NCBI GenBank assembly: GCA_016204995.1
Contig: JACQJR010000001.1
Location: 369,132 to 433,131 of the forward strand
Length of the DNA: 64,000 bases
Reading direction: 5' to 3'
Origin: Candidatus Microgenomates bacterium
Lineage (GTDB): Bacteria > Patescibacteriota > Microgenomatia > UBA8517 > JACQJR01
Part shown: positions 1-64,000 of the stretch, in pieces
How positions within the stretch are numbered: position 1 is the first letter of the stretch
How the letters are laid out: every line of letters begins with the position of its first letter
Position numbers and translations under genes: made by a program
The notes under the pieces: generated by a model
Database searches by the model: none
Told to the model about the DNA's origin: nothing
The model's input: the letters and a program-made list of their open reading frames with translations, nothing else

Positions 1-46
1 CTTCAGTTTCTTTTTCTCACGCACCATTTTTGATGTCTTCGCCACC

Positions 47-592
47 TTATTTACCACCTTTCTCAAACGGCATGCCTAATTCTTCTAGTAATCTTTTAGC
101 TTGAGTCTCGCTTTTGGCACTAGTCACAATTGTAATACCTAAACCCCGGCCGCGACTAACTTTAGCTAAATCAATCTCCGGGAAAATAGTATGTTCAGTT
201 ATACCTAACGTGTAATTACCCGCTTTATCAAAAGAGGCGGTTTTGACTCCCCGAAAGTCCCGAATACGAGGAAGAACAATTTTAAAAAGTTTCTCCAAAA
301 ATGACCACATATATTTACCTCGCAAAGTTACCCGCAAACCAACTGGCTGACCTCGCCTAATACCAAAGCCGGAAATATCCCGGCTAGCCGGGCGAACTTG
401 CCCTTTTTGGCCGGTAATCGCTGCCAGCTCTGCTTGCACTTGCTCCAAGACACTTGCAGTTTTAGCAGCCTCGCCAATACCCATATCTAGGACTACCTTG
501 GTAATTTGCGGTACTGCCATCACACTTTTAACTCCTATTTCTTTTTGGAGCTTAGGCCGAATTTCATCTTTATATAATGTTTGTAAATTCAT
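47..592 (-). CDS. rplE: 50S ribosomal protein L5
   Basis: ORF translation MNLQTLYKDEIRPKLQ...; typical L5 length and position upstream of L24/L14 in spc-type order. Confidence 0.9.
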   Translation of the reverse strand: MNLQTLYKDEIRPKLQKEIGVKSVMAVPQITKVVLDMGIGEAAKTASVLEQVQAELAAITGQKGQVRPASRDISGFGIRRGQPVGLRVTLRGKYMWSFLEKLFKIVLPRIRDFRGVKTASFDKAGNYTLGITEHTIFPEIDLAKVSRGRGLGITIVTSAKSETQAKRLLEELGMPFEKGGK

Positions 593-594
593 AT

Positions 595-924
595 CTATTT
601 AGCTTTCTTTCTTTCTTCTATGCCTTTACCGCATTTTCTGCACATCCGTATCTTGCTACCATCTTTCAAAACTTGCGTGCCAATTCTGGTCGGTTTATGA
701 CAAGTCGGGCAAATAAGGGCGATATTAGAAACTGGAAGAGGCCGGGAAAATTCTATAATACCTCCTGGTTTACCGCCTGGCATACCTTTACGATGTCTTT
801 TATAGACATTAACGCCCGCGACTAAAAGACGGCTTCTGGTAGGAAAAATCTTCTCCACTGTTCCTTTTTGGCCCTTATCTTTACCAGCCATGACTAATAT
901 TTCATCTCCGACTTTGAATCTCAT
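595..924 (-). CDS. rplX: 50S ribosomal protein L24 with C-terminal CxxC...CxxC zinc-ribbon extension
   Basis: KOW-type N-terminus MRFKVGDEILVMAGKDKGQKGTV; C-terminus CPTCHKP...CRKCGK; located between L14 and L5. Confidence 0.85.
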   Translation of the reverse strand: MRFKVGDEILVMAGKDKGQKGTVEKIFPTRSRLLVAGVNVYKRHRKGMPGGKPGGIIEFSRPLPVSNIALICPTCHKPTRIGTQVLKDGSKIRMCRKCGKGIEERKKAK

Positions 925-1289
925 ATGACCTCCTTTGCCAGTGATACTATCTTAGCAAATCCTGCTTCACGTACTTCCCTGGCAATTGGACCGAAGATCC
1001 GGCTGCCGCGAGGTACACCCTGTTTATCAACTACCACTGCCGCATTCTCGTCAAAACGAACTGATGAACCATCTACCCGCTTCCTTTCTTTTTTGGTCCT
1101 GACAATAACTGCATCTACCAGTTCTTGATCCTTTACTATTCCGTTCGGATCAGCTCCCCGCACTACACATTTGATAACCATTCCTGAATAGGCAAAACGC
1201 TTTCTAGAATAGTGTGGAATACCTATTAATTTCAAAAGATGAGCTCCTGAATTATCAGCCGGTTTTAACATAGAAAGTAGCTGTACCAT
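921..1289 (-). CDS. rplN: 50S ribosomal protein L14
   Basis: MVQLLSMLKPADNSGA... matches L14 N-terminal signature; 122 aa. Confidence 0.9.
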   Translation of the reverse strand: MVQLLSMLKPADNSGAHLLKLIGIPHYSRKRFAYSGMVIKCVVRGADPNGIVKDQELVDAVIVRTKKERKRVDGSSVRFDENAAVVVDKQGVPRGSRIFGPIAREVREAGFAKIVSLAKEVI

Positions 1290-1290
1290 A

Positions 1291-1518
1291 TTATTTAATA
1301 ACCTCCATTATTTTCCAACTAATTGTGCGTGATATCGGCCTAGTTTGTACTAAAATTACCTTATTACCAATTTTGGCATCTATTAAATTTTGAGCGTGAT
1401 AGTTTTTTTGGCGGCGCAGACGCTTACCATATAAAGGATGGGTCACCCACCGCGAGACCTTTACCGTGGCAGCTTTTTCCATTTTATTACTAATTACTAC
1501 TCCTTGAACTTTCTTCAT
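1291..1518 (-). CDS. rpsQ: 30S ribosomal protein S17
   Basis: 75 aa; ...KTAVVKVSRWVTHPLYGK motif; between L29 and L14. Confidence 0.85.
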   Translation of the reverse strand: MKKVQGVVISNKMEKAATVKVSRWVTHPLYGKRLRRQKNYHAQNLIDAKIGNKVILVQTRPISRTISWKIMEVIK

Positions 1519-1727
1519 GATTTTTTGACCTCCAATTGTAAATTACGCAAGACCGTTAAAATCACCGCAATTTGCCGGCGCAAATTACGCCCAGCGTGCA
1601 CATTTTTAATCTTGCCAGTTTTAATATCCAGTTTAGTTTTAATAAACTCCTGTCTCTTTTTAGACAACAAGTCACCCAGTTCTTTAATTGATTTATTTTT
1701 TAATGCTAATAATTCTTGCTTTTTCAT
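1515..1727 (-). CDS. rpmC: 50S ribosomal protein L29
   Basis: 70 aa helical protein MKKQELLALKNKSIKELGDLL...; position between L16 and S17. Confidence 0.8.
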   Translation of the reverse strand: MKKQELLALKNKSIKELGDLLSKKRQEFIKTKLDIKTGKIKNVHAGRNLRRQIAVILTVLRNLQLEVKKS

Positions 1728-1752
1728 ATTTCTAAGATCTAATTTCTAATAT

Positions 1753-2220
1753 CTAAGATCTAACTACTATCTTGCAGGCCACTGGTAATTTGGCAGCTGC
1801 TAGCCTTAAAGCCTCATGAGCTATTTCGCTACTTACTCCCGCTACTTCAAATAACATCCGGCCAGGCTTAATTACTACGACATAACCGGTAATTTCACCT
1901 TTGCCTCCGCCCATCCGGACCCCGGCTGATTTTCCCGTAATTGGCTTATCAGGAAAAACCCTGGTCCAAATTTTACCACCCCGGCGCGTAGAATGAGCAA
2001 TTGCTCGTCTGGCGGCTTCAATTTGGGCGGCGCTGACCCAACCAACTGAAAGAGATTTCAAGCCATATTCACCAAAGGCGATATTTGCTCCTCTGGTAGC
2101 AATACCTTTCATACTTCCCCTAAATTGCTTGCGATATTTTTGTCTTTTTGGCTGTAACACAGCATCTGGAAGGACACCTACGGTTTCCCTCCAACTCCTT
2201 TCCCTTTTTTGTGAATCCAA
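1753..2220 (-). CDS. rplP: 50S ribosomal protein L16 (annotated start probably too far upstream; N-terminal ~20 aa overlap rpsC)
   Basis: ...LQPKRQKYRKQFRGSMKG...GANIAFGEYGLKSL matches L16; 43-nt overlap with S3 ORF suggests a later or non-ATG start. Confidence 0.88.
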   Translation of the reverse strand: MDSQKRERSWRETVGVLPDAVLQPKRQKYRKQFRGSMKGIATRGANIAFGEYGLKSLSVGWVSAAQIEAARRAIAHSTRRGGKIWTRVFPDKPITGKSAGVRMGGGKGEITGYVVVIKPGRMLFEVAGVSSEIAHEALRLAAAKLPVACKIVVRS

Positions 2221-2828
2221 ACTTTTATTCCGACATACCCTCTTTTTAAGAGAGCCGTAGCTTGGGCATAATCAATATCAGCCCGTAAAGTTTGAGTCGG
2301 CACCGACCCAGTGTGAAATTTAGCTTTACGAGCAATCTCTGATCCTTCAATCCGGCCGGCAAATAAAATTTTAATACCCGCCGCTCCAGCTGACATTACT
2401 CTTTCCATCGCCCGAGTGGCCACCCGCCGATGCGGCAAGCGTCGTTCCAGTTCAGTAGCAATTCTATTGGCAACCAGTCTGGCTGATAATTCCGGCTCCC
2501 TTACCTCTTCTATTGCTAAATCTAATTTCATAGGAATATCTGGCAAATCTTTACGGATAAATTCCCGTAGCTCTTCCACCCCTGTTCCGCCTCGGCCAAT
2601 TACCATACCAGGTCTGGTCACTAAAATTCTGATAGTCATGGCCTTGGGTAGCCGTTCAATAATGACGTTTGTAAGCCCAGCGTTTTTTAATTTTTCTGTT
2701 AGTATCTCTCTTAGCCTCAAATCTGCCAAAAGATATTGACTAAAAAGACGCTTATCCGCAAACCATTTCGCCTTCCAATCGGAAAACGTCCCTGTGCGAA
2801 ATGCGACTGGATTAACCTTTTGTCCCAT
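2178..2828 (-). CDS. rpsC: 30S ribosomal protein S3
   Basis: MGQKVNPVAFRTG... KH domain signature; 216 aa. Confidence 0.9.
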   Translation of the reverse strand: MGQKVNPVAFRTGTFSDWKAKWFADKRLFSQYLLADLRLREILTEKLKNAGLTNVIIERLPKAMTIRILVTRPGMVIGRGGTGVEELREFIRKDLPDIPMKLDLAIEEVREPELSARLVANRIATELERRLPHRRVATRAMERVMSAGAAGIKILFAGRIEGSEIARKAKFHTGSVPTQTLRADIDYAQATALLKRGYVGIKVWIHKKGKGVGGKP

Positions 2829-3183
2829 CTTTAACTCCTTTCACTTCTTCTTTAGTCTCAAGTACCACTCTAATATGGCTGGTTCTTTTCAAAATCGGCT
2901 TGACTCTGCCTGATGTACCAGCCCGAAATCTTTTAATTCTCGGCCCTTCGCCAATTTGGATCTCGCGAATTTCTAAACTATCTGGATTTATCCCTTTATT
3001 GTTTTTGGCATTGGCTATCGCCTGTTTGATAACTTTACTTAAAGGAGAAGCCGCCTTTTTATGCACAAATTCCAGTTGGGTAATTAAAAGAGCGGGGTTT
3101 TTGATCTTTTTAGCCAGGTAAGCCACATCCCGTAATTTTTGCGGGCTCATTCTAATATATTTTTGTTCAGCTTTTATAATCAT
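2812..3183 (-). CDS. rplV: 50S ribosomal protein L22
   Basis: 123 aa; position between S19 and S3; L22-like basic protein. Confidence 0.85.
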   Translation of the reverse strand: MIIKAEQKYIRMSPQKLRDVAYLAKKIKNPALLITQLEFVHKKAASPLSKVIKQAIANAKNNKGINPDSLEIREIQIGEGPRIKRFRAGTSGRVKPILKRTSHIRVVLETKEEVKGVKDGTKG

Positions 3184-3197
3184 AAAATCTAAGGTAT

Positions 3198-3227
3198 CTA
3201 GGCTGTTAGGCTCTTAGGCTATTAGGT
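3198..3227. repeat. short tandem repeat (TAGGCTNT)x4 in the rplV-rpsS spacer
   Basis: CTAGGCTGTTAGGCTCTTAGGCTATTAGGT. Confidence 0.6.
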
Positions 3228-3267
3228 AAAACCCAATACCCCAGTGGCCCAGGAACCCAATAGCCCT

Positions 3268-3552
3268 CTACGTTTTTTCTAATATTCTCTTAACAACTGC
3301 TCCGTGTCCACGAAACAGGCGAGTGGGAGCAAATTCTCCCAAGCGATGTCCCACCATGTCTTCGGTCACAAACACCTCTACAAAATTTTTACCAGTATGC
3401 ACCAAAAACCTCTGTCCCACAAAATCTGGCGAAATCTGACTCCACCTGGACCAGGTTTTAATAGGTGATTTCTGACCGCTCTCTTTTTGAGCCATCACCT
3501 TTTTGACTAACATTTCATCAATTGCTGGACCTTTTTTACTAGAACGACTCAT
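3268..3552 (-). CDS. rpsS: 30S ribosomal protein S19
   Basis: ...[18 protein letters not shown]-terminal S19 signature. Confidence 0.9.
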
Positions 3553-4295
3553 GATAACCTAGATCTTCTCCTTCCAATAATATACTTATCTGAATATTTA
3601 TGTCGTTTTCTGGTTTTAACTCCTCTGGCCGGCTTACCCCAAGGTGTTTTAGGCGGCATACCTTCACCCGATCTACCTTCTCCACCTCCGTGGGGATGGG
3701 CAGTCGGATACATGGCAACCCCTCTAACTGTCGGTCTAATTCCCATATGGCGGCTGCGGCCGGCCTTGCCAATTATTTCAGTTTTATGCTCCAGCCTGCT
3801 TACTTGACCAATGGTAGCAAAACAGCGACCATCAATTTTTCTGATTTCTCCTGATGGCAACTTGATAGTTATCATACTATCTTCTTTACCTTGCACTGTG
3901 GCTAAAGTACCTGCGCTCCTGACAATTTGACCACCTTTACCAAAAGTTAGCTCAATATTGTGGATATTGGTTCCAACTGGAATTTTAGACAGCGGCAAAG
4001 CATTACCCACCTTCAAAGAGGCATCTTTTGAAGCCATAATGGTTTGACCAACTGCCAAACCTGCGGGCGCTAAAATATAGCGTCTCTCGCCGTCGGTGTA
4101 AACCACTAACGCTACATCAGCAGTTCTATTTGGATCATATTCAATCGCCTCCACCCGACCAACAATATCTAGCTTATCGCGTTTAAAGTCAATTTCCCGC
4201 AAAAAGCGTTTATGTCTGCCACCCTGATGCCGGACCGAAATCCTACCATTAGAGCTGCGGCCAGAGTTTTTAGCTAAAATTCTTTTTAATTTCAT
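3549..4295 (-). CDS. rplB: 50S ribosomal protein L2
   Basis: 248 aa; ...[14 protein letters not shown]... L2 signature. Confidence 0.92.
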
Positions 4296-4609
4296 TTTTT
4301 AATCCTGCCCGTCTTTTTGGACTTTTTCTCGCTAGGGAATAAATCAATGGTCTGACCTTTTTTAAGGTAAACTATGGCCTTAACTCGATCTGATAATTTC
4401 TGAAAATTCCTACGATTTCGTACCCGTTTAGTCTTACCAGCGAGTTTTATAGTTCTTACTTTGACCACCTCTACTCCAAAAGTCTCTTCCACAGTTTGGC
4501 TAATCTGATGCTTGTTAGCCGCCCAATCTACTTCAAAAGTAAAGGCGTTTAGATTTTCAACAATTTTAGTTGATTTTTCCGTTAATATTGGTTTGATTAA
4601 AACGTTCAT
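4292..4609 (-). CDS. rplW: 50S ribosomal protein L23
   Basis: 105 aa; position between L4 and L2. Confidence 0.85.
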
Positions 4610-5265
4610 TTATTCTCCTTTTGACCCAAGAAAGTTTTTTTCAAAAGTTCTACCCCCGCTTCAGTGATAACCACTTTAGGATAGATAATTAGCTGATAAG
4701 CATTAATTTGGGAAGCTGGCATCAGTTCTACGCTTGCTATATTCCCCAAACCTCTCGCTAATTTTTCTTCGCCGCCATGCAAAACTAAAACTTTAGTTTT
4801 AGTTAAACCTAATTTATCTAACCATTTTTGCGCGGTTTTAGTTTTTCCCTCCAAGGCCGTTGCTTTAACCACTATTAAGTCTTTACTTGCCAGTTTTTCT
4901 GACAAGGCGACAGTTGTGGCTTGACGAGCCAGCCTCTTAGATAAACTCAACTGACGTTTTAGACCAGTTGGGCCATGAGCAATGCCGCCGCCGACAAAAA
5001 TAGGGGCTTTTTTCATGCCATGTCTGGCCCGGCCAGTTCCCTTTTGACGAAACATTTTAGCCGTGGTGCCAACTATTTCAGCTCTGGTTTTCACCTTATG
5101 GGTACCCTTGTGTTGTCTATCCTGATAAACATAGAAAGCCTGGGCCAGTAATTTATCATTTGGTTTCTGGCCAAATAACTCGTCAGGCAAAGACAATTTG
5201 GCAGCAGTTTTTCCTGTAGTTGGCCCCGATTTAATCGGGGTTGGTTGTATAATTATCTGTTTCAT
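4606..5265 (-). CDS. rplD: 50S ribosomal protein L4 (coding sequence contains a copy of the 17-bp palindrome CCCCGATTTAATCGGGG)
   Basis: 219 aa; L4-like; position between L3 and L23; palindrome at 5224-5240 encodes PIKSG near the N-terminus. Confidence 0.88.
   Translation of the reverse strand: MKQIIIQPTPIKSGPTTGKTAAKLSLPDELFGQKPNDKLLAQAFYVYQDRQHKGTHKVKTRAEIVGTTAKMFRQKGTGRARHGMKKAPIFVGGGIAHGPTGLKRQLSLSKRLARQATTVALSEKLASKDLIVVKATALEGKTKTAQKWLDKLGLTKTKVLVLHGGEEKLARGLGNIASVELMPASQINAYQLIIYPKVVITEAGVELLKKTFLGQKENK
5224..5240. repeat. 17-bp palindrome CCCCGATTTAATCGGGG, copy 1 of 4 (others at 6231-6247, 26712-26727 and 26921-26937 with 1-2 mismatches)
   Basis: a 13-bp core CCGATTTAATCGG would not be expected even once by chance in 64 kb; three copies lie within coding sequence and encode PIKSG or PLKSE. 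Confidence 0.8.
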
Positions 5266-5267
5266 AA

Positions 5268-6050
5268 TTACTCTTCTTTCTTTTCCTCCTTCGGCTCGCC
5301 GGAGTCTGCGGCGGAGGCGGCTTCAGCTTGTTCTGCTTCTACTTCTACTTCCATTGGCGGTAATTCCTCTGGTTTAATATCTTGGCCACGGACTACAAGG
5401 GGAGAAAAATCTTTAATTTGACCAATTTTGGTAATGGTCACCAAACTATCTTTATTGCCTGGTACCGGACCGGATAATAACACTTCACCGTTATCTTTCA
5501 CCGATAAGACTACCAAATTACGGATTGTGACGCGGTCGCTACCCATTCTACCAGCCATTCGCTTACCCTTATAAACCCGGCCAGGAGTGGTAGTTTGGCC
5601 GATGGATCCGGGGGCGCGTTCTCGATCTGATTGGCCGTGGGTGCGAGGACCACCGGCAAAATGATAGCGTCTGACCACACCGGCGAAGCCTTTACCTTTG
5701 GAAATACCAATTACTTTAACTAAATCACCAGGGCTAATCACATCCGAAGCTTTAACTTCATCTCCCACTTTTAAATCTTCGGCAGGCTGTTTGATTTCCC
5801 TTAAAAAGCGAGGAGCAACTTTTTCGCCTTTTGTTGCTCCTTTAAGATGCCCTAAAACTGCCTTTGAGATATTTTTAATTTTTCGCTCTCCTAAGCCTAA
5901 TTGAACTGCCTCATAACCATCTCTATCGTGAGCTTTAATTTGGGTAACCACCAGAGGACCAGCCTGAATTAAAGTAGTCGGGATCCGCCGACCATCTTCA
6001 CTCCAAGCCTGTGACATACCCTTTTTGATTCCTAAAATAGCATTAATCAT
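5268..6050 (-). CDS. rplC: 50S ribosomal protein L3 with acidic C-terminal tail
   Basis: MINAILGIKKGMSQAWSEDGRRIPTTLIQAG... L3 signature; C-terminus EVEAEQAEAASAADSGEPKEEKKEE. Confidence 0.9.
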   Translation of the reverse strand: MINAILGIKKGMSQAWSEDGRRIPTTLIQAGPLVVTQIKAHDRDGYEAVQLGLGERKIKNISKAVLGHLKGATKGEKVAPRFLREIKQPAEDLKVGDEVKASDVISPGDLVKVIGISKGKGFAGVVRRYHFAGGPRTHGQSDRERAPGSIGQTTTPGRVYKGKRMAGRMGSDRVTIRNLVVLSVKDNGEVLLSGPVPGNKDSLVTITKIGQIKDFSPLVVRGQDIKPEELPPMEVEVEAEQAEAASAADSGEPKEEKKEE

Positions 6051-6083
6051 ACTTGTTTGTTTTTCCTGTTAGGGAAAAGAGAT

Positions 6084-6108
6084 GGAGAAAAACCGTAGGT
6101 TTGTCTCC
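6084..6108 (-). promoter_or_regulatory. 10-bp-stem hairpin in the rplC leader
   Basis: GGAGAAAAAC-CGTAG-GTTTGTCTCC, 9 of 10 pairs, about 30 nt upstream of the rplC ATG. Confidence 0.35.
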
Positions 6109-6110
6109 AA

Positions 6111-6137
6111 GCACAAAAATGGGTGCTCGCCGCACCC
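6111..6137 (-). terminator. rho-independent terminator after the crp/fnr-family gene
   Basis: minus strand GGGTGCGGCGAGCACCC followed by ATTTTTGTG. Confidence 0.55.
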
Positions 6138-6252
6138 TAAATGTGGAGTGTCAGACCGAACACACTTTTCAGGAAGTAACGAACTCTTCCATTAACAATA
6201 AGTATATCAAAAAGAAGCTAATATGGCAAGCTCCGATTTAATCGGAGTAAGC

Positions 6253-6909
6253 TCAATATTCGCTCAAGGATTCTTTCGCCAGATCTGCCAGATTATTGAC
6301 TGCGGGCAGATGCTTCTGGAAAGAAATTAAACCTTTCTTTTCCAGCTTTGATAATTCAAGGCTGGTAGTTTCCCGAGTCACTCCTGCCAGACTGGCGATA
6401 TCTTGATGGGTGAGCGGCAACTGAATCACTACCTTATTGCCTTCTTTTTGCCCGAACTTTTCCGCGCAGATTAAAATCATGGAGGCAACTTTAGCGTAAG
6501 CATCTCCAAAGGCCAGATATTCCATTCGCCGCAGAGCAAATCTAAACCGATCATTAACTTGTTGACTGACTATTCTAAATACTGCTGTATTTTGATAAGC
6601 AAAGTCTATGAATTGTTTTTTATCCGCCCGTTTGAGTTCCACAGGCGTTAAAGCTTCGCTGTAATAAAGACTGGGCCCTCCCCCGGCCAAGACCAGAGCG
6701 GCCGGAAAGACATCACCTGCTTGGTAAATTAATAAGGTCAATTCTTTGCCTTCTGCGGAAAGTGAATAAAGCCTCACATAACCTTTTTCCAGTAAATAAA
6801 TACCGGCGGGGGGGTCGCCAGCGCGAAGAATGGTTTCTCCTTTTTTGTAGGTTATTTTTCTGAACTGGCTAAAAAAATTCTCTAGCGCGGAAGGGACTAT
6901 ATTACTCAC
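6253..6909 (-). CDS. Crp/Fnr-family transcriptional regulator (cNMP-binding domain plus C-terminal HTH)
   Basis: 218 aa; beta-roll-like region GETILRAGDPPAGIYLLEKGYVRLY and C-terminal HTH QDIASLAGVTRETTSLELSKLEKKGLI; inserted between rpsJ and rplC. Confidence 0.75.
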   Translation of the reverse strand: MSNIVPSALENFFSQFRKITYKKGETILRAGDPPAGIYLLEKGYVRLYSLSAEGKELTLLIYQAGDVFPAALVLAGGGPSLYYSEALTPVELKRADKKQFIDFAYQNTAVFRIVSQQVNDRFRFALRRMEYLAFGDAYAKVASMILICAEKFGQKEGNKVVIQLPLTHQDIASLAGVTRETTSLELSKLEKKGLISFQKHLPAVNNLADLAKESLSEY

Positions 6910-7131
6910 TTAAAAACATTGTACCACTTGTTAGTTATCTTACACAAATTTGGTAGTCAGTCTTACTGCATCCGCCAAAAATCCGAAATAAAATTTTAGT
7001 AAGTATGGGGAAAAGATTGTTAGACTTAATCGGTAGCTTGATTGCCTTCTTTAATGCGCCGACTGGTTAAAAATTAATTGGCTATGGAACGCCGCGTGGT
7101 ACCGCAAGTGTCGCGAGGACCTTAAATTAGG

Positions 7132-7440
7132 CTACATTTTGATCTCTATTGATACTCCGGCCGGCAAATCTAAATTGGATAACGAATCAATGGTACGGGA
7201 AGTAGGATTCATAATATCTACAATCCTTTTATGGGTTAAAATTTCAAAATGATCTTGGGCGTCTTTATCCACATGAGGCGAAGCATTAACAGTGATTAAT
7301 TTGCGACGAGTTGGTAAAGGGGTGGGACCGGACACACTAGCACCCGTGGAAAGAGCCGCCTCCACGATTTTGGCGGCTGCCTCATCAATGACCCGATGGT
7401 CAAAGGATTTAAGTTTAACTCTAATTCTTGACGCTGGCAT
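7132..7440 (-). CDS. rpsJ: 30S ribosomal protein S10
   Basis: 102 aa; ...IRVKLKSFDHRVIDEAAAKIVEAA... S10 signature. Confidence 0.9.
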   Translation of the reverse strand: MPASRIRVKLKSFDHRVIDEAAAKIVEAALSTGASVSGPTPLPTRRKLITVNASPHVDKDAQDHFEILTHKRIVDIMNPTSRTIDSLSNLDLPAGVSIEIKM

Positions 7441-7493
7441 ATTTACTCCAATTCAAAGTGCAAAATGCAAAATTAAAAATTCCGATAGTAGAA

Positions 7494-7522
7494 ATTATAA
7501 CCTAGAAATTAAGTGAAGTCAA
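7494..7522 (-). promoter_or_regulatory. sigma-70-like promoter for rpsJ (TTGACT-N17-TATAAT)
   Basis: the reverse complement of 7494-7522 reads TTGACTTCACTTAATTTCTAGGTTATAAT, about 55 nt upstream of the rpsJ ATG and just after the tuf stop. Confidence 0.55.
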
Positions 7523-7524
7523 AG

Positions 7525-8727
7525 TTAAGCAGTTACACTGGAGATGACGCCGGCGCCGACGGTTCTGCCGCCCTCACGAATGGCAAAACGCAGACCTTCT
7601 TCTAAGGCTACCGGCTGAATCAATTTCACTTTTAATTTGGCGTTATCCCCAGGCATGACCATTTCTACGCCTTCCGGCAAAACAACATCTCCGGTCACAT
7701 CAGTGGTTCTAATATAGAATTGGGGTTTGTAACCTGGGAAAAATGGGGTATGACGACCACCCTCCTCTTTGGTTAAAATGTAAGCCTCTGCTTCAAATTC
7801 TGTATGAGGAGTAACGCTGCCTGGTTTAGCCAACACCTGACCACGTTCTACATCATCTTTTTCAATACCGCGAATCAAAATCCCGACGTTGTCTCCAGCT
7901 TGACCTTCATCAAGAGTTTTTCTAAACATTTCAACACCAGTCACGACAGTTTTCTTGGTATCTTTAGTTAAACCGACAATTTCCACCTCTTCTCCCACCT
8001 TAATTTTGCCGCGCTCTACCCGGCCAGTCACTACTGTACCACGGCCTTTGATAGCAAAAACGTCTTCTACCGGCATCAAAAATGGTTTATCTATCTCCCG
8101 CTCGGGCGTTGGAATAAACTCATCCACTGCCTTCATCAGTTCCAAAATTTGTTTCTCTGCTTCCGAGTCGCCCTCGTAGGCTTTCAAAGCTGAACCACGA
8201 ATGATCGGAGTATCTTTACCTGGATATTGATATTTGTTCAAAAGTTCCCGAACTTCTTCTTCCACTAAGTCTACTAAACCCGGATCATCAACCATATCAA
8301 CTTTGTTCAAGAAAACTACTAAAGCTGGGACGTTGACTTGACGAGCCAGTAAGACGTGCTCGCGGGTTTGGGGCATCGGTCCATCAGCAGCGGAAACTAC
8401 TAAAATAGCTCCATCCATTTGAGCGGCGCCGGTGATCATGTTTTTGACGTAGTCAGCGTGTCCCGGAGCATCAATATGAGCATAATGACGTTTATCCGTT
8501 TCATACTCCATGTGGGTAATGTTGATGGTCACTCCGCGTTGTTTTTCTTCCGGGGCATTATCAATATCATCAAAAGCAGCCGATTTAGTAGGATTACCAG
8601 GTTGTTTGGCTAAAACGCGGGTAATAGCTGCAGTTAAAGTAGTTTTACCATGATCCACGTGACCAATAGTACCTACATTAATGTGAGGTTTAGTTCTCTC
8701 GTATTTCTTTTTTGCTTCTTCTGCCAT
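7525..8727 (-). CDS. tuf: elongation factor Tu
   Basis: 400 aa; [27 protein letters not shown] motifs. Confidence 0.97.
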
Positions 8728-8756
8728 ATTAAAAAGGGCCTCTGCCCTCTATATCA

Positions 8757-8790
8757 AGTATTATATGAAATATGAGCCTAATCTGTCAAT
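8757..8790 (-). promoter_or_regulatory. candidate tuf promoter (TTGACA-N18-TATAAT) immediately after the fusA stop
   Basis: the reverse complement reads TTGACAGATTAGGCTCATATTTCATATAAT, followed by a GGGCAGAGGCCC hairpin in the leader. Confidence 0.5.
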
Positions 8791-8792
8791 AG

Positions 8793-10958
8793 TTAACTTT
8801 TCTTAGCGCTAATTATTTTCTCGGCAATGTTATTGGGCACTTCTTCATAATGAGATGGTTCAACATAGGGATTGGCCCGGCCTTGAGTCAGCGAACGCAA
8901 AGTAGTAGTGTAGCCGGAAATTTCAGCTAGTGGCACTCGAGCCAGCACAATGGTAGAATTACCCCGTTTTTCCGTCCCTAAAATTTGGGCCCGGCGGGAA
9001 GATAAATCACCAATCACATCACCCATAAATTCTTCCGGCGTAGTCACTTCTACTTTCATAATTGGTTCCAAGAGTACTAAACCGGCTTTGCGGGCCGCAT
9101 CCTGTACTGCCATAGAGCCGGCAATTTTAAAAGCAATTTCCGAAGAGTCAACATCATGATAAGTTCCGTCAAAGACCGTCACTGACAAATCAACTACCGG
9201 GTAGCCTGCTAAAATGCCATTAGATAAAGCTTCAACCACTCCTTTTTCAATTGGCGGAATAAATTCATTAGGAATGGCACCGCCTTTGATTTTATTAATA
9301 AACTCAAAACCTTCTCCCCGGCCTTTAGGTTCCACTTTTAAGAAACAATGACCATATTGTCCATGGCCGCCGGTTTGGCGAATGTATTTACCTTCGCCTT
9401 CAGCCAAGCCCTTGATAGTCTCCTTATAAGCCACTTCCGGAGAACCAGTGGTCGCCTCCACCCCAAATTCCCGGCGCATCCGATCCACTAGAATTTCCAA
9501 ATGCAGCTCACCCATACCGGAAATAATCGTCTGGCCAGTTTCCGGATTGGAACGAATTCTAAAAGTGGGGTCTTCCTCTGACAATTTGCCCAAGGCTTCA
9601 CCTAATTTTTCCTGGTCGCTTCTGGTTTTAGGCTCAATAGCCAAGGAAATAACTGGATCGGGGAAAGCAATTGATTCTAAAACTAAAGGATAACTGCTAT
9701 CTGCCACTGTATCCCCAGTAACGGTTTCCCGTAAACCGACTGCCGCGACAATTTCTCCCGAGTAGGCTTCGCTGACCAACTCCCTTTGATCGGCATGCAT
9801 CAACACTAAGCGGCTAGTTCTTTCCCGTCTGTTTTTAGTGGTGTTGTAAGTCTCCTGGCCGGCTTTTAAAACACCGGAATAAATTCTTAACCATACTAAC
9901 CTACCCACATGAGGATCGGTTTGCACTTTAAAGGCTAAGGCTGATAAAGGCTCATCATTACCCGGTTTTCTTTCTTCGGTATTACCATTCCATTGACCCG
10001 TCACCGGCGGCAAATCAATCGGCGAAGGCAAATATTCTACGACCGCATCCAGTAATGGCTGAACTCCTTTATTGCGCAAAGATGAACCGCAAAAGGTCGG
10101 AAAGAGTTCGGATTTAATGGTGGCCCGGCGCAAAGCAGACTTTAACTCGTGAGTATCCGGCTCTACTCCCCCCACATACTTTTCCAAAATGCCCTGGTCG
10201 GTTTCGGCAATGGCCTCAATAGTTTGAGCCCTGTATTTTTCCATTTGCGCGACTAATTCTTCCGGCACCTCGGTCTCTGTATAAACTGCGCCTGTATCAA
10301 CTTGTCCTGAGACAGCCGAAGGATCACCTTCCCAAATATAGGCTTTGCGATCTAAAACTGACACAATGCCCCGGAAACTTTGTTCACTGCCAATGGGAAA
10401 GGTTAAAACTACAGGTTTTGCGCCTAATCTCTCGCGAACGGCAGCTAACGTCCCATCAAAGTTAGCTCCTAATTTATCCATTTTATTGACAAAAATAATT
10501 CTTGGGACATGATATTTATCAGCCTGGCGCCAGACTGTTTCAGTTTGCGATTGAACCATTTCTTCCGCATCTAACACCGTAATGCCGCCGTCCAAAACGC
10601 GTAAAGATCGCTCCACTTCAGCCGTAAAATCCACATGGCCCGGAGTATCAATGATGTTAATCCGGTAATTACCATGCTCAACGGAAGAGTCTTGTTTTAA
10701 TTCCCAAAAAGCGGTGATGGCTGCCGACACAATGGTGATACCCCGTTCCCGTTCCTGGGCCATCCAATCGGTAACAGTGGTACCCTCATCAACCGATCCC
10801 AACTTATAAGTCCGGCCGGTGTAAAAAAGAATTCTTTCGGTAGTGGTAGTTTTACCCGCGTCAATATGAGCAATAATACCGATGTTGCGGATTTTATCCA
10901 AAGCCACTTCGCGATTTTTGGTGACTACTTGTGATAGTGATGCTTTTTGCCCGGCCAT
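8793..10958 (-). CDS. fusA: elongation factor G
   Basis: 721 aa; AHIDAGKTTTTERIL, DTPGHVDF G-domain motifs; upstream of tuf. Confidence 0.97.
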   Translation of the reverse strand: MAGQKASLSQVVTKNREVALDKIRNIGIIAHIDAGKTTTTERILFYTGRTYKLGSVDEGTTVTDWMAQERERGITIVSAAITAFWELKQDSSVEHGNYRINIIDTPGHVDFTAEVERSLRVLDGGITVLDAEEMVQSQTETVWRQADKYHVPRIIFVNKMDKLGANFDGTLAAVRERLGAKPVVLTFPIGSEQSFRGIVSVLDRKAYIWEGDPSAVSGQVDTGAVYTETEVPEELVAQMEKYRAQTIEAIAETDQGILEKYVGGVEPDTHELKSALRRATIKSELFPTFCGSSLRNKGVQPLLDAVVEYLPSPIDLPPVTGQWNGNTEERKPGNDEPLSALAFKVQTDPHVGRLVWLRIYSGVLKAGQETYNTTKNRRERTSRLVLMHADQRELVSEAYSGEIVAAVGLRETVTGDTVADSSYPLVLESIAFPDPVISLAIEPKTRSDQEKLGEALGKLSEEDPTFRIRSNPETGQTIISGMGELHLEILVDRMRREFGVEATTGSPEVAYKETIKGLAEGEGKYIRQTGGHGQYGHCFLKVEPKGRGEGFEFINKIKGGAIPNEFIPPIEKGVVEALSNGILAGYPVVDLSVTVFDGTYHDVDSSEIAFKIAGSMAVQDAARKAGLVLLEPIMKVEVTTPEEFMGDVIGDLSSRRAQILGTEKRGNSTIVLARVPLAEISGYTTTLRSLTQGRANPYVEPSHYEEVPNNIAEKIISAKKS

Positions 10959-10971
10959 AAATCAATTGTAC

Positions 10972-10998
10972 ACAAAAAAGAAGCGTTATTGTCGCTTC
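10972..10998 (-). terminator. hairpin plus U-run between the unknown gene and fusA
   Basis: minus strand GAAGCGACAATAACGCTTC followed by TTTTTTGTG, ending 13 nt before the fusA ATG. Confidence 0.45.
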
Positions 10999-11075
10999 CG
11001 TAGCTAATTTTAACCTAAAATTTGAATTTAAGCAACCTATGAATAAATTATAATAATTAAGAGGCGTACTTTTGC

Positions 11076-11558
11076 TTAAGGATTTTGGTTCTCTTTATCG
11101 TTTTCTTTGTTGCCCGTCTGTCTCACTTCATTTTCATTATATCCATGTTCTTTACCCCACTTAATCCAATCAGCCGCCATCGCTTTCAAACGCCCTCTAT
11201 GTTCTGGAAGAATAGGATCAACTCCAGTAATGGTGTATAAAGCCTCAAACCAGTGATCCGGCTTTTGCGCAAGTTTCTCTAAAATTAAAGGAACAATTGG
11301 CATTCCCATCTCAATAATTTGCTGGTAGGCTGGATGTTCCACCATCACGCTAATATCCATGTGATGTGGTCTTTCTCGCACCCAGAGATCAGCCAGTTGA
11401 TTAAATTTATCTCTAGTAGCCCTACCTTCAATTACCTCATCAGTAAATTTTGTCAAAGCCTGTCTATCTTCGTTTGATATGTATGGAATCCATAGGTATT
11501 GTTCAAGTTGACTTGCTCTTTCTTCACCATTGAAGTTTGAACCTTGTTCTTTTTTCAT
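11076..11558 (-). CDS. hypothetical protein inserted between rpsG and fusA
   Basis: 160 aa ORF with no recognisable family; host-like composition; own candidate promoter upstream and hairpin plus T-run downstream. Confidence 0.5.
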   Translation of the reverse strand: MKKEQGSNFNGEERASQLEQYLWIPYISNEDRQALTKFTDEVIEGRATRDKFNQLADLWVRERPHHMDISVMVEHPAYQQIIEMGMPIVPLILEKLAQKPDHWFEALYTITGVDPILPEHRGRLKAMAADWIKWGKEHGYNENEVRQTGNKENDKENQNP

Positions 11559-11618
11559 TTGGAGTTAGTTTACCACCCTAAACTCGCTTGTCAAGCAATA
11601 TCACCAAGGAGTGATCAT

Positions 11619-12098
11619 TTACCATTTAAAGTGGGCAAAGGCCCGATTGGCTTCGGCCACGCGTTCCATATCTTTTTTCTTACCGATGGCTCCACCCAAC
11701 CCGCGACTGGCATCAATAATTTCTGCCGCTAGTTTCTCGGCAAAGGTGTGATAATCTTTATTGGAACGAGCGCGGGCGGCCATAATTAGCCAGCGGATGG
11801 CCAGAGATTCGCGCCTGGGACCCCGAACTTGCATGGGTACTTGATAAGCAGCGCCTCCCACCCGGCGAGGCCTAACCTCCATCAAAGGCTTAACTTGGTC
11901 AATTGCCGACAGAAAAATCGGTAAAGCTTCTTCGCCTGAATCTTGGCCAATTTTTTCCAAAGCCTCGTAAACTTCCGCTTGGGCCACTGATTTTTTACCA
12001 TCCAGCATGACTCCGTTAATAAATTTGGTCAATAGAACGTTATTAAAAACCGGATCGGGAGCAACAATTCTAGTAGGGGTTTGTCCGCGTCTGGCCAT
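11619..12098 (-). CDS. rpsG: 30S ribosomal protein S7
   Basis: MARRGQTPTRIVAPDPVFNNVLLTKFINGVMLDGKKSVAQ S7 signature. Confidence 0.92.
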   Translation of the reverse strand: MARRGQTPTRIVAPDPVFNNVLLTKFINGVMLDGKKSVAQAEVYEALEKIGQDSGEEALPIFLSAIDQVKPLMEVRPRRVGGAAYQVPMQVRGPRRESLAIRWLIMAARARSNKDYHTFAEKLAAEIIDASRGLGGAIGKKKDMERVAEANRAFAHFKW

Positions 12099-12103
12099 AA
12101 AAA

Positions 12104-12559
12104 TTAAGCTGCGGCTGGGGCCGGTGCGGCCGGTCGGGGCGCAACCCCTCCTCCTTCGCGACGTGTGCCATAGCGAGACCGGCCGGTTTTGCGGCCGACC
12201 ACGCCGGTAGTATCATATTTGCCGCGCACCACATGATATTTAACGCCTGGCAAATCTTTGACCCGACCACCCCGAACCATGACGTTTGAATGTTCTGCCA
12301 GTTCATGTCCTTCACCAGGAATATAGGCGGTAATTTCCTGCTTATTAGACAATCTAATTCTGGCCACTTTGCGCAAAGCCGAGTTAGGTTTTCTGGGAGT
12401 CATCGTGCGGACAGATAGCACCACCCCTCGTTTAAAAGGACTGGCTAGCTCACTAAATTTGCGGGTTCTGGTATTGAACCAACGGCGCAATGACGCGCTG
12501 CGGAATTTACTCACAGATTTCTTTCTCCCATGTTTGACTAATTGATTAATTGTTGGCAT
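12104..12559 (-). CDS. rpsL: 30S ribosomal protein S12 with Ala/Pro-rich C-terminal extension (start taken at internal Met of MPTINQL)
   Basis: [14 protein letters not shown]...[14 protein letters not shown]12 signature; the ORF-track N-terminal 15 aa ([15 protein letters not shown]) look non-native; C-terminus [13 protein letters not shown]. Confidence 0.9.
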
Positions 12560-12672
12560 AGCTCTCCCTTCGGTCGAGAATAATACCAATATTACAAATT
12601 TCAAATTTCAAATGTTTTATCATTGGTATTTATTGGTATTTATTTGATATTGGTACTTATTTTACCATGTTT

Positions 12673-15600
12673 TCAGCTTTGGGGCAATGGGGCTTGGGGT
12701 AAATGCGCCCTTTCAGCGGTAACAGGAATCAGCCTACCGATAATCACATTTTCTTTTAAGCCCACCAGTTTATCTTCCTTACCCAAAAGGGCCGCTTCGG
12801 TCAAGATGTTGGTAGTTTCCTGGAACGAAGCTGCCGACAGCCAAGACTCGGTGTAAAGCGAAGCTTTAGTCACCCCTAAAATGACCACTTGGGCCGTAGC
12901 CGGTTCTCCACCGGCGGCCAAGACCCGTTCATTTTCCTCCACAAAAGTGACTCGGGAAACGAGCTCTCTAGGCAGTAAAGTAGTATCGCCGGAATTAATA
13001 ATCTGCACCTTATCGCTCATCTTGCGCAAAATTACCTCAAAATGCTTGTCATTAATCGGAATACCTTGCGACTCATAAACTGCCTGAATTTCAAAAATTA
13101 AATATTCTTGGGCAGAGCGCAAACCACGAATAGCCAACACCTGTTTAATATCCAAGAGTCCTACCGCCAGTTGCTTGCCGGCCGCGATTAAATCGCCGTC
13201 TTCTACAGCCAGCTGAATAGTTTTAGGCACCACATATTCCCGTTCCTCCGGTGGTTTCACATCGGTGCTTTTAACCCGGACTTTCCAGGAATCCTCCGAC
13301 TCAACTACCTCTACCAAACCTGCAATCTCTGCTAGAGGCGAAATAATCTTGGGCATTCTGGCTTCAAACAATTCCTCTACCCGAGGTAAGCCTTGAGTGA
13401 CGTCCAGACCGACGATACCGCCCGAATGCTTCACCCGCATAGTAAGTTGCGTACCCGGTTCGCCGATGGATTGAGCGGCAATGACGCCCACCGGTACTCC
13501 CAATTCCACTCGCTTTTTGGTAGCCATATCCCAACCATAGCAGGCGGCGCAAAGTCCATAGCGAGAGGCACAAGCCAAAGGTGAACGAATTAACACTTCA
13601 GGAATTTCCATCTCAAAAATTTTCTGGGTAATTTCTTCACTCATTTCCTCACCGGCCCGAACGATGGTTTCCTTACCAACTATGACATCGCTGGCGGCTG
13701 TTCTACCCAGTAAACGGGCACTAAAGGCCCGAGTTCGTTCAGATCTTTTGACTAACACCCCTTCGGCAGTACCACAATCCTCAATTCTGATAATCACATC
13801 ATGAGCCACATCTACCAGGCGGCGTGTCAAATAACCGGCATCGGCTGTTTTTAAGGCTTGGTCTGTTAAACCTTTGCGCGAACCGCGGGCGGTAGAAACG
13901 TATTCAAAAATAGACAAACCTTCCTTAAAGTTGGATTTGGTCGGCAATTCCACCACCCGGCCCATCGGATCTACCACCAAACCGCGCATGGCGGCAATTT
14001 GCTTAATCTGCTCCCGAGAAGCCCGACCGACTCCGGCGTCAATAATTAGCTTGATAGGATTGTCCGCCTCAAATTTTTCCCAGGTCCGGTCAGCCAACTC
14101 TTCGGTAGTTTCAATCCAGACTTCCTGGGCCAGTCTCTTTTTCTCTTCTTCGGTAATAAGGCCGCTCCTGAAATTTTCTTCAATCTCTGCGACCTGCCCG
14201 TTAGCAGTTTCTATCCGCTCATTTTTCCCTTCTAAGGTGACGGCATCAGCCACGGAGAAAGACAAGCCGGACACAGTCCCGGCAGAAAAACCAATGTTTT
14301 TAATGGTGTCAATCATTTCTACTACTTCTGCTTTGGAACCGCGGGCAAAAGCGGTATTAAAAATGCCTTTGAGTCTTGCGGCCGTCACCGATTCGTTGAC
14401 ATAATTCATCCAGGAAGGCAACAGCTCATTGAAAAGTAAGCGGCCGACAGTGGTGGTTAATTTTTCTCCCTCATGGAAAATCTCTATTTCCTGCCTCAAA
14501 CCCAGTTGTCCCCGTTGGTATAAATAAATGACAGTTTCGGCATCGCCAGTAATTTCCCGCTTGGAAAGACGAGGATCGGTGGAAGTTAAGTAGTAAACTC
14601 CCAAAGTCATTTCCCGACTAGCCGGGATCGTAATCGGGGCGCCGTCAGAGGGTTTGAGTAAATTGTGTTCCGGCAACATCAGATCGCGAGCCTCTGCTTT
14701 GGCCCGTTCTGACAAAGGCACGTGGACGGCCATTTGATCACCGTCAAAGTCAGCGTTGTAGCCGGCGCAGACGCAGGGATGCAGCCGGATAGCATTACCT
14801 TCAATTAACACCGGATAAAAAGCCTGGATACCCAGTTTGTGCAAAGTGGGAGCGCGGTTAAGTAAAACCGGATGATCAGAAGTAATTCCCTCTAAAATAT
14901 CAAACACTTCCGGCACCCGTTTTTCCACCATGCTCTTGGCGCTTTTAACATTGGGGGCAATGCCTTGAGCAATCATTTCCCGCAGCACAAATGGCTTAAA
15001 CAACTCCAAAGCCATTTCTTTAGGCAAACCGCATTGGTTAAGAGATAATTCCGGACCGACTACAATGACAGACCTGCCCGAATAATCTACTCTTTTACCC
15101 AATAAATTCTGTCTAAATCTGCCCTGCTTACCGCGCAGCATATCAGATAGCGATCTTAAAGGTTGGCGCGTCCTACCCCGGCGCATCACCTGTCTTTGGC
15201 TGGCATCAATTAAAGAGTCTACTGCCTCTTGCAACATTCGTTTTTCATTCCTCAAAATAATTTCTGGCGCGCCCAATTCTAATAAATGACGCAATCGATT
15301 ATTGCGATTGATGATGCGGCGATATAAATCGTTTAAGTCGCTCGTCGCAAAACGGCCGCCGGATAGCTGCACCATCGGCCGCAGATCTGGCGGTAAAACC
15401 GGCAAAATTTTACAAATCAGCCAAGCAGGCGACACACCGGATTTTCTCATTCCCTCTATTAATCTCAATCTTTGGGCAAGCTTAATCGCCCGGCTGCCGC
15501 TGACTTCGCCGATTTGTTTACGGACCGCAGCAGCTGTCTCCTCCAAATTCAATTCGGAAAGAAGGCTATTAATCGCTTCGGCGCCCATTTTAGCCACAAA

Positions 15601-16383
15601 GAAATCGTTAGCGTCATGTTCTGCCAGTTCCTGATACTCTTCTTCCGACAAAAACGTCCGGGGAGTAATATCGCCCACCACGGCAATTAATTTTTCAAAT
15701 AATTCGCGGGTTCTATTAATAGTTTCAGCTGCCTGCTCGGTCTGGGCTGTCTTTCTTTTGCGCTTTTCCAGTTCCAGTTCCTCCAAGGCTAAAGCCTGCT
15801 GTTCAGAACCGCTAATTTCCTTTTTCTTTTCCGATATTAAATGATCAAATTCACGATCTAAGGCAGCCAACCGCTCTTTAAGCTGCACCTGCTGCTCCTT
15901 TTCCAAACTCTCTCGCTCTTTGGCTAAACCAACCAATACCCCTTTTCTCTTTTCCTCGTCTACCGAGATGACTACATAGCGGGCCAGATAAATTACCTGT
16001 TCTATTCCTTTGGAAGGTAAATCCAGTAACACTGACAGACGGGAAGGCGAGCCTTTGAAGAACCAAACATGAGCGGCAGGACAAGACAGGTTAATATGTC
16101 CCATTCTCTCCCGGCGGACCCGAGATTGAGTAACCTCCACACCGCATTTGTCGCAAACTACCCCTTTATAGCGAATTCGTTTGTATTTGCCGCAGTAACA
16201 TTCCCAATCACGGGTCGGACCAAAAATTCGTTCATCAAATAAACCGTTTTTCTCCGGCTTCAGCGTCCGGTAATTAATTGTCTCTGGTTTGGTAATCTCG
16301 CCATGCGACCAGCTCTTAATATCATCGCCCGAGGCCACTTTAATAACCAGCGATGAAAAATCAGCTAAATCTCTAGTATCCAT
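12673..16383 (-). CDS. rpoC: DNA-directed RNA polymerase subunit beta-prime, with lineage-specific coiled-coil insertion
   Basis: 1236 aa; N-terminal zinc finger CYCGKYK...CDKCGVEV; NADFDGDQM catalytic motif. Confidence 0.97.
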   Translation of the reverse strand: MDTRDLADFSSLVIKVASGDDIKSWSHGEITKPETINYRTLKPEKNGLFDERIFGPTRDWECYCGKYKRIRYKGVVCDKCGVEVTQSRVRRERMGHINLSCPAAHVWFFKGSPSRLSVLLDLPSKGIEQVIYLARYVVISVDEEKRKGVLVGLAKERESLEKEQQVQLKERLAALDREFDHLISEKKKEISGSEQQALALEELELEKRKRKTAQTEQAAETINRTRELFEKLIAVVGDITPRTFLSEEEYQELAEHDANDFFVAKMGAEAINSLLSELNLEETAAAVRKQIGEVSGSRAIKLAQRLRLIEGMRKSGVSPAWLICKILPVLPPDLRPMVQLSGGRFATSDLNDLYRRIINRNNRLRHLLELGAPEIILRNEKRMLQEAVDSLIDASQRQVMRRGRTRQPLRSLSDMLRGKQGRFRQNLLGKRVDYSGRSVIVVGPELSLNQCGLPKEMALELFKPFVLREMIAQGIAPNVKSAKSMVEKRVPEVFDILEGITSDHPVLLNRAPTLHKLGIQAFYPVLIEGNAIRLHPCVCAGYNADFDGDQMAVHVPLSERAKAEARDLMLPEHNLLKPSDGAPITIPASREMTLGVYYLTSTDPRLSKREITGDAETVIYLYQRGQLGLRQEIEIFHEGEKLTTTVGRLLFNELLPSWMNYVNESVTAARLKGIFNTAFARGSKAEVVEMIDTIKNIGFSAGTVSGLSFSVADAVTLEGKNERIETANGQVAEIEENFRSGLITEEEKKRLAQEVWIETTEELADRTWEKFEADNPIKLIIDAGVGRASREQIKQIAAMRGLVVDPMGRVVELPTKSNFKEGLSIFEYVSTARGSRKGLTDQALKTADAGYLTRRLVDVAHDVIIRIEDCGTAEGVLVKRSERTRAFSARLLGRTAASDVIVGKETIVRAGEEMSEEITQKIFEMEIPEVLIRSPLACASRYGLCAACYGWDMATKKRVELGVPVGVIAAQSIGEPGTQLTMRVKHSGGIVGLDVTQGLPRVEELFEARMPKIISPLAEIAGLVEVVESEDSWKVRVKSTDVKPPEEREYVVPKTIQLAVEDGDLIAAGKQLAVGLLDIKQVLAIRGLRSAQEYLIFEIQAVYESQGIPINDKHFEVILRKMSDKVQIINSGDTTLLPRELVSRVTFVEENERVLAAGGEPATAQVVILGVTKASLYTESWLSAASFQETTNILTEAALLGKEDKLVGLKENVIIGRLIPVTAERAHLPQAPLPQS

Positions 16384-16386
16384 ATT

Positions 16387-19300
16387 TTAAGATTTAATCT
16401 CCACCTCCATCGGAGATTCGGCCGCAGTTAGCTCGCCTTCTTCTGCTTCCAGACTGGCACCGGCTGCCTCGGCCAGCTCGCGGGCTGCTCTGGCGGTAGT
16501 TTCCCCACTCTCTGGTTCTGTTTGGGTAGCAATAACTGCTCCTTTAGGTTCTACCGACAAGTTCAAGGCATTTAATTCCCGCATCAATACTTTGAAAGAA
16601 TCAGGAATGGTGGATTCCGGAATGTCGGTCCCTTTGACAATCGCTTCAAAAGCCCGAGCCCGACCGACAACGTCGTCCGACTTAATGGTTAGCATCTCCT
16701 GCAGGGTGTGACCGGCCCGATGCGCTTCCAGGGCCCACACTTCCATTTCTCCCAAGCGCTGACCACCCATTTGGGCTTTGCCGCCTAAAGGCTGCTGCGT
16801 CACCAAAGAATAAGGACCGGTGGAACGGGCATGCATTTTATCCTCCACCATGTGAATTAATTTCATGATGTAAGCCACTCCCACCATGGTTTCCTGCTCA
16901 AACGGCTCGCCGGTTTTGCCATTAATCAGCCTGGTTTTGCCAGAGACTGGTAATCTCGCTTCTTTTAGTTTTTCGCTAATCAGCTCAAAGGGCACTTTTT
17001 CAAAAACCGGAATACCACCATGCTCGCCTTTTTTATCTAATGCCCAGCCTAAATGCGCCTCTAACAGTTGCCCTAAATTCATCCGGGCCAGGACTGACAA
17101 AGGGGAAATAATAATATCAATCGGGGTGCCATCAGGCAGATAAGGCATGTCGGCGGCCGGCACAATTTTAGAAATAACTCCCTTATTGCCGTGACGGCCG
17201 GCCAATTTATCTCCGGCGGTGACTTTTCTAATTTGAGCTACCCGTACTACCACTTTTTTCAACGTCCCTGGCTCCAATTCATCTCCTTTTTCTCTGTCTA
17301 AAATGGAAACGCCAATGACAATACCACGCTCACCATGAGGCATTCGCAGCGAAGTATCGCGCACTTCCCGGGCTTTCTCGCCGAAAATGGCCCGCAACAG
17401 TCTCTCTTCAGAAGTCAGTTCTGTTTCGCCTTTAGGCTGAATTTTACCGACCAAAATATCATTTGGCCCTACTTCAGAACCCACCACCACAATGCCATCT
17501 TCATCCATTAAACCTAGATCAGTCTCGGGCACATTAGGAATATCTTTGGTTAATTCTTCCGGACCCAGCTTAGTTTCCACCACTTCCGCTTCATATTCCT
17601 CAATATGAATGGAGGTCAAAACATCTTCTTTCACTAACCTATCAGAAACTACTAAAGCGTCTTCATAACCTAAACCTTCAAAAGAACAATAGGCAATCAA
17701 CATATTTTGACCCAAGGCGATCTCGCCGTTATCCGTAGCCGGACCATCAGCCAGGAAATCACCGCGCTTGACCTGATCGCCCACCGAAACCCGCGGCTTT
17801 TGGTGATAACAGGTGGATTGGGAAGTCCGCTTAAAGACAGTTAAATAATGAATTTCGCGCTTTTCGTCAATTTCCAGATGATCGCTTGTAATCTTTTCTT
17901 TGACTTTTTCCTCCAGTTGAATTTCAATTCTTTGGGCATCAACGTAAGACACCCGACCGGCGTTTTGGGCTAGAATCACCCAATTTTGCGATCTGGCTAC
18001 CATTTCTTCCATGCCGGTACCGACAATCGCCGCCGCTGGTTTGATCAAAGGCACAGCTTGACACTGCATGTGAGTACCCATAAGAGCACGGTTCGCCTCA
18101 TCGTGAGCCAAAAAGGGAATTAGGGAAGCGCTGGTACCGACTACTTGCCCCGGCGTCATATCCATAAAATCAATCAGTTCGGCCGGACCTTCCAAGAATT
18201 GACCTTGATAGCGCATCGGCACCCAGTCATCTTCAATTAGGCCAGATTCAGAAACTAATACACCGGCATGAGTCAAGTGATACTCTTCTTCATCATCAGC
18301 CGATAAATAAACAATTTCATCCGTTACTCTGGGCCTGATTTCACCGCGGATTTTGTCTTTGACCACCCGACGATAGGGTGCTTCTAAAAAGCCATATTCA
18401 TTAACTCGGGTATATAAGGCCATATAAGTTACCAAGCCGATGTTGGGGCCTTCCGGCGATCTGATCGGATCAATCCGACCGTATTGAGAAGAATTGATAT
18501 CGCGAATAGGAAAGCTCGCTCGCTCGCGGGAAATGCCGCCGGGACCAGTGACAGTTAAACGGCGTAGATTGTCAATTTCCGAAAGTGGATTGGTTTGATC
18601 TAAAATGGAAGATTGCGGGTTGGAGCGGAAAAATTCGTTTAAGGAAGCAATCACCGGCCGGGCGTTGACAAAAAATGAGGGGGCAACTAAATCATCGGTG
18701 GAAGTTAAGCTCATTTTCTCTTTTACTGATCGTTCCAGCCTTAACAGCCCCATGCGAAAACCATAAGTGGCCACTAATTCTCCCACCCGGCGGACCCGAC
18801 GATTGGCCAGATGATCAATATCGTCAATTCTACCCTCGTTATTTTGTAAACCAATTAAATAGCGAATCGTCCCAACAATATCTTCTTTTTGTAAAATCCA
18901 GTTCTCTTTAACATTTTCCAGACCAAGACCTAACCGCTTATTAATTTTATAGCGGCCAACCTTGGATAAATCATAGCGACGATAGCTAAAAAACAAATTA
19001 GTAAAGAAATTCTTGGCTGTGTCTAAAACCACCGGCTCGCCCGGCCGCATTCGGCGGTAAATTTCCAATAGAGCCTCGTCGGCGCTTTTGGTATTATCTT
19101 TATCCAAAGTAGCCTGAATATAACGATGTTTATCATCTCTATCAATATCGGCAAAAAGGTTTAAAATTTCTGCCTCCGTAGCAATTCCCAAGGCCCGCAG
19201 TAAAATCGTTACCATGATGCGGCGGCGGCGATCAATTCTGGCCATAATCACGTCATTTTTACCTACTTCAAATTCCAGCCAGGAACCGCGCACCGGCCTA

Positions 19301-19770
19301 ATTTCCGCCCGATGCAAGAAACGTGCGCTGACTGGATCCTGATCTCGGGAAAAATAAACTCCGGGAGAACGGACAATTTGATTAACAACTACTCGCTCAA
19401 TGCCGTTAATAATAAACGTCCCCTTATCGGTCATTTGGGGAATATCGCCCAAAAAGACATCCTGGGTGGTGGATTTCTCGGTCTTTTTGTTGAAAAGTTT
19501 GGCTTCTACTTTAAGGGGAGAACTATAAGTGAGTCCTTTTTCTTGGGCTTTTAAGGGAGTAATAGTTGGTTTGCCCAAGTAATACTCGCCTAGGCTCAAG
19601 GCCCAATTTTTACCGGTAAAGTCTTCTACGGGGGAAATTTCAGAGAGAGCCTCGGCAATTCCTTCCGCCAAAAAGCGCTCCCACGATTCTTTTTGGACGG
19701 CTACCAAGTCTAAGGGCGGCAGTTTAAATTGCCCCTGTCTCTGCGCTAGTATTTGACGCTTTGACGGCAT
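16387..19770 (-). CDS. rpoB: DNA-directed RNA polymerase subunit beta (start probably the internal Met MPSKRQ at 19770, since a terminator-like leader hairpin lies at 19790-19816)
   Basis: about 1127 aa; rpoB-typical motifs; immediately upstream of rpoC. Confidence 0.95.
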   Translation of the reverse strand: MPSKRQILAQRQGQFKLPPLDLVAVQKESWERFLAEGIAEALSEISPVEDFTGKNWALSLGEYYLGKPTITPLKAQEKGLTYSSPLKVEAKLFNKKTEKSTTQDVFLGDIPQMTDKGTFIINGIERVVVNQIVRSPGVYFSRDQDPVSARFLHRAEIRPVRGSWLEFEVGKNDVIMARIDRRRRIMVTILLRALGIATEAEILNLFADIDRDDKHRYIQATLDKDNTKSADEALLEIYRRMRPGEPVVLDTAKNFFTNLFFSYRRYDLSKVGRYKINKRLGLGLENVKENWILQKEDIVGTIRYLIGLQNNEGRIDDIDHLANRRVRRVGELVATYGFRMGLLRLERSVKEKMSLTSTDDLVAPSFFVNARPVIASLNEFFRSNPQSSILDQTNPLSEIDNLRRLTVTGPGGISRERASFPIRDINSSQYGRIDPIRSPEGPNIGLVTYMALYTRVNEYGFLEAPYRRVVKDKIRGEIRPRVTDEIVYLSADDEEEYHLTHAGVLVSESGLIEDDWVPMRYQGQFLEGPAELIDFMDMTPGQVVGTSASLIPFLAHDEANRALMGTHMQCQAVPLIKPAAAIVGTGMEEMVARSQNWVILAQNAGRVSYVDAQRIEIQLEEKVKEKITSDHLEIDEKREIHYLTVFKRTSQSTCYHQKPRVSVGDQVKRGDFLADGPATDNGEIALGQNMLIAYCSFEGLGYEDALVVSDRLVKEDVLTSIHIEEYEAEVVETKLGPEELTKDIPNVPETDLGLMDEDGIVVVGSEVGPNDILVGKIQPKGETELTSEERLLRAIFGEKAREVRDTSLRMPHGERGIVIGVSILDREKGDELEPGTLKKVVVRVAQIRKVTAGDKLAGRHGNKGVISKIVPAADMPYLPDGTPIDIIISPLSVLARMNLGQLLEAHLGWALDKKGEHGGIPVFEKVPFELISEKLKEARLPVSGKTRLINGKTGEPFEQETMVGVAYIMKLIHMVEDKMHARSTGPYSLVTQQPLGGKAQMGGQRLGEMEVWALEAHRAGHTLQEMLTIKSDDVVGRARAFEAIVKGTDIPESTIPDSFKVLMRELNALNLSVEPKGAVIATQTEPESGETTARAARELAEAAGASLEAEEGELTAAESPMEVEIKS

Positions 19771-19789
19771 CGGGATTTTTCTTTGTATA

Positions 19790-19816
19790 CGCAAAAAGTC
19801 CCGTTTCTCACGGGAC
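19790..19816 (-). terminator. terminator-like hairpin plus U-run in the rpoB leader (putative attenuator)
   Basis: minus strand GTCCCGTGAGAAACGGGAC followed by TTTTTG, about 20 nt before the MPSKRQ start. Confidence 0.45.
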
Positions 19817-19852
19817 AAAATAATTTTGCGTACCTGACTACGCCTGGAATTG

Positions 19853-19883
19853 TTTATATCACAGCTAGCCGACAGTTGTCAAT
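19853..19883 (-). promoter_or_regulatory. candidate rpoBC promoter (TTGACA-N18-TATAAA)
   Basis: the reverse complement reads TTGACAACTGTCGGCTAGCTGTGATATAAA, between the lemA stop and the rpoB leader. Confidence 0.5.
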
Positions 19884-19893
19884 ACCCAGCTGA

Positions 19894-20445
19894 CTAGAGG
19901 GAAACTTTAACGGCGGCGCGGTTTTCCTCTTCCGTCTGGAAGAATTCCTGGCGACGGAAGCCAAAGATAGAAGCTAACAGATTATAAGGGAAACTTTCAA
20001 TTTTAATATTCAGCTCCCGCACATTGGCGTTATAAAAACGTCTGGCGGCTTCAATTTTATTTTCCGTATCAGTTAAATCACTTTGCAGTTTGGCAAAATT
20101 TTCCGAAGCTCGTAGTTGAGGATAGTTCTCTGCTACTGCAAAAAGAGATTTCAAAGCGCCGGCCAGCATATTGTTAGCCTCGGCAGCAGCAGCCGGATTT
20201 TGAGCGCTCATCACGGCGGTACGGGCCACAGTGACATCGGTAAAAACTTTCTTTTCATGCTTGGCATAACCTTTGACTACTTCCACCAAATTGGGAATTA
20301 AATCAGCCCGGCGCTTCAGCTGAACATCAATATCGGCCCAGGCATTTTTAGTCTGATTGACTAAGGAAACAAAACTATTGTAGGCAAATATCACCCACAA
20401 GAAGATGACACCCACTAATCCTAAGATGATATAAGTTAAATTCAT
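19894..20445 (-). CDS. lemA: LemA-family membrane protein
   Basis: 183 aa; N-terminal TM helix then the conserved LemA core ...YNSFVSLVNQTKNAWADIDVQLKRRADLIPNLVEVVKGYAKHE... Confidence 0.8.
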   Translation of the reverse strand: MNLTYIILGLVGVIFLWVIFAYNSFVSLVNQTKNAWADIDVQLKRRADLIPNLVEVVKGYAKHEKKVFTDVTVARTAVMSAQNPAAAAEANNMLAGALKSLFAVAENYPQLRASENFAKLQSDLTDTENKIEAARRFYNANVRELNIKIESFPYNLLASIFGFRRQEFFQTEEENRAAVKVSL

Positions 20446-20483
20446 GATTTAATTGTCCTTTAAAATCACCTGTTTGTCAATCT

Positions 20484-22220
20484 TTACCAACTGCCGCCGC
20501 CTCCACCACCAAAACCGCCGCCGGAAAAACCTCCGCCTCCGGCGAAGCCCGATCTGGGACTAGCCATAATGGCCGAAGACATAGAACTGGAAAAATTACT
20601 AATATTGGAACTAAAGATGACCGGATTAAAGCGGCCTGTACCATAATACCAGGCCGGTTGAGTAGGTTTGATGCCCATCTCTTCAAAAACTTTGGCAAAT
20701 TTTTCAGTTAAGCCAAAAACAATGGCATAAGGCAATACTTCGTTAAAAATATTTTCCCTCTCCATAAATTGCTGTTTATATTTTTCGGCCTTTTCAATAA
20801 ACATTCTAAAGCCAAGTACTCTTCTAAATAATTGATAACCCGCCGTGGTTCTTCTAGGGAAAGAGCGGGAGAAAATCATTAGGATAATCCCTATAAAAAA
20901 TATACCCAGGATAAAGCCGGGCCAATACCCGCCTTCTTCAAAGGCGGCGGCGCTGGGAGCAAGAATCACGCCTAAAAAGAAAAGTATGGATCCAAAACCA
21001 GTGTATTTATTTCTTAATTTTTCGGGATTGGTGGGAAAATATTTTTTATCTATCATATCTTTGTATAAAGCATCCTTAACCAAAACCAAATCTTTATAAA
21101 ATTTATTTTGTAAGTCGGATAATAAAATTTCCTCTTTTTCTTTAAATAAACTCTGTAAAAGTATTTTTTCGTAATTAACCAAGCCGGTAATTTCCTTTTT
21201 AGTCCGAGTCAAAGTGTAATCTCCGCGACTTAACAATCCTTTTTTCGGCTCTTCCGTAATGGTTAAAAATCCACGGGCCGCCAAATCCACAATGGTAGCC
21301 GTTACATCCAGACTATCTGCCTTCTCATCCACTAGAGTACCGACTTGAGCCGGTTTTAATTTTTCCGGCGGAAAATATTCCGCGACCAGTGGCAAATTTT
21401 TACCCACTTCCCGGCCATGGTAAAACCAATAGGCAAAAATTGTCCCGCCGCCCAACAGAAAAAATACCCCGGCCACAATCAACATTGTTAAAACTGCTTT
21501 ACCCTGCTCTGGATTATAATTTTGGGAAGAGATTTTAGGACTTTGGGTTAAGGTAGTAATTGGTATGCTTCCCTTTTTATATCCGACTACAACTGTTAAT
21601 CCCCAACTAGGCAGCAAGGGGTTGCGCGCCTGAAAAGAAGCTTGGCTAGCAGATAACAAATTACTGCGACACTTGTTGTTTACCCCAAATCGTCCTTCAA
21701 AACAGGTAATACCGGTAATGGCATTTTGCGGTAAAGTGACTTGAGCCGAAGCCTTATTAATAAAAACCGGCCACTGATCACCAGTCACATCCCAATACAA
21801 CTCATCATGATCGCTAAAACTTCTTAAAGCACCCCTGACCAAATATTGAATTTGATAACTAACTTTACCAGAAACCGTTTGGCGGGGATCACCAATTTTA
21901 ATATGTAAAAAGTCGCCACTCGTAGAAGACTCATAAATCGCCGGAACGTTATTTTGTAAAACACCTAACAGAAGAATATCTATGTAATAATTCTGGCTAT
22001 TACCCAGTTGGTAAATATAAGGAATATCGCGGAAGATACCGTGTTTATCAAGCTCGCCAAAATCCGCATCAATCGTTTCTAAAACTTGTACTTTGCCATC
22101 AGATTGAATATTGATCTCGCTTTTAAAATTATCAATCACCCAATTTTCCGCAGCCTGTGCCTGCCGAACAAAAAGAAGAAAAAATAAGCTAGTAAATAAT
22201 AGAACTAAATGCTTTATCAC
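20484..22220 (-). CDS. DUF2207-family membrane protein with C-terminal Gly-rich tail (usual partner of LemA)
   Basis: 578 aa; signal peptide, extracytoplasmic domain, TM helices, C-terminus [18 protein letters not shown]; adjacent to lemA as in the conserved LemA-DUF2207 gene pair. Confidence 0.7.
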   Translation of the reverse strand: MIKHLVLLFTSLFFLLFVRQAQAAENWVIDNFKSEINIQSDGKVQVLETIDADFGELDKHGIFRDIPYIYQLGNSQNYYIDILLLGVLQNNVPAIYESSTSGDFLHIKIGDPRQTVSGKVSYQIQYLVRGALRSFSDHDELYWDVTGDQWPVFINKASAQVTLPQNAITGITCFEGRFGVNNKCRSNLLSASQASFQARNPLLPSWGLTVVVGYKKGSIPITTLTQSPKISSQNYNPEQGKAVLTMLIVAGVFFLLGGGTIFAYWFYHGREVGKNLPLVAEYFPPEKLKPAQVGTLVDEKADSLDVTATIVDLAARGFLTITEEPKKGLLSRGDYTLTRTKKEITGLVNYEKILLQSLFKEKEEILLSDLQNKFYKDLVLVKDALYKDMIDKKYFPTNPEKLRNKYTGFGSILFFLGVILAPSAAAFEEGGYWPGFILGIFFIGIILMIFSRSFPRRTTAGYQLFRRVLGFRMFIEKAEKYKQQFMERENIFNEVLPYAIVFGLTEKFAKVFEEMGIKPTQPAWYYGTGRFNPVIFSSNISNFSSSMSSAIMASPRSGFAGGGGFSGGGFGGGGGGSW

Positions 22221-22227
22221 TCCTATA

Positions 22228-23187
22228 TTATATAGCAGGGGAAGTAGCAGCAGGCCTAGAGGTTGGTTTTAAGATGGGGGTGGTGGTGGCATATGGCGAA
22301 GCCAGAGGCAAAACAGACGGCAAAGGCATTTCCTGTTGCAAAGATTTGATCCTAACTGCTTGCGAAATTATGCCAATAATTAAGGAAAAGAAAAGAATGG
22401 CTAAAATCCAGCCGAGCACTGCGATAATCCACACCCACATCAAGCTGGCTCCTTTTTCATTTTCCAGCCCCTGACTGGCTTGCTTATATAAAGTGACTGA
22501 ATAGGCAAGAGCATACCAACCCAATAAAATATTAACTAACATAGATAAAACAGGCGCTATTCTATTTAAAATTAGGACTATGCCTACTGTGACTAAAAAT
22601 ATAATCAGCACTCTGATTAAAATTTCTCCGCCATGTTTTTCAAATATTAATAAACTTCTCCTTAAAGCGCCTGTCCAGCGCTGATTATTAAGCACTACTT
22701 CATAAGCTGCAAAATAAAATAGGAACATAAAAAGTATTGCCGGCAAAATTAATAAAAATAATCCGCCTAAATTAATAAATAATAATAAAAGATTGACTAG
22801 AAAAAGAGGAATAACCAGCCGGAAACTTTTACTAATAGCACTAACTAAAGCTAATTCCCCCTTACTGTCTACCGTCAAGATGGAAGCTATCTGAAAGACA
22901 GCCGTAATAACCATGAAATATATTACTAAGGAAATTATTAAAACAGGCCAAATGGGGGGCATCATGGAAATACCTGATAAACCGCCTTCTTTTAAGTTGG
23001 CTAAAGATAAACCTAGGGTGTCGATAAAAATGATTATGAAGGGGATTAGCACAATGAAAGTTACTATCAAACTGATAATAGTTAGAATGAAAAGCTTTAA
23101 GGAGCTTTTGGCAAAAACATCCCAGGATTCTGTAAACAAGGCACCGATGGAAGGCAATGAGGAAACGGCTGATTTAGAACTATCCAT
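22228..23187 (-). CDS. polytopic membrane protein, hypothetical
   Basis: 319 aa with 7 or more hydrophobic segments; Pro/Thr/Ser-rich C-terminus. Confidence 0.5.
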   Translation of the reverse strand: MDSSKSAVSSLPSIGALFTESWDVFAKSSLKLFILTIISLIVTFIVLIPFIIIFIDTLGLSLANLKEGGLSGISMMPPIWPVLIISLVIYFMVITAVFQIASILTVDSKGELALVSAISKSFRLVIPLFLVNLLLLFINLGGLFLLILPAILFMFLFYFAAYEVVLNNQRWTGALRRSLLIFEKHGGEILIRVLIIFLVTVGIVLILNRIAPVLSMLVNILLGWYALAYSVTLYKQASQGLENEKGASLMWVWIIAVLGWILAILFFSLIIGIISQAVRIKSLQQEMPLPSVLPLASPYATTTPILKPTSRPAATSPAI

Positions 23188-23202
23188 TTTCTAATTAAAA
23201 AC

Positions 23203-24240
23203 TTACAACAAGTATTTGTCAATGTTCTGTTGATGTTCTTCGGAGTTGGCCGCATAGTGGATTTGGCCGGTATTATCATGCAGATAGAACCAATAAGGAG
23301 AATCTTGGGGACTCGCTGCAGCTTTAATTGAGGACAGTCCAGGACTGGCAATTGGTCCGGGCGGCAAACCGCGATGTAAATAAGTATTGTAAGGAGAATT
23401 TATTTTTTTATCCGCCACTGTGGCTGGTTCCCACCAGGAACAATTTTCGTCCAGATGACGACCAGCCTTTGGCTGGGAGATTTGACCTGCCTGCGCAGGC
23501 AGGCATTTGAGATTGACAACTGCGTACTGCAGTGTCGCATCAGCTTGCAAAGGCCAACCAGCCTTTATTCTTTTCAGTAAAATACCGGCGACAATCGGCC
23601 GCTCCTCATCGGTTCTGGTTTCCCGCTCTATGATGGAAGCCAAGGTTACTAATTTTTCCAAAGTTAAATCTTGTTGCTTGGCTTGGGAAATTATGTCTGC
23701 GGAAACTTTTTTATCAAAAGTATCACGCAGTTTTTTCACCACTGCCCCGGCAGTAGCATTTCTGCTCAACAAATAAGTATCGGGGAAAAGGAAACCTTCC
23801 ATGCCTTGCGACTCTTTCATAAATTCTTTCAAAAAAATCTGCTGTTTTTCTGAAGTTAACTCCAAAGCAGTCGCTATTTTTTGGGCGATTTCTTCCCGGC
23901 GAAAACCTTCCGGAATAGTCACCCATAGAGCCACTGGCCCACGAATTAACTCTGCTACTAATTGAGGTAATGGTAAATTTTTAGTAATTCTAAAATCGCC
24001 GGCCGGGATTTTTTTAGTCCGATCGGCAATGGAAACGTAAACTTTAAAAGCCAAAGAAGAACGAATAAAACCTTGTTTTTCTAACTCATCACCGATTTGA
24101 GAAGCGCTTTCGCCTTTGATAATCACAAAGGGATAGTAAATTTTATCAGTGGAAGGAGCAATGGTAGCATCTCGCCACCACCACATCACGAGTAGGGGCA
24201 AGGCAATGATTATCAGAAGAAATGTAACAAGACGTTTCAT
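23203..24240 (-). CDS. mltG: endolytic murein transglycosylase MltG/YceG family; carries an 18-bp palindromic insertion encoding LPAQAG
   Basis: 345 aa; N-terminal TM; YceG-like core ...GEGFLFPDTYLL...LASIIERET...; synteny alaS...ruvX-small ORF-mltG as in Firmicutes. Confidence 0.85.
   Translation of the reverse strand: MKRLVTFLLIIIALPLLVMWWWRDATIAPSTDKIYYPFVIIKGESASQIGDELEKQGFIRSSLAFKVYVSIADRTKKIPAGDFRITKNLPLPQLVAELIRGPVALWVTIPEGFRREEIAQKIATALELTSEKQQIFLKEFMKESQGMEGFLFPDTYLLSRNATAGAVVKKLRDTFDKKVSADIISQAKQQDLTLEKLVTLASIIERETRTDEERPIVAGILLKRIKAGWPLQADATLQYAVVNLKCLPAQAGQISQPKAGRHLDENCSWWEPATVADKKINSPYNTYLHRGLPPGPIASPGLSSIKAAASPQDSPYWFYLHDNTGQIHYAANSEEHQQNIDKYLL
23486..23503. repeat. 18-bp perfect palindrome CCTGCCTGCGCAGGCAGG (core of the 36-bp element), in-frame in mltG
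   Basis: matches the two 9-bp arms of the 36-bp element without the inner 18 bp; encodes LPAQAG. Confidence 0.8.
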
Positions 24241-24443
24241 ATTTCCGACAACAGTGCCCGACGATATTTTTTGGCTTTACTATCAAACAGAAAAACACGG
24301 CCGCAACTACAAGTAACTTTTTCCCAACCCTTGACTTTGCTTTTTTGAGGTTTATGAGGATTTAAATCCCGGCCGCAGCCGACACAGCGGCCCTGGGAGA
24401 TGAGCCAAGCTTGAACAGGAGAAATTAATTGCTTAATCACCAT
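24237..24443 (-). CDS. small zinc-ribbon protein (CxxC...CxC)
   Basis: 68 aa; CVGCGRDLNPH...VTCSCGRVF; sits between ruvX and mltG where Firmicutes carry a small ORF. Confidence 0.4.
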   Translation of the reverse strand: MVIKQLISPVQAWLISQGRCVGCGRDLNPHKPQKSKVKGWEKVTCSCGRVFLFDSKAKKYRRALLSEI

Positions 24444-24819
24444 GTGTCTCTAGATATGATTGTAGCATAACGGCGGCGGCAAATGCATCTTCCATGCTTT
24501 TTCGCCTGACCCTGGCCATGCCAGAAGCAATAGCTAACTTTTGAGCATCGTAAGTGGTTAAGGTTTCATCCCACAAAATCACCTTTATGCCTTGATGTTT
24601 TAGTTTATCAGCTACCTGTTTTATTATCTTTTCCATCTCTCCGCTTGGCAGGCCGATTACCACCTCCAATGCTTGTTCTCTTCTGGTTAAATCCGTGATT
24701 TTTTGGATCAATTTAGCTAAATTACTTTCTTTGATCACCACCAGCGGCTCGGCCAAAATTCCTACGCCCCGGGCCACTCCGGTTTTAATTTTGCCAATAT
24801 CTAATCCCAGTCTAATCAT
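24433..24819 (-). CDS. ruvX: RuvX/YqgF-family Holliday-junction resolvase-like pre-16S rRNA nuclease
   Basis: 128 aa; MIRLGLDIGKIKTGVARGVGILAEPLVVIK... RNase H-fold YqgF signature. Confidence 0.8.
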   Translation of the reverse strand: MIRLGLDIGKIKTGVARGVGILAEPLVVIKESNLAKLIQKITDLTRREQALEVVIGLPSGEMEKIIKQVADKLKHQGIKVILWDETLTTYDAQKLAIASGMARVRRKSMEDAFAAAVMLQSYLETHGD

Positions 24820-25505
24820 ATACTTGCCCCCGACTGCATCGGGGCTAACTCCGCTTTCACTATTAGCCGCCGCAAATAAGTTCCCGGCGGCACGCAGGTA
24901 ATTAAAGTCAGGTGGGGTTTATCGTTAGGTTGGGCCAGCACCGAGATTTCGGTCGGCGCCACCTCAAACATCTCTGAAATGACAAAACGATAAGTGATGC
25001 CATCATAGCTAACTATTATTTCATCTCCTTTCGCCAAAGTTGGCAGGGTAGAAAAAATAGATAAATAATTGGTAGGGCTAAAAAACTGCGGCAAAGTAGA
25101 ATGGCCAAAAATGACAGCATTACCCACTCGGCCTGGTATGGCCGTCCCCTTATAATGAATTAAATTTTTACTTAAGTCTTCGCCGGCAATTTCCACTGTC
25201 GCCTGGCTAATTTTTAATTTAGGAATTGATAAAGTATAGTATTTAATTTGAGAATTAGCTTCTGGCCGGTCGGGGAAATCCAAGCTGCCTACAAACCAAT
25301 TGGAAGCCCGAGTTAAATCTACGGGGCTATATTTTTGGCTATTGCTGTCTCCTACCGGAGATAAAAATTTAGAATCACTATCGCCCCGACTAAAGTTAGG
25401 GGCAGTAAACAATTCGTATGAAATAATAGGGAAAACGGCGCTGGTTAACACCAAGCCTCCCCCGATAATTAAAAAAATAGCCAATAACCGAAGCCAAAAC
25501 ATCAT
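24816..25505 (-). CDS. sortase-family transpeptidase
   Basis: 229 aa; N-terminal TM anchor; catalytic His (VIFGHS), TLITC cysteine motif, downstream Arg (RRLIV). Confidence 0.75.
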   Translation of the reverse strand: MMFWLRLLAIFLIIGGGLVLTSAVFPIISYELFTAPNFSRGDSDSKFLSPVGDSNSQKYSPVDLTRASNWFVGSLDFPDRPEANSQIKYYTLSIPKLKISQATVEIAGEDLSKNLIHYKGTAIPGRVGNAVIFGHSTLPQFFSPTNYLSIFSTLPTLAKGDEIIVSYDGITYRFVISEMFEVAPTEISVLAQPNDKPHLTLITCVPPGTYLRRLIVKAELAPMQSGASI

Positions 25506-27715
25506 TGTTCGGCAACCACCTTAATGGTAATGTTGTCGCTTTTTTGAGGCAGAAAATCGGACAGAAATGGCAAACGGGGAGAAAATTTAATGGAAGTACG
25601 AGAATAGCCTGGTAAAGCAGCCAGTTTTGTCTTAACCTCCGATTGGCTTTTACCAGCCAGTTGCGAAACCAGCTGTCTTTGATTAATCTGCGGCAGTAAA
25701 TTAGCTTGCGCTGTCACATTAATAGTCAGCACCTTATTTTTTTCTTTTTTCTCACCTGTCTGGCTAATGGAACTAAAACTAGCTGCTATATCACCCTCTT
25801 CTAAATTAAACTTCTCTGGCACTTTGGGACGCAAAACAGTTAATAGCTGGCTGTTTAACTGATCATGCGGTATGGTTACTGCTATTCCTTCCGCTTCTAG
25901 GTTTAACTTCAAGGTTTGTGCTTCCTCACCGACATTATGAGAAAATGAACGTCGCACAATGTTCATTTGGATTGATTCATTAATGACTGTTTCATCGCCA
26001 CTAACCTTCTGTCTAATATCTGTCTTAAATTTGTCGGTCAGTTCTGCCAACAGGTCTGTTTCCAGTTTTTGTCTATCTTCTTTGGCCACAGCCGGTACTT
26101 CTCGCGAGCTGCCGCCGGTAAAAACATTATCGTTTTTGGCAGCAAAACTATTGGTGGAAAAATTAGTGATCGCAAAACTATTGCCAGAGGCTAAATTGTA
26201 TTGGGTACCAATATCAGCCGCACTAATTACGGCTTTGGCTTGGCCTAGCACAATGTTGGGCAAAATGCCAGAGGCGGAGGCCACCGTCACCTGACTATCA
26301 AGACTGAACTTTAAACCGTTAGGACCAACTAAAATGGTATGAGCGGGAAAAGTTTTGGGCTGGGCGGTGTTATTGAAAATTATGACCTCTCCTTTGGCCC
26401 GATCTCCCACAGTTTTAGAACCGGTAGTGGAAGTAGTCTTTTCACCTTCCACGGTAGAAGAAATGGTCCGGCCGGCCACAATACCATCTCCGCTCCCACC
26501 AGTGGGATCAACCTGCAAAGTCAATTTTTCCTCAATTTTTTTAGGAGCAATATAAATAGTGAGCTGGGCCTTGGGTACAAAATACCACACTAAAGTAAAA
26601 ACTAAAATCGTTAATCCCCCTAAAATTAACCATATCTTCAACTTGCCTAAAAACCCACTTTTAGCAGAAACCGCATTAAAGAGGGAATTTAGTTTGGAAC
26701 CGGTCTCCGATCCTGATTTAATCGGGGCAGGCCCGCCTGCACCAACAGGCCTGTCTGCGCCAGCAGGCTCCACCACTTCCTCGTGGGTTTCCTGGAAACC
26801 GAAATCTTCTACTGGTGGTGTGACAGCAACTGGCAATTGCGGCTCTGGAGTCACTGAAGAAACCTTTTCCGTAGCAATTTCTTCCTCTACTACTGGTCTC
26901 CGGCCCTGGAAGGTCTCTGGCTCCGATTTAAGCGGGGCTGGTTCTGTCGCAGTGGTTAATTCCGGTTGAACCGGGGCTTCAGTGGAAGCAGCGACTGAAA
27001 TAGCGGATAATAACTCGTCCGATGTCAATCTTTCAATCCTGGGAGTATGCAGGAAAAAGGCCGAAGGCCATTCCCAGTTAACTAAATTTTGCCGTGCCTC
27101 CTCCAACTCGTTATTATTTCTGTTGTATAAAACTAACCGCGCAGGCAGTGATTCTCCGACGCCAAAACGGGATAAGCCCTCGGTAATATCATCTGCCAGC
27201 GATATACTGCGGCTGACCAGATGGGAATTAACAATTTTACCCGATCTAACCAATAACACTTCCGCTTCCTCTTCTTCAATACCAACTAAAATGGCCGAAA
27301 GGGGTGAGCCTTCTTTGTTTTTCAAAAAATGAATAATCGCTTCCGGTACTACCACAAAGCCTTTAGGTTTAAGTTCTAATTTTTCGCACAAGAGACGCAG
27401 GTGGGCCAGTTTTTCAGGAACAATATTACCATCTTCTATCCAGAAATTAGGCAAGCCAAAAACTACTGATAAAATTTCCTCCGGCGGCTCATTCATACTA
27501 CCTACTGCGGCTGATAAACTGTCATCAGCCGCCTGGACAAAAGATTCACTGTCCTGCCAAGCATCAGTCGTGCCGGCTGCCATTAATTCACCCTGACCGG
27601 ATAGAGTACGCCACAAACCGGCCTGAATCCAATTTTTACCAATCACAAAGGAAACAAATACTTCTTGCGGAGTTTCTTTTTTACCAATAATTTCCGTAAT
27701 GCTGGGCAATTTCAT
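25502..27715 (-). CDS. bitopic membrane protein: N-terminal cytoplasmic FtsA/PilM-like actin-fold domain, Pro-rich linker carrying repeat-element insertions, TM helix, large extracytoplasmic domain
   Basis: 737 aa; N-terminal region resembles PilM/FtsA subdomains (VFVSFVIGKNWIQAG..., AILVGIEEEEAEVLLVRSGKIV); TM KIWLILGGLTILVFTLVWYFV; the linker contains PAGADRPVGAG and PIKSG encoded by the palindromic elements. Confidence 0.5.
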   Translation of the reverse strand: MKLPSITEIIGKKETPQEVFVSFVIGKNWIQAGLWRTLSGQGELMAAGTTDAWQDSESFVQAADDSLSAAVGSMNEPPEEILSVVFGLPNFWIEDGNIVPEKLAHLRLLCEKLELKPKGFVVVPEAIIHFLKNKEGSPLSAILVGIEEEEAEVLLVRSGKIVNSHLVSRSISLADDITEGLSRFGVGESLPARLVLYNRNNNELEEARQNLVNWEWPSAFFLHTPRIERLTSDELLSAISVAASTEAPVQPELTTATEPAPLKSEPETFQGRRPVVEEEIATEKVSSVTPEPQLPVAVTPPVEDFGFQETHEEVVEPAGADRPVGAGGPAPIKSGSETGSKLNSLFNAVSAKSGFLGKLKIWLILGGLTILVFTLVWYFVPKAQLTIYIAPKKIEEKLTLQVDPTGGSGDGIVAGRTISSTVEGEKTTSTTGSKTVGDRAKGEVIIFNNTAQPKTFPAHTILVGPNGLKFSLDSQVTVASASGILPNIVLGQAKAVISAADIGTQYNLASGNSFAITNFSTNSFAAKNDNVFTGGSSREVPAVAKEDRQKLETDLLAELTDKFKTDIRQKVSGDETVINESIQMNIVRRSFSHNVGEEAQTLKLNLEAEGIAVTIPHDQLNSQLLTVLRPKVPEKFNLEEGDIAASFSSISQTGEKKEKNKVLTINVTAQANLLPQINQRQLVSQLAGKSQSEVKTKLAALPGYSRTSIKFSPRLPFLSDFLPQKSDNITIKVVAEQ
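26741..26781. repeat. degenerate copy of the 36-bp element in the linker of the 737-aa membrane protein gene
   Basis: GCAGGCCCGCCTGCACCAACAGGCCTGTCTGCGCCAGCAGGC shares TGTCTGCGCCAGCAGGC with the element; encodes EPAGADRPVGAG in the same relative frame. Confidence 0.6.
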
Positions 27716-27729
27716 TTTGGCGAGTATCT

Positions 27730-29076
27730 CTATTTTACACCTTGGCGGGAAACTTGTTGATGCCGACTAAATTCTTCGTTAAACTGTTGTCTATCAATTT
27801 TCTGACCTTTAACCGCAAATAATTCTTCCAAAACTTCTAAAGGAAAACCATAAGTTTGATAAAGATCAAAAGCAATCTTGCCGTCAATTTGAGCAATTTT
27901 TTCAATCTCTGCCAAACCTCTCTCTAAAGTTTTACCAAATTTATCCAGCTCTTGGCGAATAACATCAGCTATCTCATCTTTTTTAGAAATATCTAACATA
28001 TCGGTACCAGCGTATGTGTCAATAACACTACCACTGACTACTGCTAAATCTTGAGGTTTTTCCGTGGAACCGCAGATGCTATTAAATTTTACCGCCGCTC
28101 TTCTTAATAGTCTTCTTAAGACATAACCTTGCATTTTGTTGGAAGGTAGAATATCACTGGCAATAATAAAAGTAGCCGCTTTCATATGATCGGTAATGAT
28201 CTCAAATTGCTCTGATACAGCGATATCTTGGTAACTTCTTCCACTAATATTTTCTATTGCAGTAATAATTTTACTAAATAAGTCTGTCTCAAATATATCA
28301 GGGTTATCATTTGTTGCCGCTGTCATTCTCTCTAAACCGCCGCCAAAATCCACGTTTTTTTGGGTAAGTTCTTGTAAAGTTCCGTCCGCTTGCTTTTGAT
28401 ATTGGATAAAAACCGAGTTGCCGATTTCTACAAATCTGCCGCAATCGCAATTAGGATGACATTTATCTCCAAATCTTGGATCATGTTCCACTTGAGTAAA
28501 TTCATAAAATACTTCACTGTCCGGACCGCCGATTTCGCCGGCTGGCATTTGCTCCGGTGTGCCCGAACGAGACCACCAGTTTTTTTCTACGCCGTAGGCG
28601 AAAATATGATCCTCGGGGACGCCTAAACTTTTCCAGATTTCATAAGACTCATTATCTTTTGGTACTCCACTATTGCCACCTGTCCCGAGCGAAGCCGAGG
28701 GATCAAAAATACTGACATACAATTTTTCGTGAGATAGCTTTAACTCTTCTGTTAAAAATTGCCAAAACCAGGGAAGTTGTTCTTTTTTAAAATAATCTCC
28801 CAAAGACCAATTACCTAACATTTCAAAAAAAGTAGTATGGCGATTATCACCTACTTCTTCTATATCCTGTGCTCTAAAACATTTTTGGGAATTAACTAGT
28901 CTTTTTCCTTGCGGATGCGGCTTACCCAATAGATAGGGAACTAAAGGCTGCATGCCAGCACTGGTAAATAAAGTGGAAGGGTCATTTTCCGGAACAAGAG
29001 ATGCACTAGGGATTTCCTGATGCCCATATCTCACAAAAAATTCAATATATTTTCTCCGCACCTCTTCTGAAGTCAT
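27730..29076 (-). CDS. alaS: alanine--tRNA ligase, N-terminal catalytic/tRNA-recognition half only (448 aa; no editing or C-Ala domain)
   Basis: FTSAGM, FFEMLGNWSLGDYFK class-II AlaRS motifs; ORF ends after the tRNA-recognition region. Confidence 0.85.
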   Translation of the reverse strand: MTSEEVRRKYIEFFVRYGHQEIPSASLVPENDPSTLFTSAGMQPLVPYLLGKPHPQGKRLVNSQKCFRAQDIEEVGDNRHTTFFEMLGNWSLGDYFKKEQLPWFWQFLTEELKLSHEKLYVSIFDPSASLGTGGNSGVPKDNESYEIWKSLGVPEDHIFAYGVEKNWWSRSGTPEQMPAGEIGGPDSEVFYEFTQVEHDPRFGDKCHPNCDCGRFVEIGNSVFIQYQKQADGTLQELTQKNVDFGGGLERMTAATNDNPDIFETDLFSKIITAIENISGRSYQDIAVSEQFEIITDHMKAATFIIASDILPSNKMQGYVLRRLLRRAAVKFNSICGSTEKPQDLAVVSGSVIDTYAGTDMLDISKKDEIADVIRQELDKFGKTLERGLAEIEKIAQIDGKIAFDLYQTYGFPLEVLEELFAVKGQKIDRQQFNEEFSRHQQVSRQGVK

Positions 29077-29133
29077 GAAGATAGTATACTTGAGGCTACT
29101 CTTTAACTCAAGAGACGTATACCAGTATTATCA

Positions 29134-29550
29134 TTAATTAATACGCAATATACTATTTAATTCCGGTTGCAGATGGGGATTATTTTTCAGCTCACACCAC
29201 CATTTCAATTCACTACCTTGTGGTACGTAAACTTTTAATAAAGGGGTTATAGAAATTTTATAGTTTTTATCGAAATCTAAACCATAAGATTTAATAATAT
29301 TTTGCGCTTCCTCTTCACTAATAGATTTATATCCAACCAATAATACACCTTCTTGATATTGATGGCTTTTTCCAATCTCTTTTTGTTTTTGTTTTATACA
29401 TTGAGACAATTCATTAGGTATGGGAGAAGAAAATGGTTGAGAAGAAAAAAAGTTAATTTTTTGCGAAATAAGATAACCACCTATAACTAAAGCTACTACA
29501 ATAAATATTATTATTGGCACAAAGCCTTTTTGGGGAGAATTTACCGTCAT
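29134..29550 (-). CDS. membrane-anchored hypothetical protein with prepilin-like N-terminus (paralog of 30488-31102 at the N-terminus)
   Basis: 138 aa; MTVNSPQKG|FVPIIIFIVVALVIGG resembles a class III (G|F) signal; shared N-terminus with the neighbouring paralog. Confidence 0.45.
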   Translation of the reverse strand: MTVNSPQKGFVPIIIFIVVALVIGGYLISQKINFFSSQPFSSPIPNELSQCIKQKQKEIGKSHQYQEGVLLVGYKSISEEEAQNIIKSYGLDFDKNYKISITPLLKVYVPQGSELKWWCELKNNPHLQPELNSILRIN

Positions 29551-29806
29551 ACTTAACTATTAATTCCCCCCCCAACATGTCAAGTGCCAATCATGGAAAA
29601 TAATGATATAATGAATAACTATGACCAAGTCAACACGATTAACCAAGGCATATAGAAGGTACCGAAAAGAACGTGTTGGCACCAAAGTCGTGTTGGGATT
29701 TTTGCGCCTTTTTATGCCTGAAATGATTTTTAGAACCACCAGACTGGAAGGAGAAAAGGTCAGTCGCCGAACGGTTTCCTCTCTATTCAAATAATCTGGC
29801 GAGTTA

Positions 29807-30445
29807 ATGGCAAAAGCTACCACCAAACCAAAAGGGGCCACTTCTTATAAAGAAACTGCTTTTGGCATTATTCCCCATTCAAAACTTATCAAACTAGAAT
29901 TGGAAGGCATTAAAAGAGGACTGGAATATATTTATGGAATTATTCAGAGAAGAAAAGCTACTAACGTTACACCAAATTTAATCTGCAAGCTCCATCTAAT
30001 TTCCTTCGGTTGGATTTTCCCTACCTGGGCAGGAAAGTATAGAAAAATTCAAGTAACCTTTTCCGGAAAAGAAACACCATCTTATTATCAGTTACCAGAA
30101 CTCATTACAAATCTTTGCCAGGATTTAGAGGAACGATTAAAACATTTACCAGAACCCCTTAATGATGCTTTCATTATTGAAGTGGTAAAACTTTTAGCCT
30201 GGTTTCAACATCAATTTGTCTTCATTCATCCGTTTCAAGACTACAACGGCAGAACCGCCAGAATGTTAACAAGCTTCATCCTATTAAAACTTAATTTACC
30301 TCCAATTGAGCTTAAAGCAGAAACAGGTCTGGACAGAAAAAAATACCTCAAGGCTATGCAAAAAGCTGATGGGGGAAACTACTCGCTGCTTGAAACGCTT
30401 ATTAAGCGTGCTCTATCAGAATCATTAGAAAAAGTGAGGGGATAA
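29807..30445 (+). CDS. Fic/Doc-family protein (Fic motif variant HPFQDYNGRTAR)
   Basis: 212 aa; HPFxDxNGRxxR core matches the Fic HxFx(D/E)GNGRxxR motif with Gly to Tyr substitution. Confidence 0.75.
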   Translation: MAKATTKPKGATSYKETAFGIIPHSKLIKLELEGIKRGLEYIYGIIQRRKATNVTPNLICKLHLISFGWIFPTWAGKYRKIQVTFSGKETPSYYQLPELITNLCQDLEERLKHLPEPLNDAFIIEVVKLLAWFQHQFVFIHPFQDYNGRTARMLTSFILLKLNLPPIELKAETGLDRKKYLKAMQKADGGNYSLLETLIKRALSESLEKVRG

Positions 30446-30487
30446 TCTTCTTGTCATGGCGAGGAGCGAAGAGACGAAAGAATCTAA

Positions 30488-31102
30488 TTATTGAGTGAAT
30501 TTAAAGGTGGAGAGGATTTTAAATAGTTCATCTTCAATAGATTGATTTGGCCCTTCATATCTAAGGTAAAATATGAATTCATCGCCGTCCTTTTCAATCA
30601 TATTAGACATGAAGTCTTGGTGACCGTCATTAATACGGGCCATCTCATCTTCTGTGTTGTTTACCAACTTTTTATATTCTTCATCTGATATTTTGGTTAT
30701 TTTGTTAATTTTCAATTGATTATTTGATAATACTACCTTTATCTCTCCTGTAATGACATTAATACCATGGCCCCCCATGAATTTTTCTATAATTAATGTA
30801 GGCTTCTCGGGTATTCCTGCATTACTAATAACTACCATACTGCCCCCTCCTGTAGTATCCGCTAAGGAATAAGTTAAAGGATATTGAATTGAAAATTTAT
30901 ACCTTGAATTGGTATACGTTTTCCAGCTAGCAGTTTCATCTAAAGAGGTAGGAGAAGGTAAAACCGTGTTCATAGATTCGCGGGGAGTTAGAGTTATGGA
31001 TTGTTTACCCAGAAAGTATGCTCCGCCACCAATAGCTAAAATTACCACTATTATTAAAATTAGTATTGGAGTAAAACCGCCCTGTTTGGAGTTTACGACC
31101 AT
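30488..31102 (-). CDS. membrane-anchored hypothetical protein with prepilin-like N-terminus
   Basis: 204 aa; MVVNSKQGG|FTPILILIIVVILAIGG; the N-terminal 25 aa are paralogous to 29134-29550. Confidence 0.45.
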   Translation of the reverse strand: MVVNSKQGGFTPILILIIVVILAIGGGAYFLGKQSITLTPRESMNTVLPSPTSLDETASWKTYTNSRYKFSIQYPLTYSLADTTGGGSMVVISNAGIPEKPTLIIEKFMGGHGINVITGEIKVVLSNNQLKINKITKISDEEYKKLVNNTEDEMARINDGHQDFMSNMIEKDGDEFIFYLRYEGPNQSIEDELFKILSTFKFTQ

Positions 31103-31160
31103 ATTTAATTTTTAATCCCCCCCCAGCATGTCAATAGGCAAAAGGTGTATAATAAAATAT

Positions 31161-31376
31161 ATGCAAAAAGTTCATGCTGTTGTCTGGCAAGAAGATAGTT
31201 GGTGGGTAGCCAAAGCTCTGGAGGTAGAAGTGGCTAGTCAGGGCAAAAGCGAAAAATCAGCTCTGGCTAATTTAAAAGAAGCACTAGAGCTATATTTTGA
31301 AGATCAAACGAAAGTAGAATTAACTCCAGTTCACTCACCGAAACTTCAGGATATGGCTATTCAAACAAATGCCTAA
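31161..31376 (+). CDS. hicB: HicB-family antitoxin (UPF0150-like); the ORF track starts at 31128 but the internal Met MQKVHAVVWQ is the likelier start
   Basis: HAVVWQEDSWWVAKALEV...SEKSALANLKEALELYFED matches the HicB N-terminal domain; overlaps the downstream hicA by 8 nt. Confidence 0.65.
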   Translation: MQKVHAVVWQEDSWWVAKALEVEVASQGKSEKSALANLKEALELYFEDQTKVELTPVHSPKLQDMAIQTNA

Positions 31377-31593
31377 ACTTTACTCTGCTAGGGAAATCAT
31401 TAAAACACTAAATAGGGCAGGTTTTACTATTGTCAGCCAAAGAGGCAGTCATATTAAATTATTTAAAAGAGAAAGGGATAAATCTTTTACTGCTATTGTG
31501 CCCAATCACAAACAAGTTGCCATCGGTACTTTTAACAGCATCTTGAAACAAGCCGGCATGACCAGAGAAGAATTTGAAAAGTGGATTAGATAA
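31369..31593 (+). CDS. hicA: HicA-family mRNA interferase toxin
   Basis: 74 aa; ...REIIKTLNRAGFTIVSQRGSHIKLFK... YcfA/HicA signature with conserved GSH. Confidence 0.75.
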   Translation: MPKLYSAREIIKTLNRAGFTIVSQRGSHIKLFKRERDKSFTAIVPNHKQVAIGTFNSILKQAGMTREEFEKWIR

Positions 31594-31596
31594 AAA

Positions 31597-31962
31597 TTAA
31601 GCCAGGGGTTTACCTTGGCGGTGAAAGACCCGGCGGCCGCGTTCTTGCAGAGCCGTAATATGCTCCAAAGAATCTTTTTGGGTGTGAACTACCACGTCAT
31701 CAGTTTGATATTGGGCAGTACTAGTCACAGAATTTTCATATTCTGATGTAGAATTTTTACCGCTTTTTAAGACATGCTCTAATAACCCCCAGGCGGACAG
31801 AGTAGAAGTTTGGGCAGATTGCGAAATAGTATGGTTAATTTTTTTGACCGTGCCTCTGACATCTTTTAAGATAAAAATGACTTGTACTCCCACAAATACC
31901 AACAGGGCTGTTAAAATTAAGACCACCGCTCCCAATAATAATTGAACGCCAGCAATTTCCAT
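31597..31962 (-). CDS. small membrane protein, hypothetical
   Basis: 121 aa; single N-terminal TM. Confidence 0.4.
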   Translation of the reverse strand: MEIAGVQLLLGAVVLILTALLVFVGVQVIFILKDVRGTVKKINHTISQSAQTSTLSAWGLLEHVLKSGKNSTSEYENSVTSTAQYQTDDVVVHTQKDSLEHITALQERGRRVFHRQGKPLA

Positions 31963-32555
31963 TATGGTATGGCTACTTCTTTTCTGGTAGCCTTGCCGCT
32001 TCTGGATAAAGCTTCAATAGTCAAAGTGGTGCCGGTTTGGGCGGTTAAGTTAAATTGAAAACTGCCATTATCTTCTACCAACACCACCTCGTTATTAATC
32101 ACAACGCGGCTATCAGCGTTAGTGGTGCCTTTAATTAAAACTGAATCACCTTTTCGTTCCATACCTACGGTCAATGGCGGCGGAACGGCATATACTAAAT
32201 ACTGTTTAGTCAGATAAAAAACTAACAGCCCAATAGTAAACACTGCTACTGCCGCTATGGTTAGTCGGGGAGTCCAGATAGCCCGTGGAACTACTGTCTC
32301 CACTTTTTCCTCTTCTGCAAAATCACGACGCAGAAGTGCCAAAGCCAATTCCTCGCTCACTCCTACTGCCCCGGCAATGTTTCTGACAAAGCCGCGCGCG
32401 ACAGCAAAATTTGGCACCATTTGCCACTCGCCCTTTTCAATCGCCAGAATATAACGTGGTTTAATTTTGGTGGCGAAAGACAAGCGATCAATAGACACCC
32501 GATGTTTTTTTCTGGCTTCTTGAATAATTTCTCCCAAAGTCTTCATATAGGTCAA
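31962..32555 (-). CDS. RodZ-like HTH (XRE-type) bitopic membrane protein
   Basis: 197 aa; N-terminal HTH LGEIIQEARKKHRVSIDRLSFATKI, central TM, C-terminal beta-rich domain; adjacent to ftsK. Confidence 0.55.
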   Translation of the reverse strand: MTYMKTLGEIIQEARKKHRVSIDRLSFATKIKPRYILAIEKGEWQMVPNFAVARGFVRNIAGAVGVSEELALALLRRDFAEEEKVETVVPRAIWTPRLTIAAVAVFTIGLLVFYLTKQYLVYAVPPPLTVGMERKGDSVLIKGTTNADSRVVINNEVVLVEDNGSFQFNLTAQTGTTLTIEALSRSGKATRKEVAIP

Positions 32556-34612
32556 TTTCCCGATAGAAATTCTTCAGCATTTTTGACTAACACTTCGCGA
32601 GGCTTAGCTCCTTCGGCCGGCCCGACCACTCCTGACCCTTCCAGTTGATCTAAAATTCTGGCGGCCCGGGCATAGCCGATAGATAATCTTCTTTGTAAGA
32701 GCGAAGCCGAAGCCCGATCGTATTGGCAAATAATGCGCACTGCCTGATCAAATAAATCATCTCGTTCTTCTACCCCGCCATCTCCCCCCACACCGCTTGT
32801 CACATATTTAGTCGGCATGGTTACCACCTCTTCCGTATATTGCGGCGTCACTCCATTACGCTTTAAGAAATCAATCACCCGATTAATCTCCGCATCTGAC
32901 ACGAATGACCCTTGAATCCGAGTGGGTTTGGCTTGCTCCGGAGGAATAAACAACATATCGCCCCGACCCAATAATTTCTCGGCCCCAGGCACATCTAAAA
33001 TCACCCGCGAATCAACTTGAGACGCTACGGCAAAAGCGGCTCGGGCCGGGATGTTGGCTTTAATTAAACCAGTAATAATATCAACTGATGGCCTTTGAGT
33101 AGCAATCAACATGTGAATGCCGGTCGCGCGGGACATTTGGGCAATTCTGGTGACTGTTTCCTCCACTTCGGCTGGGGCAAATAACATAATATCCGCTAGC
33201 TCGTCAATGAACAAAACTATGTAAGGCAAGGCTTGAAAGCCGGACAATTCGTTAAAACTTTCAATGTTGCGGGCCCCTACCTGGGCAAACAGTTTATAGC
33301 GGCGGTCCATTTCCGCCATGGTCCATTTTAAGGCAGACAAAACTTTTTCCGGTTCCACAATCACTGGACTTAATAAATGGGGAATGCCGTTGTAGCCGGT
33401 CAATTCCACCCGTTTAGGATCCACCATAATAAATTTCACTTCATCCGGCGAAGCCCTAAATAGAATTGAACAGATAAAAGAGTTAATGGCGACAGACTTG
33501 CCGCTGCCGGTTTGGCCGGCAATTAACATGTGGGGCATCCTAGCTAGATCTGTCACAATCGGATTACCGGAAACATCCAAGCCCATAGACAACCCTAATT
33601 TGGATTTGAGATTACGCATATTTTCTGCTTCTAAAATTCGTTTTAAACCCACAAATTCCGGACTTCTATTGGGCAATTCTATGCCGATTAGGGAACGGCC
33701 GGGGATAGGCGCTTCAATTCTGATTTGTCCGGTAGGAGCAGCCAAAGCTAGGGCTAAATCCCGATCCAGAGCGGTAATGCGAGACAGCTTGGTTCCCAGT
33801 CCTACTTCCAAAGCATATTGAGTAACTGTCGGGCCTAAATTAACTTCTACTACTCTGGCAGTAATACCAAAAGATTCCAGAGTCCGTTCAATAATAGAAG
33901 CATGCTGTTTAATATCGCCCCGCTCGGCTTTGCCGCCGACGCTGTCAGATAAAAGCGATAAGGGCGGATATTGCCAGACCCGGGCTTGACCGGGGACATT
34001 ACTGACTAAAGTTTGAGAAAGGGGTTGCTCTTTATTATTTTTGACCGGCGAAGACGGTTTATTCTGCTCGGCTCCGGAAACCCGCAAATTAGAACGCGTT
34101 GCCAGCTGCGGTCTCTTACCAAATAAAATCCCCTTCAAAAAATTAAAGGCAGATAAAATTCCGCCAATAATCTGATCGGTAGAGGTGTTGAAAAAGACCA
34201 AGATACCAACGATGGCACCGGCTAAAAATAGTAAAAAGGCGCCGGGGGCGGTAATTAATGAAGTAACGCCGGCAAAAGCATTTTGTCCGGCCAGGCCTGC
34301 TTGGGTCAAACTGATCGCACAGACAAAAAAAAGTAAAAATCCCACAAAAACATTAGGCGAGTTTAGAGGAGTTTTAAAACGGGAGAATAAAAAACCAGTA
34401 ACGATCAATAAAAATGGCAATAAGAATGTGGCCCAACCCACCATTTGGAAAAGCAAATCATTTAAAAGGGCCAGCCACATCCCCTGGCGGGAAAAGGAGA
34501 CAATTACTAAAACCGCCAAAATTAAAAAGGTAATTTGGGCGATAGAATAAACAGTCTGCTTCTTAATGCGGAGTTTAAAGGCTCGGACAGTCAACTTCCT
34601 TCTTCTGGACAT
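32552..34612 (-). CDS. ftsK: DNA translocase FtsK/SpoIIIE
   Basis: 686 aa; N-terminal TM helices; motor domain with HMLIAGQTGSGKS Walker A and FIMVDPKRVEL. Confidence 0.92.
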   Translation of the reverse strand: MSRRRKLTVRAFKLRIKKQTVYSIAQITFLILAVLVIVSFSRQGMWLALLNDLLFQMVGWATFLLPFLLIVTGFLFSRFKTPLNSPNVFVGFLLFFVCAISLTQAGLAGQNAFAGVTSLITAPGAFLLFLAGAIVGILVFFNTSTDQIIGGILSAFNFLKGILFGKRPQLATRSNLRVSGAEQNKPSSPVKNNKEQPLSQTLVSNVPGQARVWQYPPLSLLSDSVGGKAERGDIKQHASIIERTLESFGITARVVEVNLGPTVTQYALEVGLGTKLSRITALDRDLALALAAPTGQIRIEAPIPGRSLIGIELPNRSPEFVGLKRILEAENMRNLKSKLGLSMGLDVSGNPIVTDLARMPHMLIAGQTGSGKSVAINSFICSILFRASPDEVKFIMVDPKRVELTGYNGIPHLLSPVIVEPEKVLSALKWTMAEMDRRYKLFAQVGARNIESFNELSGFQALPYIVLFIDELADIMLFAPAEVEETVTRIAQMSRATGIHMLIATQRPSVDIITGLIKANIPARAAFAVASQVDSRVILDVPGAEKLLGRGDMLFIPPEQAKPTRIQGSFVSDAEINRVIDFLKRNGVTPQYTEEVVTMPTKYVTSGVGGDGGVEERDDLFDQAVRIICQYDRASASLLQRRLSIGYARAARILDQLEGSGVVGPAEGAKPREVLVKNAEEFLSGN

Positions 34613-34690
34613 TAAGCCTATTATAGCATCACTATACGAAGTTGCAATTCAAAATCTTGACAAGAAAACTATGGGTAGTAAACTACAAAT

Positions 34691-35023
34691 ATGCCACAAA
34701 TAGAATCACCATTGCCTCATCTACCAGTAGAAATAATTACTATTGGCAAACGCCATGATGAAACGGAAATTCACCCTTGTATGCTTTGCAAAACTCCCAC
34801 TCAAAAAGTCTATTTATCTCACGAGATGTGGACAAATTATAAAGCAATTAGAGCCGAGGAAATGCCGGCTTACAGGTGCGATGACTGCGGTGGACTGGAA
34901 ACTTTTAACACTGAAGGTGTAATTGAATTTCTTACTCAAGCTATTGGTTTAATTAATCCCACTAAAGACCCGATAATACACGAACTTCTCCGTCAAGAGC
35001 TAACTGCTGCTCTTATAGCGTAA
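34691..35023 (+). CDS. hypothetical protein with 4-Cys zinc-ribbon-like motif
   Basis: 110 aa; CMLC...CDDC. Confidence 0.4.
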   Translation: MPQIESPLPHLPVEIITIGKRHDETEIHPCMLCKTPTQKVYLSHEMWTNYKAIRAEEMPAYRCDDCGGLETFNTEGVIEFLTQAIGLINPTKDPIIHELLRQELTAALIA

Positions 35024-35080
35024 AAAACAAAGTCTGAAATACTTAGGTCGCGAAGCTATCTAACCTGGAAGGTTAAGAAT

Positions 35081-36730
35081 CTAGACTTCTACTACTACCG
35101 GAATGACAATGGGGCGACGGGAGGTTTCTTCCCATAAAAACGGCTCGGTCATAGCCACAATTTGCTCGCGGACAAAATGAACGTCTTTTAATTTCATCTT
35201 TTGCAAGCGTTGGAAAATCAAATTTTTTAATTTATTGTTAATTGCTTCTTCTGATTTGCCAAACAGGAAACCGCGGGTAATCATATCAATATTTATTAAT
35301 TGGCCACTGGCTGCTTCCCATTGAGCAATCACTGCCACAATTCCTTCCTGGGCTAAAGTTTTGCGGTCGCGCAAAATAACCGGCCCCACTTCACCTATCC
35401 CCATACTATCCACAAAAACTTCCCGCACCGGCACCTTACCAGCCACTTTCACCTGATGCTTGTCTATTACAATAGCATTATCCGCCTCTGGCAAAATTAT
35501 TTGCTCTTTTCTATATTTCATCTCATTTGCCAATAGGCGGAATCTGTGCATATGGCGTAAAGTTCCGCCAATTGGGATAAGAGCGCGAGGACGAGTTAAG
35601 GCAATTAACAAAGCAATTTCTGAATGACTGGCATGACCAGACACATGCAAATCATCGGCAATTTCCGCATAGGTAACTGACACGCCGCTGGCGGTTAATA
35701 AATCAATTAAGGCATGAATGGCTAGCTCATTGCCGGGAATATAATCGGTGGAAAAAAGCACGTGGTCGCCGCTGGTCAGTTTAATATGAGGATTTAACCC
35801 TTGAGCAATTTTATCTAAAGATGAACCCATCTGGCCTTGAGCCCCGGCCACAATCAAAGTTAATTTTTGCCTCGGAATTTTATGTAATTGTCGTGGGTCA
35901 ACCAAAGTACCAGAAGGAATTCGCAAATATCCTAGTCTTTGGGCCACCCGGGTAGTTTGCTCAAATGATCTTCCCACAAAGCCGACTTTACGGCCGTTTC
36001 TGACCGAAGCATCAATCGCCTGCTGCACCCGGGAAATATTGGAAGACATAGTGGTCATGATAAAACGGCCCTGAACGTGTCTAATCTCCCGATCAAACAT
36101 ATCATCCAGCGTACTTTCCGACGGAGTTACTCCTTCGTTTTCAATTCTCAAGCAATCTGAAAAAAGCAAATCCACTCCGGCATCGCCGGCCCGGGCAATG
36201 GCTGCCACATCGGAAATTTTGCCGTCAATCGGCGTCCAGTCAAATTTAAAATCACTGCCATGATAGACATTGCCGTAAGGAGTCCGGATAAAATAATGCC
36301 TGGAATCTGGAATAGAATGAGTAATGGGAATAGCCGTAATTTGAAAAGCTCCCAAAGTTAGCTGTTTATCAATCTCACGAAAATTAGCCCCGACGGCAAA
36401 TTCTTTTAGTTTCTCGCTAGCCAGCCCTAAAGTTAATTTACTGCCGTAAATAGGAATTTGTGAACCGCCTTGCAGTTTAGGTAAAACATAAGGCAGGGCG
36501 CCAATGTGATCTTCGTGACCATGGGTTAAAACTATTCCCTTAATTCTTTTTTCCTTGCCCCGTAAAACCGAAATATCAGGAATTACTAAATCTACCCCAA
36601 ACATTTCTTCCTGGGGAAAACCAAAGCCGCAATCTACAATTAAAATATCTCCCTCCGGCGCAATCTCATAAACGAACATGTTGGTCGTCACCCGACCAAA
36701 ACCGCCCAAATTATAGATTTTTAACATCAT
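35081..36730 (-). CDS. rnj: ribonuclease J (beta-CASP metallo-beta-lactamase RNase)
   Basis: 549 aa; LTHGHEDHIGALPY motif and beta-CASP region. Confidence 0.85.
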   Translation of the reverse strand: MMLKIYNLGGFGRVTTNMFVYEIAPEGDILIVDCGFGFPQEEMFGVDLVIPDISVLRGKEKRIKGIVLTHGHEDHIGALPYVLPKLQGGSQIPIYGSKLTLGLASEKLKEFAVGANFREIDKQLTLGAFQITAIPITHSIPDSRHYFIRTPYGNVYHGSDFKFDWTPIDGKISDVAAIARAGDAGVDLLFSDCLRIENEGVTPSESTLDDMFDREIRHVQGRFIMTTMSSNISRVQQAIDASVRNGRKVGFVGRSFEQTTRVAQRLGYLRIPSGTLVDPRQLHKIPRQKLTLIVAGAQGQMGSSLDKIAQGLNPHIKLTSGDHVLFSTDYIPGNELAIHALIDLLTASGVSVTYAEIADDLHVSGHASHSEIALLIALTRPRALIPIGGTLRHMHRFRLLANEMKYRKEQIILPEADNAIVIDKHQVKVAGKVPVREVFVDSMGIGEVGPVILRDRKTLAQEGIVAVIAQWEAASGQLINIDMITRGFLFGKSEEAINNKLKNLIFQRLQKMKLKDVHFVREQIVAMTEPFLWEETSRRPIVIPVVVEV

Positions 36731-37797
36731 GCTGGCAGATACTCCTTAATGTTACTTTCCGTAAGTTGCACTTGACTAGTTTTTCCCTCTACTATCAGTT
36801 TAGCTACTTTTCGCACAATTGCCTCAATGGTTCTTTCTAAAGTTCTCATCCCTGCATCATAACCTAATGGTCGCACAATTATCGGCCAGACGGAATCGGC
36901 AATTTGGACAGCTTGGGAATTAAGACCGGCTTCTGTTAAAGTCCGAGGCAATAAAAATTTACTGCCAATCACGATTTTTTCGCTATCGGTATAAGAGGGC
37001 ATGGGAATTACTTCCAACCGATCAAGGACGGCTGTCGCGATATTATTAGTATTATTGGCTGTCGCAATAAATAGAGCTTCTGATAAATCAAATGGGTAAT
37101 CAAGATAGCTATCAAAAAAAGCCACGTTTTGCTCCGGATCTAAAATTTCAACTAGTGCCCCCATAATAGAAGCCCGTGAGGTTTGTTCCACCCGATCAAT
37201 CTCGTCCAACAGTATCACCGGATTTTTGGCACCACTCCGAATTAAAGCTTTCATAATTTGGCCTGGTTCTGCTACCATGTCAAAACGAGGCCGACCCCGT
37301 AGCATCGCCACCTCTCCTAAACCGCCAAAGGGAATTCTGACAAAATTTCTACCTAAGGCCTGGCTAATTGATTTGGCAATCGTGGTTTTACCAGTACCGA
37401 CTAAACCGACGAAACATAAAATCGGCGCCCGCAGGGAATGATTACCTGCCTGCGCAGGCTTGTCTGCGCCAGCAGGCAGGTCTCCTTTTTCTTTTTTCAA
37501 TTTCATCACGGCCATATATTCCAAGACGCGTTCTTTCAAATCGTTTAGACCATAATGATTACTATCTAAAATTTGTTTAGCGTGGGTTAAATCCAGGGTG
37601 TCTGGCGTTCTTTTCTCCCAGGGTAAAGTTGTAACTACATCAATATATTCATCAAGTCTTTCGCGTTCAGTAAAAGGCATTTCGGAAGAGCTAAAGCGGG
37701 AGAGGTAATTATTAATCAGGTCAGCTAAATCACCCGGCAAAGAAGCTTGTTTAACTTTCTCGGAAAGCTTAGTTAATTCATCCGTTGGGACAGGCAT
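36727..37797 (-). CDS. Lon-like AAA+ ATPase module without N-terminal substrate domain or C-terminal S16 protease domain; carries a 36-bp in-frame palindromic insertion before Walker A
   Basis: 356 aa; HYGLNDLKERVLEYMAV, ILCFVGLVGTGKTT, VILLDEIDRV, EILDPEQN and YDAGMRTLER motifs typical of the Lon AAA+ domain; stop overlaps the rnj start (ATGA). Confidence 0.75.
   Translation of the reverse strand: MPVPTDELTKLSEKVKQASLPGDLADLINNYLSRFSSSEMPFTERERLDEYIDVVTTLPWEKRTPDTLDLTHAKQILDSNHYGLNDLKERVLEYMAVMKLKKEKGDLPAGADKPAQAGNHSLRAPILCFVGLVGTGKTTIAKSISQALGRNFVRIPFGGLGEVAMLRGRPRFDMVAEPGQIMKALIRSGAKNPVILLDEIDRVEQTSRASIMGALVEILDPEQNVAFFDSYLDYPFDLSEALFIATANNTNNIATAVLDRLEVIPMPSYTDSEKIVIGSKFLLPRTLTEAGLNSQAVQIADSVWPIIVRPLGYDAGMRTLERTIEAIVRKVAKLIVEGKTSQVQLTESNIKEYLPA
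37445..37480. repeat. 36-bp palindromic element (CCTGCCTGCGCAGGCTTGTCTGCGCCAGCAGGCAGG) inserted in-frame in the lon-like gene
   Basis: identical to 43062-43097; 9-bp terminal inverted repeats CCTGCCTGC/GCAGGCAGG; encodes LPAGADKPAQAG on the minus strand. Confidence 0.9.
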
Positions 37798-37806
37798 ACA
37801 ACTTAA

Positions 37807-40113
37807 TTATCTCTCATCTCGTCGTGATCTGAAAGGTCGCACTCCACGTCTTTCCGGCATAAAACGCGAAATAGGAAAATGCGGCGCCCGGCTCATTCCT
37901 CCCGGACGGCGGCCGAAATTACGCGGCCCGCGACTGTCGTTCCGATCAGATCTGACTGGACCACCACGATCCCTCCGATCATCAGTTTTCGCGCCTTCAC
38001 CATTTCTCATGGTTAAATTAATTCTACCCAACTCATCAATTTCCTTAACTTTGACAGTAACTTTTTGACCAATAGAAACTACTTCGTTGGGATCATTGAC
38101 AAATGAATCGGACAAATCAGAAATGTGGACTAAACCGTCTTTACCTGGCAAAATCTCCACAAAGGCCCCGAATGGCTGAATCCGTTTCACTTCCCCTTCG
38201 TAAACCTCCCCCGGCTGAACTTTTTTGGTTAAACCCTCTATCACGCTTCTGGCTTTCAGGACTGATTCATCACTTACGCCGCTGATATTAACTGTGCCGT
38301 CATCTTCCACCTCAATTTGAGCCCCGCTATCGGCCATAATCTTGCGGATCATCCGACCGCCCGGACCAATCACTTCGCCAATTAATTCGGTAGGAATATG
38401 CAGCATCACAATCCGGGGAGCGTATTCCGACAGCTTCTCCCGCGGCGCAGCTAAATGCTCGGTAATTTTAGCTAAAATATGCATTCTGCCTACTTTGGCC
38501 TTCTCCAAAGCTTGTTCCAAAATAGCCACTGTCAACTCTAACGTTTTGACATCTAATTGAATAGCGGTAATACCTTCACTCGTGCCTGCTACCTTAAAAT
38601 CCATATCGCCCGAGCCATCTTCAATACCGGCAATATCAGATAAAACTACAAAGTTGTCTTTATCTATTACCAAACCCATGGCAATACCGGCTACTGGCCG
38701 GGAAATTGGCACGCCGGCATCCATTAAGGCTAGCGTGGAACCGCAAGTAGAAGCCATAGAAGTGGAACCGTTGGAAGATAAAATTTCTGACACCACGTGA
38801 ATTGCATAGGGAAACTTTTCTTCACTAGGCAAAACTGGCATGAGAGCTCTTTCTGCCAAGGCTCCATGGCCGATTTCGCGGCGGTTAGGACTGCCAATCC
38901 GACCAGTTTCGCCAGTGGCATAAGGCGGCATGGAATAATAATGCATATAGCGCTTGGTTTCTTCGCCTTCGGCCGACTCTATCTTTTGTTCTAAACTAGG
39001 AGCACCTAGCGTTGCTACTGACAAAGCTTGAGTTTGGCCACGGGTAAAAATGGCTGAACCATGAGTGCGGGGCAAAATACCAGTTTGAACGGTAATTTGA
39101 CGAATTTCTTCTGGTTTACGACCATCTGGCCGAATACCTTTCAAAAGTTTATCTCTTAATCTTTTACGAACAATTTCTTCAAAAACGAAGGAGGCTTGTT
39201 GATCAGTGATGTGGAAATCTTCTTTAATGGCAGCCTTGATGGCAGCTGCTTCTTGCTCACTGGTACGGTTGGTAGCCCGGCCAATGGCCCATTCTTCAAT
39301 CTGATCACCATATTTTTTATCAATTTCGGCACTTTCTTTAATCTTGGCTGAAGAGGTTGGTAATTGTTTAGCTCCTACTTTTTGGACAAATTCGTTAATT
39401 CCGGTTTGTATAACTTTAATTTCGCGTTGTGCAGCAGTGATGGCTCCAATGATCTTTTCCTCGCTGATCTCACGAGAGCCTGCTTCTAACATTAAAATTG
39501 ATTCATCATGTCCAGTCACCACTAAATCAAGGTCGGAAAATTTCAATTCTGACTCTAAAGGATTAATAATAAAATCACCATTGATGGCGCCTACTCTAAC
39601 TACCCCGACTGGCCCCTTCCAAGGGGTACCAGCTAAAGCTAGAGCTGCTGAAGCTGCTACCGCTGATAAAACTGCCGGATCATTTTCCGCGTCAACCGAC
39701 AGGGTAGTTAAAACTACTTGGACTTCATCACGATAATCTTTAGGAAAGAGGGGACGAAGAGAGCGATCAATTAAACGACCGGACAGAATTGCCTCGTCAC
39801 TTGGCCTACCTTCTCGTTTGACCCATTGGCTACCTTTGATCCGGCCACCGGCGTAAAGTCTTTCCACATAATCAACCGTCATCGGCATATAACCAGGATC
39901 ATTAAGTAATGGTTTAACCACCACGGTCGCCAAAACTATTAAATCGCCATAGCGAGCCATGACCGCGCCGCTGGCAAAGCCGGCAATATCACCAGTTGAG
40001 AAAATTAATTTTCTGCCTGCGACTTCAAATTCGTGGGTAATCTTCTCACGAGTCATTTTTACTTGAGTAACTTTTTTTTGAGTTTCTTTTTTCATTCTTT
40101 CTTTGTCTAACAT
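37807..40113 (-). CDS. pnp: polyribonucleotide nucleotidyltransferase (PNPase) with Arg-rich C-terminal tail
   Basis: 768 aa; two RNase PH domains, KH and S1 domains; C-terminal DRRDRGGPVRSDRNDSRGPRNFGRRPGG... Confidence 0.95.
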   Translation of the reverse strand: MLDKERMKKETQKKVTQVKMTREKITHEFEVAGRKLIFSTGDIAGFASGAVMARYGDLIVLATVVVKPLLNDPGYMPMTVDYVERLYAGGRIKGSQWVKREGRPSDEAILSGRLIDRSLRPLFPKDYRDEVQVVLTTLSVDAENDPAVLSAVAASAALALAGTPWKGPVGVVRVGAINGDFIINPLESELKFSDLDLVVTGHDESILMLEAGSREISEEKIIGAITAAQREIKVIQTGINEFVQKVGAKQLPTSSAKIKESAEIDKKYGDQIEEWAIGRATNRTSEQEAAAIKAAIKEDFHITDQQASFVFEEIVRKRLRDKLLKGIRPDGRKPEEIRQITVQTGILPRTHGSAIFTRGQTQALSVATLGAPSLEQKIESAEGEETKRYMHYYSMPPYATGETGRIGSPNRREIGHGALAERALMPVLPSEEKFPYAIHVVSEILSSNGSTSMASTCGSTLALMDAGVPISRPVAGIAMGLVIDKDNFVVLSDIAGIEDGSGDMDFKVAGTSEGITAIQLDVKTLELTVAILEQALEKAKVGRMHILAKITEHLAAPREKLSEYAPRIVMLHIPTELIGEVIGPGGRMIRKIMADSGAQIEVEDDGTVNISGVSDESVLKARSVIEGLTKKVQPGEVYEGEVKRIQPFGAFVEILPGKDGLVHISDLSDSFVNDPNEVVSIGQKVTVKVKEIDELGRINLTMRNGEGAKTDDRRDRGGPVRSDRNDSRGPRNFGRRPGGMSRAPHFPISRFMPERRGVRPFRSRRDER

Positions 40114-40139
40114 CTAAATTCTAATATCTAAAATCTAAC

Positions 40140-40415
40140 TTATGGAAGCTTTTCCTCTTTTAATTGCGACATCAGTTTAGCGTATCTTGTTTTATCCCGT
40201 CTTTCTAAATAACTTAATAATCTTCTCCTTTTGGCTACCATTGATAAAAGACCGCGACGGGAATGATCATCTTTTTTATGAGTTTGCAAATGTTGAGCTA
40301 GTTTTTGAATTTGGACGGAAAGAAGTGCTATTTGTACTTCAGGACTGCCTGTATCTTTCTCTCCCTGACCAAATTTTTCAATGATTCTCTGCTTTTCTTG
40401 AGGCTCAAGTGCCAT
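40140..40415 (-). CDS. rpsO: 30S ribosomal protein S15
   Basis: 91 aa; [49 protein letters not shown]15 signature; upstream of pnp. Confidence 0.85.
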
Positions 40416-40532
40416 AACCTAAACGAGAAACAAAGTAAATCGAAATTCCCGAAGAACCTTGTTTTCAATCCTTTTCGTGAATTATATCACTAAATTTCTG
40501 CTTTAGCAAGCAGTAAATAATTACCTTAAAGA

Positions 40533-41111
40533 TTAGGCTGTGTGTCGTTGTGAAGGATGACGTAATTTTTCCAGAGCTCTAGTTAAAGATTGTTCTACCT
40601 CATCCGGGGAAATGTTCATACTTTGGGCAATTACTTCTAATTCCTCGGGCCGACCGGTAAACAAACCAAAATATCTATGGATAATTAAATTTTCTCTCTC
40701 TGTTAAGATCCCAAGCACTTCTTTTACTTCATCCTTAATACCTTCAGGATATTTTTCATTGTATTTCGCTTTAATTTCCTCGTATGATAAGGAAGTATCA
40801 ACTGCCTCTCCTACTTGTTTTGCCATCCTTACTCTTTGCCTTTCCTGTCGTTCTTCATCTTGTTTAGCTAAATAATCGGCAGGCCTATTAACTATCTCTT
40901 GAAAATCAGGATAATCCTCAAATATATTCATTAATAACTTATCTTCTGCCGTTAATTTAGTCTGTAAATCTATATATGCTTGAGGTGTACCCTCCGGCCA
41001 GCGCCCATCTTTTCTTCGTGTGTTTCTCTCTTCTTCGGTCATAGAAGCTTCCCAATTAAAGAATTCCTGCCATTCTTGAGGAACAAATTTTGGTTGTCTT
41101 TCTTCTGTCAT
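40533..41111 (-). CDS. hypothetical protein with C-terminal sigma-70 region-4-like HTH
   Basis: 192 aa; the C-terminal 60 aa (LTERENLIIHRYFGLFTGRPEELEVIAQSMNISPDEVEQSLTRALEKLRHP) resemble sigma-70 region 4.2; no region 2. Confidence 0.45.
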   Translation of the reverse strand: MTEERQPKFVPQEWQEFFNWEASMTEEERNTRRKDGRWPEGTPQAYIDLQTKLTAEDKLLMNIFEDYPDFQEIVNRPADYLAKQDEERQERQRVRMAKQVGEAVDTSLSYEEIKAKYNEKYPEGIKDEVKEVLGILTERENLIIHRYFGLFTGRPEELEVIAQSMNISPDEVEQSLTRALEKLRHPSQRHTA

Positions 41112-41156
41112 TTGAGAATATTATAATACCGTTTCACTAAAAGTCAATCTCTATAT

Positions 41157-41357
41157 TTAAGTTAGCTCTTCTTTTTTAATTCCAGATTGTCTAAGTATAC
41201 TTTGCAAGGTGCCTGGTTTTAAATCTTTATTGTGATATGGCACTGTAACTCTTAAATCACTTTTTCTATATAATCTATGACTACCTTTTTGTCGGATAAA
41301 TTGAAACCCTTCTTTTTCCAAGACTTTAATAATTTGTCTTGGTTTGACAGATTTCAT
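41157..41357 (-). CDS. hicA: HicA-family mRNA interferase toxin
   Basis: 66 aa; QIIKVLEKEGFQFIRQKGSHRLYRK... with conserved GSH. Confidence 0.75.
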   Translation of the reverse strand: MKSVKPRQIIKVLEKEGFQFIRQKGSHRLYRKSDLRVTVPYHNKDLKPGTLQSILRQSGIKKEELT

Positions 41358-41593
41358 AGACTAACTTGGATGGGGGAAACCACAATGGGTTTAGATTCAC
41401 GGGGAATTTCTGTTCCTTTTAAATCTTCTACATAAAGTTCTGCCGCTTCTTTAATATTATCTAAAGCTTCTTCAAAAAAATCCCCTTCAGAAATACAACC
41501 TGGCAAAGCAGGAATTGACACTGAATATCCCCCACCCTTTTCAGGCTCAAAAACCGCTGTATAAGTTAAAACTTGAGCCATTTTCTTGACCAT
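41354..41593 (-). CDS. hicB: HicB-family antitoxin (UPF0150-like)
   Basis: 79 aa; YTAVFEPEKGGGYSVSIPALPGCISEGDFFEEALDNIKEAAELYVED; 4-nt overlap with the downstream hicA. Confidence 0.65.
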   Translation of the reverse strand: MVKKMAQVLTYTAVFEPEKGGGYSVSIPALPGCISEGDFFEEALDNIKEAAELYVEDLKGTEIPRESKPIVVSPIQVSL

Positions 41594-41671
41594 GATGAAG
41601 ATATTATATCAAAAATAAGAAGGGAATCAAACCTCCGCTTTTTAAAAATTCTGAAATTGGGATTTGATTGC

Positions 41672-42487
41672 CTATGGCAATGCTGTGCCCTTGTAGACTT
41701 TGGGACCGAGCCATTCTTCCGGCGGATTTTCTTCCGCTGTGGCTACTTGCTGTTCGTTAATCACGCCACCCTTAATATGACCCTTCATTCGCATTAACTT
41801 GCCTGCCACTTCAAAAGTTTCCGGCCGGACGCGATTGGAGGTGAAATTAGCGGTTGCTCCCACTATTCCCATTAGTAGATTAGCCGCCATATCTTCATCT
41901 AACGGCAAATTATTATTGAGAATGTTAATAGCCATAATTTCACAAATAGAGGAAGTTTGCCGGTCAATCAGTTCTATCACCCGGCCGCGTCTGGCAAAAG
42001 CCGGAGTCGCCTGGACAGTAATAAATTGAGACACCGAATTTAAATCTTCCAATATTTGCTGATCTAATTGTACCTCGTTAATAATGCCCACCAGGATTAC
42101 CACATCGGCGTTCATACCACCCATTTGACTGCGGACTTGTTCCGGCGTAGGAGAAGCAAGATCTGCTTTAGGAACAATTGTTAAACGAAATTCTCCATGA
42201 TCAATGTCATAACTAACTTTTTCAATATTGGTGGCCGGATAACCAGCCAGACTAATAGTTAAATTGCTGCTACCCAGTTCGGTAGTTATTTTATCTACTC
42301 CCACCAGACGATTAAATTCTACCAGCATCGGAGAAGAACAGGAAATAGTCGTTTGTTTACCGTATTTATTTAAAGACAGAAAAAGAGATAGGCCGGCGGC
42401 CACTGTGTCAAAATCCGGCTCTTTCGGCAAAAGTATTAAAAAGTTTTTGCCTTGGGCAATAGCGTCTTGAAAATTTTTAGGTTCCAT
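41672..42487 (-). CDS. DHH/DHHA1-like phosphoesterase-fold protein (NrnA-like position after infB) with degenerate catalytic motifs
   Basis: 271 aa; N-terminal FLILLPKEPDFDTVAAGLSL resembles the NrnA start but the DHH triad is not obvious; synteny nusA-infB-X. Confidence 0.45.
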   Translation of the reverse strand: MEPKNFQDAIAQGKNFLILLPKEPDFDTVAAGLSLFLSLNKYGKQTTISCSSPMLVEFNRLVGVDKITTELGSSNLTISLAGYPATNIEKVSYDIDHGEFRLTIVPKADLASPTPEQVRSQMGGMNADVVILVGIINEVQLDQQILEDLNSVSQFITVQATPAFARRGRVIELIDRQTSSICEIMAINILNNNLPLDEDMAANLLMGIVGATANFTSNRVRPETFEVAGKLMRMKGHIKGGVINEQQVATAEENPPEEWLGPKVYKGTALP

Positions 42488-42496
42488 TTATATTAA

Positions 42497-43936
42497 TTAC
42501 CTTACGGACTCTAACACATCTCCAATCTGAAAGTCAACAGTACCTGCAAAAATAAGGCCGCATTCTTGACCTTTTTCCACTTTATCCACTGTTTTGTCTG
42601 CTTGTTTCATGGAACTTATCTTAACCTTACCGATAACTTCCCCTTTTCTACTTAAAGTTAAATTATCGCCGCGGGCAATTCGGCCTTCAGCGACACGAAT
42701 TCCGGCAATTTTTTGATTCGCCCCAAAAGGAAATTGAGCAATAATTTCTGCCCTGCCTAAAATTTTAACTTCTTCTGCCACTTCTCCAGCCAAAGCTTTG
42801 GCTATCCAGTCAAAAATTTCATAAATAATGGCAAAAGAGAAAATTTTAACCTTGTCTTCTTCGGCTTGCTGGAGGACTTCTGGCGGGACTTTGACCCCGA
42901 AGGCAATAATGGTAGCGCCAAAAGAACTAGCCAGCGCTACATCGCCGGCAGTCACTTCACCAGTACCGCTAGATAAAACTACTACTTCGCTAGACAATCC
43001 TGCCATTAACGCTTCTAGTCTGCCGGCCGTATCAGCCTTGATAATTAAAGAGAGTTTTGCTCCTGCCTGCGCAGGCTTGTCTGCGCCAGCAGGCAGGCCT
43101 TCTTTAACTTCTTGTTGTTTAACGTTAGCTGATTCCACCTTCACCACCCCACCTTCGCCCGCAAGTTTTACCTGACTGCCGACTGTCGGTACTTTTTCCA
43201 ACCCTAAAATTTGCCCGGCCTGTCCCGGCAACACTGACTCTAAATTTTGGCCTTGATCACCGATTAAAGCCTTAACTTTTCCCACTACTTCACCAGCTGT
43301 AATTTTATCGCCCAAATTAAGCTGTCCATTTCTGACAATGACAGTGGCTAAGGCTCCCTTCCGGCTGTCAAATTGCGATTCAATCACTGTAGCTTCTAAG
43401 ACGGCTTCGCTGTCGCCTTTAATCTCGTGAATTTCACTTACCAAACTAATCATTTCTAGTAAATGAGAAATTCCCTGACCGGTTTTACTGGATACTTCCG
43501 TCACCACAATATCGCCGCCGCGACCCTCCAGAAGAATTCCTTCTTTTTCTAGTTCTTGTTTGACTCGCTCTGGTTGGGCAGTCGGTAAATCAACTTTAGT
43601 TAAAACAACGATAAAAGGCACCTGGGCGGCGCGGATAAATTGCAAAGACTCCCTAGTTTGCGGTTTAACCCCATCATCGGCTGCCACAATTAATAACACA
43701 ATATCAGCCACATTGGCTCCCCGTGAACGCATTTGAGAAAAAGCGGCATGGCCGGGAGTATCTATAAAAGTGATGGGTTGAGAGTTATGAGTTATGAGGT
43801 AAGCGCCGATGTGCTGGGTAATACTGCCTGCTTCCCGAGAGGCTACGTTAGTTTTACGGATCGCGTCTAACAGGGAAGTTTTGCCATGATCAACATGGCC
43901 TAAAACGGCGACAATCGGTGAAAGTGATATATTCAT
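42497..43936 (-). CDS. infB: translation initiation factor IF-2, minimal form starting at the G domain; carries the 36-bp in-frame palindromic insertion
   Basis: 479 aa; [27 protein letters not shown] motifs; C-terminal IF2 beta-barrel; insertion LPAGADKPAQAG in domain II. Confidence 0.9.
   Translation of the reverse strand: MNISLSPIVAVLGHVDHGKTSLLDAIRKTNVASREAGSITQHIGAYLITHNSQPITFIDTPGHAAFSQMRSRGANVADIVLLIVAADDGVKPQTRESLQFIRAAQVPFIVVLTKVDLPTAQPERVKQELEKEGILLEGRGGDIVVTEVSSKTGQGISHLLEMISLVSEIHEIKGDSEAVLEATVIESQFDSRKGALATVIVRNGQLNLGDKITAGEVVGKVKALIGDQGQNLESVLPGQAGQILGLEKVPTVGSQVKLAGEGGVVKVESANVKQQEVKEGLPAGADKPAQAGAKLSLIIKADTAGRLEALMAGLSSEVVVLSSGTGEVTAGDVALASSFGATIIAFGVKVPPEVLQQAEEDKVKIFSFAIIYEIFDWIAKALAGEVAEEVKILGRAEIIAQFPFGANQKIAGIRVAEGRIARGDNLTLSRKGEVIGKVKISSMKQADKTVDKVEKGQECGLIFAGTVDFQIGDVLESVR
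43062..43097. repeat. 36-bp palindromic element, in-frame in infB
   Basis: identical to 37445-37480; same reading frame; encodes LPAGADKPAQAG. Confidence 0.9.
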
Positions 43937-44010
43937 AATTCAAATAATCGTAATACCCAGAAAACTCAGCTTGCCAGAACTTCAGAGAATCAGATAATCT
44001 GATAGGTAAA

Positions 44011-45072
44011 TTAACTAGCTTGCTCATGTTCTGGCTCTACTGGTTTACTGATACTTTGATTTTCCGAGTTCTCCGAGTTGTCTGGTTCTTTGATAGGGCT
44101 CTCCGAGCCCTCAATATCAATATCAAAACCAGTTAGGATAGCGGCCAGTCTAACATTTTGCCCTTCCTTACCAATCGCTAGAGAAAGTTGATCAGTAGGC
44201 GCTTTGACGATCGCTTTTTTATTTTTAGGATCAAGCGAAACTGACAAATTCTGGGCTGGCGCGAGAGCCGACGTAATCAGCTGCGTCATTTCATCCGTCC
44301 AGGGAATAACATCAATTTTTTCTCCGCCTAATTCATTAATAACTGCCTGGACTCGCACGCCTTTTTGGCCAACACAAGAGCCGACCGGATCAACTCCGGA
44401 GGTGCTGGATTTAACAGCAATTTTAGTGCGGACCCCAGGTTCTCTGGCAATAGCATAAATTTCCACCGAACCGCCAGCAATTTCCGGAACTTCTCTGGCA
44501 AATAATTTTTTGACAAATTCAGGATCTGCCCGGGAAACGATTAAATCCTTGCCTTTAGCTCCTTCGCGAATTTCTTTTAATAAGAAAGTTAATCTTTGGG
44601 AAAGCTCTAGCCTTTCATTGGGAATTCGTTCACCGGCCGGAAAAAGGGCTTCAGTTTTACCTAAATCCACCCGGGCATTTTGGCCGTCAAAGCGCAAAAT
44701 CACCCCGCTGACCAGTTGACCAATCCGACTCTCAAAACCAGCTAAAATGGCTTCCTTTTCTACCTCCCGGGTTTTTTGTCTGAAGATCTGTCGAAAAGTT
44801 TGAGCGGCAATTCTGGTAAAACCAGGAGGCGTCACTTCAGTCTTTTTTTTACCTTCAACTTTGAAAATTGAAACTTCACCGGTCAGAGAATTAATTTCTG
44901 CGGTAAATTCTTCTTCCTCGGCAACTTCCACGCCTTGTTCCCGCATTTCCCGGCGATAGGCCCCAATTAAGGCCAGCTTTAACTGATCCATTAAAACTTC
45001 CGGCGTTAAACCCCGCTCGGCAGCAAGAGCCGTTAGTGCTTGGGCAAATTCTGATCTTGGTAATTGCGGCAT
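44011..45072 (-). CDS. nusA: transcription termination/antitermination factor NusA
   Basis: 353 aa; S1 and two KH domains (GVDPVGSCVGQKGVRVQAV..., LAIGKEGQNVRLAA); acidic C-terminal tail. Confidence 0.9.
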   Translation of the reverse strand: MPQLPRSEFAQALTALAAERGLTPEVLMDQLKLALIGAYRREMREQGVEVAEEEEFTAEINSLTGEVSIFKVEGKKKTEVTPPGFTRIAAQTFRQIFRQKTREVEKEAILAGFESRIGQLVSGVILRFDGQNARVDLGKTEALFPAGERIPNERLELSQRLTFLLKEIREGAKGKDLIVSRADPEFVKKLFAREVPEIAGGSVEIYAIAREPGVRTKIAVKSSTSGVDPVGSCVGQKGVRVQAVINELGGEKIDVIPWTDEMTQLITSALAPAQNLSVSLDPKNKKAIVKAPTDQLSLAIGKEGQNVRLAAILTGFDIDIEGSESPIKEPDNSENSENQSISKPVEPEHEQAS

Positions 45073-45086
45073 AATTTTATTTTCTA

Positions 45087-45114
45087 CAAAAAGGGTGGGT
45101 CTAACTCCCCACCC
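45087..45114 (-). terminator. terminator-like hairpin plus U-run in the nusA leader (putative autoregulatory attenuator)
   Basis: minus strand GGGTGGGGAGTTAGACCCACCC followed by TTTTTG, about 12 nt before the nusA ATG. Confidence 0.45.
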
Positions 45115-45131
45115 AACCTCACTACATGGGT

Positions 45132-45160
45132 AGTATAAAGCGAAACTGACTAACAGTCAA
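45132..45160 (-). promoter_or_regulatory. candidate nusA promoter (TTGACT-N17-TATACT)
   Basis: the reverse complement reads TTGACTGTTAGTCAGTTTCGCTTTATACT. Confidence 0.5.
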
Positions 45161-45180
45161 CCGGCCGGTTGATTTTTTAG

Positions 45181-45339
45181 TTATTGGCTCTGAGAACTTT
45201 CACCCTCTTCGCCTTCACTTTTTTCTTCTTCACTACCCATAGGTTGGCCTGGATGAGCTTCGTTGTGATGTCGCTCATGTTCTTCCTGGGTATCAAATTC
45301 CATACCGCAAATGTTACAAACAAATGGTTTATCAACCAT
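45181..45339 (-). CDS. small C2H2-type zinc-finger protein with acidic tail (not in the supplied ORF track; below 60 aa)
   Basis: my own minus-strand translation gives MVDKPFVCNICGMEFDTQEEHERHHNEAHPGQPMGSEEEKSEGEEGESSQSQ (52 aa); CxxC-x12-HxxxH spacing. Confidence 0.4.
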   Translation of the reverse strand: MVDKPFVCNICGMEFDTQEEHERHHNEAHPGQPMGSEEEKSEGEEGESSQSQ

Positions 45340-45443
45340 ATCTATCACCTCCCTCCATAGTTAAATTAAAACCATACAGTATGTGAATTGTTTAAGAGGC
45401 AAGAAAGAGAATAGTAAGTAGAAATTATGGCTTTAGAAAATCA

Positions 45444-45854
45444 GTGGCAATTTCAGTCATAGGCATATTATATGCTAAAATAAGTTTGATTATGTTAAAA
45501 GATCGTCCTTTAATCCGCAAAATTTATTTATACCTCTTTTCTTTTGTGGGATTACTTCTGATAGTAATCGGCTTGGTACGATTAGTAGATTTAGGATTAA
45601 AAGTTTATATTTTTAAAAAGGCGGACACATTTGTTTTTTATCCTACTACTCCTAGCCGCCTGGACAAAAATGGCAATACCGTGGATATAACTGAAGAGGA
45701 AAAAGCTAAATTTCAAAAAGAGCAAGAAGCAACTCAATTTCAGCAAACAGAGAGTAACCGCCAGAGAACTGCTTCAAATTCTATTGCCATGATCTTAATC
45801 GGCGCACCCTTATTTTTCTATCACTGGAGAACTATCGGTAAGGAAAATAGCTAG
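45444..45854 (+). CDS. small membrane protein, hypothetical
   Basis: 136 aa; two N-terminal and one C-terminal hydrophobic segments. Confidence 0.4.
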   Translation: MAISVIGILYAKISLIMLKDRPLIRKIYLYLFSFVGLLLIVIGLVRLVDLGLKVYIFKKADTFVFYPTTPSRLDKNGNTVDITEEEKAKFQKEQEATQFQQTESNRQRTASNSIAMILIGAPLFFYHWRTIGKENS

Positions 45855-45863
45855 GGTATAAAT

Positions 45864-46097
45864 TTAAAACTGCACGACAGGAACATCTATTGTATTGTCA
45901 GGTTTAGCATTTAAGGCCTGGTGGATTTTTTGATCAATTTTATCGCTAACTTTTGCCTCAAAATACCTTTCTCCGCATTGTTGGCACACCAGAGCTGGAA
46001 CATCACGTAGAGCAAGAAGATCCTTACCCCAATATCGGGCAATATCTACTTTTTCTTTCTTTAATTTACCACCGCAAAAATAACAAATGTTTGTCAT
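45864..46097 (-). CDS. YgiT-type (MqsA-like) zinc-finger protein, putative antitoxin
   Basis: 77 aa; CYFCGGK...CQQCGERY two CxxC pairs with YgiT-type spacing; downstream of the DUF4258-like gene. Confidence 0.6.
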   Translation of the reverse strand: MTNICYFCGGKLKKEKVDIARYWGKDLLALRDVPALVCQQCGERYFEAKVSDKIDQKIHQALNAKPDNTIDVPVVQF

Positions 46098-46133
46098 ATT
46101 TCACCTCTTATACATTATTATAACATGAACTTA

Positions 46134-46436
46134 TTAGTCGTTTGGTATATAGACTGTGACAATAACAGGTTTTTTAAATCTTAAACCAATGACTACATGA
46201 ATTAATTTATTAGTTTTCGTCTTACCTGCTATCAGACGGCTTTCGCCTCGTGGATCATCCAATCTCTCTTTTATAACAGAACCTGAAAATATTGCTTCCT
46301 CTATCTCATTAACAGTCAACTTATCATTTATTCTTTCTTCATCTGCATGTTCTGAAAAAAGATAATCTTTTTTGCTGATTAAACCCTGTATCTTCTTAAA
46401 ATCCATAGGCAAGAATCTATTTATTATAACTCTCAA
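46134..46436 (-). CDS. DUF4258-like small protein, putative toxin partner of the YgiT zinc-finger protein
   Basis: 100 aa; ...YLFSEHADEERINDKLTVNEIEEAIFSG... resembles the DUF4258 fold; paired gene arrangement. Confidence 0.5.
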   Translation of the reverse strand: MRVIINRFLPMDFKKIQGLISKKDYLFSEHADEERINDKLTVNEIEEAIFSGSVIKERLDDPRGESRLIAGKTKTNKLIHVVIGLRFKKPVIVTVYIPND

Positions 46437-46504
46437 TTAATTGATAAAATGTCTATTATAATAATATTGTGGAGATGCCTGAAGGGTGAAATCGTATTGA
46501 CACC

Positions 46505-47392
46505 TTATAATCCTTCTTCCGCCAATTCTTCAATTAATTCTTTTTGATCTCGGGTCAGTTTTTCAGGGATAGCCACATTCACCCGAACATACTCGTCGCC
46601 TCGTCCCCGGCCGCGCAGATGGGGGATACCACGCTCCTTTAATCTCATCATGGAGCCTGATTGAATACCAGGCCGGATCCGCAATTTCAAATCGCCATCA
46701 ATTGTCGGCACTTTAATTTCCCCGCCCAGTACCGCCAGGCTAAAAGGAATTACTACTTCTACAATCACGTCGCTCCCTTCTCGTCTAAAAACCGGATCTG
46801 GCTGAACACCAATTGTGATATCAAAATCGGCAAAGGCCAAATGAGTTCCATCGTCTGCCCCGGCCGGGATTTTAATAGTCCGTTTTTTGCCCTCAATAGC
46901 AACAGTTTTTTCAACTCCTTTGGCCGCTTCCTTAAAACTAATCTCTAAATGATAATGGGGTTTTTGGGCGCGTCTGTCTCCAAAAGGCGAACCGCCACCG
47001 AAAAATTGTTCAAAAATTTCAAAGGGATCGCCAAAGTCTCCAAAAGGCGAACCGCCACCAGAAGTGGTATAAGTATAAGTAAAAGGACCATAACGGCCAG
47101 TGCGAGCCTGTCCACCGCCACCTCCGAAACCACCACCAAAAGGCCCGCCGCCTGGCATGCCACCGGGGGTAAAAGCGGCATGACCAAATTGGTCATAAGC
47201 GTTCTTTTTTTCCGGATTAGAAAGGACTTCGTAGGCCTCGCTGGCTTCTTTGAATTTTTGTTCAGCTTCGGCGGATTTATTGCGGTCTGGATGCCACTCT
47301 AGGGCTTGCTTGCGATAAGCGCGTTTTATTTCCTCACTTGAGGCATTTTTGGTAACTCCCAGAATATCATAGTAATCTCTTTTTGTAGCCAT
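46505..47392 (-). CDS. dnaJ: J-domain co-chaperone (DnaJ/CbpA-like, no zinc-finger region, single C-terminal domain)
   Basis: 295 aa; J domain [33 protein letters not shown]; G/F-rich region with internal duplicated GGGSPFGD; no CxxCxGxG repeats. Confidence 0.8.
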
Positions 47393-47404
47393 AATAATTC
47401 AATT

Positions 47405-47817
47405 ACAAATGCTAAATGATAAATGCTAAATTAATTTTTCTTCGCATTGATAACAATTTTGCTAATTATAGCAATTATCTGCTGATTCTCATCTAAAACT
47501 GGCTCAAATCTAGTTTTTAAACTTAAATTATGGTCGGACAATAATGATAGCCAATAATGCGTTTCTTTTGCTTCTTTCTTAGAAATAGTAAACCTATGTA
47601 TAAACTCTTTCTTAGATTCTGCTCCATCCGCCTCGCTGGCATTCGCACCTATTGAACCAGATGATCTTATAACTTGTCTTATCATTACTAAATTTTCTGG
47701 AGTATTGGGTACGAATTTAACTATTTGGAGAACACCTAAGACGAATTTATATATTCTATTATGTATATCTCTAGTTTTGATTTCATTGGCCATTTATCAT
47801 TGGACATTTAGCATTAA
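47405..47817. repeat. inverted repeats flanking the four-helix-bundle gene (left 47405-47430, right 47794-47817)
   Basis: left AAATGCTAAATGATAAATGCTAAAT; reverse complement of the right AATGCTAAATGTCCAATGATAAATG; shared AATGCTAAATG and ATGATAAATG blocks in inverted orientation. Confidence 0.6.
47431..47793 (-). CDS. four-helix-bundle protein (23S rRNA intervening-sequence protein family, TIGR02436-like)
   Basis: 120 aa; ...SGSIGANASEADGAESKKEFIHRFTISKKEAKETHYWLSLL... typical of this family; inserted between dnaK and dnaJ; flanked by inverted repeats. Confidence 0.7.
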   Translation of the reverse strand: MANEIKTRDIHNRIYKFVLGVLQIVKFVPNTPENLVMIRQVIRSSGSIGANASEADGAESKKEFIHRFTISKKEAKETHYWLSLLSDHNLSLKTRFEPVLDENQQIIAIISKIVINAKKN

Positions 47818-49730
47818 CTTACCACTTCTCCCTCTTCCACATTCTCTTTCTTTTTATCTTCTTTTTTTTCTTCCGCTTTCTCATCGGATCCGGCTTCACC
47901 GGAGGAGGCGGCTTCACCCTGTGGCTGAGCTTGTTGGTACATGGCACTTCCAACTTGCTGTAAAACTTCAGAAAGAGATTTGGTAGCCAGTTCCAACTGA
48001 TCTTTGCCAGCATCTTCTTGGGCCAGCAGTTCTTTCACTTTCTTCACCTCGTCTTCTACTTTAGTTTTGACATCGGCCGACACTTTATCTCCCGCATCTT
48101 TTAAAGTTTTATCGGCAGTAAAAACCAACGCATCAGCATTGTTTCTGGCTTCAATCGTTTCCTTTTTGGCTGCATCTTCGCTGGCGTGCTTTTCTGCCTC
48201 TTCTTGCATCTTCTTGATTTCACTATCTGACAAACCCACCGCCCCGGTAATGGTAATTTTCTGTTCCCGGTTGGTCGCTTTATCGTGTGCTTTTACATTT
48301 AAGATGCCGTTCGCGTCCATATCAAAAGTTACTTCAATTTGGGGAATGCCGCGTGGTGCCGGCGGAATACCATCTAAAATAAACCTGCCTAAAGATTTGT
48401 TATCAACAGCTAATGGCCGCTCACCTTGAGTGACATTAATCTCCACTTGAGTTTGATTATCAGCCGCCGTGGAGAAAATTTGGCTTTTGCTGGTGGGCAC
48501 CGTGGTATTTCGCGGAATCATGGGGGTAGCCACTCCGCCTAAAGTCTCAATAGATAAACTCAAAGGCGTCACATCCAGCAGTAAAATGTCTTTGACTTCA
48601 CCTGATAACACCCCGCCTTGAATGGCCGCGCCGATTGCCACCACCTCATCCGGATTAACCCCCTTATGCGGCTCTTTGCCGAAAAATTCGTGGACTACTT
48701 CCTGAACTTTGGGCATTCTGGTCATTCCCCCTACTAACACCACCTCGTCTACTTTTTTGGAATCTACTTTGGCGTCTTTCAAACAAGCCGCGACTGGCTT
48801 CATCGTCTTCTCAATTAAATCACCCACCAAAGCTTCCAATTTGGCCCGAGATAATTTCATGGTCAAATGCAAAGGAGTGCCGTCTTTTTGAGTAATGTAG
48901 GGTTGGTTAATTTCAGTTTCGGTGGCGCTGGAAAGTTCAATCTTGGCTTTTTCGGCCGCATCTCGTAATCTTTGTAAGGCTTGAGGGTCTTGCCGCAAAT
49001 CAGTACTGTATTCTTTCTTAAACTCATCGGCAATCCAATTCATAATCACCTGATCAAAATCGTCTCCGCCTAAATGGGTATCGCCGTTAGTAGCTTTAAC
49101 TTCAAAAACACCTTCGCCCAATTCCAAAATAGAAATATCAAAAGTGCCGCCGCCCAAATCGTAAACGGCAATGGTGTGGGCATTTTTCTTATCAAGACCA
49201 TAGGCCAAGGCCGCCGCGGTTGGTTCGTTAATAATCCGCTCCACTTTCAACCCGGCAATTTCCCCGGCCTGTTTAGTGGCAGTTCTTTGATTGTCGTCAA
49301 AATAAGCAGGAACCGTAATAACGGCCCGATCAACTGTTTCGCCTAAATAACTTTCCGCATCTTTTTTCAATTTTGTCAAAATGCGAGCAGAAATTTCCTG
49401 AGGAGAATAAGCTTTCCCTTCTACCACCACTTCAGCCAAACCATCTTTGCCGGCGCGAATCTCATAAGGCACCATTTTCTTGGTTTTTTCTACTTCGGGA
49501 TCGCTAACTCTGTGGCCCATCAATCTTTTAATGGAATAAATGGTGCTCTTGGGGTTTAAAATCATTTGCCGTTTGGCCACATCACCTACCAAATTTTTAA
49601 CCGGCTCAACAACGGATGGGGTAATATTGCGGCCAGTATCAGCCGCCGGAATCACCTTGGGCTGTCCGCCTTCCAAAACCGCGACGACCGAATTAGTCGT
49701 TCCTAAATCAATACCGATTATTTTACTCAT
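47814..49730 (-). CDS. dnaK: molecular chaperone DnaK (start taken at internal [14 protein letters not shown])
   Basis: [32 protein letters not shown] Hsp70 signatures. Confidence 0.96.
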
Positions 49731-50151
49731 GTAATTCCTCCTTTTTTCCAAAAACCTTCACTTTGGCTGGCCGAATGATAAAATCCTCATTTTTCATTTT
49801 CCAGCCTGGCTGAACTACTTCGCAAATGGTATTAACCTGATCGTCTTCTACCATCTGTACTGCTTCTTCCAAAAGCGGATTAAATTTATCTCCTACTTGG
49901 ACTGCTATTACTTCTACTCCTAGATCCGCCAGAGCCGATTTAAAATCTTGAATGACTAATTCTAAACCGCTATCCTTTAAATGCTCCTGGGCCTTATTTA
50001 GCATATCAAAAACTGGCAAAATTCTCAAAACTATTTTGGCAGTTTCAATTTTTGACCAATCTGCCCGATCTGACTCAATCCTTTTTCTTAAATTATCATA
50101 ATCGGCCAGAGCTCTGGCCAGTTGAATTTTTAACTCATTTTTTTTCTGCAT
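49723..50151 (-). CDS. grpE: nucleotide exchange factor GrpE (short form)
   Basis: 142 aa; coiled-coil then ...[14 protein letters not shown]... GrpE motif; between hrcA and dnaK. Confidence 0.8.
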
Positions 50152-50155
50152 ACAA

Positions 50156-50893
50156 TTAGAAATCCCTCATCGCTTCTGATAATAAACTGCCAAAATATCT
50201 GACGCGGGGTATGACATAAGAAAAAGGCAGGCGAGCCGGCCCTACTACCCCGACTGCACAATGTCGACCTTTATTACCAATGAGAAATTTGGTGGCCACA
50301 ATCCCAATTGGCTCAAAATAGGGCCAGCCTAATTCTTCCCCGAACAGAATTGCTACCGGCTCTCCCGGTAATTTTTCAAAAAATAGTTCCTGTATTCTTT
50401 TAACTTCTTCCAAGATGGCTAAAACATGAGAGGTCACGTCAATATTATAAAATTCCGGCTTTTCTAAAATTTTAGCATAGCCGGCGTGCCAAATTGAATC
50501 GTCATCTTCTAGGGCGCCAATCGCTAAAGTACCAGTAGATTGGGCCAGAGCGCGAGTGGCTTCGCGCATCACATGATCCACGTCACGCTTTGAATCTTTA
50601 ATTCGCTCCTTAGCTGAAACCTCTTCGGTGACTGACAGCTGTTTTTCATCCATTAACTGCTGGACATAGAAACGCAAACCGCGAGAGGTGGGAATGCGGC
50701 CGGCAGAGGAGAAGGTCTGTTTTAGAAAGCCAGAACGAGTCAAAGCTACCATTTCATTACGAATAGTAGCAGGCGATACACCTAAACTATATTTTTTCTC
50801 CAGAGTTTCTGAACCGACTGGTTCAGCCGCTTCAATATATTCTTCAATTAGCGCCTTTAAAATATGAGCTTGTCTGGGAGTTAATTCGTTCAT
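50156..50893 (-). CDS. hrcA: heat-inducible transcription repressor HrcA
   Basis: 245 aa; N-terminal wHTH LTPRQAHILKALIEEYIEAAEPVGSETL; CIRCE element immediately upstream. Confidence 0.85.
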   Translation of the reverse strand: MNELTPRQAHILKALIEEYIEAAEPVGSETLEKKYSLGVSPATIRNEMVALTRSGFLKQTFSSAGRIPTSRGLRFYVQQLMDEKQLSVTEEVSAKERIKDSKRDVDHVMREATRALAQSTGTLAIGALEDDDSIWHAGYAKILEKPEFYNIDVTSHVLAILEEVKRIQELFFEKLPGEPVAILFGEELGWPYFEPIGIVATKFLIGNKGRHCAVGVVGPARLPFSYVIPRVRYFGSLLSEAMRDF

Positions 50894-50920
50894 ATATTTA
50901 CCCTGAGTAAAATCTAAGGG

Positions 50921-50947
50921 TTAGCACTATAATACCACGACTGCTAA
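50921..50947. promoter_or_regulatory. CIRCE operator (HrcA binding site) upstream of hrcA-grpE-dnaK
   Basis: TTAGCACTA-N9-GACTGCTAA, 27 nt before the hrcA start; one mismatch to the consensus TTAGCACTC-N9-GAGTGCTAA. Confidence 0.75.
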
Positions 50948-51089
50948 TCTTGTCAAGGGCCAACTTAACTTTAAAAGAGGCATAAAACGTGTAAGTGCGG
51001 ATATATGTAAGTTTTCCTCAGGGTGTAAGGATAACCATAAAGATATTGTGAATATTAATCCAAAATTACATTAGATCTGAAAATAGGAG

Positions 51090-52814
51090 TTATCCTCCAG
51101 GGGGAAGAGGAATACCGTTTTCTTCCGTCGCTTCGCGAGGAACAGGTGGAGCTTCTCTTTTTAATATTTGGCCGACCCAGCGGGCTAAAATTTCCACCTC
51201 GCGAACTTTGAAAAAGACACTCATGGCAAAATAAACCAAAAAGCCGACAGTCATTACCAAGAGGGTTAAAAAGATTAAATTAATCGTATATCTGGTATCC
51301 AGCACAAATCTTTCAAAACCAGTCGGCAAGGACAAGCCTAAGTTGCCCAAGAAAGAAAGATTTTTATCCCAGACTGCCCGGTCCAAAATTTTCAGTAACA
51401 GATACATCACTAATCCTGACGCGGCAGCGGCAAAAATAATTCTCCCCACGCTCAAAAATAAATCACGTGTCAAAACTGCTACTTTTTTATTTAAAATCAG
51501 CATCAAAACCACCAGCTGCACCAAAGAGGCTAGGGAAAAAGCCAGGGCAATGCTCCATACTCCAAAACCCAGAGTTTTAATAAAGAAAAAGGCCAGTATT
51601 GCCTCAATTGACAAAGTCGCCAAAGAAGCCAGCATAGGAGTCTTGGTATTTTGCAGGGCGTAAAAAGAGCGAGTGACTAAATTTAAAACCGCTTGGGCGA
51701 CTGTACCAATGGTAAAGGCGGATAGAGCTAGTCCAGTCTGGACAGTGGCATCCCAGCTAAAACGATCCGTCCCAAAAGCCAGACGGACAAGCGGAATGCG
51801 CAACACCAAAAATACTGTGGCCAGCGGCACCACAAAAAAGAGAATTTGGGAGATAGTAAAATGAAAAGTTTTGGCAAAAGTTTCCCGATCGTTTCTAGCT
51901 ACATGAGCGCTCATTGTGGGAAGGGCCGCCTTGGCAAAGGAGTAACCGAATAAAGCCACCGGAAAAAGCTGGAGGGTGTTGGCAAAAGTTAAAAAGGTAT
52001 AAGAAGCCACCGAAATCAGGGTGGACAAGAATAACTCCACCGACTTAGTAATTTGCACTACCAATAGTTCAATTATACGAGGAGCCGCCAGCTTAATTAT
52101 TCTTCTGAAATCCGGATCTCTTAAATTAAAATAGGGTACAAATCTAAAACCTAAATTTTGGGCAAAGGGCACTTGAAAAGCAAAATGAACCCCGGCCCCA
52201 AATACCGCCCCGATCGCCGCCCCCCACACCCCTAAATGGCCCAGGAAAATGGCTCCGGCAATAATACCTAAATTATAAAAAAGCGGGGCAATGGCCGGCA
52301 CTAAAAAGCGGCCGGTCGCCTCTTGAGTACTGCTGGCAAAAAAACTCAACAGAAAAAAGCCTTGTGCTAATAATAATAAACGGGTTAACCCTGCCATTGT
52401 TTCCTGCATGGCTGGGGGAAAACCGGGAGCTAAAATCTGGGCTAGGGGAAAAGCAAAAATGAAAATAGCCAGGGAAAATAATAAAAAGGCGAACAAAATC
52501 ACAGTTTGCATTAAACTGGCTACGTACCAGGCGCGTTTAGCTTGGCCGCTGGAAAGAAGAGTAGTAAAAACCGGAATAAAAGCCGAAGCTAGCGATCCGG
52601 CCACCAAAATTTCAAAAATTGTTTCCGGTAGCCTAAAGGCGGCAAAATAAACAGATAACTCCTCTACCGAAAAATAGTCTACCAAGACCCGTTGTCTGAC
52701 TAAACCTAAAACGCGGGAAACAGCAATCATGGCCATCACCAAAAAGGCCGCCGATAAAATACTGCCCTGTTTTCGGCTTAAAAAAGCTTTGCCTCTAATT
52801 AACCACCTTTGCAT
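51090..52814 (-). CDS. murJ: lipid II flippase MurJ/MviN
   Basis: 574 aa, about 14 TM helices; N-terminal AAFLVMAMIAVSRVLGLVRQRVLVDYFSVEELSVYFAAFRLPE matches the MurJ signature. Confidence 0.85.
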   Translation of the reverse strand: MQRWLIRGKAFLSRKQGSILSAAFLVMAMIAVSRVLGLVRQRVLVDYFSVEELSVYFAAFRLPETIFEILVAGSLASAFIPVFTTLLSSGQAKRAWYVASLMQTVILFAFLLFSLAIFIFAFPLAQILAPGFPPAMQETMAGLTRLLLLAQGFFLLSFFASSTQEATGRFLVPAIAPLFYNLGIIAGAIFLGHLGVWGAAIGAVFGAGVHFAFQVPFAQNLGFRFVPYFNLRDPDFRRIIKLAAPRIIELLVVQITKSVELFLSTLISVASYTFLTFANTLQLFPVALFGYSFAKAALPTMSAHVARNDRETFAKTFHFTISQILFFVVPLATVFLVLRIPLVRLAFGTDRFSWDATVQTGLALSAFTIGTVAQAVLNLVTRSFYALQNTKTPMLASLATLSIEAILAFFFIKTLGFGVWSIALAFSLASLVQLVVLMLILNKKVAVLTRDLFLSVGRIIFAAAASGLVMYLLLKILDRAVWDKNLSFLGNLGLSLPTGFERFVLDTRYTINLIFLTLLVMTVGFLVYFAMSVFFKVREVEILARWVGQILKREAPPVPREATEENGIPLPPGG

Positions 52815-52849
52815 TGAGTTTTTCCCCTTGTTGGATTATACTGTAAGAT

Positions 52850-53158
52850 ATGCCACAGACAAAATCGGCAAAACGGGCTTTAAGAGCCAGCAAGGACCGG
52901 AGATTAAGAAATGCCAAAATTTCTGCCGGTTATAAAAAGGCCATTAAGCTGGCACGCGCCAAAAATACTCCCAGCCTAATAAGCACTGCATATCAAACAT
53001 TGGATATGGCAGCTAAAATTGGCGTTATTCATTGGAAAAAAGCGGCCCGCCTAAAAAGCCAATTAGCCAAAGCTGGACAAAAGACTCCAAGTTCCACCAC
53101 TCAACCAAAAGTCAAGAAATCTTCTAAGAATGTAAGTTTGAAAAGTATTTTTAACTAA
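52850..53158 (+). CDS. rpsT: 30S ribosomal protein S20; the last 9 codons are supplied by the 94-bp repeat element
   Basis: MPQTKSAKRALRASKDRRLRNAKISAGYKKAIK... S20 signature; C-terminus ...NVSLKSIFN encoded by the repeat starting at 53131. Confidence 0.8.
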   Translation: MPQTKSAKRALRASKDRRLRNAKISAGYKKAIKLARAKNTPSLISTAYQTLDMAAKIGVIHWKKAARLKSQLAKAGQKTPSSTTQPKVKKSSKNVSLKSIFN

Positions 53159-53224
53159 CTTTAGGTTCAATTTTACAAATTTTGATAAATTTTCGAACCT
53201 AAATCATTTTTCAAACTTACACTC
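53131..53224. repeat. 94-bp repeat element copy 1 (internally palindromic, MITE-like); left boundary of the GC-rich insert
   Basis: identical over 94 of 94 bp to 55877-55970; terminal inverted repeats GAGTGTAAGTTTGAAAA / TTTTCAAACTTACACTC and inner AGGTTC...GAACCT. Confidence 0.9.
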
Positions 53225-53395
53225 GGAATACCGGTCCCGCCACCGTACCTGCTTGCTTGCCACCACGATGTCGCTTCTCAGGAACAAATCCATTGTCCAG
53301 GGGGCAAGAAGAAACCCAAAAGCAGGTGCTCGCGGGTTTTTTTATTTCCGGCTAACTGCCAATTCTGGGCCGATTTAGGAACGATGTTGGGGGTT

Positions 53396-53470
53396 TGGAG
53401 CGGGAGACGGGACTCGAACCCGCGACAGCCTGCTTGGAAGGCAGTCTGTTACGGCCTAGCTAGTCTCCGC
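53396..53470 (-). tRNA. tRNA-Gly(UCC)-like element with non-canonical 5' half (pseudo-tRNA or integration-site remnant)
   Basis: minus-strand reading gives anticodon arm CTGC-CTTCCAA-GCAG (anticodon UCC), T-arm GCGGG-TTCGAGT-CCCGT and 3' end CTCCCGC-T-CCA (Gly-like C70/G71/C72 and U73). The 5' strand GCGGAGA mispairs and there is no canonical D-arm. Confidence 0.3.
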
Positions 53471-53990
53471 ACGGTCCTGGGGAGGAGGGTCCAGGCAGAC
53501 GGTCACCGACCATGTCCACTGGACACTAACAATATGCACTATTGGGCTGAATCTGGCAAGGCTCTGCAAGGCATTCGGTAATTATTGACGGCAAGCTACT
53601 ACCTGCCTGACGCGACTCTCTCGCGTCAGGCCGAACAACCAGTTATGCCTGTTCTTAGGAAACGGATCAGTTGTCAACCCCCCAATTCAAGGTCAAGAAC
53701 GGCGGTATTCAGAATACCTGTCTTATAATGAGGTCGGCAGGCAGGGCCGCAAATCATGAGCAAGGAGGCAGAGCCACAGCTACATACATCATCAGAAGTA
53801 AGACCATCGAACCCCGCGGTCTCTAACATCCTGCGGGGCATACATCATAGCTTTCGAAGACCCAGGGCGTTAGAAGTCGCTCTATACTCTGTCCCGGTAC
53901 TTGCCGGAGCCGCAAATTGCTATTTGTCGAAACAATTGGCTTCCAGTGACCTAGCTGAGCGCAGAGCAGCGCTCGGTACCATGCTGATTG

Positions 53991-54653
53991 TCACTGGGGT
54001 ATGGGGCTTGGCTCTCCGTTTGAGGAATTTAAAGCCTTGAATAGGCAAACAAGTGCTTCAATAGCCACTGAAGTGAGTATACTACCCAGCAACACAATCG
54101 ATATCTCTCGAAAATCCGGCAGGGCAGGTGACCCAGAGAGCTGGGAGGAATCCCGAGTTATCTCTAGGAACAATAATGCGCCCGAAGTAACCGCTCCACC
54201 TATCCAAATAATCAAAATACTCGTATTAGCGCCAAGAATTACGCAGGCAACCCGGAAGACCCCCAAGACGGATAATGTAAGAAACGAAACCAAGATAGGA
54301 TTGTTGATGCCTGCGGGTGTTCCTGATCCCACTACGCTTCCTAACCCGAGGCTTGTCCACCCCAACATAATGTACACGAACCAAATCTCCGGGAACTTAG
54401 GGTGTCCCTTATCGCCATTCGAGCAGAACACAGGCAGAGCCCACCCGGAGAATCGATTTGGCCAAACCGCTGCTAGAGTTAACGCACCGATTCCGACCGC
54501 TAATGTTAAGTTGCCACTCCGCGCAATTACCTCAAGTAGCACTTCTCGCTCGCTGCATTCGTTTGTACCTCCGATCACGCCAAGGGCAGCGACGAGCAAC
54601 AACATGAGGGCAACACGGCAGATCTGCTGCCCACGTAAAAGAATACCTAGCAT
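53991..54653 (-). CDS. polytopic membrane protein, hypothetical (inside the GC-rich insert)
   Basis: 220 aa, 6 or more hydrophobic segments; the opposing plus-strand ORF 54001-54666 is Arg/Ser/Pro/Thr-rich and looks antisense. Confidence 0.4.
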   Translation of the reverse strand: MLGILLRGQQICRVALMLLLVAALGVIGGTNECSEREVLLEVIARSGNLTLAVGIGALTLAAVWPNRFSGWALPVFCSNGDKGHPKFPEIWFVYIMLGWTSLGLGSVVGSGTPAGINNPILVSFLTLSVLGVFRVACVILGANTSILIIWIGGAVTSGALLFLEITRDSSQLSGSPALPDFREISIVLLGSILTSVAIEALVCLFKALNSSNGEPSPIPQ

Positions 54654-54680
54654 GGCGTCCGTTTAGCTGTTCCTTCTAGG

Positions 54681-55484
54681 TCAAAATAGCTTCAGAGAAA
54701 CGAGGACATGTTGGAAAGCATCGATCATGCTGCCGTCTTCAGCTAAATCGGTACTTGAGACGCCAGTAAGATTGGCCGTCAATACCAAGAACCTCCCTGT
54801 CCTTGGGAACGCCGCGTGGACGCTCTTTCCTAGAGCACCAGCTGTGAAGAAGTGTCCAGTTACGCCGCTGACCGTAACCTCTTTGCGGTTGGCAACGGTG
54901 GGATCATCTTCTGCAGGCAGTGTATACGAATCAGTCAACACAGCTTCAATGCATTTTGGGCCACCTGGTATCTGATCGCGCAAATTGGTAGTTGGAGGGC
55001 AAAGTCTAAAACCCTTCTGGTTCGGCTGCTCGATAGCAACCTTAATCCAGTCTTTGGGGTACTCAATCGAATATCCGCCTTGGTTGTCCGTAAAAGAAGT
55101 CCATGTTGGTTCTGTGAGCGGTTCGGACGGCAAGCTATAAGCGATGTAGCCGCCAGAGGGGTCTCTAAACATCAGGGAATTGGCCGTATCTCCCTGCTGC
55201 TCGACATCTTCTGTGGAAACAGGCTTCCACCGGGCAGACGGTACGGGAGAAGGACTTGATGATACTCTTTGTCCATGATTTTGGATCATCGTTCTATCGA
55301 CCGCTCGCCACCTAACATAGTCGACGGTACCAATAAGGAGAAGTATGCCAACGACTAGCAAAGGAAGAAACGTGGGAGAATGGGCTACGACGCCGAACAC
55401 CTTTCTCATGTGGCTTGTTGGTATGTTTTCCGAACTTTCATCGGGCTTTAGTAGGTTATTGAGGCTGTCATCGGGTGGTTCCAT
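54681..55484 (-). CDS. membrane-anchored hypothetical protein (inside the GC-rich insert)
   Basis: 267 aa; one TM near residue 40 to 60; higher-GC codon usage than the host. Confidence 0.4.
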   Translation of the reverse strand: MEPPDDSLNNLLKPDESSENIPTSHMRKVFGVVAHSPTFLPLLVVGILLLIGTVDYVRWRAVDRTMIQNHGQRVSSSPSPVPSARWKPVSTEDVEQQGDTANSLMFRDPSGGYIAYSLPSEPLTEPTWTSFTDNQGGYSIEYPKDWIKVAIEQPNQKGFRLCPPTTNLRDQIPGGPKCIEAVLTDSYTLPAEDDPTVANRKEVTVSGVTGHFFTAGALGKSVHAAFPRTGRFLVLTANLTGVSSTDLAEDGSMIDAFQHVLVSLKLF

Positions 55485-55510
55485 AGAAAACGATATGAAT
55501 ACTCATAATA

Positions 55511-55876
55511 TCACATGCTTTCAACAGATCCCGGATGTTCCCTGGTCGGCAGTATCTTACCCAATTCGGCAGCGATGTCATTGGTAGTAATATTCAGTTC
55601 GTCGCCAAAGGCACCCACAGTTCTGGCTGCTCTCATAGCAGCCTGACGCGCCCCTGCATTGACAGCTCCGGCGATTTCGGCCGGTGATCGTCCTGCCGCA
55701 ATTTCTACTAGGCGCTCCAGATCGACCAGGTCTGCCCCCGGCTTGCCGCTAAGATGAATTTTCAAGACAAGGCGCCTAGCATCCGGATCAGGTAATCCTA
55801 CTTCGACCTTACTATCGAAGCGGCCCGCGCGGAGCAGTGCCTCATCCAAATCGGACGGACGGTTTGTCGCTGCGAG
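55511..55876 (-). pseudogene. 5'-truncated AAA+ ATPase gene (FtsH/CDC48-type C-terminal fragment) cut at the 94-bp repeat
   Basis: the reading frame runs ...[22 protein letters not shown]... (AAA second region of homology and sensor) with no upstream Walker A or B; the upstream end is replaced by repeat sequence at 55877. Confidence 0.6.
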
Positions 55877-55970
55877 TGTAAGTTTGAAAAGTATTTTTAA
55901 CTAACTTTAGGTTCAATTTTACAAATTTTGATAAATTTTCGAACCTAAATCATTTTTCAAACTTACACTC
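55877..55970. repeat. 94-bp repeat element copy 2 (direct orientation)
   Basis: perfect copy of 53131-53224; flanked on the left by the truncated AAA gene and on the right by the truncated istA. Confidence 0.9.
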
Positions 55971-56956
55971 ATAACGATTTCGCAAATTATAAGCGTAGTA
56001 AACATATCGAAACTGGCCCAGGCGAACAAGCACAAGTTGATTGGGCAAGTTTTGGTAAAATTGAAATTAACGGTAAAGTAAAAAAAGAGAGATTGTCCTG
56101 TTTTGTCTACGTTTTAAGTTATAGTCGGGCTTTATATATTGAATTTACTATTAAACAAAACCTTCAGACTTTAGAAGAATGTCATCTCCATGCCTTTGAA
56201 GAATTGGGTATACCTAAAACTATTGTTTATGACAATATGAAGACCGTAGTTTTAAAAAGAGAAAAATTACCTAAAGATAAATCAATAATACATTACAATC
56301 CAGCATTTGCTGATTTTGCCCAACACTATGATTTCCATCTATGGGCTTGTACGCCTCATTTACCTCGGGCTAAGGGAAAAGTAGAAAGAACAATTAGGTA
56401 TATAAGAAGTAATTTTATGCAAGGTATTAAAGTCAGACGGCAAGGGCTATCTCTGGAAGAGTTAAATAAAAAGGCATTAACGTGGTTAGAAAATGAAGCT
56501 AATGTCAGAATACATAAAGCTACTAATGAACGGCCACTGGATAGTTGGAAACGAGAAAAACCCTATCTACGATTTCCCAAAGATTATCATCCCTATACTA
56601 CCTCACCTTTCATAGTAAGATACAGCACTAAAGACGGAATGGTGCAATATAAATCAAACTTTTACTCCATACCAACAAAATTTTCTAGGAAAAAGCTCTT
56701 GGTAAGAGAAATAAACAAAAATGGCATGATTTTTCTAGAAATTTATCATGAAGATCAACTTATCACTGCTCATGGATTAAATAGAGATCGTGGACAATGG
56801 ATTACACAAGACCAACACCTTTTATCTGAAAACAAAACATCGCCTAAAAGAAAAATCAAGAAAAATTTATTTCACAAAGCAAAAATACAAAAAATAAAAG
56901 ATTTTACCAGAGGATTTGAGTACTACGAAAGGATAATTTCTACCTATAATGTCTAA
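55971..56956 (+). pseudogene. istA: IS21 transposase IstA, N-terminally truncated
   Basis: the open frame from 55971 reads ...KHIETGPGEQAQVDWASFGKIEINGKVKKERLSCFVYVLSYSRALY... (IS21 DDE region) with no start codon or HTH domain; the ORF track starts at a TTG at 56093. Confidence 0.75.
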
Positions 56957-57758
56957 GTCAAAATCTAATCAGTCTTATATTATTCCCGATGGTTTAAAGC
57001 AAAAGGAAAAAATAGATGTTGGGTTAAAGTTATTGAAGCTAGAAGGAATGAGATTTTCTTTTGATGCCTTAGCGCGGGACTATATTAAACAACAAAAAAC
57101 ATCTTATGATTTTTTGGAAAGCTTAACAGAGATTGAGTGTTCATGGAAACATGATAACAGAGTTGAATATTTAATTAAAAATGCCCGCTTTCCATTTATT
57201 AGAAGTATTTATGATTTTGATTTTGATTTTCAACCTAATATTAATAAACAACAAATAATGGAACTTGCTTCCTGCAGGTTTATTGAGCGGGGAGAAAATA
57301 TTATTTTTCTAGGTAAATCTGGAGTAGGTAAAACTCATTTAATTATTTCCTTGGGTATGGAGGCTATTGATAAATTATATTCTGTGCGTTATTTGCACAT
57401 CGGTGATCTAATTGAATCAATAAATAGAACTACAAATAACGGTGACGATTTATATAAACTTCTCAAGAATTTGCTACGCTTCAGATTACTTATTCTTGAC
57501 GAAATGAATCCTTATAACGTAAGTCCAGAATCAAGTAAGTTTTTATTCAAATTATTATGGGAACGTCACGAACAAAGACGTTCTACAATTTTTGCTTCTA
57601 ATCACGATCTTAAAGAGTGGGTTGTATTATTCGGGAGCAAAAATCGAGCCGAGGCAGTGATGGACCGTATTTTAACCCGCCAGATGTATGAAATTATTAC
57701 TATCGAAGGACCTTCTCACCGAGCCGAAAGAGGAGAAAATAGCCTAAAACTGCTTTAA
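56949..57758 (+). CDS. istB: IS21 helper ATPase IstB
   Basis: 269 aa; Walker A FLGKSGVGKTHL, Walker B LLILDEM; overlaps the istA stop. Confidence 0.8.
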   Translation: MSKSKSNQSYIIPDGLKQKEKIDVGLKLLKLEGMRFSFDALARDYIKQQKTSYDFLESLTEIECSWKHDNRVEYLIKNARFPFIRSIYDFDFDFQPNINKQQIMELASCRFIERGENIIFLGKSGVGKTHLIISLGMEAIDKLYSVRYLHIGDLIESINRTTNNGDDLYKLLKNLLRFRLLILDEMNPYNVSPESSKFLFKLLWERHEQRRSTIFASNHDLKEWVVLFGSKNRAEAVMDRILTRQMYEIITIEGPSHRAERGENSLKLL

Positions 57759-57767
57759 AGAAGTAAA

Positions 57768-58424
57768 TTATTCTAAAGATTTACCGCTAATTTCCTTTGC
57801 TTTCTGTCTGAAAAATGAACGCAACTCCTCCAAAGTTAATAGCTTAATCATCTCGGGCAGAAAATCAAAAGTTTCTACTTTTAACAAATCAGCTCCTACA
57901 ACAAAAGGATCCATTTTAACCTTAAATTTTACTCGTACTCCTTCTAATAAATCCCAAATAGTGAATTCTTTTAATAAGAAATAAAGATCAGCAAAATCTT
58001 TGACTTCAGTCCTTTGTTCTATTGCTAATAGTTTATTAATGGATATATCTAACAGTGAATCAATAGCCAGATTATCTACTATCTTACTCTTCTCTACTCG
58101 CTTATAAGGATAAAAGGCAAAATCAACTTTGACAGTCCGTTTGTCTGAAAAAATTAGGTTAAATATCTGGGTATTTTCTACTGCTAGATAATCAACTATA
58201 AAATGTAATTTTTTCTCCCAGAGAGTCATCTTGTCTAAGATAACTTGCGGATCAAATTTCTCTTGGCTGAAAAAATCAAGATCAATAGACTTACGATGTT
58301 GCAGATAATATAAACTTAAAGCTGTCCCGCCTGTAAAATAAAAAATGGAAGAAAGAAAGCGGTCTTTTCTAACTTCATCTAGTAACAATTCCTGCTCGGG
58401 GGTAATAATTCTTACTTGCCCCAT
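57768..58424 (-). CDS. AbiEii/AbiGii-family nucleotidyltransferase toxin (type IV toxin-antitoxin)
   Basis: 218 aa; FYFTGGTALSLYYLQHRKSIDLDFF matches the AbiEii NTase motif hGGTAL...R.S.DLD. Confidence 0.7.
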   Translation of the reverse strand: MGQVRIITPEQELLLDEVRKDRFLSSIFYFTGGTALSLYYLQHRKSIDLDFFSQEKFDPQVILDKMTLWEKKLHFIVDYLAVENTQIFNLIFSDKRTVKVDFAFYPYKRVEKSKIVDNLAIDSLLDISINKLLAIEQRTEVKDFADLYFLLKEFTIWDLLEGVRVKFKVKMDPFVVGADLLKVETFDFLPEMIKLLTLEELRSFFRQKAKEISGKSLE

Positions 58425-58606
58425 ATTAATAACTCTAGTAATCGTTTACGTGTGGGGAAAAGATGAAGATTTTTCCAGTTTTTTTTCACCTGGGATAAAT
58501 TAATTTTCTCCTTTCCGGGACCATAATTAATCATTCTTTCCAAAAGGAGAATTTTTCCTTTTTCGCTTTGCTCAAGTTTCTTTCTGTTATAATCCCACAG
58601 CCACAT
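58412..58606 (-). CDS. small ORF upstream of and overlapping AbiEii; possible minimal AbiEi-like antitoxin remnant
   Basis: 64 aa, basic; position and 13-nt overlap are consistent with an antitoxin partner, but it is much shorter than the roughly 200 aa of a canonical AbiEi. Confidence 0.25.
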   Translation of the reverse strand: MWLWDYNRKKLEQSEKGKILLLERMINYGPGKEKINLSQVKKNWKNLHLFPTRKRLLELLIWGK

Positions 58607-58800
58607 ATCTTTTTTTATTATACTACAAAATCTAATGTTGCAAAAAAATTTACCAAAACCGCTTCAAAGTAATCCTAGACAAACATAGTTTCACTTCATA
58701 TACTGCGTTTAGTAATTAGTAATGAGAGCTGAGAGGTTGGTAAAATAAAACATTCAACTACTAAACTCTAACCTCTAAACTACTAACTACTCATTGACCC

Positions 58801-59337
58801 ATGCCTGTCCGGAAAAAATCAATCAGCCTGCTACCACAAGATGAGTTTGCCGCCTCACCCTTAGGTAGAGTATTGACTTGGGCATTAGGCGCCGGCCGAG
58901 TTATCGTCATTATCACCGAACTGGCAGTCATTTTAGCTTTCCTTTCCCGCTTCTGGCTGGATCGCCGGCTGACTGACTTAAACGAACAAATTGACGCTAA
59001 ATCCCATCTGGTTGCCGCCAGCAGCAACTTTGAAAATCAATTTCGCAGTTTACAAAATCGTATCAATCTAGTAGCTCAAAAACAGAATAAAGACGATTTA
59101 TTTAAAATCGTAAACAATATTGTTACTCTGATTCCCCCAGAAGTAAAACTAACTCAACTTACCGTCAACCAAGAAGACATCCAAATTACCGGTTTAGGCC
59201 TGTCGGAAAACGGCATTGCCAGGTTTTTAAATAAACTAAACAATGCCAAGCTGGGAGAAGCCAAACTAACTCAATTAGCTACCGGCGAGCAGGAATCAGG
59301 CATTAAATTTAGTCTGGTGATTAATACTAAACATTAA
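58801..59337 (+). CDS. pilN: type IV pilus assembly protein PilN-like
   Basis: 178 aa; N-terminal ISLLPQDE motif (PilN INLLP signature), then a TM and periplasmic coiled coil. Confidence 0.6.
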   Translation: MPVRKKSISLLPQDEFAASPLGRVLTWALGAGRVIVIITELAVILAFLSRFWLDRRLTDLNEQIDAKSHLVAASSNFENQFRSLQNRINLVAQKQNKDDLFKIVNNIVTLIPPEVKLTQLTVNQEDIQITGLGLSENGIARFLNKLNNAKLGEAKLTQLATGEQESGIKFSLVINTKH

Positions 59338-59338
59338 C

Positions 59339-59950
59339 ATGCAAAAATCCTGGCGAGCGAGTTACCAAAGATATTTGAAGCTGTTAAGTTTAACCTGGCA
59401 AAAGCGACAAGATATCCGGGCTTATATTGGCATTTTGTTATCTTTATCTGCCATTTCCTTCTTTGGCGCTTTCGCTCTGCGCCCTACCCTAATTACTATT
59501 GGAGAGCTGGTTAGTCAAATTAAAACCCAAAAAGAAACTCTCGCCCAACTTGATCAAAAGGTCCAAAATCTGCAAACAGCCAGCACTAATTTTAATAAAG
59601 TCAAAAGCGATTTAGGTTTAGTTGATCAAGCCATGCCTGCCAGTCCTAAACCAGATGCCTTTTTGAGACAGATAGAGGCCTTAGCCGCCCAAGAAGGAGT
59701 GGCAGTGCAGGATACAAACATAGAAAAAATTATCCTTAAGGGAGAACAAAAATCAAATCCGCCTACTTTCAAAATAACTTTTACCACTGACGGAGAATAT
59801 ATTAATACCGTCTCTTTTTTGCATAAATTGGTGAGTCTTAGACGGGAACTAACGTGGGATTCGCTCACTTTAGGAGCCAAAGCCGGTGCTGACGAGGGTG
59901 GCAGACCAATTTCGCTGACTATTTCCGGCCAGTTAGTTTTTGTACCATGA
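59339..59950 (+). CDS. pilO: type IV pilus assembly protein PilO-like
   Basis: 203 aa; single TM then coiled coil LAQLDQKVQNLQTAS...; immediately after the pilN-like gene. Confidence 0.5.
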   Translation: MQKSWRASYQRYLKLLSLTWQKRQDIRAYIGILLSLSAISFFGAFALRPTLITIGELVSQIKTQKETLAQLDQKVQNLQTASTNFNKVKSDLGLVDQAMPASPKPDAFLRQIEALAAQEGVAVQDTNIEKIILKGEQKSNPPTFKITFTTDGEYINTVSFLHKLVSLRRELTWDSLTLGAKAGADEGGRPISLTISGQLVFVP

Positions 59951-60165
59951 AAAAAACATCTCAACCCAGAATTGTCACTTTTGCCTTGTTAACTACCATT
60001 ACTATGCTCACCTGGGTAACTTTTGAAGTCTGGCATTCTTTTAACAAACCAGCTCCAATCCAAGTGGAACAAAAGCTGCTGGCGCCTCTTAATCCTCAAT
60101 TAGATACTAAAACTATAGAAGAACTACGGGATAAATTATTTTTTGAAGGAGGAGTAAACCCATGA
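59947..60165 (+). CDS. small membrane protein in the pilus-like cluster
   Basis: 72 aa with one TM; translationally coupled to its neighbours by overlaps. Confidence 0.35.
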   Translation: MKKTSQPRIVTFALLTTITMLTWVTFEVWHSFNKPAPIQVEQKLLAPLNPQLDTKTIEELRDKLFFEGGVNP

Positions 60166-61580
60166 GGAAAGAACGGACTATTCCCACCGTCATTGGTCTA
60201 GTGTTACTGCTGGCCGGGGTAGGAATTTCCGTTCTGCTAGTTCAGCGCCAGCAGTTTTTTAAACTAACGGCGGCGCCGGAAATTACCCCCAAAGATGTCA
60301 GAATCACCAATGTAACTGATGGCGGCTTTACTGTTTCCTGGATGACAGACAAAGAAACCATCGGTTTTGTTTCCTTTGGCGATTCCACCTCATTGGGTCA
60401 GATAGCCCAAGATGATCAAGGGACCAAGAGTTCTCCCTTACACCATGTTACCATCTCCAATTTATCTACCAATACTCGCTACTTTTTCAAAATCGGCTCC
60501 GATCGCGACACCTTTGACCAGGATGGGAAGCCGTGGGAGCAAAAAACCGCGACACAACTTTCACCTCGGACAGCCGATGTCATCTCCGGTACTGTCAAAA
60601 ATAGCCAAGGCGCGCCGGCAAGCGACGCTTTAGTCTATGTCACCCTGCCGCAAGCCGCCCCTCTCTCTACCACCACCGATAGTTCCGGTAGTTTTTCTTT
60701 GTCACTGGCCCCTGCCCGCACCACCAATTTATCTTCCTATGTCACCTACGATAAAAATAATGCCCTCTTGTCTATTTTCGTCCAGGCAGGAAGCGGTCAA
60801 GTATCTTCGGCCCAAGTAGCAGCCGCTAGCGCTCACCCTGTCCCGCCTTTAATTTTGGGCCAGACTCATGATTTTCGTCGCTTAAGCCAGACTGGCGAAG
60901 CTACCTCTCCCGGCGCTGATTTAGCCTTACCATCGGCAGCGCCGACTGCTTCGCCCGAAAGCGCCAGCTCGGGTTTTAATTTAAACCCGATTGCTTCCAG
61001 CTCGCCCGCACCCTCGGTAGATAAACTAACTATTGATAATCCCAAAGAGGGAGAAAATATCAGCACTAAAACTCCGGAGTTTCGTGGTCAGGGTCCTAAA
61101 GGCGTTAAAGTTAACTTAACTCTTAACTCCACTACCCCCATCACCGGTACCGCCACAGTAGCCGCAAATGGCACTTGGACCTGGACGCCGCCCCAAACCT
61201 TAACTACCGGTAGTCACATCCTAATTGCCACTCTTACCGATAGCAAAGGTCAAAAACAAACCACTTCGCGCAATTTTAGCGTCTTAGCCAAAGCGGCTAA
61301 TTTACCAGCTTTTACCGCCACCGGTTCGGCTCAAGCCAGCCCCGGTCCAACCGGGGCCAGTCCCAGTGCCACGCCTCGCGTTACTGCTAGTCCTTCTGCT
61401 TCACCTCGAGCTAGTATTATACCCACTGTGGCCCCTCGCATCTCTATGCCTTCTACCGAATCTGGGGTACCCGTTTCTGGCGACTTGACAAATACTATTG
61501 CAGTTTTCATACTGGGTATAACCTCCATTTTTGGAGGGGCTCTCTTGTTCATAAAAACAAGAGGGAATAATTACCAATAA
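60162..61580 (+). CDS. cell-surface protein: N-terminal signal anchor, FN3-like domain, carboxypeptidase-regulatory-like domain, Thr/Ser/Pro-rich spacers, C-terminal TM plus basic tail (sortase-substrate-like architecture)
   Basis: 472 aa; VRITNVTDGGFTVSWMTDKETIGFVSFG (FN3/purple-acid-phosphatase N-terminal-like); ISGTVKNSQGAPASDALVYV (CarboxypepD_reg-like); C-terminus ...VPVSGDLTNTIAVFILGITSIFGGALLFIKTRGNNYQ. Confidence 0.55.
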   Translation: MRKERTIPTVIGLVLLLAGVGISVLLVQRQQFFKLTAAPEITPKDVRITNVTDGGFTVSWMTDKETIGFVSFGDSTSLGQIAQDDQGTKSSPLHHVTISNLSTNTRYFFKIGSDRDTFDQDGKPWEQKTATQLSPRTADVISGTVKNSQGAPASDALVYVTLPQAAPLSTTTDSSGSFSLSLAPARTTNLSSYVTYDKNNALLSIFVQAGSGQVSSAQVAAASAHPVPPLILGQTHDFRRLSQTGEATSPGADLALPSAAPTASPESASSGFNLNPIASSSPAPSVDKLTIDNPKEGENISTKTPEFRGQGPKGVKVNLTLNSTTPITGTATVAANGTWTWTPPQTLTTGSHILIATLTDSKGQKQTTSRNFSVLAKAANLPAFTATGSAQASPGPTGASPSATPRVTASPSASPRASIIPTVAPRISMPSTESGVPVSGDLTNTIAVFILGITSIFGGALLFIKTRGNNYQ

Positions 61581-61663
61581 TTACCAATATCCGATAATAC
61601 CAATGCATCAATCATTGGAAATTGGACATTTGAAATTGGTAGTATTGGTATTATTTTATTATT

Positions 61664-63382
61664 ATGCCCGACGAATCTGCCCAGAAGCCTGTTTCACCCG
61701 CTAGTCCTACAGTCGGACCGGCTACCCCGCCTCCTGTCCATGAACCCATCACTCCTAACTCTGAACCATCTATGCCGGAAGCAACCCACGATTTCCCGAC
61801 GATTCCCACTTCAGAACAAACTATTCCTACCATGCCGCCAACAGATCCCACTTCCCCTCCCTTCGGCTCCAGTTCGACTTCGCTCACTGCGGGCGCTCAG
61901 GGCCTGCGGCCTACTGCACAACCGGCACCAGCCGCTCCCAATTTTAGCCCGGGCGGCATCCCGCCTGTCATTACTCCACCCTCGCCCCGCCGGCCCAAAG
62001 CCAAAATTGTCGGAGCGATACTGGCTTTATTGATTTTAGTGGTGGGTATTCCGGTCGGAGTTTTTTTAGTCCAGCAAAATCAAGAAGTCCGCGAAAAAGC
62101 TTCTACTTGTCAAGATGATTGTAACAGCGCGCTCACTAGTTGTAATAATCAATGTAATCAAAATTTTGACAGCTGTACGGGCACTTGTGGGCCTGCAGAT
62201 GGCTCTACAGAATACGAAAGCTGCTATGGCGCTTGTCAAGGTGCACAAAACAGTTGCAATAGTGGGTGTGGTGGCGAATTTGATTTTTGTCTCACTTCTT
62301 GCGGCAGCACCACTTGTCCTGACGGCATTTGCAGCGATGAAGAATTTAATAATGGTTCCTGTGCTCAAGACTGCGGTTCGCCTGGATCAAACGTCTGCGG
62401 CGATGGAACCTGTAGCGATGAAGAATTTAATAACAACAATTGTCCTCAAGATTGTACGCCAACCGATGGGGACGGGGATGGTGGGGGTGGAGAAAGTAAC
62501 TATTGTATAGAAGCTGGGTATCATCAATGCACTCCTGGTAGCCCAGCCGGAACTTGTACCAATAATGGTCAAACCTGTACCTCTTATGAGCATTATGCCT
62601 GTAATTATGGAGGGCAGAATTACTGCGACGCACCGATTTGCGATACCAATTCTTGTGGTGGTGGAGATGACGGCGGAGGTGGTGGAGGCTGCCAATACAA
62701 TAACGCCTATGATGCCGGCTTATTAGCCGACAAACCAAATCCTAATGACCAATGCGGCACTCAAGATGGCATTTATTGTAACAATGGCAATACTAATTTC
62801 TGTTGTTACGGCGATGGAAATTGTTTTGCAGGCCAGCAAGGATCCTGTACTAATAACGGCAATGGCAGTATCACCACTACTCAATCTGCCCAAATTATTG
62901 AATTCTCGTGTCCCGGCCAGACTTCAGCGACGGGCAGCTGTTCGGAAAATCAAACCTCTAAAGGTAATCAACCGGCCGGCACTTACACCACGGGCGGCAG
63001 CGGCTGCGGCGGCTTCCAGATAGATGCAGTGGGTCTGTGCGGCAGCTATAAATTTGTTTCCTGCGGGGGCGGTGGCGAGCCAGAGGTTAACAATCAATGT
63101 TTGAACATTAAAGCTTATGATACTAATTGGAAACAGCTGTCAACCAGTGAACTGGCTCAACTTAAAGTGGGAGATCAAATTCGGGTGGCGGTTAACGGCA
63201 ATACTACTTCCGGGACGTTAAATAAAGCCAGATTTAGAATTAATAATAGTTCGTCCTGGCAAGAAACTACGGCTAAAAATCCCAACGGCGAATTCTATAT
63301 TTCCGTGACTATTTCTCAAGGACCACCTACTTGGAAATTTGATGCCCAATTACATCATCAAGAAAGTGATACTTGGTTCTAA
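61664..63382 (+). CDS. type II membrane protein with Pro-rich N-terminal cytoplasmic region, one TM, and a very cysteine-rich repeat ectodomain (about 70 Cys) ending in a beta-rich C-terminal domain
   Basis: 572 aa; TM IVGAILALLILVVGIPVGVFLV; repeated units CPDGICSDEEFNNGSCAQDCGSP and CGDGTCSDEEFNNNNCPQDCTPT plus many CxxxC pairs; Gly-rich spacers. Confidence 0.6.
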   Translation: MPDESAQKPVSPASPTVGPATPPPVHEPITPNSEPSMPEATHDFPTIPTSEQTIPTMPPTDPTSPPFGSSSTSLTAGAQGLRPTAQPAPAAPNFSPGGIPPVITPPSPRRPKAKIVGAILALLILVVGIPVGVFLVQQNQEVREKASTCQDDCNSALTSCNNQCNQNFDSCTGTCGPADGSTEYESCYGACQGAQNSCNSGCGGEFDFCLTSCGSTTCPDGICSDEEFNNGSCAQDCGSPGSNVCGDGTCSDEEFNNNNCPQDCTPTDGDGDGGGGESNYCIEAGYHQCTPGSPAGTCTNNGQTCTSYEHYACNYGGQNYCDAPICDTNSCGGGDDGGGGGGCQYNNAYDAGLLADKPNPNDQCGTQDGIYCNNGNTNFCCYGDGNCFAGQQGSCTNNGNGSITTTQSAQIIEFSCPGQTSATGSCSENQTSKGNQPAGTYTTGGSGCGGFQIDAVGLCGSYKFVSCGGGGEPEVNNQCLNIKAYDTNWKQLSTSELAQLKVGDQIRVAVNGNTTSGTLNKARFRINNSSSWQETTAKNPNGEFYISVTISQGPPTWKFDAQLHHQESDTWF

Positions 63383-63387
63383 AAAAT

Positions 63388-64000
63388 ATGTCTAATAGAA
63401 TTAACTTAAAAAGTATTTTAATTATTATTGCCACTGTCATATTGGCAGCCATTGCTGTTTTTACGGCCTGGCGGCTTTACCAATTAAGAAGCGAACCGGT
63501 CGCTCCCACTGCTCCTAAAAAAGCTCCGGCGGCAGAAAATAAAGCCTGTTCCGCTTTGACATTCACCATTGCTACGGCTACTGCTTCTCCCACCGCCACT
63601 CCTGTTCCCTGCACTGTTACCTGCGCCCAAGCTGATCTTAATAAAGATAATAAAGTTACTATTTTAGATTTGACTAAACTGGGCCAATGTACGGGCAAAA
63701 CTCCTACTGGAAACTGTGCCGGCACCGACTTAAATAAAGATAATGTTGTTGACCAAAAAGATGCTGACTGCGTCAAAACCGTCTGGCAGCAAACCTGCTC
63801 GGCAGCTACAGCTAGTCCGACTGCCTCGCCGACCAGTACGGCGACAGCCCGACCAACTGCCACCGCAACTGCTGCTCCTACCTCTTCTGCAGCACCAACT
63901 GCGACTTCTGCACCTGCCGCCACCGCTACGACTCGGGCGGGAACAGCCGCACCTACTGCAACTGCCGCTGCCCTACCAGTAGCCGGCATGTCCTGGCCGG
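63388..64000 (+). CDS. dockerin-repeat-containing membrane-anchored protein (partial; runs off the window end; not in the ORF track)
   Basis: my translation from the ATG at 63388 gives MSNRINLKSILIIIATVILAAIAVFTAW... then two dockerin-like Ca-binding repeats ADLNKDNKVTILDLTKL and DLNKDNVVDQKDADCV, followed by Thr/Ala/Pro-rich linker; no stop before 64000. Confidence 0.6.
   Translation, partial: MSNRINLKSILIIIATVILAAIAVFTAWRLYQLRSEPVAPTAPKKAPAAENKACSALTFTIATATASPTATPVPCTVTCAQADLNKDNKVTILDLTKLGQCTGKTPTGNCAGTDLNKDNVVDQKDADCVKTVWQQTCSAATASPTASPTSTATARPTATATAAPTSSAAPTATSAPAATATTRAGTAAPTATAAALPVAGMSWP

Follow-up and report, generated by a model that had tools for sequence, protein, structure and literature searches.

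A 17-bp palindrome flanked by 4-bp target duplications, a probable very small mobile element of Patescibacteria

Short non-coding repeats of several kinds have been described in bacteria. Bacterial MITEs are generally shorter than 200 bp, with some near 400 bp, carry a core between their repeats and are sometimes fused in frame to genes (PMC3184786). Rickettsia palindromic elements (RPEs) span ~105-146 bp, and REPs, at 21-65 bp, are among the smallest bacterial repeats (PMC3184786). According to a passage of PMC3733652, REPs bear a GTAG or CGTC tag at one hairpin end. The SDRs are short mobile elements, one of which, SDR5, inserts into HIP1, and none have been found outside Nostocaceae (PMC5861425). 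Excision footprints are mentioned in PMC4561436.

Here, we describe a palindrome of only 17 bp in a Candidatus Microgenomates genome. We consider it probable (about 0.8) that each copy arose when a very small mobile element, non-coding and consisting of this palindrome, inserted and duplicated 4 bp of its target. No description of such an element was found in the literature when searched by keyword and for the 17-mer and its variants.

Copies in the window

The window, by which we mean the whole 64,000-nt stretch of the Microgenomates genome that was analysed, holds six copies or candidate copies (Table 1). The original prediction had named four of them, and the sequence confirms the palindrome at 5224, 6231, 26711 and 26921 as exact CCCCGATTTAATCGGGG or close variants, with the correction that the linker copy given as 26712-26727 begins at 26711. 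These four are real, but two further candidates had been missed: 61340, a likely member of the family, and 24828, whose kinship is doubtful. On the coding strand, here the minus strand, each of the four copies first named reads ...GATTAAATC..., and the three that lie in genes (5224, 26711 and 26921) share one frame, encoding TPIKSG, APIKSG and APLKSE. Of the six copies in the window, four or five are inside long ORFs, and four are flanked by a 4-nt direct repeat (CCAA, CCAG, CCAG and CTTA/CTTG), the two without it being 26711 and 24828. The density in the source genome is about 4-6 copies in 76 kb, which comprise the window and about 12 kb beyond it.

Table 1. Copies of the palindrome in the window and the genes that carry them
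Feature	Position	With repeats or flanks	Strand	Sequence or description
rplD copy	5224-5240	5220..5244	-	CCCCGATTTAATCGGGG, exact, intact
Non-coding copy	6231-6247	6227..6251	-	CTCCGATTTAATCGGAG; 13-nt core exact
Decayed linker copy, 737-aa gene	26711-26727	26707..26731	-	TCCTGATTTAATCGGGG
Decayed linker copy, 737-aa gene	26921-26937	26917..26941	-	CTCCGATTTAAGCGGGG
Likely family member	61340-61356	61336..61360	+	CCAG-CCCCGGTCCAACCGGGG-CCAG
Doubtful relative	24828-24844		-	CCCCGATGCAGTCGGGG (CCCCGACTGCATCGGGG), APMQSG at sortase gene C-terminus
Host rplD	4606..5265		-	Ribosomal protein L4, 219 aa
Host 737-aa gene	25502..27715		-	Baseplate-J-like protein, conserved in Microgenomates
Host 472-aa gene	60162..61580		+	Surface protein with Ig-like and CarboxypepD_reg domains

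The individual copies differ in their state of preservation. On the minus strand, the rplD copy reads CCAA-CCCCGATTAAATCGGGG-CCAA. The non-coding copy at 6231 reads CTTA-CTCCGATTAAATCGGAG-CTTG, its flanking repeat matching at 3/4 positions; it starts 6 nt past the stop codon of a Crp/Fnr gene, abuts a promoter-like site for rplC and lies upstream of a separate terminator-like hairpin at 6121-6137. Its variant form, CTCCGAT...ATCGGAG, is also found in other genomes (locus L090, and nested in L107). Both linker copies lie in the 737-aa protein, whose relatives match the Baseplate_J family (PF04865) and whose linker (approximately residues 245-345) is hypervariable, with length and sequence varying greatly among orthologues. 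The copy at 26921 reads CCAG-CCCCGCTTAAATCGGAG-CCAG on the minus strand and encodes APLKSEP; its 4-nt repeat is exact, and removal of 21 nt leaves ...TEPETF... still in frame. The copy at 26711, CCCCGATTAAATCAGGA, encodes APIKSGS with two mismatches to the 17-mer and is flanked by CCTG and TCGG, the repeat being no longer present. The copy at 61340 carries symmetric changes in both arms and encodes SPGPTGA in a Ser/Pro-rich linker of the 472-aa Ig-like surface protein; besides it, the rplD copy is the sole 17-nt palindrome of the window that has an exact 4-nt repeat at its flanks. The 24828 sequence shares the frame and the 6-bp ends of the other copies, but because it lacks a flanking repeat, its membership in the family is doubtful.

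The original prediction regarded the 737-aa linker as a landing pad for small palindromic repeats. This is reasonable in that the linker holds two copies and a degenerate 36-bp element (26736-26771), but the pattern speaks of tolerance and not of targeting. The 36-bp element is 8 bp from the 26711 copy instead of the 15 bp once given; no flanking duplication was found when it was checked for one, and it probably belongs to a different family.

The family exceeds what base composition would produce. The 13-mer core with up to two mismatches has 12 strand-matches in the window, whereas 100 dinucleotide shuffles averaged 1.96 and never exceeded 7. For the 17-mer with up to three mismatches, the window has 11 matches, whereas shuffled sequence averaged 0.37 and reached 4 at most. 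The rarity of the 13-mer had earlier been offered as an argument in itself. One duplicated 13-mer is unsurprising in 64 kb, where arithmetic predicts ~60 identical 13-mer pairs by chance and 359 13-mers are repeated within the window. The real evidence is the four-fold family, its extent of 17-27 nt and the flanking duplications, and not a single 13-mer repeat.

A role as an RNA hairpin had also been suggested. The sequence can indeed fold, intact copies having folding energies of -7.8 to -11.9 kcal/mol, but there is no sign of an RNA function. The hairpin of the 26711 copy reaches only -1.9 kcal/mol, both linker copies having lost most of their stability. An Rfam search of the window returned no match.

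Insertion with a 4-bp duplication at filled and empty sites

Comparison of filled with empty sites reveals the copies as insertions. In rplD, the insertion spans 21 nt and contributes (T)PIKSGP(T), residues 9-15 of L4, opposite a 7-residue gap in every aligned L4 relative. Whether relatives lack PIKSG had been raised by the original prediction as a check, and the insertion is indeed absent in 35/35, so that PIKSG is not a conserved coding motif of L4. Deletion of the 21 nt restores MKQIIIQPTTGK, and solved L4 structures align with a 7-residue offset. At protein level, a 7-residue gap also appears between LeuRS and solved structures, and AtpA shows one of 14 residues. The filled atpA site reads AAC CAA A(CC CCG ATT AAA TCG GGG CAA A)AA GAC, with the insertion in parentheses and present also in a second orthologue, while the empty sites of relatives up to 93% identical read AAT CAA AAA GAT and AAT CAG AAG GAT. 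The two filled orthologues are only 83% identical, yet a closer one is empty, a pattern that requires recurrent insertion or precise loss. For tRNA-His, a 5' fragment with the filled site, GCTCAG(17-mer+TCAG)TTGG, is followed 9 nt downstream by an intact gene with the empty site, GCTCAGTTGG.

A scan of public genomes for the exact 17-mer gave at least 121 copies, and the figures that follow refer to the matches listed. An exact 4-nt direct repeat lies directly outside 19 of the 121, where 0.47 would be expected by chance. The same comparison at offsets of 1-8 gave 0-2, which makes sequence context an unlikely source of the repeats, and the repeat extends to 5 nt in one copy only. Among the 849 17-nt palindromes in the DNA of the listed matches, 33 have 4-nt repeats (offset controls, 1-6), and 24 of these 33 come from the present family. 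The duplicated flanks vary (TCAA, TTGA, TCAG, CCAA and others), with a clear target preference: at 24 sites, the four positions are Y in 24/24, Y in 20/24, R in 24/24 and R in 24/24, giving Y-Y-R-R. A duplication is recognizable in only 19-32 of the 121 listed exact copies. Many of the undecorated ones, from other phyla, either act as ordinary terminators (AAAAG...CTTTTT) or belong to longer palindromes. The element is not defined by its sequence alone. More than 240 copies share the conserved arms CCCCGAT(T) and (A)ATCGGGG, and variants occur with perfect arm symmetry, namely CTCCGAT..ATCGGAG, GTCCGAT..ATCGGAC and CCCCGGT..ACCGGGG. Insertions are nested in four loci (L107, L099, L179 and L180), and other carrier contigs hold ~1 extra copy per 100 kb.

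Metagenomes were searched with the pattern TCAA-CCCCGA-N5-TCGGGG-TCAA (20 fixed bases), and TCAA-flanked copies were found in >120 contigs, many of them in frame in housekeeping genes, with atpA, leuS, ileS and gyrB among the hosts. The centres TTAAA (33) and TTTAA (24) are both common among the listed matches, so both orientations are used, and across listed copies with perfect 8-bp arms, the centre base is A, T, G or C in 33, 24, 13 and 8 cases. ORFs of at least 150 codons hold 37 of the 113 unique listed copies, and all four stop-free frames are used.

The duplication-flanked copies are restricted to Patescibacteria-type genomes. Outside the window, 19 such copies are listed, of which 12 carry the title Patescibacteria and seven the title 'uncultured Gammaproteobacteria', and among the matches listed, none occurs in 56 stretches from other phyla. 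In the one 'Gammaproteobacteria' MAG that was checked, AtpA is 88-93% identical to Daviesbacteria proteins, and by this sequence measure the MAG looks like Daviesbacteria. Viral contigs gave 31 single matches without clustering, estimated to be consistent with chance, and a viral origin was rejected on that basis.

Proposed mechanism and alternative explanations

In the proposed element, a variable centre separates two arms of 7-8 bp, CCCCGAT(T) and (A)ATCGGGG. Its target is symmetric (Y-Y-R-R, mostly TCAA/TTGA) and would be opened by a cut with a 4-bp stagger, so that 4 bp of the target end up doubled, one copy on each side. With 17 bp of element and 4 bp of duplication, each event adds 21 bp and hence exactly 7 codons. 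Stop codons are absent from four of the six combinations of frame and orientation, so that an insertion into a gene adds a short loop (such as TPIKSG, PRLNRG or DPDLIG) and the frame stays intact. This length is probably what lets the element persist inside genes, among them essential ones such as rplD. In genomes that are ~95% coding, copies would persist where seven residues are tolerated, at termini, in surface loops and inter-domain linkers, or in short non-coding gaps.

The element presumably moves in trans, by means of an enzyme that makes 4-bp staggered cuts, and we favor a DDE-type transposase that would act on the arms as minimal terminal inverted repeats. To our knowledge, 17 bp is shorter than any element known to be moved by a transposase. 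Because this is below the size of known transposase substrates, mobility as a free-standing unit is a point that we infer. More tentatively, and at odds slightly short of even, the copies may represent an undescribed class of mobile DNA, the smallest known self-contained transposable unit, spread through Patescibacteria and moved by an enzyme not recognized as a transposase, possibly an accompanying small nuclease.

The fixed arms and the free centre base could also be read as scars. If a larger transposon of the cut-and-paste type, bounded by CCCCGATT...AATCGGGG and duplicating 4 bp, inserted and later excised, it might leave both copies of the duplication and, between them, ~8 bp from either end plus one filler base. 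Tc1/mariner-type elements leave palindromic footprints built of inverted-repeat tips, and constant arms around a centre base that can be any of A, T, G and C are the outcome expected from end-joining repair; such an origin would also explain the apparent 'movement' of so short a sequence. However, the parent is missing from the DNA in which it was sought. Ends of the form CCCGATT/AATCGGG, and next those of the form CCCCGA/TCGGGG, were paired over distances of up to 4-5 kb with a 4-bp duplication required, and no longer element with matching ends came to light in 1.69 Mb around the copies. The search yielded only tandem copies, one 25-nt variant (at two loci) and two isolated long pairs, one of 1.2 kb and one of 4.5 kb, which appeared to be chance events. 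Nor is there a surplus of lone CCCCGAT ends, with 158 present where about 207 would be expected, and no recurrent transposase family was found among 1744 ORFs from 240 carrier loci, where all-against-all clustering gave housekeeping families only. In addition, cleavage and repair would have to be unusually uniform to give a fixed 17 bp hundreds of times over. We therefore regard excision footprints as an unlikely source of the copies. In the same loci, a small metallopeptidase family seemed enriched and was rejected as a linked gene, as there were only two unique contexts with the element in the gene.

A route without a DDE enzyme, in which a single-stranded DNA hairpin or an RNA intermediate is inserted at staggered nicks made by a small nuclease such as a GIY-YIG enzyme, appears less probable again. 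It would easily account for the perfect arm symmetry of the variants if one arm templates the other or if the hairpin is required. It also draws on tRNA fragments: 20 of the 122 listed TCAA-flanked copies lie in the D-loop of 5' tRNA fragments, 15 of these 20 are directly upstream of a GIY-YIG ORF, and some of the sites were hit twice (L179, L180). No tRNA gene with a D-loop insert is intact after removal of 21 nt, all being 5' fragments, which disposes of intact tRNA genes as hosts. The association can be explained without a causal link, since the D-loop sequence GCTCAA/GCTCAG includes the favored target and an insertion into a dead fragment would be neutral. GIY-YIG genes elsewhere in carrier loci have no adjoining element, a GIY-YIG motif search of the window found none, and the enzyme as a general partner was dropped because the link is real only in the tRNA-fragment context. 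Furthermore, the 4-nt duplication here is at odds with characterized GIY-YIG homing enzymes, which mostly leave 2-nt overhangs, as stated for SegB in a passage of PMC2330249.

It is highly improbable that the copies are selected host sequence, be it a P-I-K-S-G protein motif, a Crp/Fnr site, an uptake sequence or a terminator hairpin, although several observations point that way: three of the window copies are read in a single frame and give similar peptides, one copy adjoins the Crp/Fnr gene and, in other phyla, the 17-mer serves as a terminator stem between A-runs and T-runs. Against host function, even synonymous positions are identical between copies, and the 4-bp duplications and the filled and empty sites mark insertion. 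A conserved protein motif fails on its absence from L4 relatives, and elsewhere, three other frames are read or the copies are outside genes. No window copy is followed by a T-run, and a terminator scan near 6231 picks the separate hairpin at 6121-6137. The adjacency to the Crp/Fnr gene looks coincidental, other copies being intragenic and the 6231 copy having its own 3/4 flanking repeat. DNA uptake sequences are very dense and roughly evenly spaced, ~one per kb, and are without insertion signatures; here, 4-6 copies per 76 kb, and ~1 extra per 100 kb elsewhere, are far too few, and the insertion signature is present. The earlier suggestion of an uptake or recognition site thus gives way to insertion, in view of the sparse copies, their flanking duplications and their absence at orthologous sites. 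The selfish repeat, which the original prediction had listed as a further option, is supported and can be made specific: a palindrome of 17 bp inserts and duplicates 4 bp of its target.

Significance and comparison with known elements

Should a palindrome of 17 bp be mobile, transposable units could be far smaller than MITEs and REPs. Some enzyme would then recognize little beyond two 7-8-bp arms, and its identification becomes a concrete, testable question. CPR genomes are tiny and ~95% coding, and they are considered to hold few mobile elements; a 7-codon insertion shows how selfish DNA may persist in them. It offers an explanation for some of the lineage-specific short inserts in CPR ribosomal proteins, synthetases and ATP synthase. 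The 21-bp insertions provide clean presence/absence markers of strain and lineage history and mark protein positions that tolerate seven extra residues; they can also mislead alignment, annotation and binning.

Among known systems, the element resembles MITEs in being non-coding, with terminal inverted repeats, a target duplication of fixed length, empty and filled sites, hairpin potential and, at times, in-frame fusion to genes. It differs from them in its length of 17 bp, in a centre of 1-3 bp that leaves essentially no core, and in that no parent insertion sequence with matching ends lies within the 1.69 Mb around the copies. REPs and REPINs are likewise short, GC-rich, palindromic and multi-copy, but REPs are extragenic, tagged and without target duplication, whereas the present element is often intragenic, is untagged and has a 4-bp duplication. 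REPs and REPINs go with RAYTs, which are IS200-like tyrosine transposases; no gene recurs near the present copies. A further lead is offered by piggyBac/IS1380-type elements, which duplicate 4 bp of a symmetric TTAA and have termini starting CCC...GGG. TTAA fits Y-Y-R-R, while the targets here are mostly TCAA/TTGA/TCAG, and neither the window nor the surroundings of the copies yielded a transposase of this type.

The SDRs may be similar in their short length, hairpin potential and nesting, all of which the present element shows. In an account by Elhai from 2008 (Genome Res 18:1484), they are reportedly 21-27 nt long, predicted to form hairpins, mobile since species diverged and nested within one another. 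They differ in belonging to a cyanobacterial lineage and not to Patescibacteria, and, as far as we know, their sequences are unrelated to the present element and they lack a 4-bp Y-Y-R-R duplication. The mobile GC clusters and short palindromes of organelles (yeast mitochondria, Volvox) are short GC-rich palindromes in AT-rich genomes, with short flanking duplications and an occasional place in coding sequence; they are usually 30-50 bp long, and their sequences differ from that of the present element. Lastly, like the Rickettsia palindromic elements (Ogata et al. 2000), the present element is palindromic selfish DNA that enters housekeeping genes of a reduced genome in frame and at tolerated positions, with in-frame insertions in the protein-coding genes rplD, atpA, leuS, ileS and gyrB. 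We know of no defined 4-bp duplication as an RPE hallmark. RPEs add tens of residues to a protein, whereas the present element, 17 bp long and 21 bp with its duplication, adds exactly seven.

Palindrome copies in the window and their flanks

The window has a G+C content of 43% and is ~95% coding, with most genes on the minus strand, and it includes the S10/spc ribosomal protein operon. Re-reading of the sequence agrees with the four palindrome sites of the original prediction, and two further candidates are listed with them in the table. At up to three mismatches, the palindrome family is well above chance in the window, with 11 strand-matches where 100 shuffles averaged 0.37. The excess first claimed thus holds for the family, while the reasoning from a single 13-mer is weak alone because 64 kb holds many chance-repeated 13-mers. 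The coding copies at 5224, 26711, and 26921 share a common frame, and no further copies were found in the 12 kb flanking the window.

Palindromic elements and other features of the window
Feature	Position	Sequence	Flanks (left / right)	Context or product
Palindrome copy, rplD	5224	CCCCGATTAAATCGGGG (minus-strand reading)	CCAA / CCAA	TPIKSG; L4 N-terminal segment
Palindrome copy	6231	CTCCGATTAAATCGGAG (minus-strand reading)	CTTA / CTTG	3' untranslated gap
Palindrome copy	26711	CCCCGATTAAATCAGGA (minus-strand reading)	no 4-nt repeat	APIKSG; hypervariable linker, baseplate-J-like protein (737-aa gene)
Palindrome copy	26921	CCCCGCTTAAATCGGAG (minus-strand reading)	CCAG / CCAG	APLKSE; same linker
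Additional candidate copy	61340-61356	CCCCGGTCCAACCGGGG	CCAG / CCAG	Ser/Pro-rich linker, 472-aa Ig-like surface protein
Additional candidate copy	24828-24844	CCCCGATGCAGTCGGGG	no 4-nt repeat	possibly sortase C-terminus
Second GC-rich palindromic element	37445-37480; 43062-43097	CCTGCCTGCGCAGGCTTGTCTGCGCCAGCAGGCAGG		LPAGADKPAQAG in frame; Lon-like AAA ATPase (before AAA domain) and IF2 (between domains)
Degenerate copy of second element	26736-26771			737-aa gene linker
18-bp core of second element	23486-23503			YceG/MltG
97-nt repeats	53128-53224; 55874-55970			inverted repeat within each
tRNA-Gly(UCC), ARAGORN	53396-53470			between the 97-nt repeats
IS21-type genes	56093-57758			truncated rve/Mu-transposase-C ORF; IstB
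Crp/Fnr-family regulator gene	6253-6909			between rpsJ and rplC, inside S10 operon
rplC leader features	6121-6137; 6201-6229	GGGTGCGGCGAGCACCC (hairpin)		promoter-like site; terminator-like hairpin, then T-run
rplC-leader 39-nt stretch	6071-6109			79% complementary to 2167-2205, near start of ORF 1753-2220

When the L4 protein of the window is aligned with its best 35 relatives, it is the only one with a seven-residue addition, MKQIIIQPT[PIKSGPT]TGK, and alignment with solved structures gives a seven-residue offset in the N-terminal segment. At the DNA level, the rplD 17-mer lies between two CCAA tetranucleotides, and removal of the palindrome with one CCAA (21 nt) gives back MKQIIIQPTTGK. The palindrome copies are insertions that duplicated 4 bp of target, a signature that those beyond rplD display to differing extents. 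Those at 26711 and 24828, with flanks that show no 4-nt repeat when compared, are the most decayed or doubtful of the window set.

Other repeats and hairpins are also present. In the closest relatives, the part of the L4 gene that encodes the C-terminal tail has hairpins of its own (locus L003, 1074-1094; locus L001, ~10656-10674), one of which, CTCCCGACTTTCAGTCGGGAG, forms a perfect 9-bp stem and encodes TPDFQSGD, while CCCAGCTTTGAAAAGTGGG encodes NPALKSGE; both are without flanking duplication. The same is true of the window copies of the second GC-rich element, whose two full copies are 100% identical, and an orthologue of the 737-aa gene (L280, 792-822) has a related 31-nt perfect palindrome, encoding EGLPAGQAGLP, at a different position. 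The 97-nt repeats are 99% identical and bracket the tRNA-Gly and several small ORFs; with IS21-type genes adjoining, this segment may be mobile or rearranged. In the closest relatives, a small DUF5652 gene occupies the Crp/Fnr position. The 39-nt stretch of the rplC leader and its partner at 2167-2205 may represent a leader or regulatory motif common to both sites. Rfam at gathering thresholds gave no match across positions 1-64000, the tRNA-Gly included.

Duplicated targets and filled, empty, and nested sites

The exact 17-mer was searched in public genomes, one per species, giving at least 120 matches listed; 121 copies were analysed. In 19 of these, the palindrome is directly flanked by a perfect 4-nt direct repeat (0.47 expected), and in 13 more by one with a single mismatch. 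Since comparison of left and right flanks at offsets of 1-8 gave only 0-2 matches and a 5-nt repeat was found at one copy only among the 121 listed, the duplication is exactly 4 bp. All 17-nt palindromes in the same DNA (n = 849) include 33 with 4-nt flanking repeats (offset controls, 1-6); 24 of the 33 belong to the 17-mer family, and the remainder are mostly AT-rich low-complexity sequence. The insertion target is symmetric, with a consensus from 24 sites of Y (24/24), Y (20/24), R (24/24), and R (24/24), and with G favoured directly before it and C directly after.

Filled and empty forms can be seen directly in atpA. The filled site of locus L050 reads AAC CAA A[CC CCG ATT AAA TCG GGG CAA A]AA GAC, with the same insertion in L281, and the empty site reads AAT CAG AAG GAT in an orthologue of 93% protein identity and AAT CAA AAA GAT in another. 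Locus L083 features a filled tRNA-His 5' fragment, GCTCAG[CCCCGATTAAATCGGGGTCAG]TTGG, and, 9 nt downstream, an intact tRNA-His gene with GCTCAGTTGG. Against solved structures, LeuRS is longer by exactly 7 residues in L093, and AtpA by 14 in L050, where the insertion given above is joined by a second palindrome-coded one. Insertions can also be nested: in L107, TTGA is followed by CTCCGATTCAA, the 17-mer with TCAA, TCGGAG, and TTGA, so that one flanked copy holds a second copy in its loop. A similar nesting is present in L099, and L179 and L180 each have two consecutive insertions.

The AtpA loop after the Walker-A helix (columns 200-260 of A4, the Microgenomates AtpA alignment; ~nt 2390-2470 of L050) is variable among orthologues of 80-93% identity, with no, one, or several inserts such as TPIKSGQ, SPRGGAG, SPRSAGGAG, and longer ones of up to ~35 residues. 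In our reading, the SPRSAGGAG insert of L050 overlaps an 18-nt DNA palindrome. Another AtpA protein, P0220, has an insert of similar kind, SPRGEAG, in a different loop.

Abundance, gene context, and carriers

A metagenome scan with the pattern TCAA-CCCCGA-N5-TCGGGG-TCAA, a sample selected on the single target TCAA, returned at least 120 matches, few of which are expected by chance in our estimate because 20 bases are fixed. By contig name, many are Hainich-aquifer assemblies ('Hain-') and many others JGI 'Ga...' contigs. The centres among the matches listed are TTAAA (33), TTTAA (24), TTGAA (13), TTCAA (8), TTAGA (7), and TTTTA (6), with fewer of each remaining centre, indicating conserved 7-8-bp arms, a variable centre, and insertion into the target in either orientation. 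Arm symmetry is kept in variants elsewhere (CTCCGAT..ATCGGAG, GTCCGAT..ATCGGAC, CCCCGGT..ACCGGGG). Copy density is low, at 7 extra strict copies in 750 kb of carrier contigs, yet still ~80 times chance by our arithmetic.

Identified host genes include atpA, leuS, ileS, gyrB (N-terminus), and rplD. Among the matches listed, 37 of 113 unique metagenome copies are within ORFs of at least 150 codons, and the genic copies listed use all four stop-free frames (TPIxSG 14, PR[LF][ND]RG 11, [DN]PDxIGV 12). For carrier genomes that we take to be ~90% coding, the one measured figure being the window's 95%, a share of about one third in such ORFs, with shorter genes uncounted, would be consistent with purifying selection against most genic insertions.

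The D-loop (GCTCAA|YGG) of 5' tRNA fragments holds 20 of the 122 TCAA-flanked copies among the matches listed. A small GIY-YIG ORF lies within 200 nt after 15 of these 20 listed fragments, and an intact tRNA gene, mostly tRNA-Lys, follows 17; for none of the TCAA-flanked matches listed does removal of the insert leave an intact tRNA. Most simply, the preferred target lies within the D-loop, and insertions can be kept only by dead tRNA fragments. A causal role of the GIY-YIG nuclease is a lead rather than an established result; GIY-YIG genes elsewhere in these loci have no element beside them, and the window gave no GIY-YIG hit in a motif search.

A recurrent metagenome cassette (L189, L206, L213, L216, L231, L237, L243, L246, L248, L259, L214) has a 5' tRNA fragment (acceptor strand and D-arm), a GIY-YIG ORF of ~73-98 aa, and an intact tRNA-Lys, tRNA-Arg, or tRNA-His, in that order. 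The 3' end of the ORF overruns into the next gene in several cassettes (e.g., L189), and L216 has the cassette in tandem. The arrangement resembles that of T4 SegB, where a homing-endonuclease gene stands free within a tRNA cluster (PMC2330249).

Carriers were assigned to taxa by record title. Beyond the window, the duplication-flanked copies listed (n = 19) come from Patescibacteria (12) and 'uncultured Gammaproteobacteria' MAGs (7), and none was found in the 56 listed stretches from other phyla. There, the 17-mer mostly serves as a terminator stem (AAAAG...CTTTTT) or belongs to a longer palindrome, and these look like independent occurrences of an easily forming hairpin. The label of the one Gammaproteobacteria MAG checked (contigs CAYQAW0100000xx; L050, L059, L078) is doubtful because its AtpA is 88-93% identical to Candidatus Daviesbacteria/Microgenomates proteins. 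Patescibacteria may be the only hosts of the element.

Possible mobilization and known small repeats

From these sequence comparisons, we infer that the 17-bp element is mobile. A symmetric target that is duplicated over exactly 4 bp and entered in either orientation is what a dimeric transposase-like enzyme classically leaves when it makes staggered cuts, and this combination favours mobilization in trans, in which the two arms would serve as minimal terminal inverted repeats. Among the ORFs of the carrier loci, no transposase was found repeatedly beside the copies. Pfam comparison of ten window ORFs gave transposase genes of the IS21 type only, and IS21 ends differ from those of the element. 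In the main rival reading, the 17-mers would be footprints left by excision of a longer element with these ends; none with the same ends was seen around the copies. A hairpin- or nuclease-based insertion route is another possibility.

Several known systems offer comparison. PiggyBac/IS1380-type elements have CCC...GGG tips and a 4-bp TTAA duplication that is compatible with Y-Y-R-R; tips and duplication are alike, which is a resemblance only. The element is like a MITE in its inverted repeats, duplication, and empty sites, but it falls outside the size and core definition and is without a known parent. RPEs also live in frame inside genes, although they are six- to eight-fold longer, while REPs share its size and palindromy but are extragenic, tagged, and without duplication. 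The closest precedent known to us comes from Nostocaceae, whose 'very small mobile repeated elements' of 21-27 nt were reportedly described by Elhai and colleagues in 2008 and are cited in PMC5861425. Because neither the sequence of the 17-bp element nor a description of one like it was found in the searchable literature, which excludes most subscription journals, the element is placed with the known very small mobile palindromic repeats as an undescribed variant, with a fair chance that identification of its enzyme will show it to be a new class.

Follow-up and report, generated by a model that had tools for sequence, protein, structure and literature searches.

The genes from rplC onwards in the 64-kb stretch of Candidatus Microgenomates DNA analysed here, which we refer to as the window, are preceded by a promoter-like site and by a leader RNA of about 80 nt that are conserved in related lineages. 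The hairpin at 6137-6111, which the initial annotation had assigned to a Crp/Fnr-type gene (crp) situated between rpsJ and rplC, is the 3' element of this conserved rplC leader, and not crp's own terminator. The explanation that we favour, and that we consider likely as a whole, combines a lineage-wide break of the gene cluster, an rplC promoter and leader, an insertion hotspot at the break, and crp as its self-regulated cargo. The leader is the more interesting object of the two; in itself, the insertion of crp is a gene-order variant of an ordinary kind, and nothing points to a special link between it and ribosome control.

The break between rpsJ and rplC

All features described here lie on the minus strand. 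The gene order is tuf, rpsJ, crp (encoding a 218-aa Crp/Fnr-family protein) and rplC, followed by rplD, rplW, rplB, rpsS and rplV, and upstream of tuf (8727-7525) lie rpsG (12098-11619), an unannotated 160-aa ORF (11558-11076) and fusA (10958-8793). The products of rpsJ (S10, 102 aa; 7440-7132) and rplC (L3, 260 aa; 6050-5268) were recognized by the Pfam models Ribosomal_S10 (4.6e-32) and Ribosomal_L3, respectively, and that of crp, which has a GTG start codon (6909-6253), by the Pfam domains detailed in the following section. Both L3 and the 218-aa protein are 100% identical to NCBI entries for Candidatus Microgenomates, which come from a 609-kb contig. These domains, together with the Logan assemblies, bear out the original observation of an intact Crp/Fnr-type gene between rpsJ and rplC and on their strand, since three Logan assemblies of this organism, independent of one another, agree on the order rpsJ-crp-rplC, which excludes mis-assembly; the organism was assembled from runs SRR12113383-85. 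When compared with the conserved str-S10-spc cluster, the window is therefore interrupted both at rpsJ-rplC, by crp, and at rpsG-fusA, by the 160-aa ORF. Strong promoter-like sites individually precede tuf, rpsJ and rplC, that of rpsJ being TTGACT-17-TATAAT (7522-7494).

The gap between rpsJ and rplC in the window amounts to 1081 nt. A baseline of gap sizes was obtained from a metagenome scan with an L3 alignment, which covered at least 80 loci, mostly from distant bacteria, the peptide patterns used being universal; apart from this baseline, the scan served as the source of one related locus, L052. Among the matches listed, the gap is of about 270 nt or less in most of the L3 loci that contain rpsJ. 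A gap of 1081 nt is thus unusual in general, but it is not unusual within the window's own clade.

The junction was surveyed in the lineages closest by L3, with identities of 54-69%; loci of relatives are designated here by L-numbers (L045, L047 and so on), and the locus of the window as WIN. Cargo or a break was found at rpsJ-rplC in 8 of the 12 related lineages, with seven different gene sets. First, crp occupies the junction in WIN, as does a dksA-like gene plus crp in L045. Second, other genes are found at the same spot elsewhere, namely, DUF5652 (L047/48 and L049), a 247-aa unknown (orf247; L132), a methyltransferase gene and a 76-aa ORF (L133), DUF5678 with a 140-aa ORF and a MutS-like gene (2.7 kb; L134), and a 331-aa unknown (orf331; L137). 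Third, L135/136 lacks rpsJ and has divergent NUDIX and methyltransferase genes before rplC. Nothing separates rpsJ from rplC in L050, L052 and L138. The genomes with DUF5652 at the junction (CAYTZB and CAYIKF) hold a Crp orthologue elsewhere (L006 and L004, respectively), and a tblastn search of the rpsJ-crp spacer of the window revealed no remnants of the cargo of other lineages (DUF5652, DksA-like and others).

The promoter, the leader and its GC hairpin are kept in all those loci of the nearest L3 relatives for which upstream sequence was available, whatever the upstream gene, be it crp, DUF5652, a methyltransferase, a MutS-like gene, a divergent NUDIX or rpsJ itself. The earlier observations on gene order and hairpins stand, and so does part of what was read into them: rplC has a leader of its own, as judged from the conserved promoter and structured leader in relatives, and a transcript joining rpsJ and crp is plausible, because no terminator is detectable between these two genes. 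Indeed, neither a structured nor a terminator element was found in the rpsJ-crp spacer (folding z = +0.5), and crp may be co-transcribed with rpsJ. Two other claims did not survive. The hairpin described as crp's own terminator lies downstream of a conserved promoter-like site, and the leader of which it forms part is present in relatives that lack crp there. Likewise, crp was said to split the operon; the split is found throughout the clade, also at junctions free of cargo (L050, L052 and L138), so that it most likely pre-dates crp, which would occupy a gap that already existed.

In this Microgenomates clade the S10 gene cluster is broken between rpsJ and rplC, and we propose that the genes from rplC onwards are driven by their own sigma-70-type promoter, with a structured leader of about 80 nt. 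A junction placed between two transcription signals would tolerate insertions, and different lineages would have placed different genes at it. In our estimate, crp in the window is probably a self-regulated passenger in a permissive gap, which would owe its existence to the promoter and leader that the rplC-onward operon has for itself.

The Crp/Fnr-family regulator and its predicted operators

Both domains of the Crp/Fnr superfamily, an N-terminal sensor beta-barrel and a C-terminal HTH, are present in the 218-aa protein: a cNMP_binding domain at residues 19-104 (Pfam PF00027, 60.1 bits against a cut-off of 27.5, 2.1e-16) and a Crp-type winged HTH at residues 140-209 (HTH_Crp_2, PF13545, 53.2 bits, 3e-14; Crp, PF00325, 32.4 bits, 7.4e-08). 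In the FNR subgroup, three N-terminal cysteines and one central cysteine ligate a [4Fe-4S] centre. The window protein has a single cysteine (in ILICAEKFG) and none among its 30 N-terminal residues, so that there is no cluster of the FNR type, and the protein is not an iron-sulfur sensor of that kind. Assignment to FNR was rejected both on this ground and on its score (NCBIfam Fnr, 39.6 bits against a cut-off of 228). The protein shares its two-domain architecture with the NtcA/CRP branch; however, it also falls far below the equivalog cut-offs of CRP (NCBIfam PRK11753, 58.2 against 266 bits) and of NtcA (TIGR03697, 73.4 against 244.95 bits), and neither assignment was retained.

Among proteins of solved structure, the closest is NtcA (E 5e-20), followed by mycobacterial Crp and E. 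coli CAP. In the alignment with NtcA, its segment SDRFYHAVA falls opposite PSLYYSEA of the window protein (PxxYYLEA in the family consensus), which, as read by eye, lacks the arginine that would contact the ligand 2-oxoglutarate (2-OG). Inspection by eye of the consensus PxxYYLEAMT, at the positions expected from CRP, found no Arg-Ser/Thr pair of the kind that would contact the cyclic phosphate. The motif RET..S is invariant across the orthogroup, which comprises 425 matches, nearly all of 200-250 aa and 45-57% identical, whose named members belong to Microgenomates lineages, for instance Curtiss-, Levy-, Davies- and Roizmanbacteria. The window regulator is a native member of this Microgenomates-wide orthogroup. 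A foreign origin on grounds of composition was considered and discarded, given that the G+C content of crp (0.44) is close to that of the window (0.43) and its GC3 resembles that of neighbouring genes.

An orthologue (43-53% identity) was located in 41 species-representative genomes, and none of the 41 has rpsJ, rplC, tuf or another of the ribosomal genes queried within 6 kb of it. There the gene is usually accompanied by a divergently transcribed thioredoxin of the DsbA-like type (CPFC motif), a ZIP-type transporter, an acylphosphatase and a peptidyl-tRNA hydrolase (Pth), and this neighbourhood is not present elsewhere in the 64-kb window. Only the closest homologue, P0002 (57% identity, GCA_016204955.1), likewise precedes rplC, in a locus where rpsJ is followed by a DksA/TraR-type gene in the opposite orientation, then by crp and rplC. 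Among the genomes compared, the crp-rplC adjacency of the window is thus shared by P0002 only, with other cargo in the relatives. That the same adjacency occurs with a Crp only 57% identical, together with the unremarkable composition of the gene, speaks against the recent insertion suggested at first. In a neighbor-joining (NJ) tree, the two Crp proteins linked to a ribosomal operon (WIN and L045) are sisters, whereas in a rough NJ tree of concatenated L3-L4-L23-L2, whose deep nodes lie at about 60-66% identity and are not resolved, WIN and L045 are not. Therefore, the crp-rplC adjacency is old or recurrent, and it is patchy. Since it is common to two lineages that are not sisters in this rough tree, there may be some selective reason for the position of crp before rplC.

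Palindromes were counted in the 300 nt upstream of the crp orthologues. Exact copies of TGTAA-N6-TTACA were counted in 8 loci (0.0 in shuffles), alongside the variants TGTTA/TAACA and TGTGA/TCACA. With two mismatches allowed, a recurring pair of boxes becomes apparent, namely, a distal tgcAGTAA-N6-TTACA and a proximal TGTAAGATTGCTTACA, whose centres lie 23 nt apart in many orthologue loci; L045 has both. Members of the Crp/Fnr superfamily bind a 16-bp inverted repeat of the geometry TGTNA-N6-TNACA. The window crp and its orthologues alike are preceded by conserved palindromes, which by comparison are candidate binding sites, and the predicted operator TGTAA-N6-TTACA has the geometry of the CRP (TGTGA-N6-TCACA) and NtcA (GTA-N8-TAC) consensus sites.

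A weight matrix (PWM) was built from 36 orthologue sites, with WIN and L045 left out; no training site falls below 9.8. Across the 64 kb, the top score, 17.6, belongs to TGTAAGATAACTAACA, a proximal box of the TGTAA-N6-TTACA type at 6944-6929, and is expected 0.035 times per shuffled window. A distal operator-like box, AGTAAGACTGACTACC (6967-6952; score 6.9), is a degenerate copy of the distal box of the orthogroup and is centred 23 nt upstream of the proximal one. As read from the sequence, a putative crp promoter (6947-6918) consists of TTGTGT (6947-6942), an 18-nt spacer and TGgTACAAT (-10 at 6923-6918). The GTG start codon of crp comes 8 nt after the end of this -10, with no Shine-Dalgarno (SD) sequence, and the predicted mRNA would thus have little or no leader. 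The proximal box overlaps the -35 element and the spacer of the putative promoter, which suggests that crp represses its own transcription by way of its own promoter and paired palindromic operators, possibly in addition to being co-transcribed with rpsJ. Judged on these sequence features, crp is probably a self-contained, autorepressed unit.

Nothing in the PWM scan of the 64-kb window indicates binding of Crp near rplC or rpsJ. No operator-like box is found in the crp-rplC spacer (best score 0.5) or in the tuf-rpsJ spacer upstream of rpsJ (2.0), and the best score in the fusA-tuf spacer is -3.0; when set against the score of 17.6 upstream of crp itself, these values leave the idea that the Crp-like protein controls rplC, for which Crp-type boxes upstream of rplC and rpsJ had been proposed as a check, without the boxes it called for. 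Two further matches, at 58401-58416 (14.3) and at 21955-21970 (10.7), were considered as targets and rejected, since they are situated within ORFs, the former at an ORF 5' end, and occur at chance frequency (a shuffled window would yield 0.47 sites of 14.3 or more).

These results bear on the strongest of the alternatives to a self-regulated passenger, namely, a functional coupling in which the level of Crp would track ribosome synthesis, or in which Crp would control the rplC operon directly. The orientation of crp, the lack of a detectable terminator after rpsJ, the recurrence of the adjacency in a second genome with so distant a Crp, and the sister relationship of the two linked proteins all speak for such a coupling. 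Nevertheless, we consider it improbable: the spacers where operators would be expected score poorly, the orthologue resides elsewhere in all 41 other genomes, relatives carry unrelated cargo at the same spot, and the promoter and leader of rplC are the same with or without crp.

Structure and conservation of the rplC leader

The 213-nt spacer between crp and rplC out-folds all of its 200 shuffles (z = -3.8). Just after the crp stop codon, a hairpin without a U-run (CTCCGAT-TAA-ATCGGAG; 6247-6231) abuts the -35 of the rplC promoter, TTGCCA-17-TGnTATACT (6229-6201), a predicted site of the sigma-70 type with a TG-extended -10 that is conserved in relatives and from which we infer the start of transcription. 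It is followed by the leader proper (6192-6110; 57.1 bits with a covariance model), in which three elements succeed each other. First, helix P1 pairs GGAAG (6190-6186) with CTTCC (6176-6172), around a loop that contains GTTCG. Second, a middle hairpin spans 6166-6147. Third, P3 is a GC hairpin, GGGTGC-GGCGA-GCACCC (6137-6121), with a stem of six pairs, five of them G-C, and a U-run after it, ATTTTTGTGC at 6120-6111 (ATTTTTGTG at 6120-6112). A second hairpin, GGAGACAAACC-TAC-GGTTTTTCTCC (6108-6084), with 10 pairs and one internal mismatch, lies between the leader terminator and the ribosome-binding site (RBS) of rplC; relatives, in which this segment varies, showed no counterpart to it. The two hairpins described initially, at 6111-6137 and at 6084-6108 with its 10-bp stem, do therefore exist. 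Terminator-like matches as such are of little weight, as 11 were found between positions 5000 and 13000 when 10.0 are expected, so that a single match is not above chance; the hairpin at 6137-6111 is significant because it is conserved in relatives.

In these relatives, the rplC promoter has a TTGCNN -35 (CTTGC in most), a spacer of 17-18 nt and a TGnTATA(A/C)T -10, followed after 8-13 nt by (A/G)UGGAGGU..., the GC hairpin, U5-7-GUG and the rplC start codon. In the consensus P1, (A/G)UGGAGGU pairs with ACCUUCAU, with UUCG in the loop, and a variable middle part comes next; the GC hairpin is GGGCGC-UUCG-GCGCCC in most relatives, and GGGUGC-GGCGA-GCACCC in the window. A covariance model (A3, R1) built from nine rplC-upstream sequences matches only sites upstream of rplC in 450 kb of loci plus the window, where its single match is at 6110-6192, the WIN leader being the most divergent member (57 bits). 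Sequences on which the model was not trained were recovered directly upstream of rplC in L135/L136 (26.8 bits, E 7e-4) and, weakly, upstream of rplC in L052 (18.6 bits, E 0.03), as well as, again weakly, in L138, which together with L137 represents a Woesebacteria-type variant.

Standard pairs fill 94% of the pair cells in an alignment of 11 related sequences, with changes on both sides in 5 of 14 pairs, and the covariation score is above that of every one of 500 shuffles; these sequences were aligned to the model itself, so that the covariation counts are biased towards the structure. Examples are P1, which reads GGAAG/CUUCC in WIN and GGAGG/CCUUC in the consensus, and a terminator pair that changes from C-G to U-A. 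Rfam, at its gathering score, gave no match in the whole window and 12 related loci, and a search of 5900-7700 with Rfam 15 at E up to 10 gave only two chance lncRNA matches (E about 9).

The position of the U-run constrains how the leader could work. It ends 6-16 nt before the rplC ATG in L133, L135, L052 and L138, often with no Shine-Dalgarno sequence between, and rplC must therefore be transcribed through the hairpin. A polymerase coming from the rplC promoter, or by read-through from upstream, would have to pass this terminator-like hairpin to express rplC, and the GC hairpin, from what can be read in the sequence, is most likely an attenuator that sets the output of the rplC operon. For transcripts from rpsJ or crp, the same hairpin would also be the first terminator on their way. 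In L137 the GC hairpin is kept and the U-run has decayed, so that termination may not be its conserved function, and no convincing antiterminator pairing was seen by eye in the leader.

Two alternatives for the way in which this unit acts are both unlikely in our judgement. In leader-peptide attenuation, a 5' ORF of 7-19 codons would be translated, and its translation would open P1 and modulate termination; in the window this would be a possible 7-codon uORF, MEEFVTS (6192-6169), with MEVRFRPS in L047, MEVKIRPL in L050 and MEVLVRPAYALRLRRAGPS in L045 as further examples, each ending in a stop codon. All 13 loci read have an ATG or GTG 8-13 nt after the -10 and a short ORF whose end is at or close to the 3' strand of P1, the frame survives the 33-nt insertion in L045, and synonymous third-position changes are seen in Val, Arg and Pro codons. 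However, chance alone would give an open stretch of about seven codons in about 70% of cases, and A or G at position 1 is equally explained by the A-U or G-U pair of P1. Moreover, a 1-nt deletion in L132 shifts the frame with the nucleotide motif kept, and the peptide is unconserved in WIN, L052, L135 and L137, for which reasons the uORF reading is of low confidence.

A free-standing small RNA gene that merely adjoins rplC would fit the anatomy of the unit, namely, a strong extended -10 promoter, a structured transcript of about 80 nt and a GC hairpin with U-run, as well as a 5' end, GGAGGUGA, complementary to the anti-SD sequence at the 3' end of 16S rRNA, but the unit always immediately precedes rplC, in the orientation of that gene, and the 6-16 nt between the U-run and the rplC ATG in several genomes leave no room for another promoter. 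A terminated product of about 80 nt could still exist as a by-product of attenuation.

A cis-acting leader of the rplC operon is thus the reading we retain, with an attenuator activity that we infer from its position and conservation. As to its signal, the E. coli S10 leader suggests by analogy that a ribosomal protein, for instance L4 or L3, could provide it; an attenuator that answers a protein encoded in its own operon is a tentative proposal, to which we give less than even chances. In this respect, the earlier suggestion that the rplC leader may be subject to L4-type autogenous control names a reasonable candidate.

Relation to known leaders and implications for Microgenomates

The E. coli S10 leader is an L4-interacting RNA that mediates attenuation dependent on L4 and NusA (PMC3616713). 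It is situated before rpsJ, folds into five or six hairpins, and is restricted to Gammaproteobacteria (PMC3616713). The logic that we propose for the window is the same, in that a structured leader ending in a terminator hairpin would control entry into the rplC, rplD, rplW, rplB operon (PMC3616713); in contrast with its E. coli counterpart, the window leader precedes rplC, downstream of rpsJ, is about 80 nt long, has two conserved helices and gives no Rfam match. A second system is closer in position, namely, the candidate L4 r-leader of Archaeoglobi, which lies directly upstream of rplC-rplD-rplW-rplB as well (Eckert and Weinberg 2020; PMC7247131), but it is archaeal and has no detectable match in sequence or structure with the leader of the window. 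The published survey of r-leaders places an L4 leader upstream of rplC in Archaeoglobi only (PMC7247131). A literature search on Crp regulators of the CPR, or on interruptions of the S10 operon, found nothing relevant, and the rplC leader and the insertion hotspot that borders it are apparently undescribed.

The 5' helix of the leader resembles a duplex between Shine-Dalgarno and anti-Shine-Dalgarno sequences (GGAGGU with ACCUCY), and its terminator hairpin abuts an rplC start codon that is often without SD. More speculative than a leader answering L4 or L3, and rather doubtful when taken in full, is a wider reading in which, in Microgenomates and possibly in more of the CPR, the 'one S10 operon' would have been replaced by an rplC-led operon under an undescribed leader of about 80 nt that senses L4, L3 or the translation apparatus, with the gap as a recurrent landing site for accessory genes, where a global Crp/Fnr regulator would have landed and would be dosed with ribosome synthesis through read-through from rpsJ.

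Gene regulation in the uncultivated CPR/Patescibacteria is almost unexplored, and this locus provides two concrete regulatory elements. First, very few r-protein leaders have been proposed at the L3/L4 operon in organisms other than Gammaproteobacteria, and the rplC unit would be one of them, beside candidates such as that from Archaeoglobi. Second, a probably autoregulated Crp/Fnr regulator with a predicted operator allows prediction of its regulon across Microgenomates genomes, with the divergent DsbA-like and ZIP genes as the foremost candidates. In addition, the 'universal' adjacency of rpsJ and rplC turns out, in one clade, to be a hotspot where genes turn over, which matters wherever the synteny of r-protein genes is used in binning and phylogenomics.

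Interruptions and transcription units of the str/S10 cluster

A second break in the str/S10 cluster is a 160-aa ORF that lies on the minus strand between rpsG and fusA (11076-11558), has no match in Pfam or NCBIfam, and is preceded by a promoter-like site of its own (TTGACA-16-TAAACT, 11594-11567, minus strand). In L047 and L048, two relatives by L3 sequence, fusA is also directly preceded by an unannotated ORF; tblastn found no similarity between this ORF and the 160-aa ORF of the window. The tuf|rpsJ junction is likewise permissive in the window's clade, since L045, the other genome in which crp and rplC are adjacent, carries four small ORFs of 144, 97, 122 and 100 aa between tuf and rpsJ (1358-3103), none of them with a Pfam match.

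In the window, near-consensus promoter-like sites were found on the minus strand directly 5' of both tuf (TTGACA-18-TATAAT, 12/12; 8760-8789) and rpsJ (TTGACT-17-TATAAT, 11/12; 7494-7522). Together with the rplC promoter, these sites suggest that the cluster is transcribed as several short units and not as long operons. Further downstream, L3 ends in an acidic low-complexity C-terminal tail of ~50 residues (…EELPPMEVEVEAEQAEAASAADSGEPKEEKKEE; 5268-5420, minus strand). Because L3 measures 246-292 aa in relatives, this tail seems to be a feature of the clade.

Usual neighbours of the regulator and a further operator-like match

Among the 41 genomes with an orthologue of the regulator (L001-L041), 14 encode a DsbA-like thioredoxin (CPFC motif) divergent from it, so that the operator-bearing spacer is common to both genes. 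The DsbA-like gene is located about 0.3-1 kb 5' of the crp orthologues and is adjoined by genes for a ZIP-type transporter and an acylphosphatase; these genes are the best candidates for the normal targets of the regulator. The second-best match in the window to the operator weight matrix (58401-58416) scores 14.3, which is at chance level, and overlaps the start of a 218-aa ORF. Adjoining this ORF, but encoded on the other strand, is a 269-aa ORF that by eye resembles an IstB-type ATPase; both ORFs fall within 56949-58424.

Candidate leaders upstream of rplC in other bacteria

A Woesebacteria-type variant of the rplC leader occurs in two relatives, L137 (2375-2500) and L138 (590-708). It has the same promoter as the other leaders and a P1 helix formed by UGGUGGUU/AACCACA. 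Its middle block, GCUAGUCUUCGAAGGAUGCUUC, is conserved, and it has the GC hairpin, with the U-run kept in L138 and lost in L137.

Broader metagenome loci include several unrelated bacteria (L057, L059, L061, L079, L081 and L086) whose rpsJ-rplC spacers have in common a different hairpin motif, GGAGAUGAUGC...UGACAGUCUCC, ~25-45 nt 5' of rplC. This hairpin looks kink-turn-like, matched no Rfam family at gathering score, and may be another undescribed rplC leader. Three more distant loci (L053, L072 and L106) have an rpsJ-rplC spacer of 120-170 nt 5' of a GC hairpin followed by U7-8, no more than ~10-40 nt away from the rplC start codon. Judging from these spacers, a putative terminator or attenuator at the rpsJ-rplC junction may have a range wider than Microgenomates alone.

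Follow-up and report, generated by a model that had tools for sequence, protein, structure and literature searches.

FtsA is a protein of the ASKHA fold. It acts on the cytoplasmic side of the membrane, in functional association with the single-pass proteins FtsN and FtsQ, which carry domains outside the cell. Its subdomains 1C and 2B mediate polymerisation, contacts with FtsN and the late divisome, and the binding of FtsZ, for which 2B is the site. PilM-PilN and GspL (EpsL) each combine an actin-like cytoplasmic domain, a single transmembrane (TM) helix and an ectodomain. The connection is non-covalent in PilM-PilN. In GspL, a nucleotide-free actin-like domain is covalently joined to the ectodomain through the one TM helix. 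A large part of bacterial diversity belongs to the Candidate Phyla Radiation (CPR), whose members lack many of the canonical envelope and division factors or have them in unrecognisable form. To our knowledge, the cell biology of these bacteria is almost unknown.

We analyzed a window of 64,000 nucleotides from a Candidatus Microgenomates bacterium, an ultra-small member of the CPR, and found a gene that joins an FtsA-related domain to an ectodomain of another kind. Its product is identical to MBI4058997.1 (NCBI 'hypothetical protein HY404_02025 [Candidatus Microgenomates bacterium]'), and we found no literature on the fusion protein or on the module it represents. The gene and its parts are as follows.

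25502..27715, minus strand: fusion gene (ORF list), encoding a 737-aa bitopic membrane protein with a pseudo-FtsA core, linker, TM helix and baseplate-J-like ectodomain
26978..27715, minus strand: cytoplasmic ASKHA/actin-like domain, residues 1-246 (AF2, Foldseek, FtsA profile match, hhalign, motif loss)
26636..26977, minus strand: disordered, poorly conserved cytoplasmic linker, residues 247-360 (length and composition survey)
26576..26635, minus strand: TM helix, residues 361-380, IWLILGGLTILVFTLVWYFV, N-terminus in and C-terminus out (hydropathy scan)
25505..26575, minus strand: extracytoplasmic baseplate-J/gp47-like domain, residues 381-737, 357 aa (AF2, Foldseek)
26087..26392, minus strand: beta-barrel sub-domain with sequence-level Baseplate_J homology, residues 442-543 (profile, Pfam, PHROG)

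The first search round returned 76 full-length homologues, and a hydropathy scan found exactly one central TM helix in each (76/76). The earlier note's single TM helix between cytoplasmic and outside domains is placed at residues 361-380. Lysine and arginine around the helix averaged 3.1 on the N-terminal side and 2.0 on the C-terminal side, and the fusion protein has no N-terminal signal peptide. From this topology we infer a bitopic envelope protein with its N-terminus inside and its C-terminus outside the cell. We favor the interpretation, at a probability of roughly 0.45, that the protein is a fused transmembrane coupler for division or wall morphogenesis, a function suggested by its gene neighborhood. 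The general idea that the gene couples the cytoplasm to the cell exterior, already put forward in the earlier note, remains the best reading of a conserved fusion through one TM helix.

The surrounding genes are those expected from the earlier description of an alaS...ruvX-mltG setting. Pfam finds the Sortase, RuvX, YceG/MltG and AlaRS core domains, and the synteny extends to other Microgenomates loci.

27730..29076, minus strand: alaS, the upstream neighbor, 448 aa (Pfam tRNA-synt_2c, E 3.5e-110)
24816..25505, minus strand: sortase gene, translationally coupled to the fusion (Pfam Sortase, E 5e-26; TIGR01076 score 51.4 against a cutoff of 39.35)
24433..24819, minus strand: ruvX (YqgF), position conserved, overlapping the sortase gene by 4 nt (Pfam RuvX, E 4e-25)
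23203..24240, minus strand: mltG (YceG), peptidoglycan glycan-strand terminase homologue, position conserved (Pfam YceG, E 1.6e-75)
31962..32555, minus strand: protein with an HTH_25 domain and a TM helix, RodZ-like in architecture (Pfam HTH_25, E 1.9e-13)
32552..34612, minus strand: ftsK, part of the conserved upstream context

The order alaS-fusion-sortase was found in 48/48 Microgenomates loci, mostly followed by ruvX-mltG; alaS, scored where the contig reaches, lay directly upstream in every such related locus. The window alaS is shorter than its orthologues. An FtsK-HTH_25 pair is present in most related loci. The alaS-ruvX-mltG group is a widely conserved housekeeping cluster, and the adjacency of the fusion to mltG may therefore be historical rather than functional. 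Coordinates of 24816..25505 and 25502..27715 confirm the 4-nt overlap noted before (25502-25505), which continues from sortase to ruvX as a chain of 4-nt overlaps, and the sortase start lies -38 to +21 nt from the fusion stop codon at 44 of 52 measured loci. A homologue with a short N-terminal tail likewise has an overlapping sortase gene.

This linkage could mean that the fusion protein positions or regulates its co-transcribed sortase, for example by focusing surface-protein anchoring at one site, or that the ectodomain is a sortase-linked surface scaffold. The sortase retains its catalytic His, the Cys of TLITC and the Arg, and looks catalytically intact; the window also encodes a surface protein with a sorting-signal-like C-terminus (60162-61580). 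However, the TM-baseplate-J architecture is distributed far more widely than the sortase linkage, and loci of the Saccharibacteria and Parcubacteria type have no adjacent sortase. The fusion protein ends in ...LPQKSDNITIKVVAEQ and lacks the C-terminal LPXTG-like motif, TM helix and basic tail of a sortase substrate. We consider a sortase-partner role unlikely, and a coupler for division or wall morphogenesis remains our preferred explanation.

The ectodomain resembles phage baseplate J/gp47 wedge proteins. Its AF2 model (pLDDT 88.8, pTM 0.64) was matched by Foldseek to PDB baseplate wedge proteins of XM1, phi812, A-1(L), diffocin TRI-2 and Mu at E-values of 8e-8 to 3e-4. These alignments covered 340-365 columns at probability 1.0, but global superposition was poor, with TM-scores of only ~0.2 and an rmsd above 20 A, and rigid-body similarity was confined to the ~100-aa barrel. 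The top matches in the PDB and BFVD were almost exclusively baseplate J or wedge proteins, and in BFVD all of them were. Sequence comparisons identified the same relatives: the family profile matched diffocin TRI-2 (8v3w_E) at E 2.8e-5, and homologues at 30-38% identity matched Pfam PF04865 with up to 34.9 bits against a gathering score of 21.1 (profile positions 16-114 of 255). Homologues also matched the baseplate wedge family PHROG_6 at E 5e-10; the window protein itself had no match in Pfam or PHROG.

With the baseplate J/gp47/P2 gpJ/T4 gp6-type wedge proteins (PF04865, PHROG_6; diffocin TRI-2 CD1371, Mu, phi812), the ectodomain family shares a beta-barrel of ~100 aa that is homologous in sequence. 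Its sub-domains also appear to follow one another in the same order when ~350 aa are aligned in 3Di, and its size is comparable. Unlike them, it is anchored in the membrane by an N-terminal TM helix, is predicted to be exposed outside the cell, is fused or paired with an FtsA-like protein, and is encoded at a housekeeping locus without tail genes. The large outside domain of some 360 aa described in the earlier note is therefore present (357 aa, residues 381-737), but its type, then given as unknown and beta-rich, is baseplate-J-like. We rejected an FtsQ/DivIB- or PilN/PilO-like ectodomain, the comparisons that the earlier note had suggested, on the baseplate-J/gp47 matches from the family profile, Pfam, PHROG and Foldseek; Foldseek against the PDB gave no PilN, PilO or GspL matches. 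Here a phage baseplate fold appears to serve outside the cell, anchored to the membrane and encoded at a housekeeping locus.

No relatives of the ectodomain could be detected other than phage and tailocin baseplate wedge proteins. This suggests a further possibility: a baseplate protein, domesticated and exposed at the cell surface, that serves host attachment in episymbiosis, phage-receptor mimicry or defense, or that is left over from a tailocin. CPR bacteria are episymbionts with unusual surface structures (PMC11665869), and if the protein forms such a structure, it bears on contact between episymbiont and host. Against this stand the fixed housekeeping position of the gene in 48 species and its tie to an FtsA-family protein, which has no known attachment or defense role. 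In addition, no sheath, tube, spike/hub, gp25/W, gpI or other contractile-tail genes were found near any examined locus. Such a surface role seems quite unlikely to us, and the division or wall coupler is retained as the preferred reading.

The N-terminal domain has the actin fold that had been proposed for its first ~240 aa. The AF2 model of residues 1-248 (pLDDT 91.9, pTM 0.86) shows a beta-beta-beta-alpha-beta-alpha-beta-alpha topology twice over, and Foldseek against the PDB matched it to PPX/GppA, PilM, FtsA and EutJ, with 630 matches at E<=1e-3. The domain is specifically related to FtsA. A profile of the N-domain had FtsA (3wt0) as its top PDB sequence match (E 8e-4, two collinear blocks), and in a search of 5.8 billion proteins it found, outside the family, only one protein with an FtsA Pfam domain (P0098, E 3.8e-6). 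Homology to free-standing CPR FtsA-like proteins is much stronger: hhalign aligned the domains end to end over 230 columns at a probability of 97.9% (E 4.5e-13). These free-standing relatives are of the FtsA type (TIGR01174, E 5e-37; PDB FtsA, 3.5e-15), while the pilM model reaches 1e-14 on the same proteins.

The fused domain differs from FtsA in what it has lost. Aligned to the free-standing FtsA-like proteins, the ~246-aa domain has neither subdomain 1C (the SHS2 insert) nor 2B. Against the free-standing gene upstream of P0112, the N-domain profile matched in three collinear blocks that skip residues ~100-190 and ~256-315. Column counts over 73 sequences showed the Asp of the phosphate-1 motif (DxG) in none (0/73), Gly in place of Asp at the phosphate-2 motif (DxGGG) in 59/73, with variable or acidic residues where the GGG would be, and Tyr-Asn/Asp in place of the adenosine GG motif. 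Also absent is an FtsA-type C-terminal amphipathic helix; the membrane link is the covalent TM helix. No Pfam or NCBIfam model matched the window protein even at E<=1, including the curated FtsA (TIGR01174, PF14450, PF02491) and PilM (TIGR01175, PF11104) models. On sequence criteria, the N-domain is an FtsA-derived ASKHA core (1A+2A). Lacking 1C, 2B and all three nucleotide-binding motifs, it is a predicted pseudo-ATPase core, which as judged from these motifs cannot act as the cytoplasmic ATPase initially envisaged. FtsA-type polymerisation and FtsZ binding are doubtful because 1C and 2B are missing; for the same reason a direct FtsA-like role is not expected.

The best TM-scores for the N-domain model belong to PilM structures (TMq 0.56-0.61), and GspL provides a precedent for a nucleotide-free actin-like domain tied covalently to an ectodomain. 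The protein might then be a platform of the PilM/GspL type for docking a PilB/GspE-type ATPase, have the ectodomain in the place of PilN/PilO, and belong to the apparatus for type IV pili or competence on which CPR depend. A distant short-tailed homologue, P0115, does lie directly downstream of a PilB/GspE-like ATPase fragment. Sequence profiles nevertheless prefer FtsA to PilM, and FtsA is the top PDB match of the fused domain. The ectodomains of PilN, PilO and GspL are ferredoxin-like, whereas that of the fusion is baseplate-J-like. No pil or gsp genes adjoin the fusion in the window or in the 48 Microgenomates loci, so that PilM's pilN/pilO/pilB company and the GspE/GspM-type gsp operon are both missing; no GspL Pfam domain was matched in the window protein, and the likeness to GspL is one of architecture only. 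We regard a pilus or secretion role as improbable and return to the division or wall coupler.

The fusion architecture was recovered in >150 representative clusters (50% identity) at E<1e-98 and in 48 species-representative genomes, complete chromosomes among them. Matches to the ectodomain profile are far more numerous: it finds 3,233 clusters at E<=1e-30, a number that rises to 11,721 at E<=1e-3. Saccharibacteria and some other CPR (Parcubacteria-type) carry an intact FtsA-like gene directly before a separate gene whose product joins a small cytoplasmic domain by a TM helix to a baseplate-J-like ectodomain, usually straight after alaS and ahead of ruvX-mltG or infA. In one saccharibacterial locus (L058), for instance, the order is alaS ... 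ftsA-like, TM-baseplate-J, ruvX-mltG, and the TM-baseplate-J start codon abuts the upstream stop. The pair also occurs at two further loci (L005 and L007). In L009, no FtsA-like gene is adjacent, and L062 has ftsA-like-ruvX-mltG without a baseplate-J gene between. The free-standing FtsA-family proteins of the two-gene pairs are ~390-420 aa long and appear intact and ATP-competent.

The two-gene and fused states are a Rosetta-stone pair, and the fusion is a true product of gene evolution that has become fixed across Microgenomates. The finding of separate adjacent genes in distant CPR strengthens the functional link between the halves, which together look like an undescribed inside-to-outside module of the cell envelope. 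A misjoining of two genes by frameshift or mis-assembly is refuted by conservation and has a negligible chance of being correct: the halves are encoded separately in more distant CPR lineages, which the earlier note would have taken as the mark of an artefact, but 76 homologues from independent samples are likewise encoded by one ORF and have a single central TM helix, the species-representative genomes and clusters agree, and the fused N-domain has been remodelled by loss of 1C and 2B, unlike a simple read-through product. The covalent joining of an actin-like module to an outside domain, as claimed from the outset, is real.

We propose that the ancestral state was a pair of adjacent genes for an ATP-competent FtsA-family protein and a TM-baseplate-J membrane protein. 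In an ancient event on the Microgenomates branch, the FtsA-like gene would have been joined onto the membrane protein gene, the FtsA part was presumably cut down to a bare ASKHA core, with loss of 1C, 2B and the nucleotide-binding motifs, and a sortase gene came to be set immediately 3' of the fusion. The pseudo-FtsA core may now serve as a non-catalytic docking module in the cytoplasm, kept near the membrane by a flexible linker of 60-190 aa. The ectodomain probably binds to itself or to a partner in the wall or on the surface, as baseplate J/gp6-type wedge proteins do; that it oligomerises, and that the protein acts in division or wall morphogenesis, are both inferred. Because a docking core is covalently coupled to a partner-binding ectodomain, the fusion would signal position from the division or cytoskeletal machinery in the cytoplasm to the outside face of the membrane, where MltG would process peptidoglycan and the sortase would anchor surface proteins. 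The working mode would be like that of FtsA-FtsN/FtsQ, PilM-PilN or GspL, with a different ectodomain.

A broader version of this proposal is tentative and, on balance, doubtful. It holds that an FtsA-family protein and a baseplate-J-type bitopic protein form a hitherto unrecognised trans-envelope module throughout CPR/Patescibacteria, an oligomeric platform on the outer face and a core component of division or wall assembly, of which Microgenomates carry a welded version with a pseudo-FtsA wired to a sortase. If true, it would be the first cellular, non-injection use of the baseplate-J fold and a new type of divisome component. A module serving division or wall growth would also offer a CPR-specific target and a new case in which phage structural proteins and cellular machinery have exchanged parts. 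The present analysis identifies the domains of a very abundant family annotated as 'hypothetical' and ties it to an FtsA-family protein through gene fusion and conserved adjacency. Saccharibacteria, which are genetically tractable and have the two separate genes, make the hypothesis testable.

The linker is rich in Glu (13.9%), Pro (9.2%) and Lys (8.8%), and its length varies from 58 to 186 aa among 73 homologues. This long, flexible, P/E-rich tether recalls the linker of ZipA, and both ZipA and MreB-RodZ form a bitopic link between a cytoskeletal module and the envelope. The fusion has no sequence or fold relation to these proteins, and its domains are oriented differently to the membrane. 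The earlier note had also described palindromic repeat insertions in the linker. A small palindrome of dispersed occurrence, GCCCCGNTTNAANCGG, is present there three times, each time in frame.

26702..26731, no strand assigned: palindrome copy in the linker, encoding PAPIKSGSE
26912..26941, no strand assigned: palindrome copy in the linker, encoding PAPLKSEPE
26961..26978, no strand assigned: third, shorter copy at the boundary of N-domain and linker, encoding APVQPE

Among 265 proteins of the family, only one, the window protein itself, contains the encoded peptides. Across the window, the palindrome pattern has 9 matches against 0.10 expected.

The fusion gene lies in a minus-strand housekeeping block, where the ORF list reproduces exactly the reading frame described in an earlier note and bears out the 4-nt sortase overlap that the note had claimed:
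23203..24240, minus strand: mltG/yceG, following ruvX; Pfam-confirmed
24433..24819, minus strand: ruvX, overlapping the sortase gene by 4 nt; Pfam-confirmed
24816..25505, minus strand: sortase gene, its start overlapping the stop region of the fusion gene by 4 nt; Pfam-confirmed
25502..27715, minus strand: fusion gene, 737 aa, start ATG
27730..29076, minus strand: alaS, 15 nt upstream of the fusion gene; Pfam-confirmed
31962-32555, minus strand: gene for an HTH_25 and TM protein of RodZ-like architecture, overlapping ftsK by 4 nt
32552-34612, minus strand: ftsK; the HTH_25-ftsK pair, a few kb upstream of the fusion gene, is kept in most Microgenomates loci

The product is identical to an NCBI 'hypothetical protein' of a Candidatus Microgenomates MAG. 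Hydropathy analysis found a single TM helix (residues 361-380), and exactly one near-central TM helix is present in all 76 first-round homologues (676-821 aa, 25-55% identity, coverage mostly full). Mean K+R beside this helix is 3.1 on the N-side vs 2.0 on the C-side, and the window protein has no N-terminal signal sequence. These features predict an N-in/C-out topology, with the N-terminal part expected in the cytoplasm and the last 357 aa on the outside. As a lone query the window protein gave no useful match in Pfam, NCBIfam, PHROGs or PDB sequences; the informative queries were family profiles and structure models only.

We examined the N-terminal domain with a profile of residues 1-248 built from 28 homologues. 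FtsA (3wt0) was its best PDB match (E 8e-4); the match fell into two collinear blocks, one for each half of the actin fold. The AlphaFold2 model of the domain (pLDDT 91.9, pTM 0.86) has a doubled beta-beta-beta-alpha-beta-alpha-beta-alpha topology and matched 630 PDB chains at E<=1e-3 in Foldseek. The top matches were all ASKHA proteins: PPX/GppA, PilM (TMq up to 0.61), FtsA, EutJ and sugar kinases. Profile, model and structure search thus confirm, for a predicted structure, the actin-like fold that the earlier note had assigned to the N-terminus.

Profile comparisons show that this domain derives specifically from FtsA. When 5.8 billion proteins were searched with the N-domain profile, the one match outside the family (E 3.8e-6) was P0098, a 422-aa protein with FtsA, PilM and MreB Pfam domains. 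Alignment with three free-standing FtsA-like proteins from CPR bacteria using hhalign gave 97.9% probability (E 4.5e-13, 230 columns); window-protein residues 1-236 pair with target residues 1-373. In HMMER the match breaks into three collinear blocks, leaving target residues ~100-190 and ~256-315 unaligned, where FtsA has its subdomains 1C and 2B. NCBI names the free-standing proteins 'cell division FtsA domain-containing protein'; they match TIGR01174 at 5e-37 (under the equivalog cutoff) and PDB FtsA at 3.5e-15. They retain the motifs DIGT, IDxGGGTTD and LCGGGS, are predicted to bind nucleotide, and share with the fused proteins a W...F/L.H/K.P.V signature near the end of the N-domain. In the fused family the phosphate-1 Asp is absent from all 73 sequences, and Gly replaces the phosphate-2 Asp in 59 of the 73. 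At the phosphate-2 GGG stand residues that are variable or acidic (the window protein has EEEE), and Tyr-Asn/Asp takes the place of the adenosine GG. Because the nucleotide motifs are gone across the family, the N-domain is best described, from its sequence, as a minimal pseudo-ATPase ASKHA core.

The domain beyond the TM helix resembles phage baseplate wedge proteins of the J/gp47 type. A precomputed Pfam Baseplate_J match was found in about 25 homologues, and on rescanning the score reached 34.9 bits against a gathering score of 21.1, over positions 16-114 of the profile. Among homologues there was also a match to PHROG_6 'baseplate wedge subunit' (5e-10), and the full family profile matched the diffocin baseplate protein TRI-2 (8v3w_E; E 2.8e-5, residues 442-543). 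The best PDB matches of the AlphaFold2 ectodomain model (residues 378-737; pLDDT 88.8, pTM 0.64) were the wedge proteins of XM1, phi812, A-1(L), Pa193, Mu, phiCD508 and diffocin. Foldseek aligned 340-390 columns with these at E 8e-8 to 3e-4, with TM-scores of only ~0.2, so that little more than the barrel agrees as a rigid body; the likeness over the whole length appears, in the model, to be one of sub-domain order. The GlxA barrel was the sole unrelated fold of similar significance among the PDB matches, and nearly all named matches in a viral predicted-structure library were baseplate J or wedge proteins. The earlier note had suggested the FtsQ/DivIB POTRA and beta domains or PilN/PilO for comparison. 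None of these proteins was among the 50 best Foldseek PDB matches listed, and we rejected them as models in favour of the baseplate wedge.

Conservation of the fusion in related genomes, a point raised in the earlier note, is extensive. We scanned one genome per GTDB species with a 12-sequence alignment and recovered 49 loci, 48 of them of Microgenomates type (Woese-, Blackburn-, Shapiro-, Gottesman- and Levybacteria). In all 48, the N-domain, TM helix and C-terminal domain are encoded in a single ORF of ~690-840 aa, one being cut by a contig end. alaS lies directly upstream wherever the contig reaches, and a sortase gene lies directly downstream in 48 of 48; ruvX and mltG then follow in most. 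ftsK and the HTH_25 (RodZ-like) gene are usually found a few kb upstream. Measured at 52 loci, the distance from the fusion stop codon to the start of the sortase ORF lies between -38 and +21 nt in 44. Used in an exhaustive HMMER search, the C-terminal profile returned 11,721 representative clusters at E<=1e-3; the number falls to 9,311 at E<=1e-10 and to 3,233 at E<=1e-30. The best 150, all <1e-98, were fused-type proteins or fragments thereof.

The C-terminal profile also finds proteins without an actin-like domain. Three loci carry the two halves as neighbouring genes:
L058, Saccharibacteria: alaS ... ftsA-like gene (420 aa, motifs intact), TM and baseplate-J gene (532 aa), ruvX, mltG
L005, CPR contig: FtsA-like gene (422 aa) immediately 5' of a 641-aa TM and baseplate-J gene, then infA
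L007, Paceibacterota: alaS, divergent actin-like gene (390 aa), 430-aa TM and baseplate-J gene, infA

In the Saccharibacteria locus, the start codon of the TM and baseplate-J gene abuts the ftsA-like stop, and there is no sortase gene. A Saccharibacteria pair is recorded as MDO5343729.1 (FtsA-like) and MDO5343728.1 (its partner), residues 1-170 of the partner being the predicted cytoplasmic part. Unfused partners often carry another conserved N-terminal domain of ~85 aa, predicted to be cytoplasmic (…IYIDVEDDIT…; pattern M..(I/L)YI(D/E)(V/L)(E/D)(D/E)(D/E)(I/V)T.IV...K...), in Saccharibacteria and other CPR (7827-8100 of L058; residues 1-90 of the homologues P0111 and P0112). Neither PDB sequences nor Pfam gave a match to this domain, and hhalign showed no relation to the ASKHA domain (probability <1%); it may be a docking site for the free-standing FtsA-like protein. 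The pairing is not universal. Locus L009 has no FtsA-like gene beside its baseplate-J homologue, and in locus L062 (6001-8726), on a CPR contig, the gene for P0098 is followed directly by ruvX and mltG, indicating that linkage of an FtsA-like gene to ruvX-mltG is possible with no baseplate-J gene at this position. A sortase gene comes after one short-tailed homologue. No ftsZ or further actin-like gene was found in the window or in the fetched loci. In the simplest history, an ancestral pair of FtsA-like and TM-baseplate-J genes would have entered the alaS-ruvX-mltG cluster and, in Microgenomates, would later have been fused, with its actin-like half reduced and a sortase added. A fusion of this kind is classic Rosetta-stone evidence for joint action of the two proteins.

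The linker between the domains (residues 247-360) is poorly conserved and E/P/K-rich, and its length in the family varies between 58 and 186 aa (median 119). Its DNA holds three copies of a small palindrome with the consensus GCCCCGNTTNAANCGG. Searching both strands of the whole window with up to 1 mismatch, we found 9 pattern matches to the dispersed element (GCCCCGATTTAATCGGGGC-like) at 6 loci, vs 0.10 expected; at least five copies are within coding regions:
5223-5241: palindrome copy inside ORF 4606-5265
6230-6245: palindrome copy
26702-26731: palindrome copy in the fusion-gene linker
26912-26941: palindrome copy in the fusion-gene linker
26961-26978: palindrome copy in the fusion-gene linker
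61339-61357: palindrome copy inside a surface-protein gene (60162-61580)

The encoded peptides PAPLKS, PAPIKS and APVQPE are absent from the other 264 proteins collected, homologues included, which indicates recent in-frame insertions tolerated in disordered regions. The palindromic insertions noted earlier in the linker were thus correctly recognized and, judging from these comparisons, are specific to this Candidatus Microgenomates genome.

The protein carries a non-catalytic FtsA-derived core on a long flexible tether, which leads through a single TM helix to the baseplate-J-like domain across the membrane. It is linked genetically to an FtsA-family protein, by fusion or adjacency, in a conserved envelope and division neighbourhood. 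We propose that it acts as a transmembrane coupler for envelope and division functions, a reading to which we assign a probability of about 45%. The cytoplasmic core would dock onto a cytoskeletal or divisome partner; with 1C and 2B lost, it is unlikely to form filaments as FtsA does or to bind FtsZ in the canonical way. Phage baseplate-J relatives build wedges and rings through self-association. The ectodomain may likewise form an oligomeric platform, or bind wall components, and would position extracellular activities such as MltG and the sortase. The logic is like that of FtsA-FtsN/FtsQ, of PilM-PilN and of GspL, which is covalent and nucleotide-free, but membership tests placed the fusion protein in none of these families.

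Among other readings, a scaffold dedicated to the sortase is improbable. In its favour, the sortase gene follows the fusion in every Microgenomates locus; against it, the Saccharibacteria pair lacks one. Ranking behind it is a phage-derived structure for surface display, attachment or defence. The wedge-like ectodomain speaks for this, and the place of the gene in a housekeeping cluster with ruvX and mltG speaks against it. A pilus or secretion platform comes after these. Its sole hint is P0115, a distant short-tailed TM and baseplate-J homologue encoded directly downstream of a PilB/GspE-like ATPase fragment (…SSDIHVEAEEKGI…; locus L060, 2-2516), and PilN and PilO are missing from the 50 ectodomain matches listed. 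An assembly or annotation artefact is effectively excluded by the single-ORF fusion across 48 loci and the cluster search.

The kinds of component are already known: ASKHA/FtsA domains, Baseplate_J, and an actin-like domain tethered to a bitopic partner. Our search of the accessible literature found no description of an FtsA-core/baseplate-J fusion family, of this combination or its pairing with FtsA-like proteins in several CPR lineages, or of a membrane-anchored extracellular baseplate-J fold at a housekeeping locus. In public records, members of the family are annotated 'hypothetical protein' or 'baseplate J/gp47 family protein'. We consider it rather unlikely that the family is a new component of the divisome or envelope throughout the CPR.

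We also considered the fusion protein as a sortase substrate and rejected this because it has no C-terminal sorting signal. A W-x-LPKA-x-V-T-x-Y-x-x-PK segment is conserved directly after the TM helix. Its reading as a pilin-type YPK lysine motif was dropped on inspecting the aligned sequences, since the Lys varies and lineages lacking the sortase have a similar strand. Another protein is a plausible candidate:
60162-61580, plus strand: 472-aa surface protein with fn3, CarboxypepD_reg and Big_13 domain matches

Its C-terminus (VPVSG, a hydrophobic helix and KTRGNNYQ) resembles a sortase-type signal with a non-canonical motif, making it a plausible predicted substrate of the sortase beside the fusion gene.

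The alaS product of the window is only 448 aa and aligns to residues 1-466 of a 616-aa orthologue; orthologues in the 48 related loci are 580-650 aa. The C-terminal ~150 aa (tRNA_SAD region) were found nowhere else in the 64-kb window, and the enzyme could be naturally truncated or its missing part encoded elsewhere. A Fic/DOC-family gene (29807-30445, plus strand) breaks the minus-strand block between alaS and the RodZ-like gene and was not among the genes listed for the related loci examined. Many contigs that clearly belong to Microgenomates (L010, L011, L014, L018 and ~15 more) are titled 'uncultured Gammaproteobacteria bacterium' in public records. They share the same synteny, with proteins 30-48% identical, and their titles look like a submission placeholder or error.
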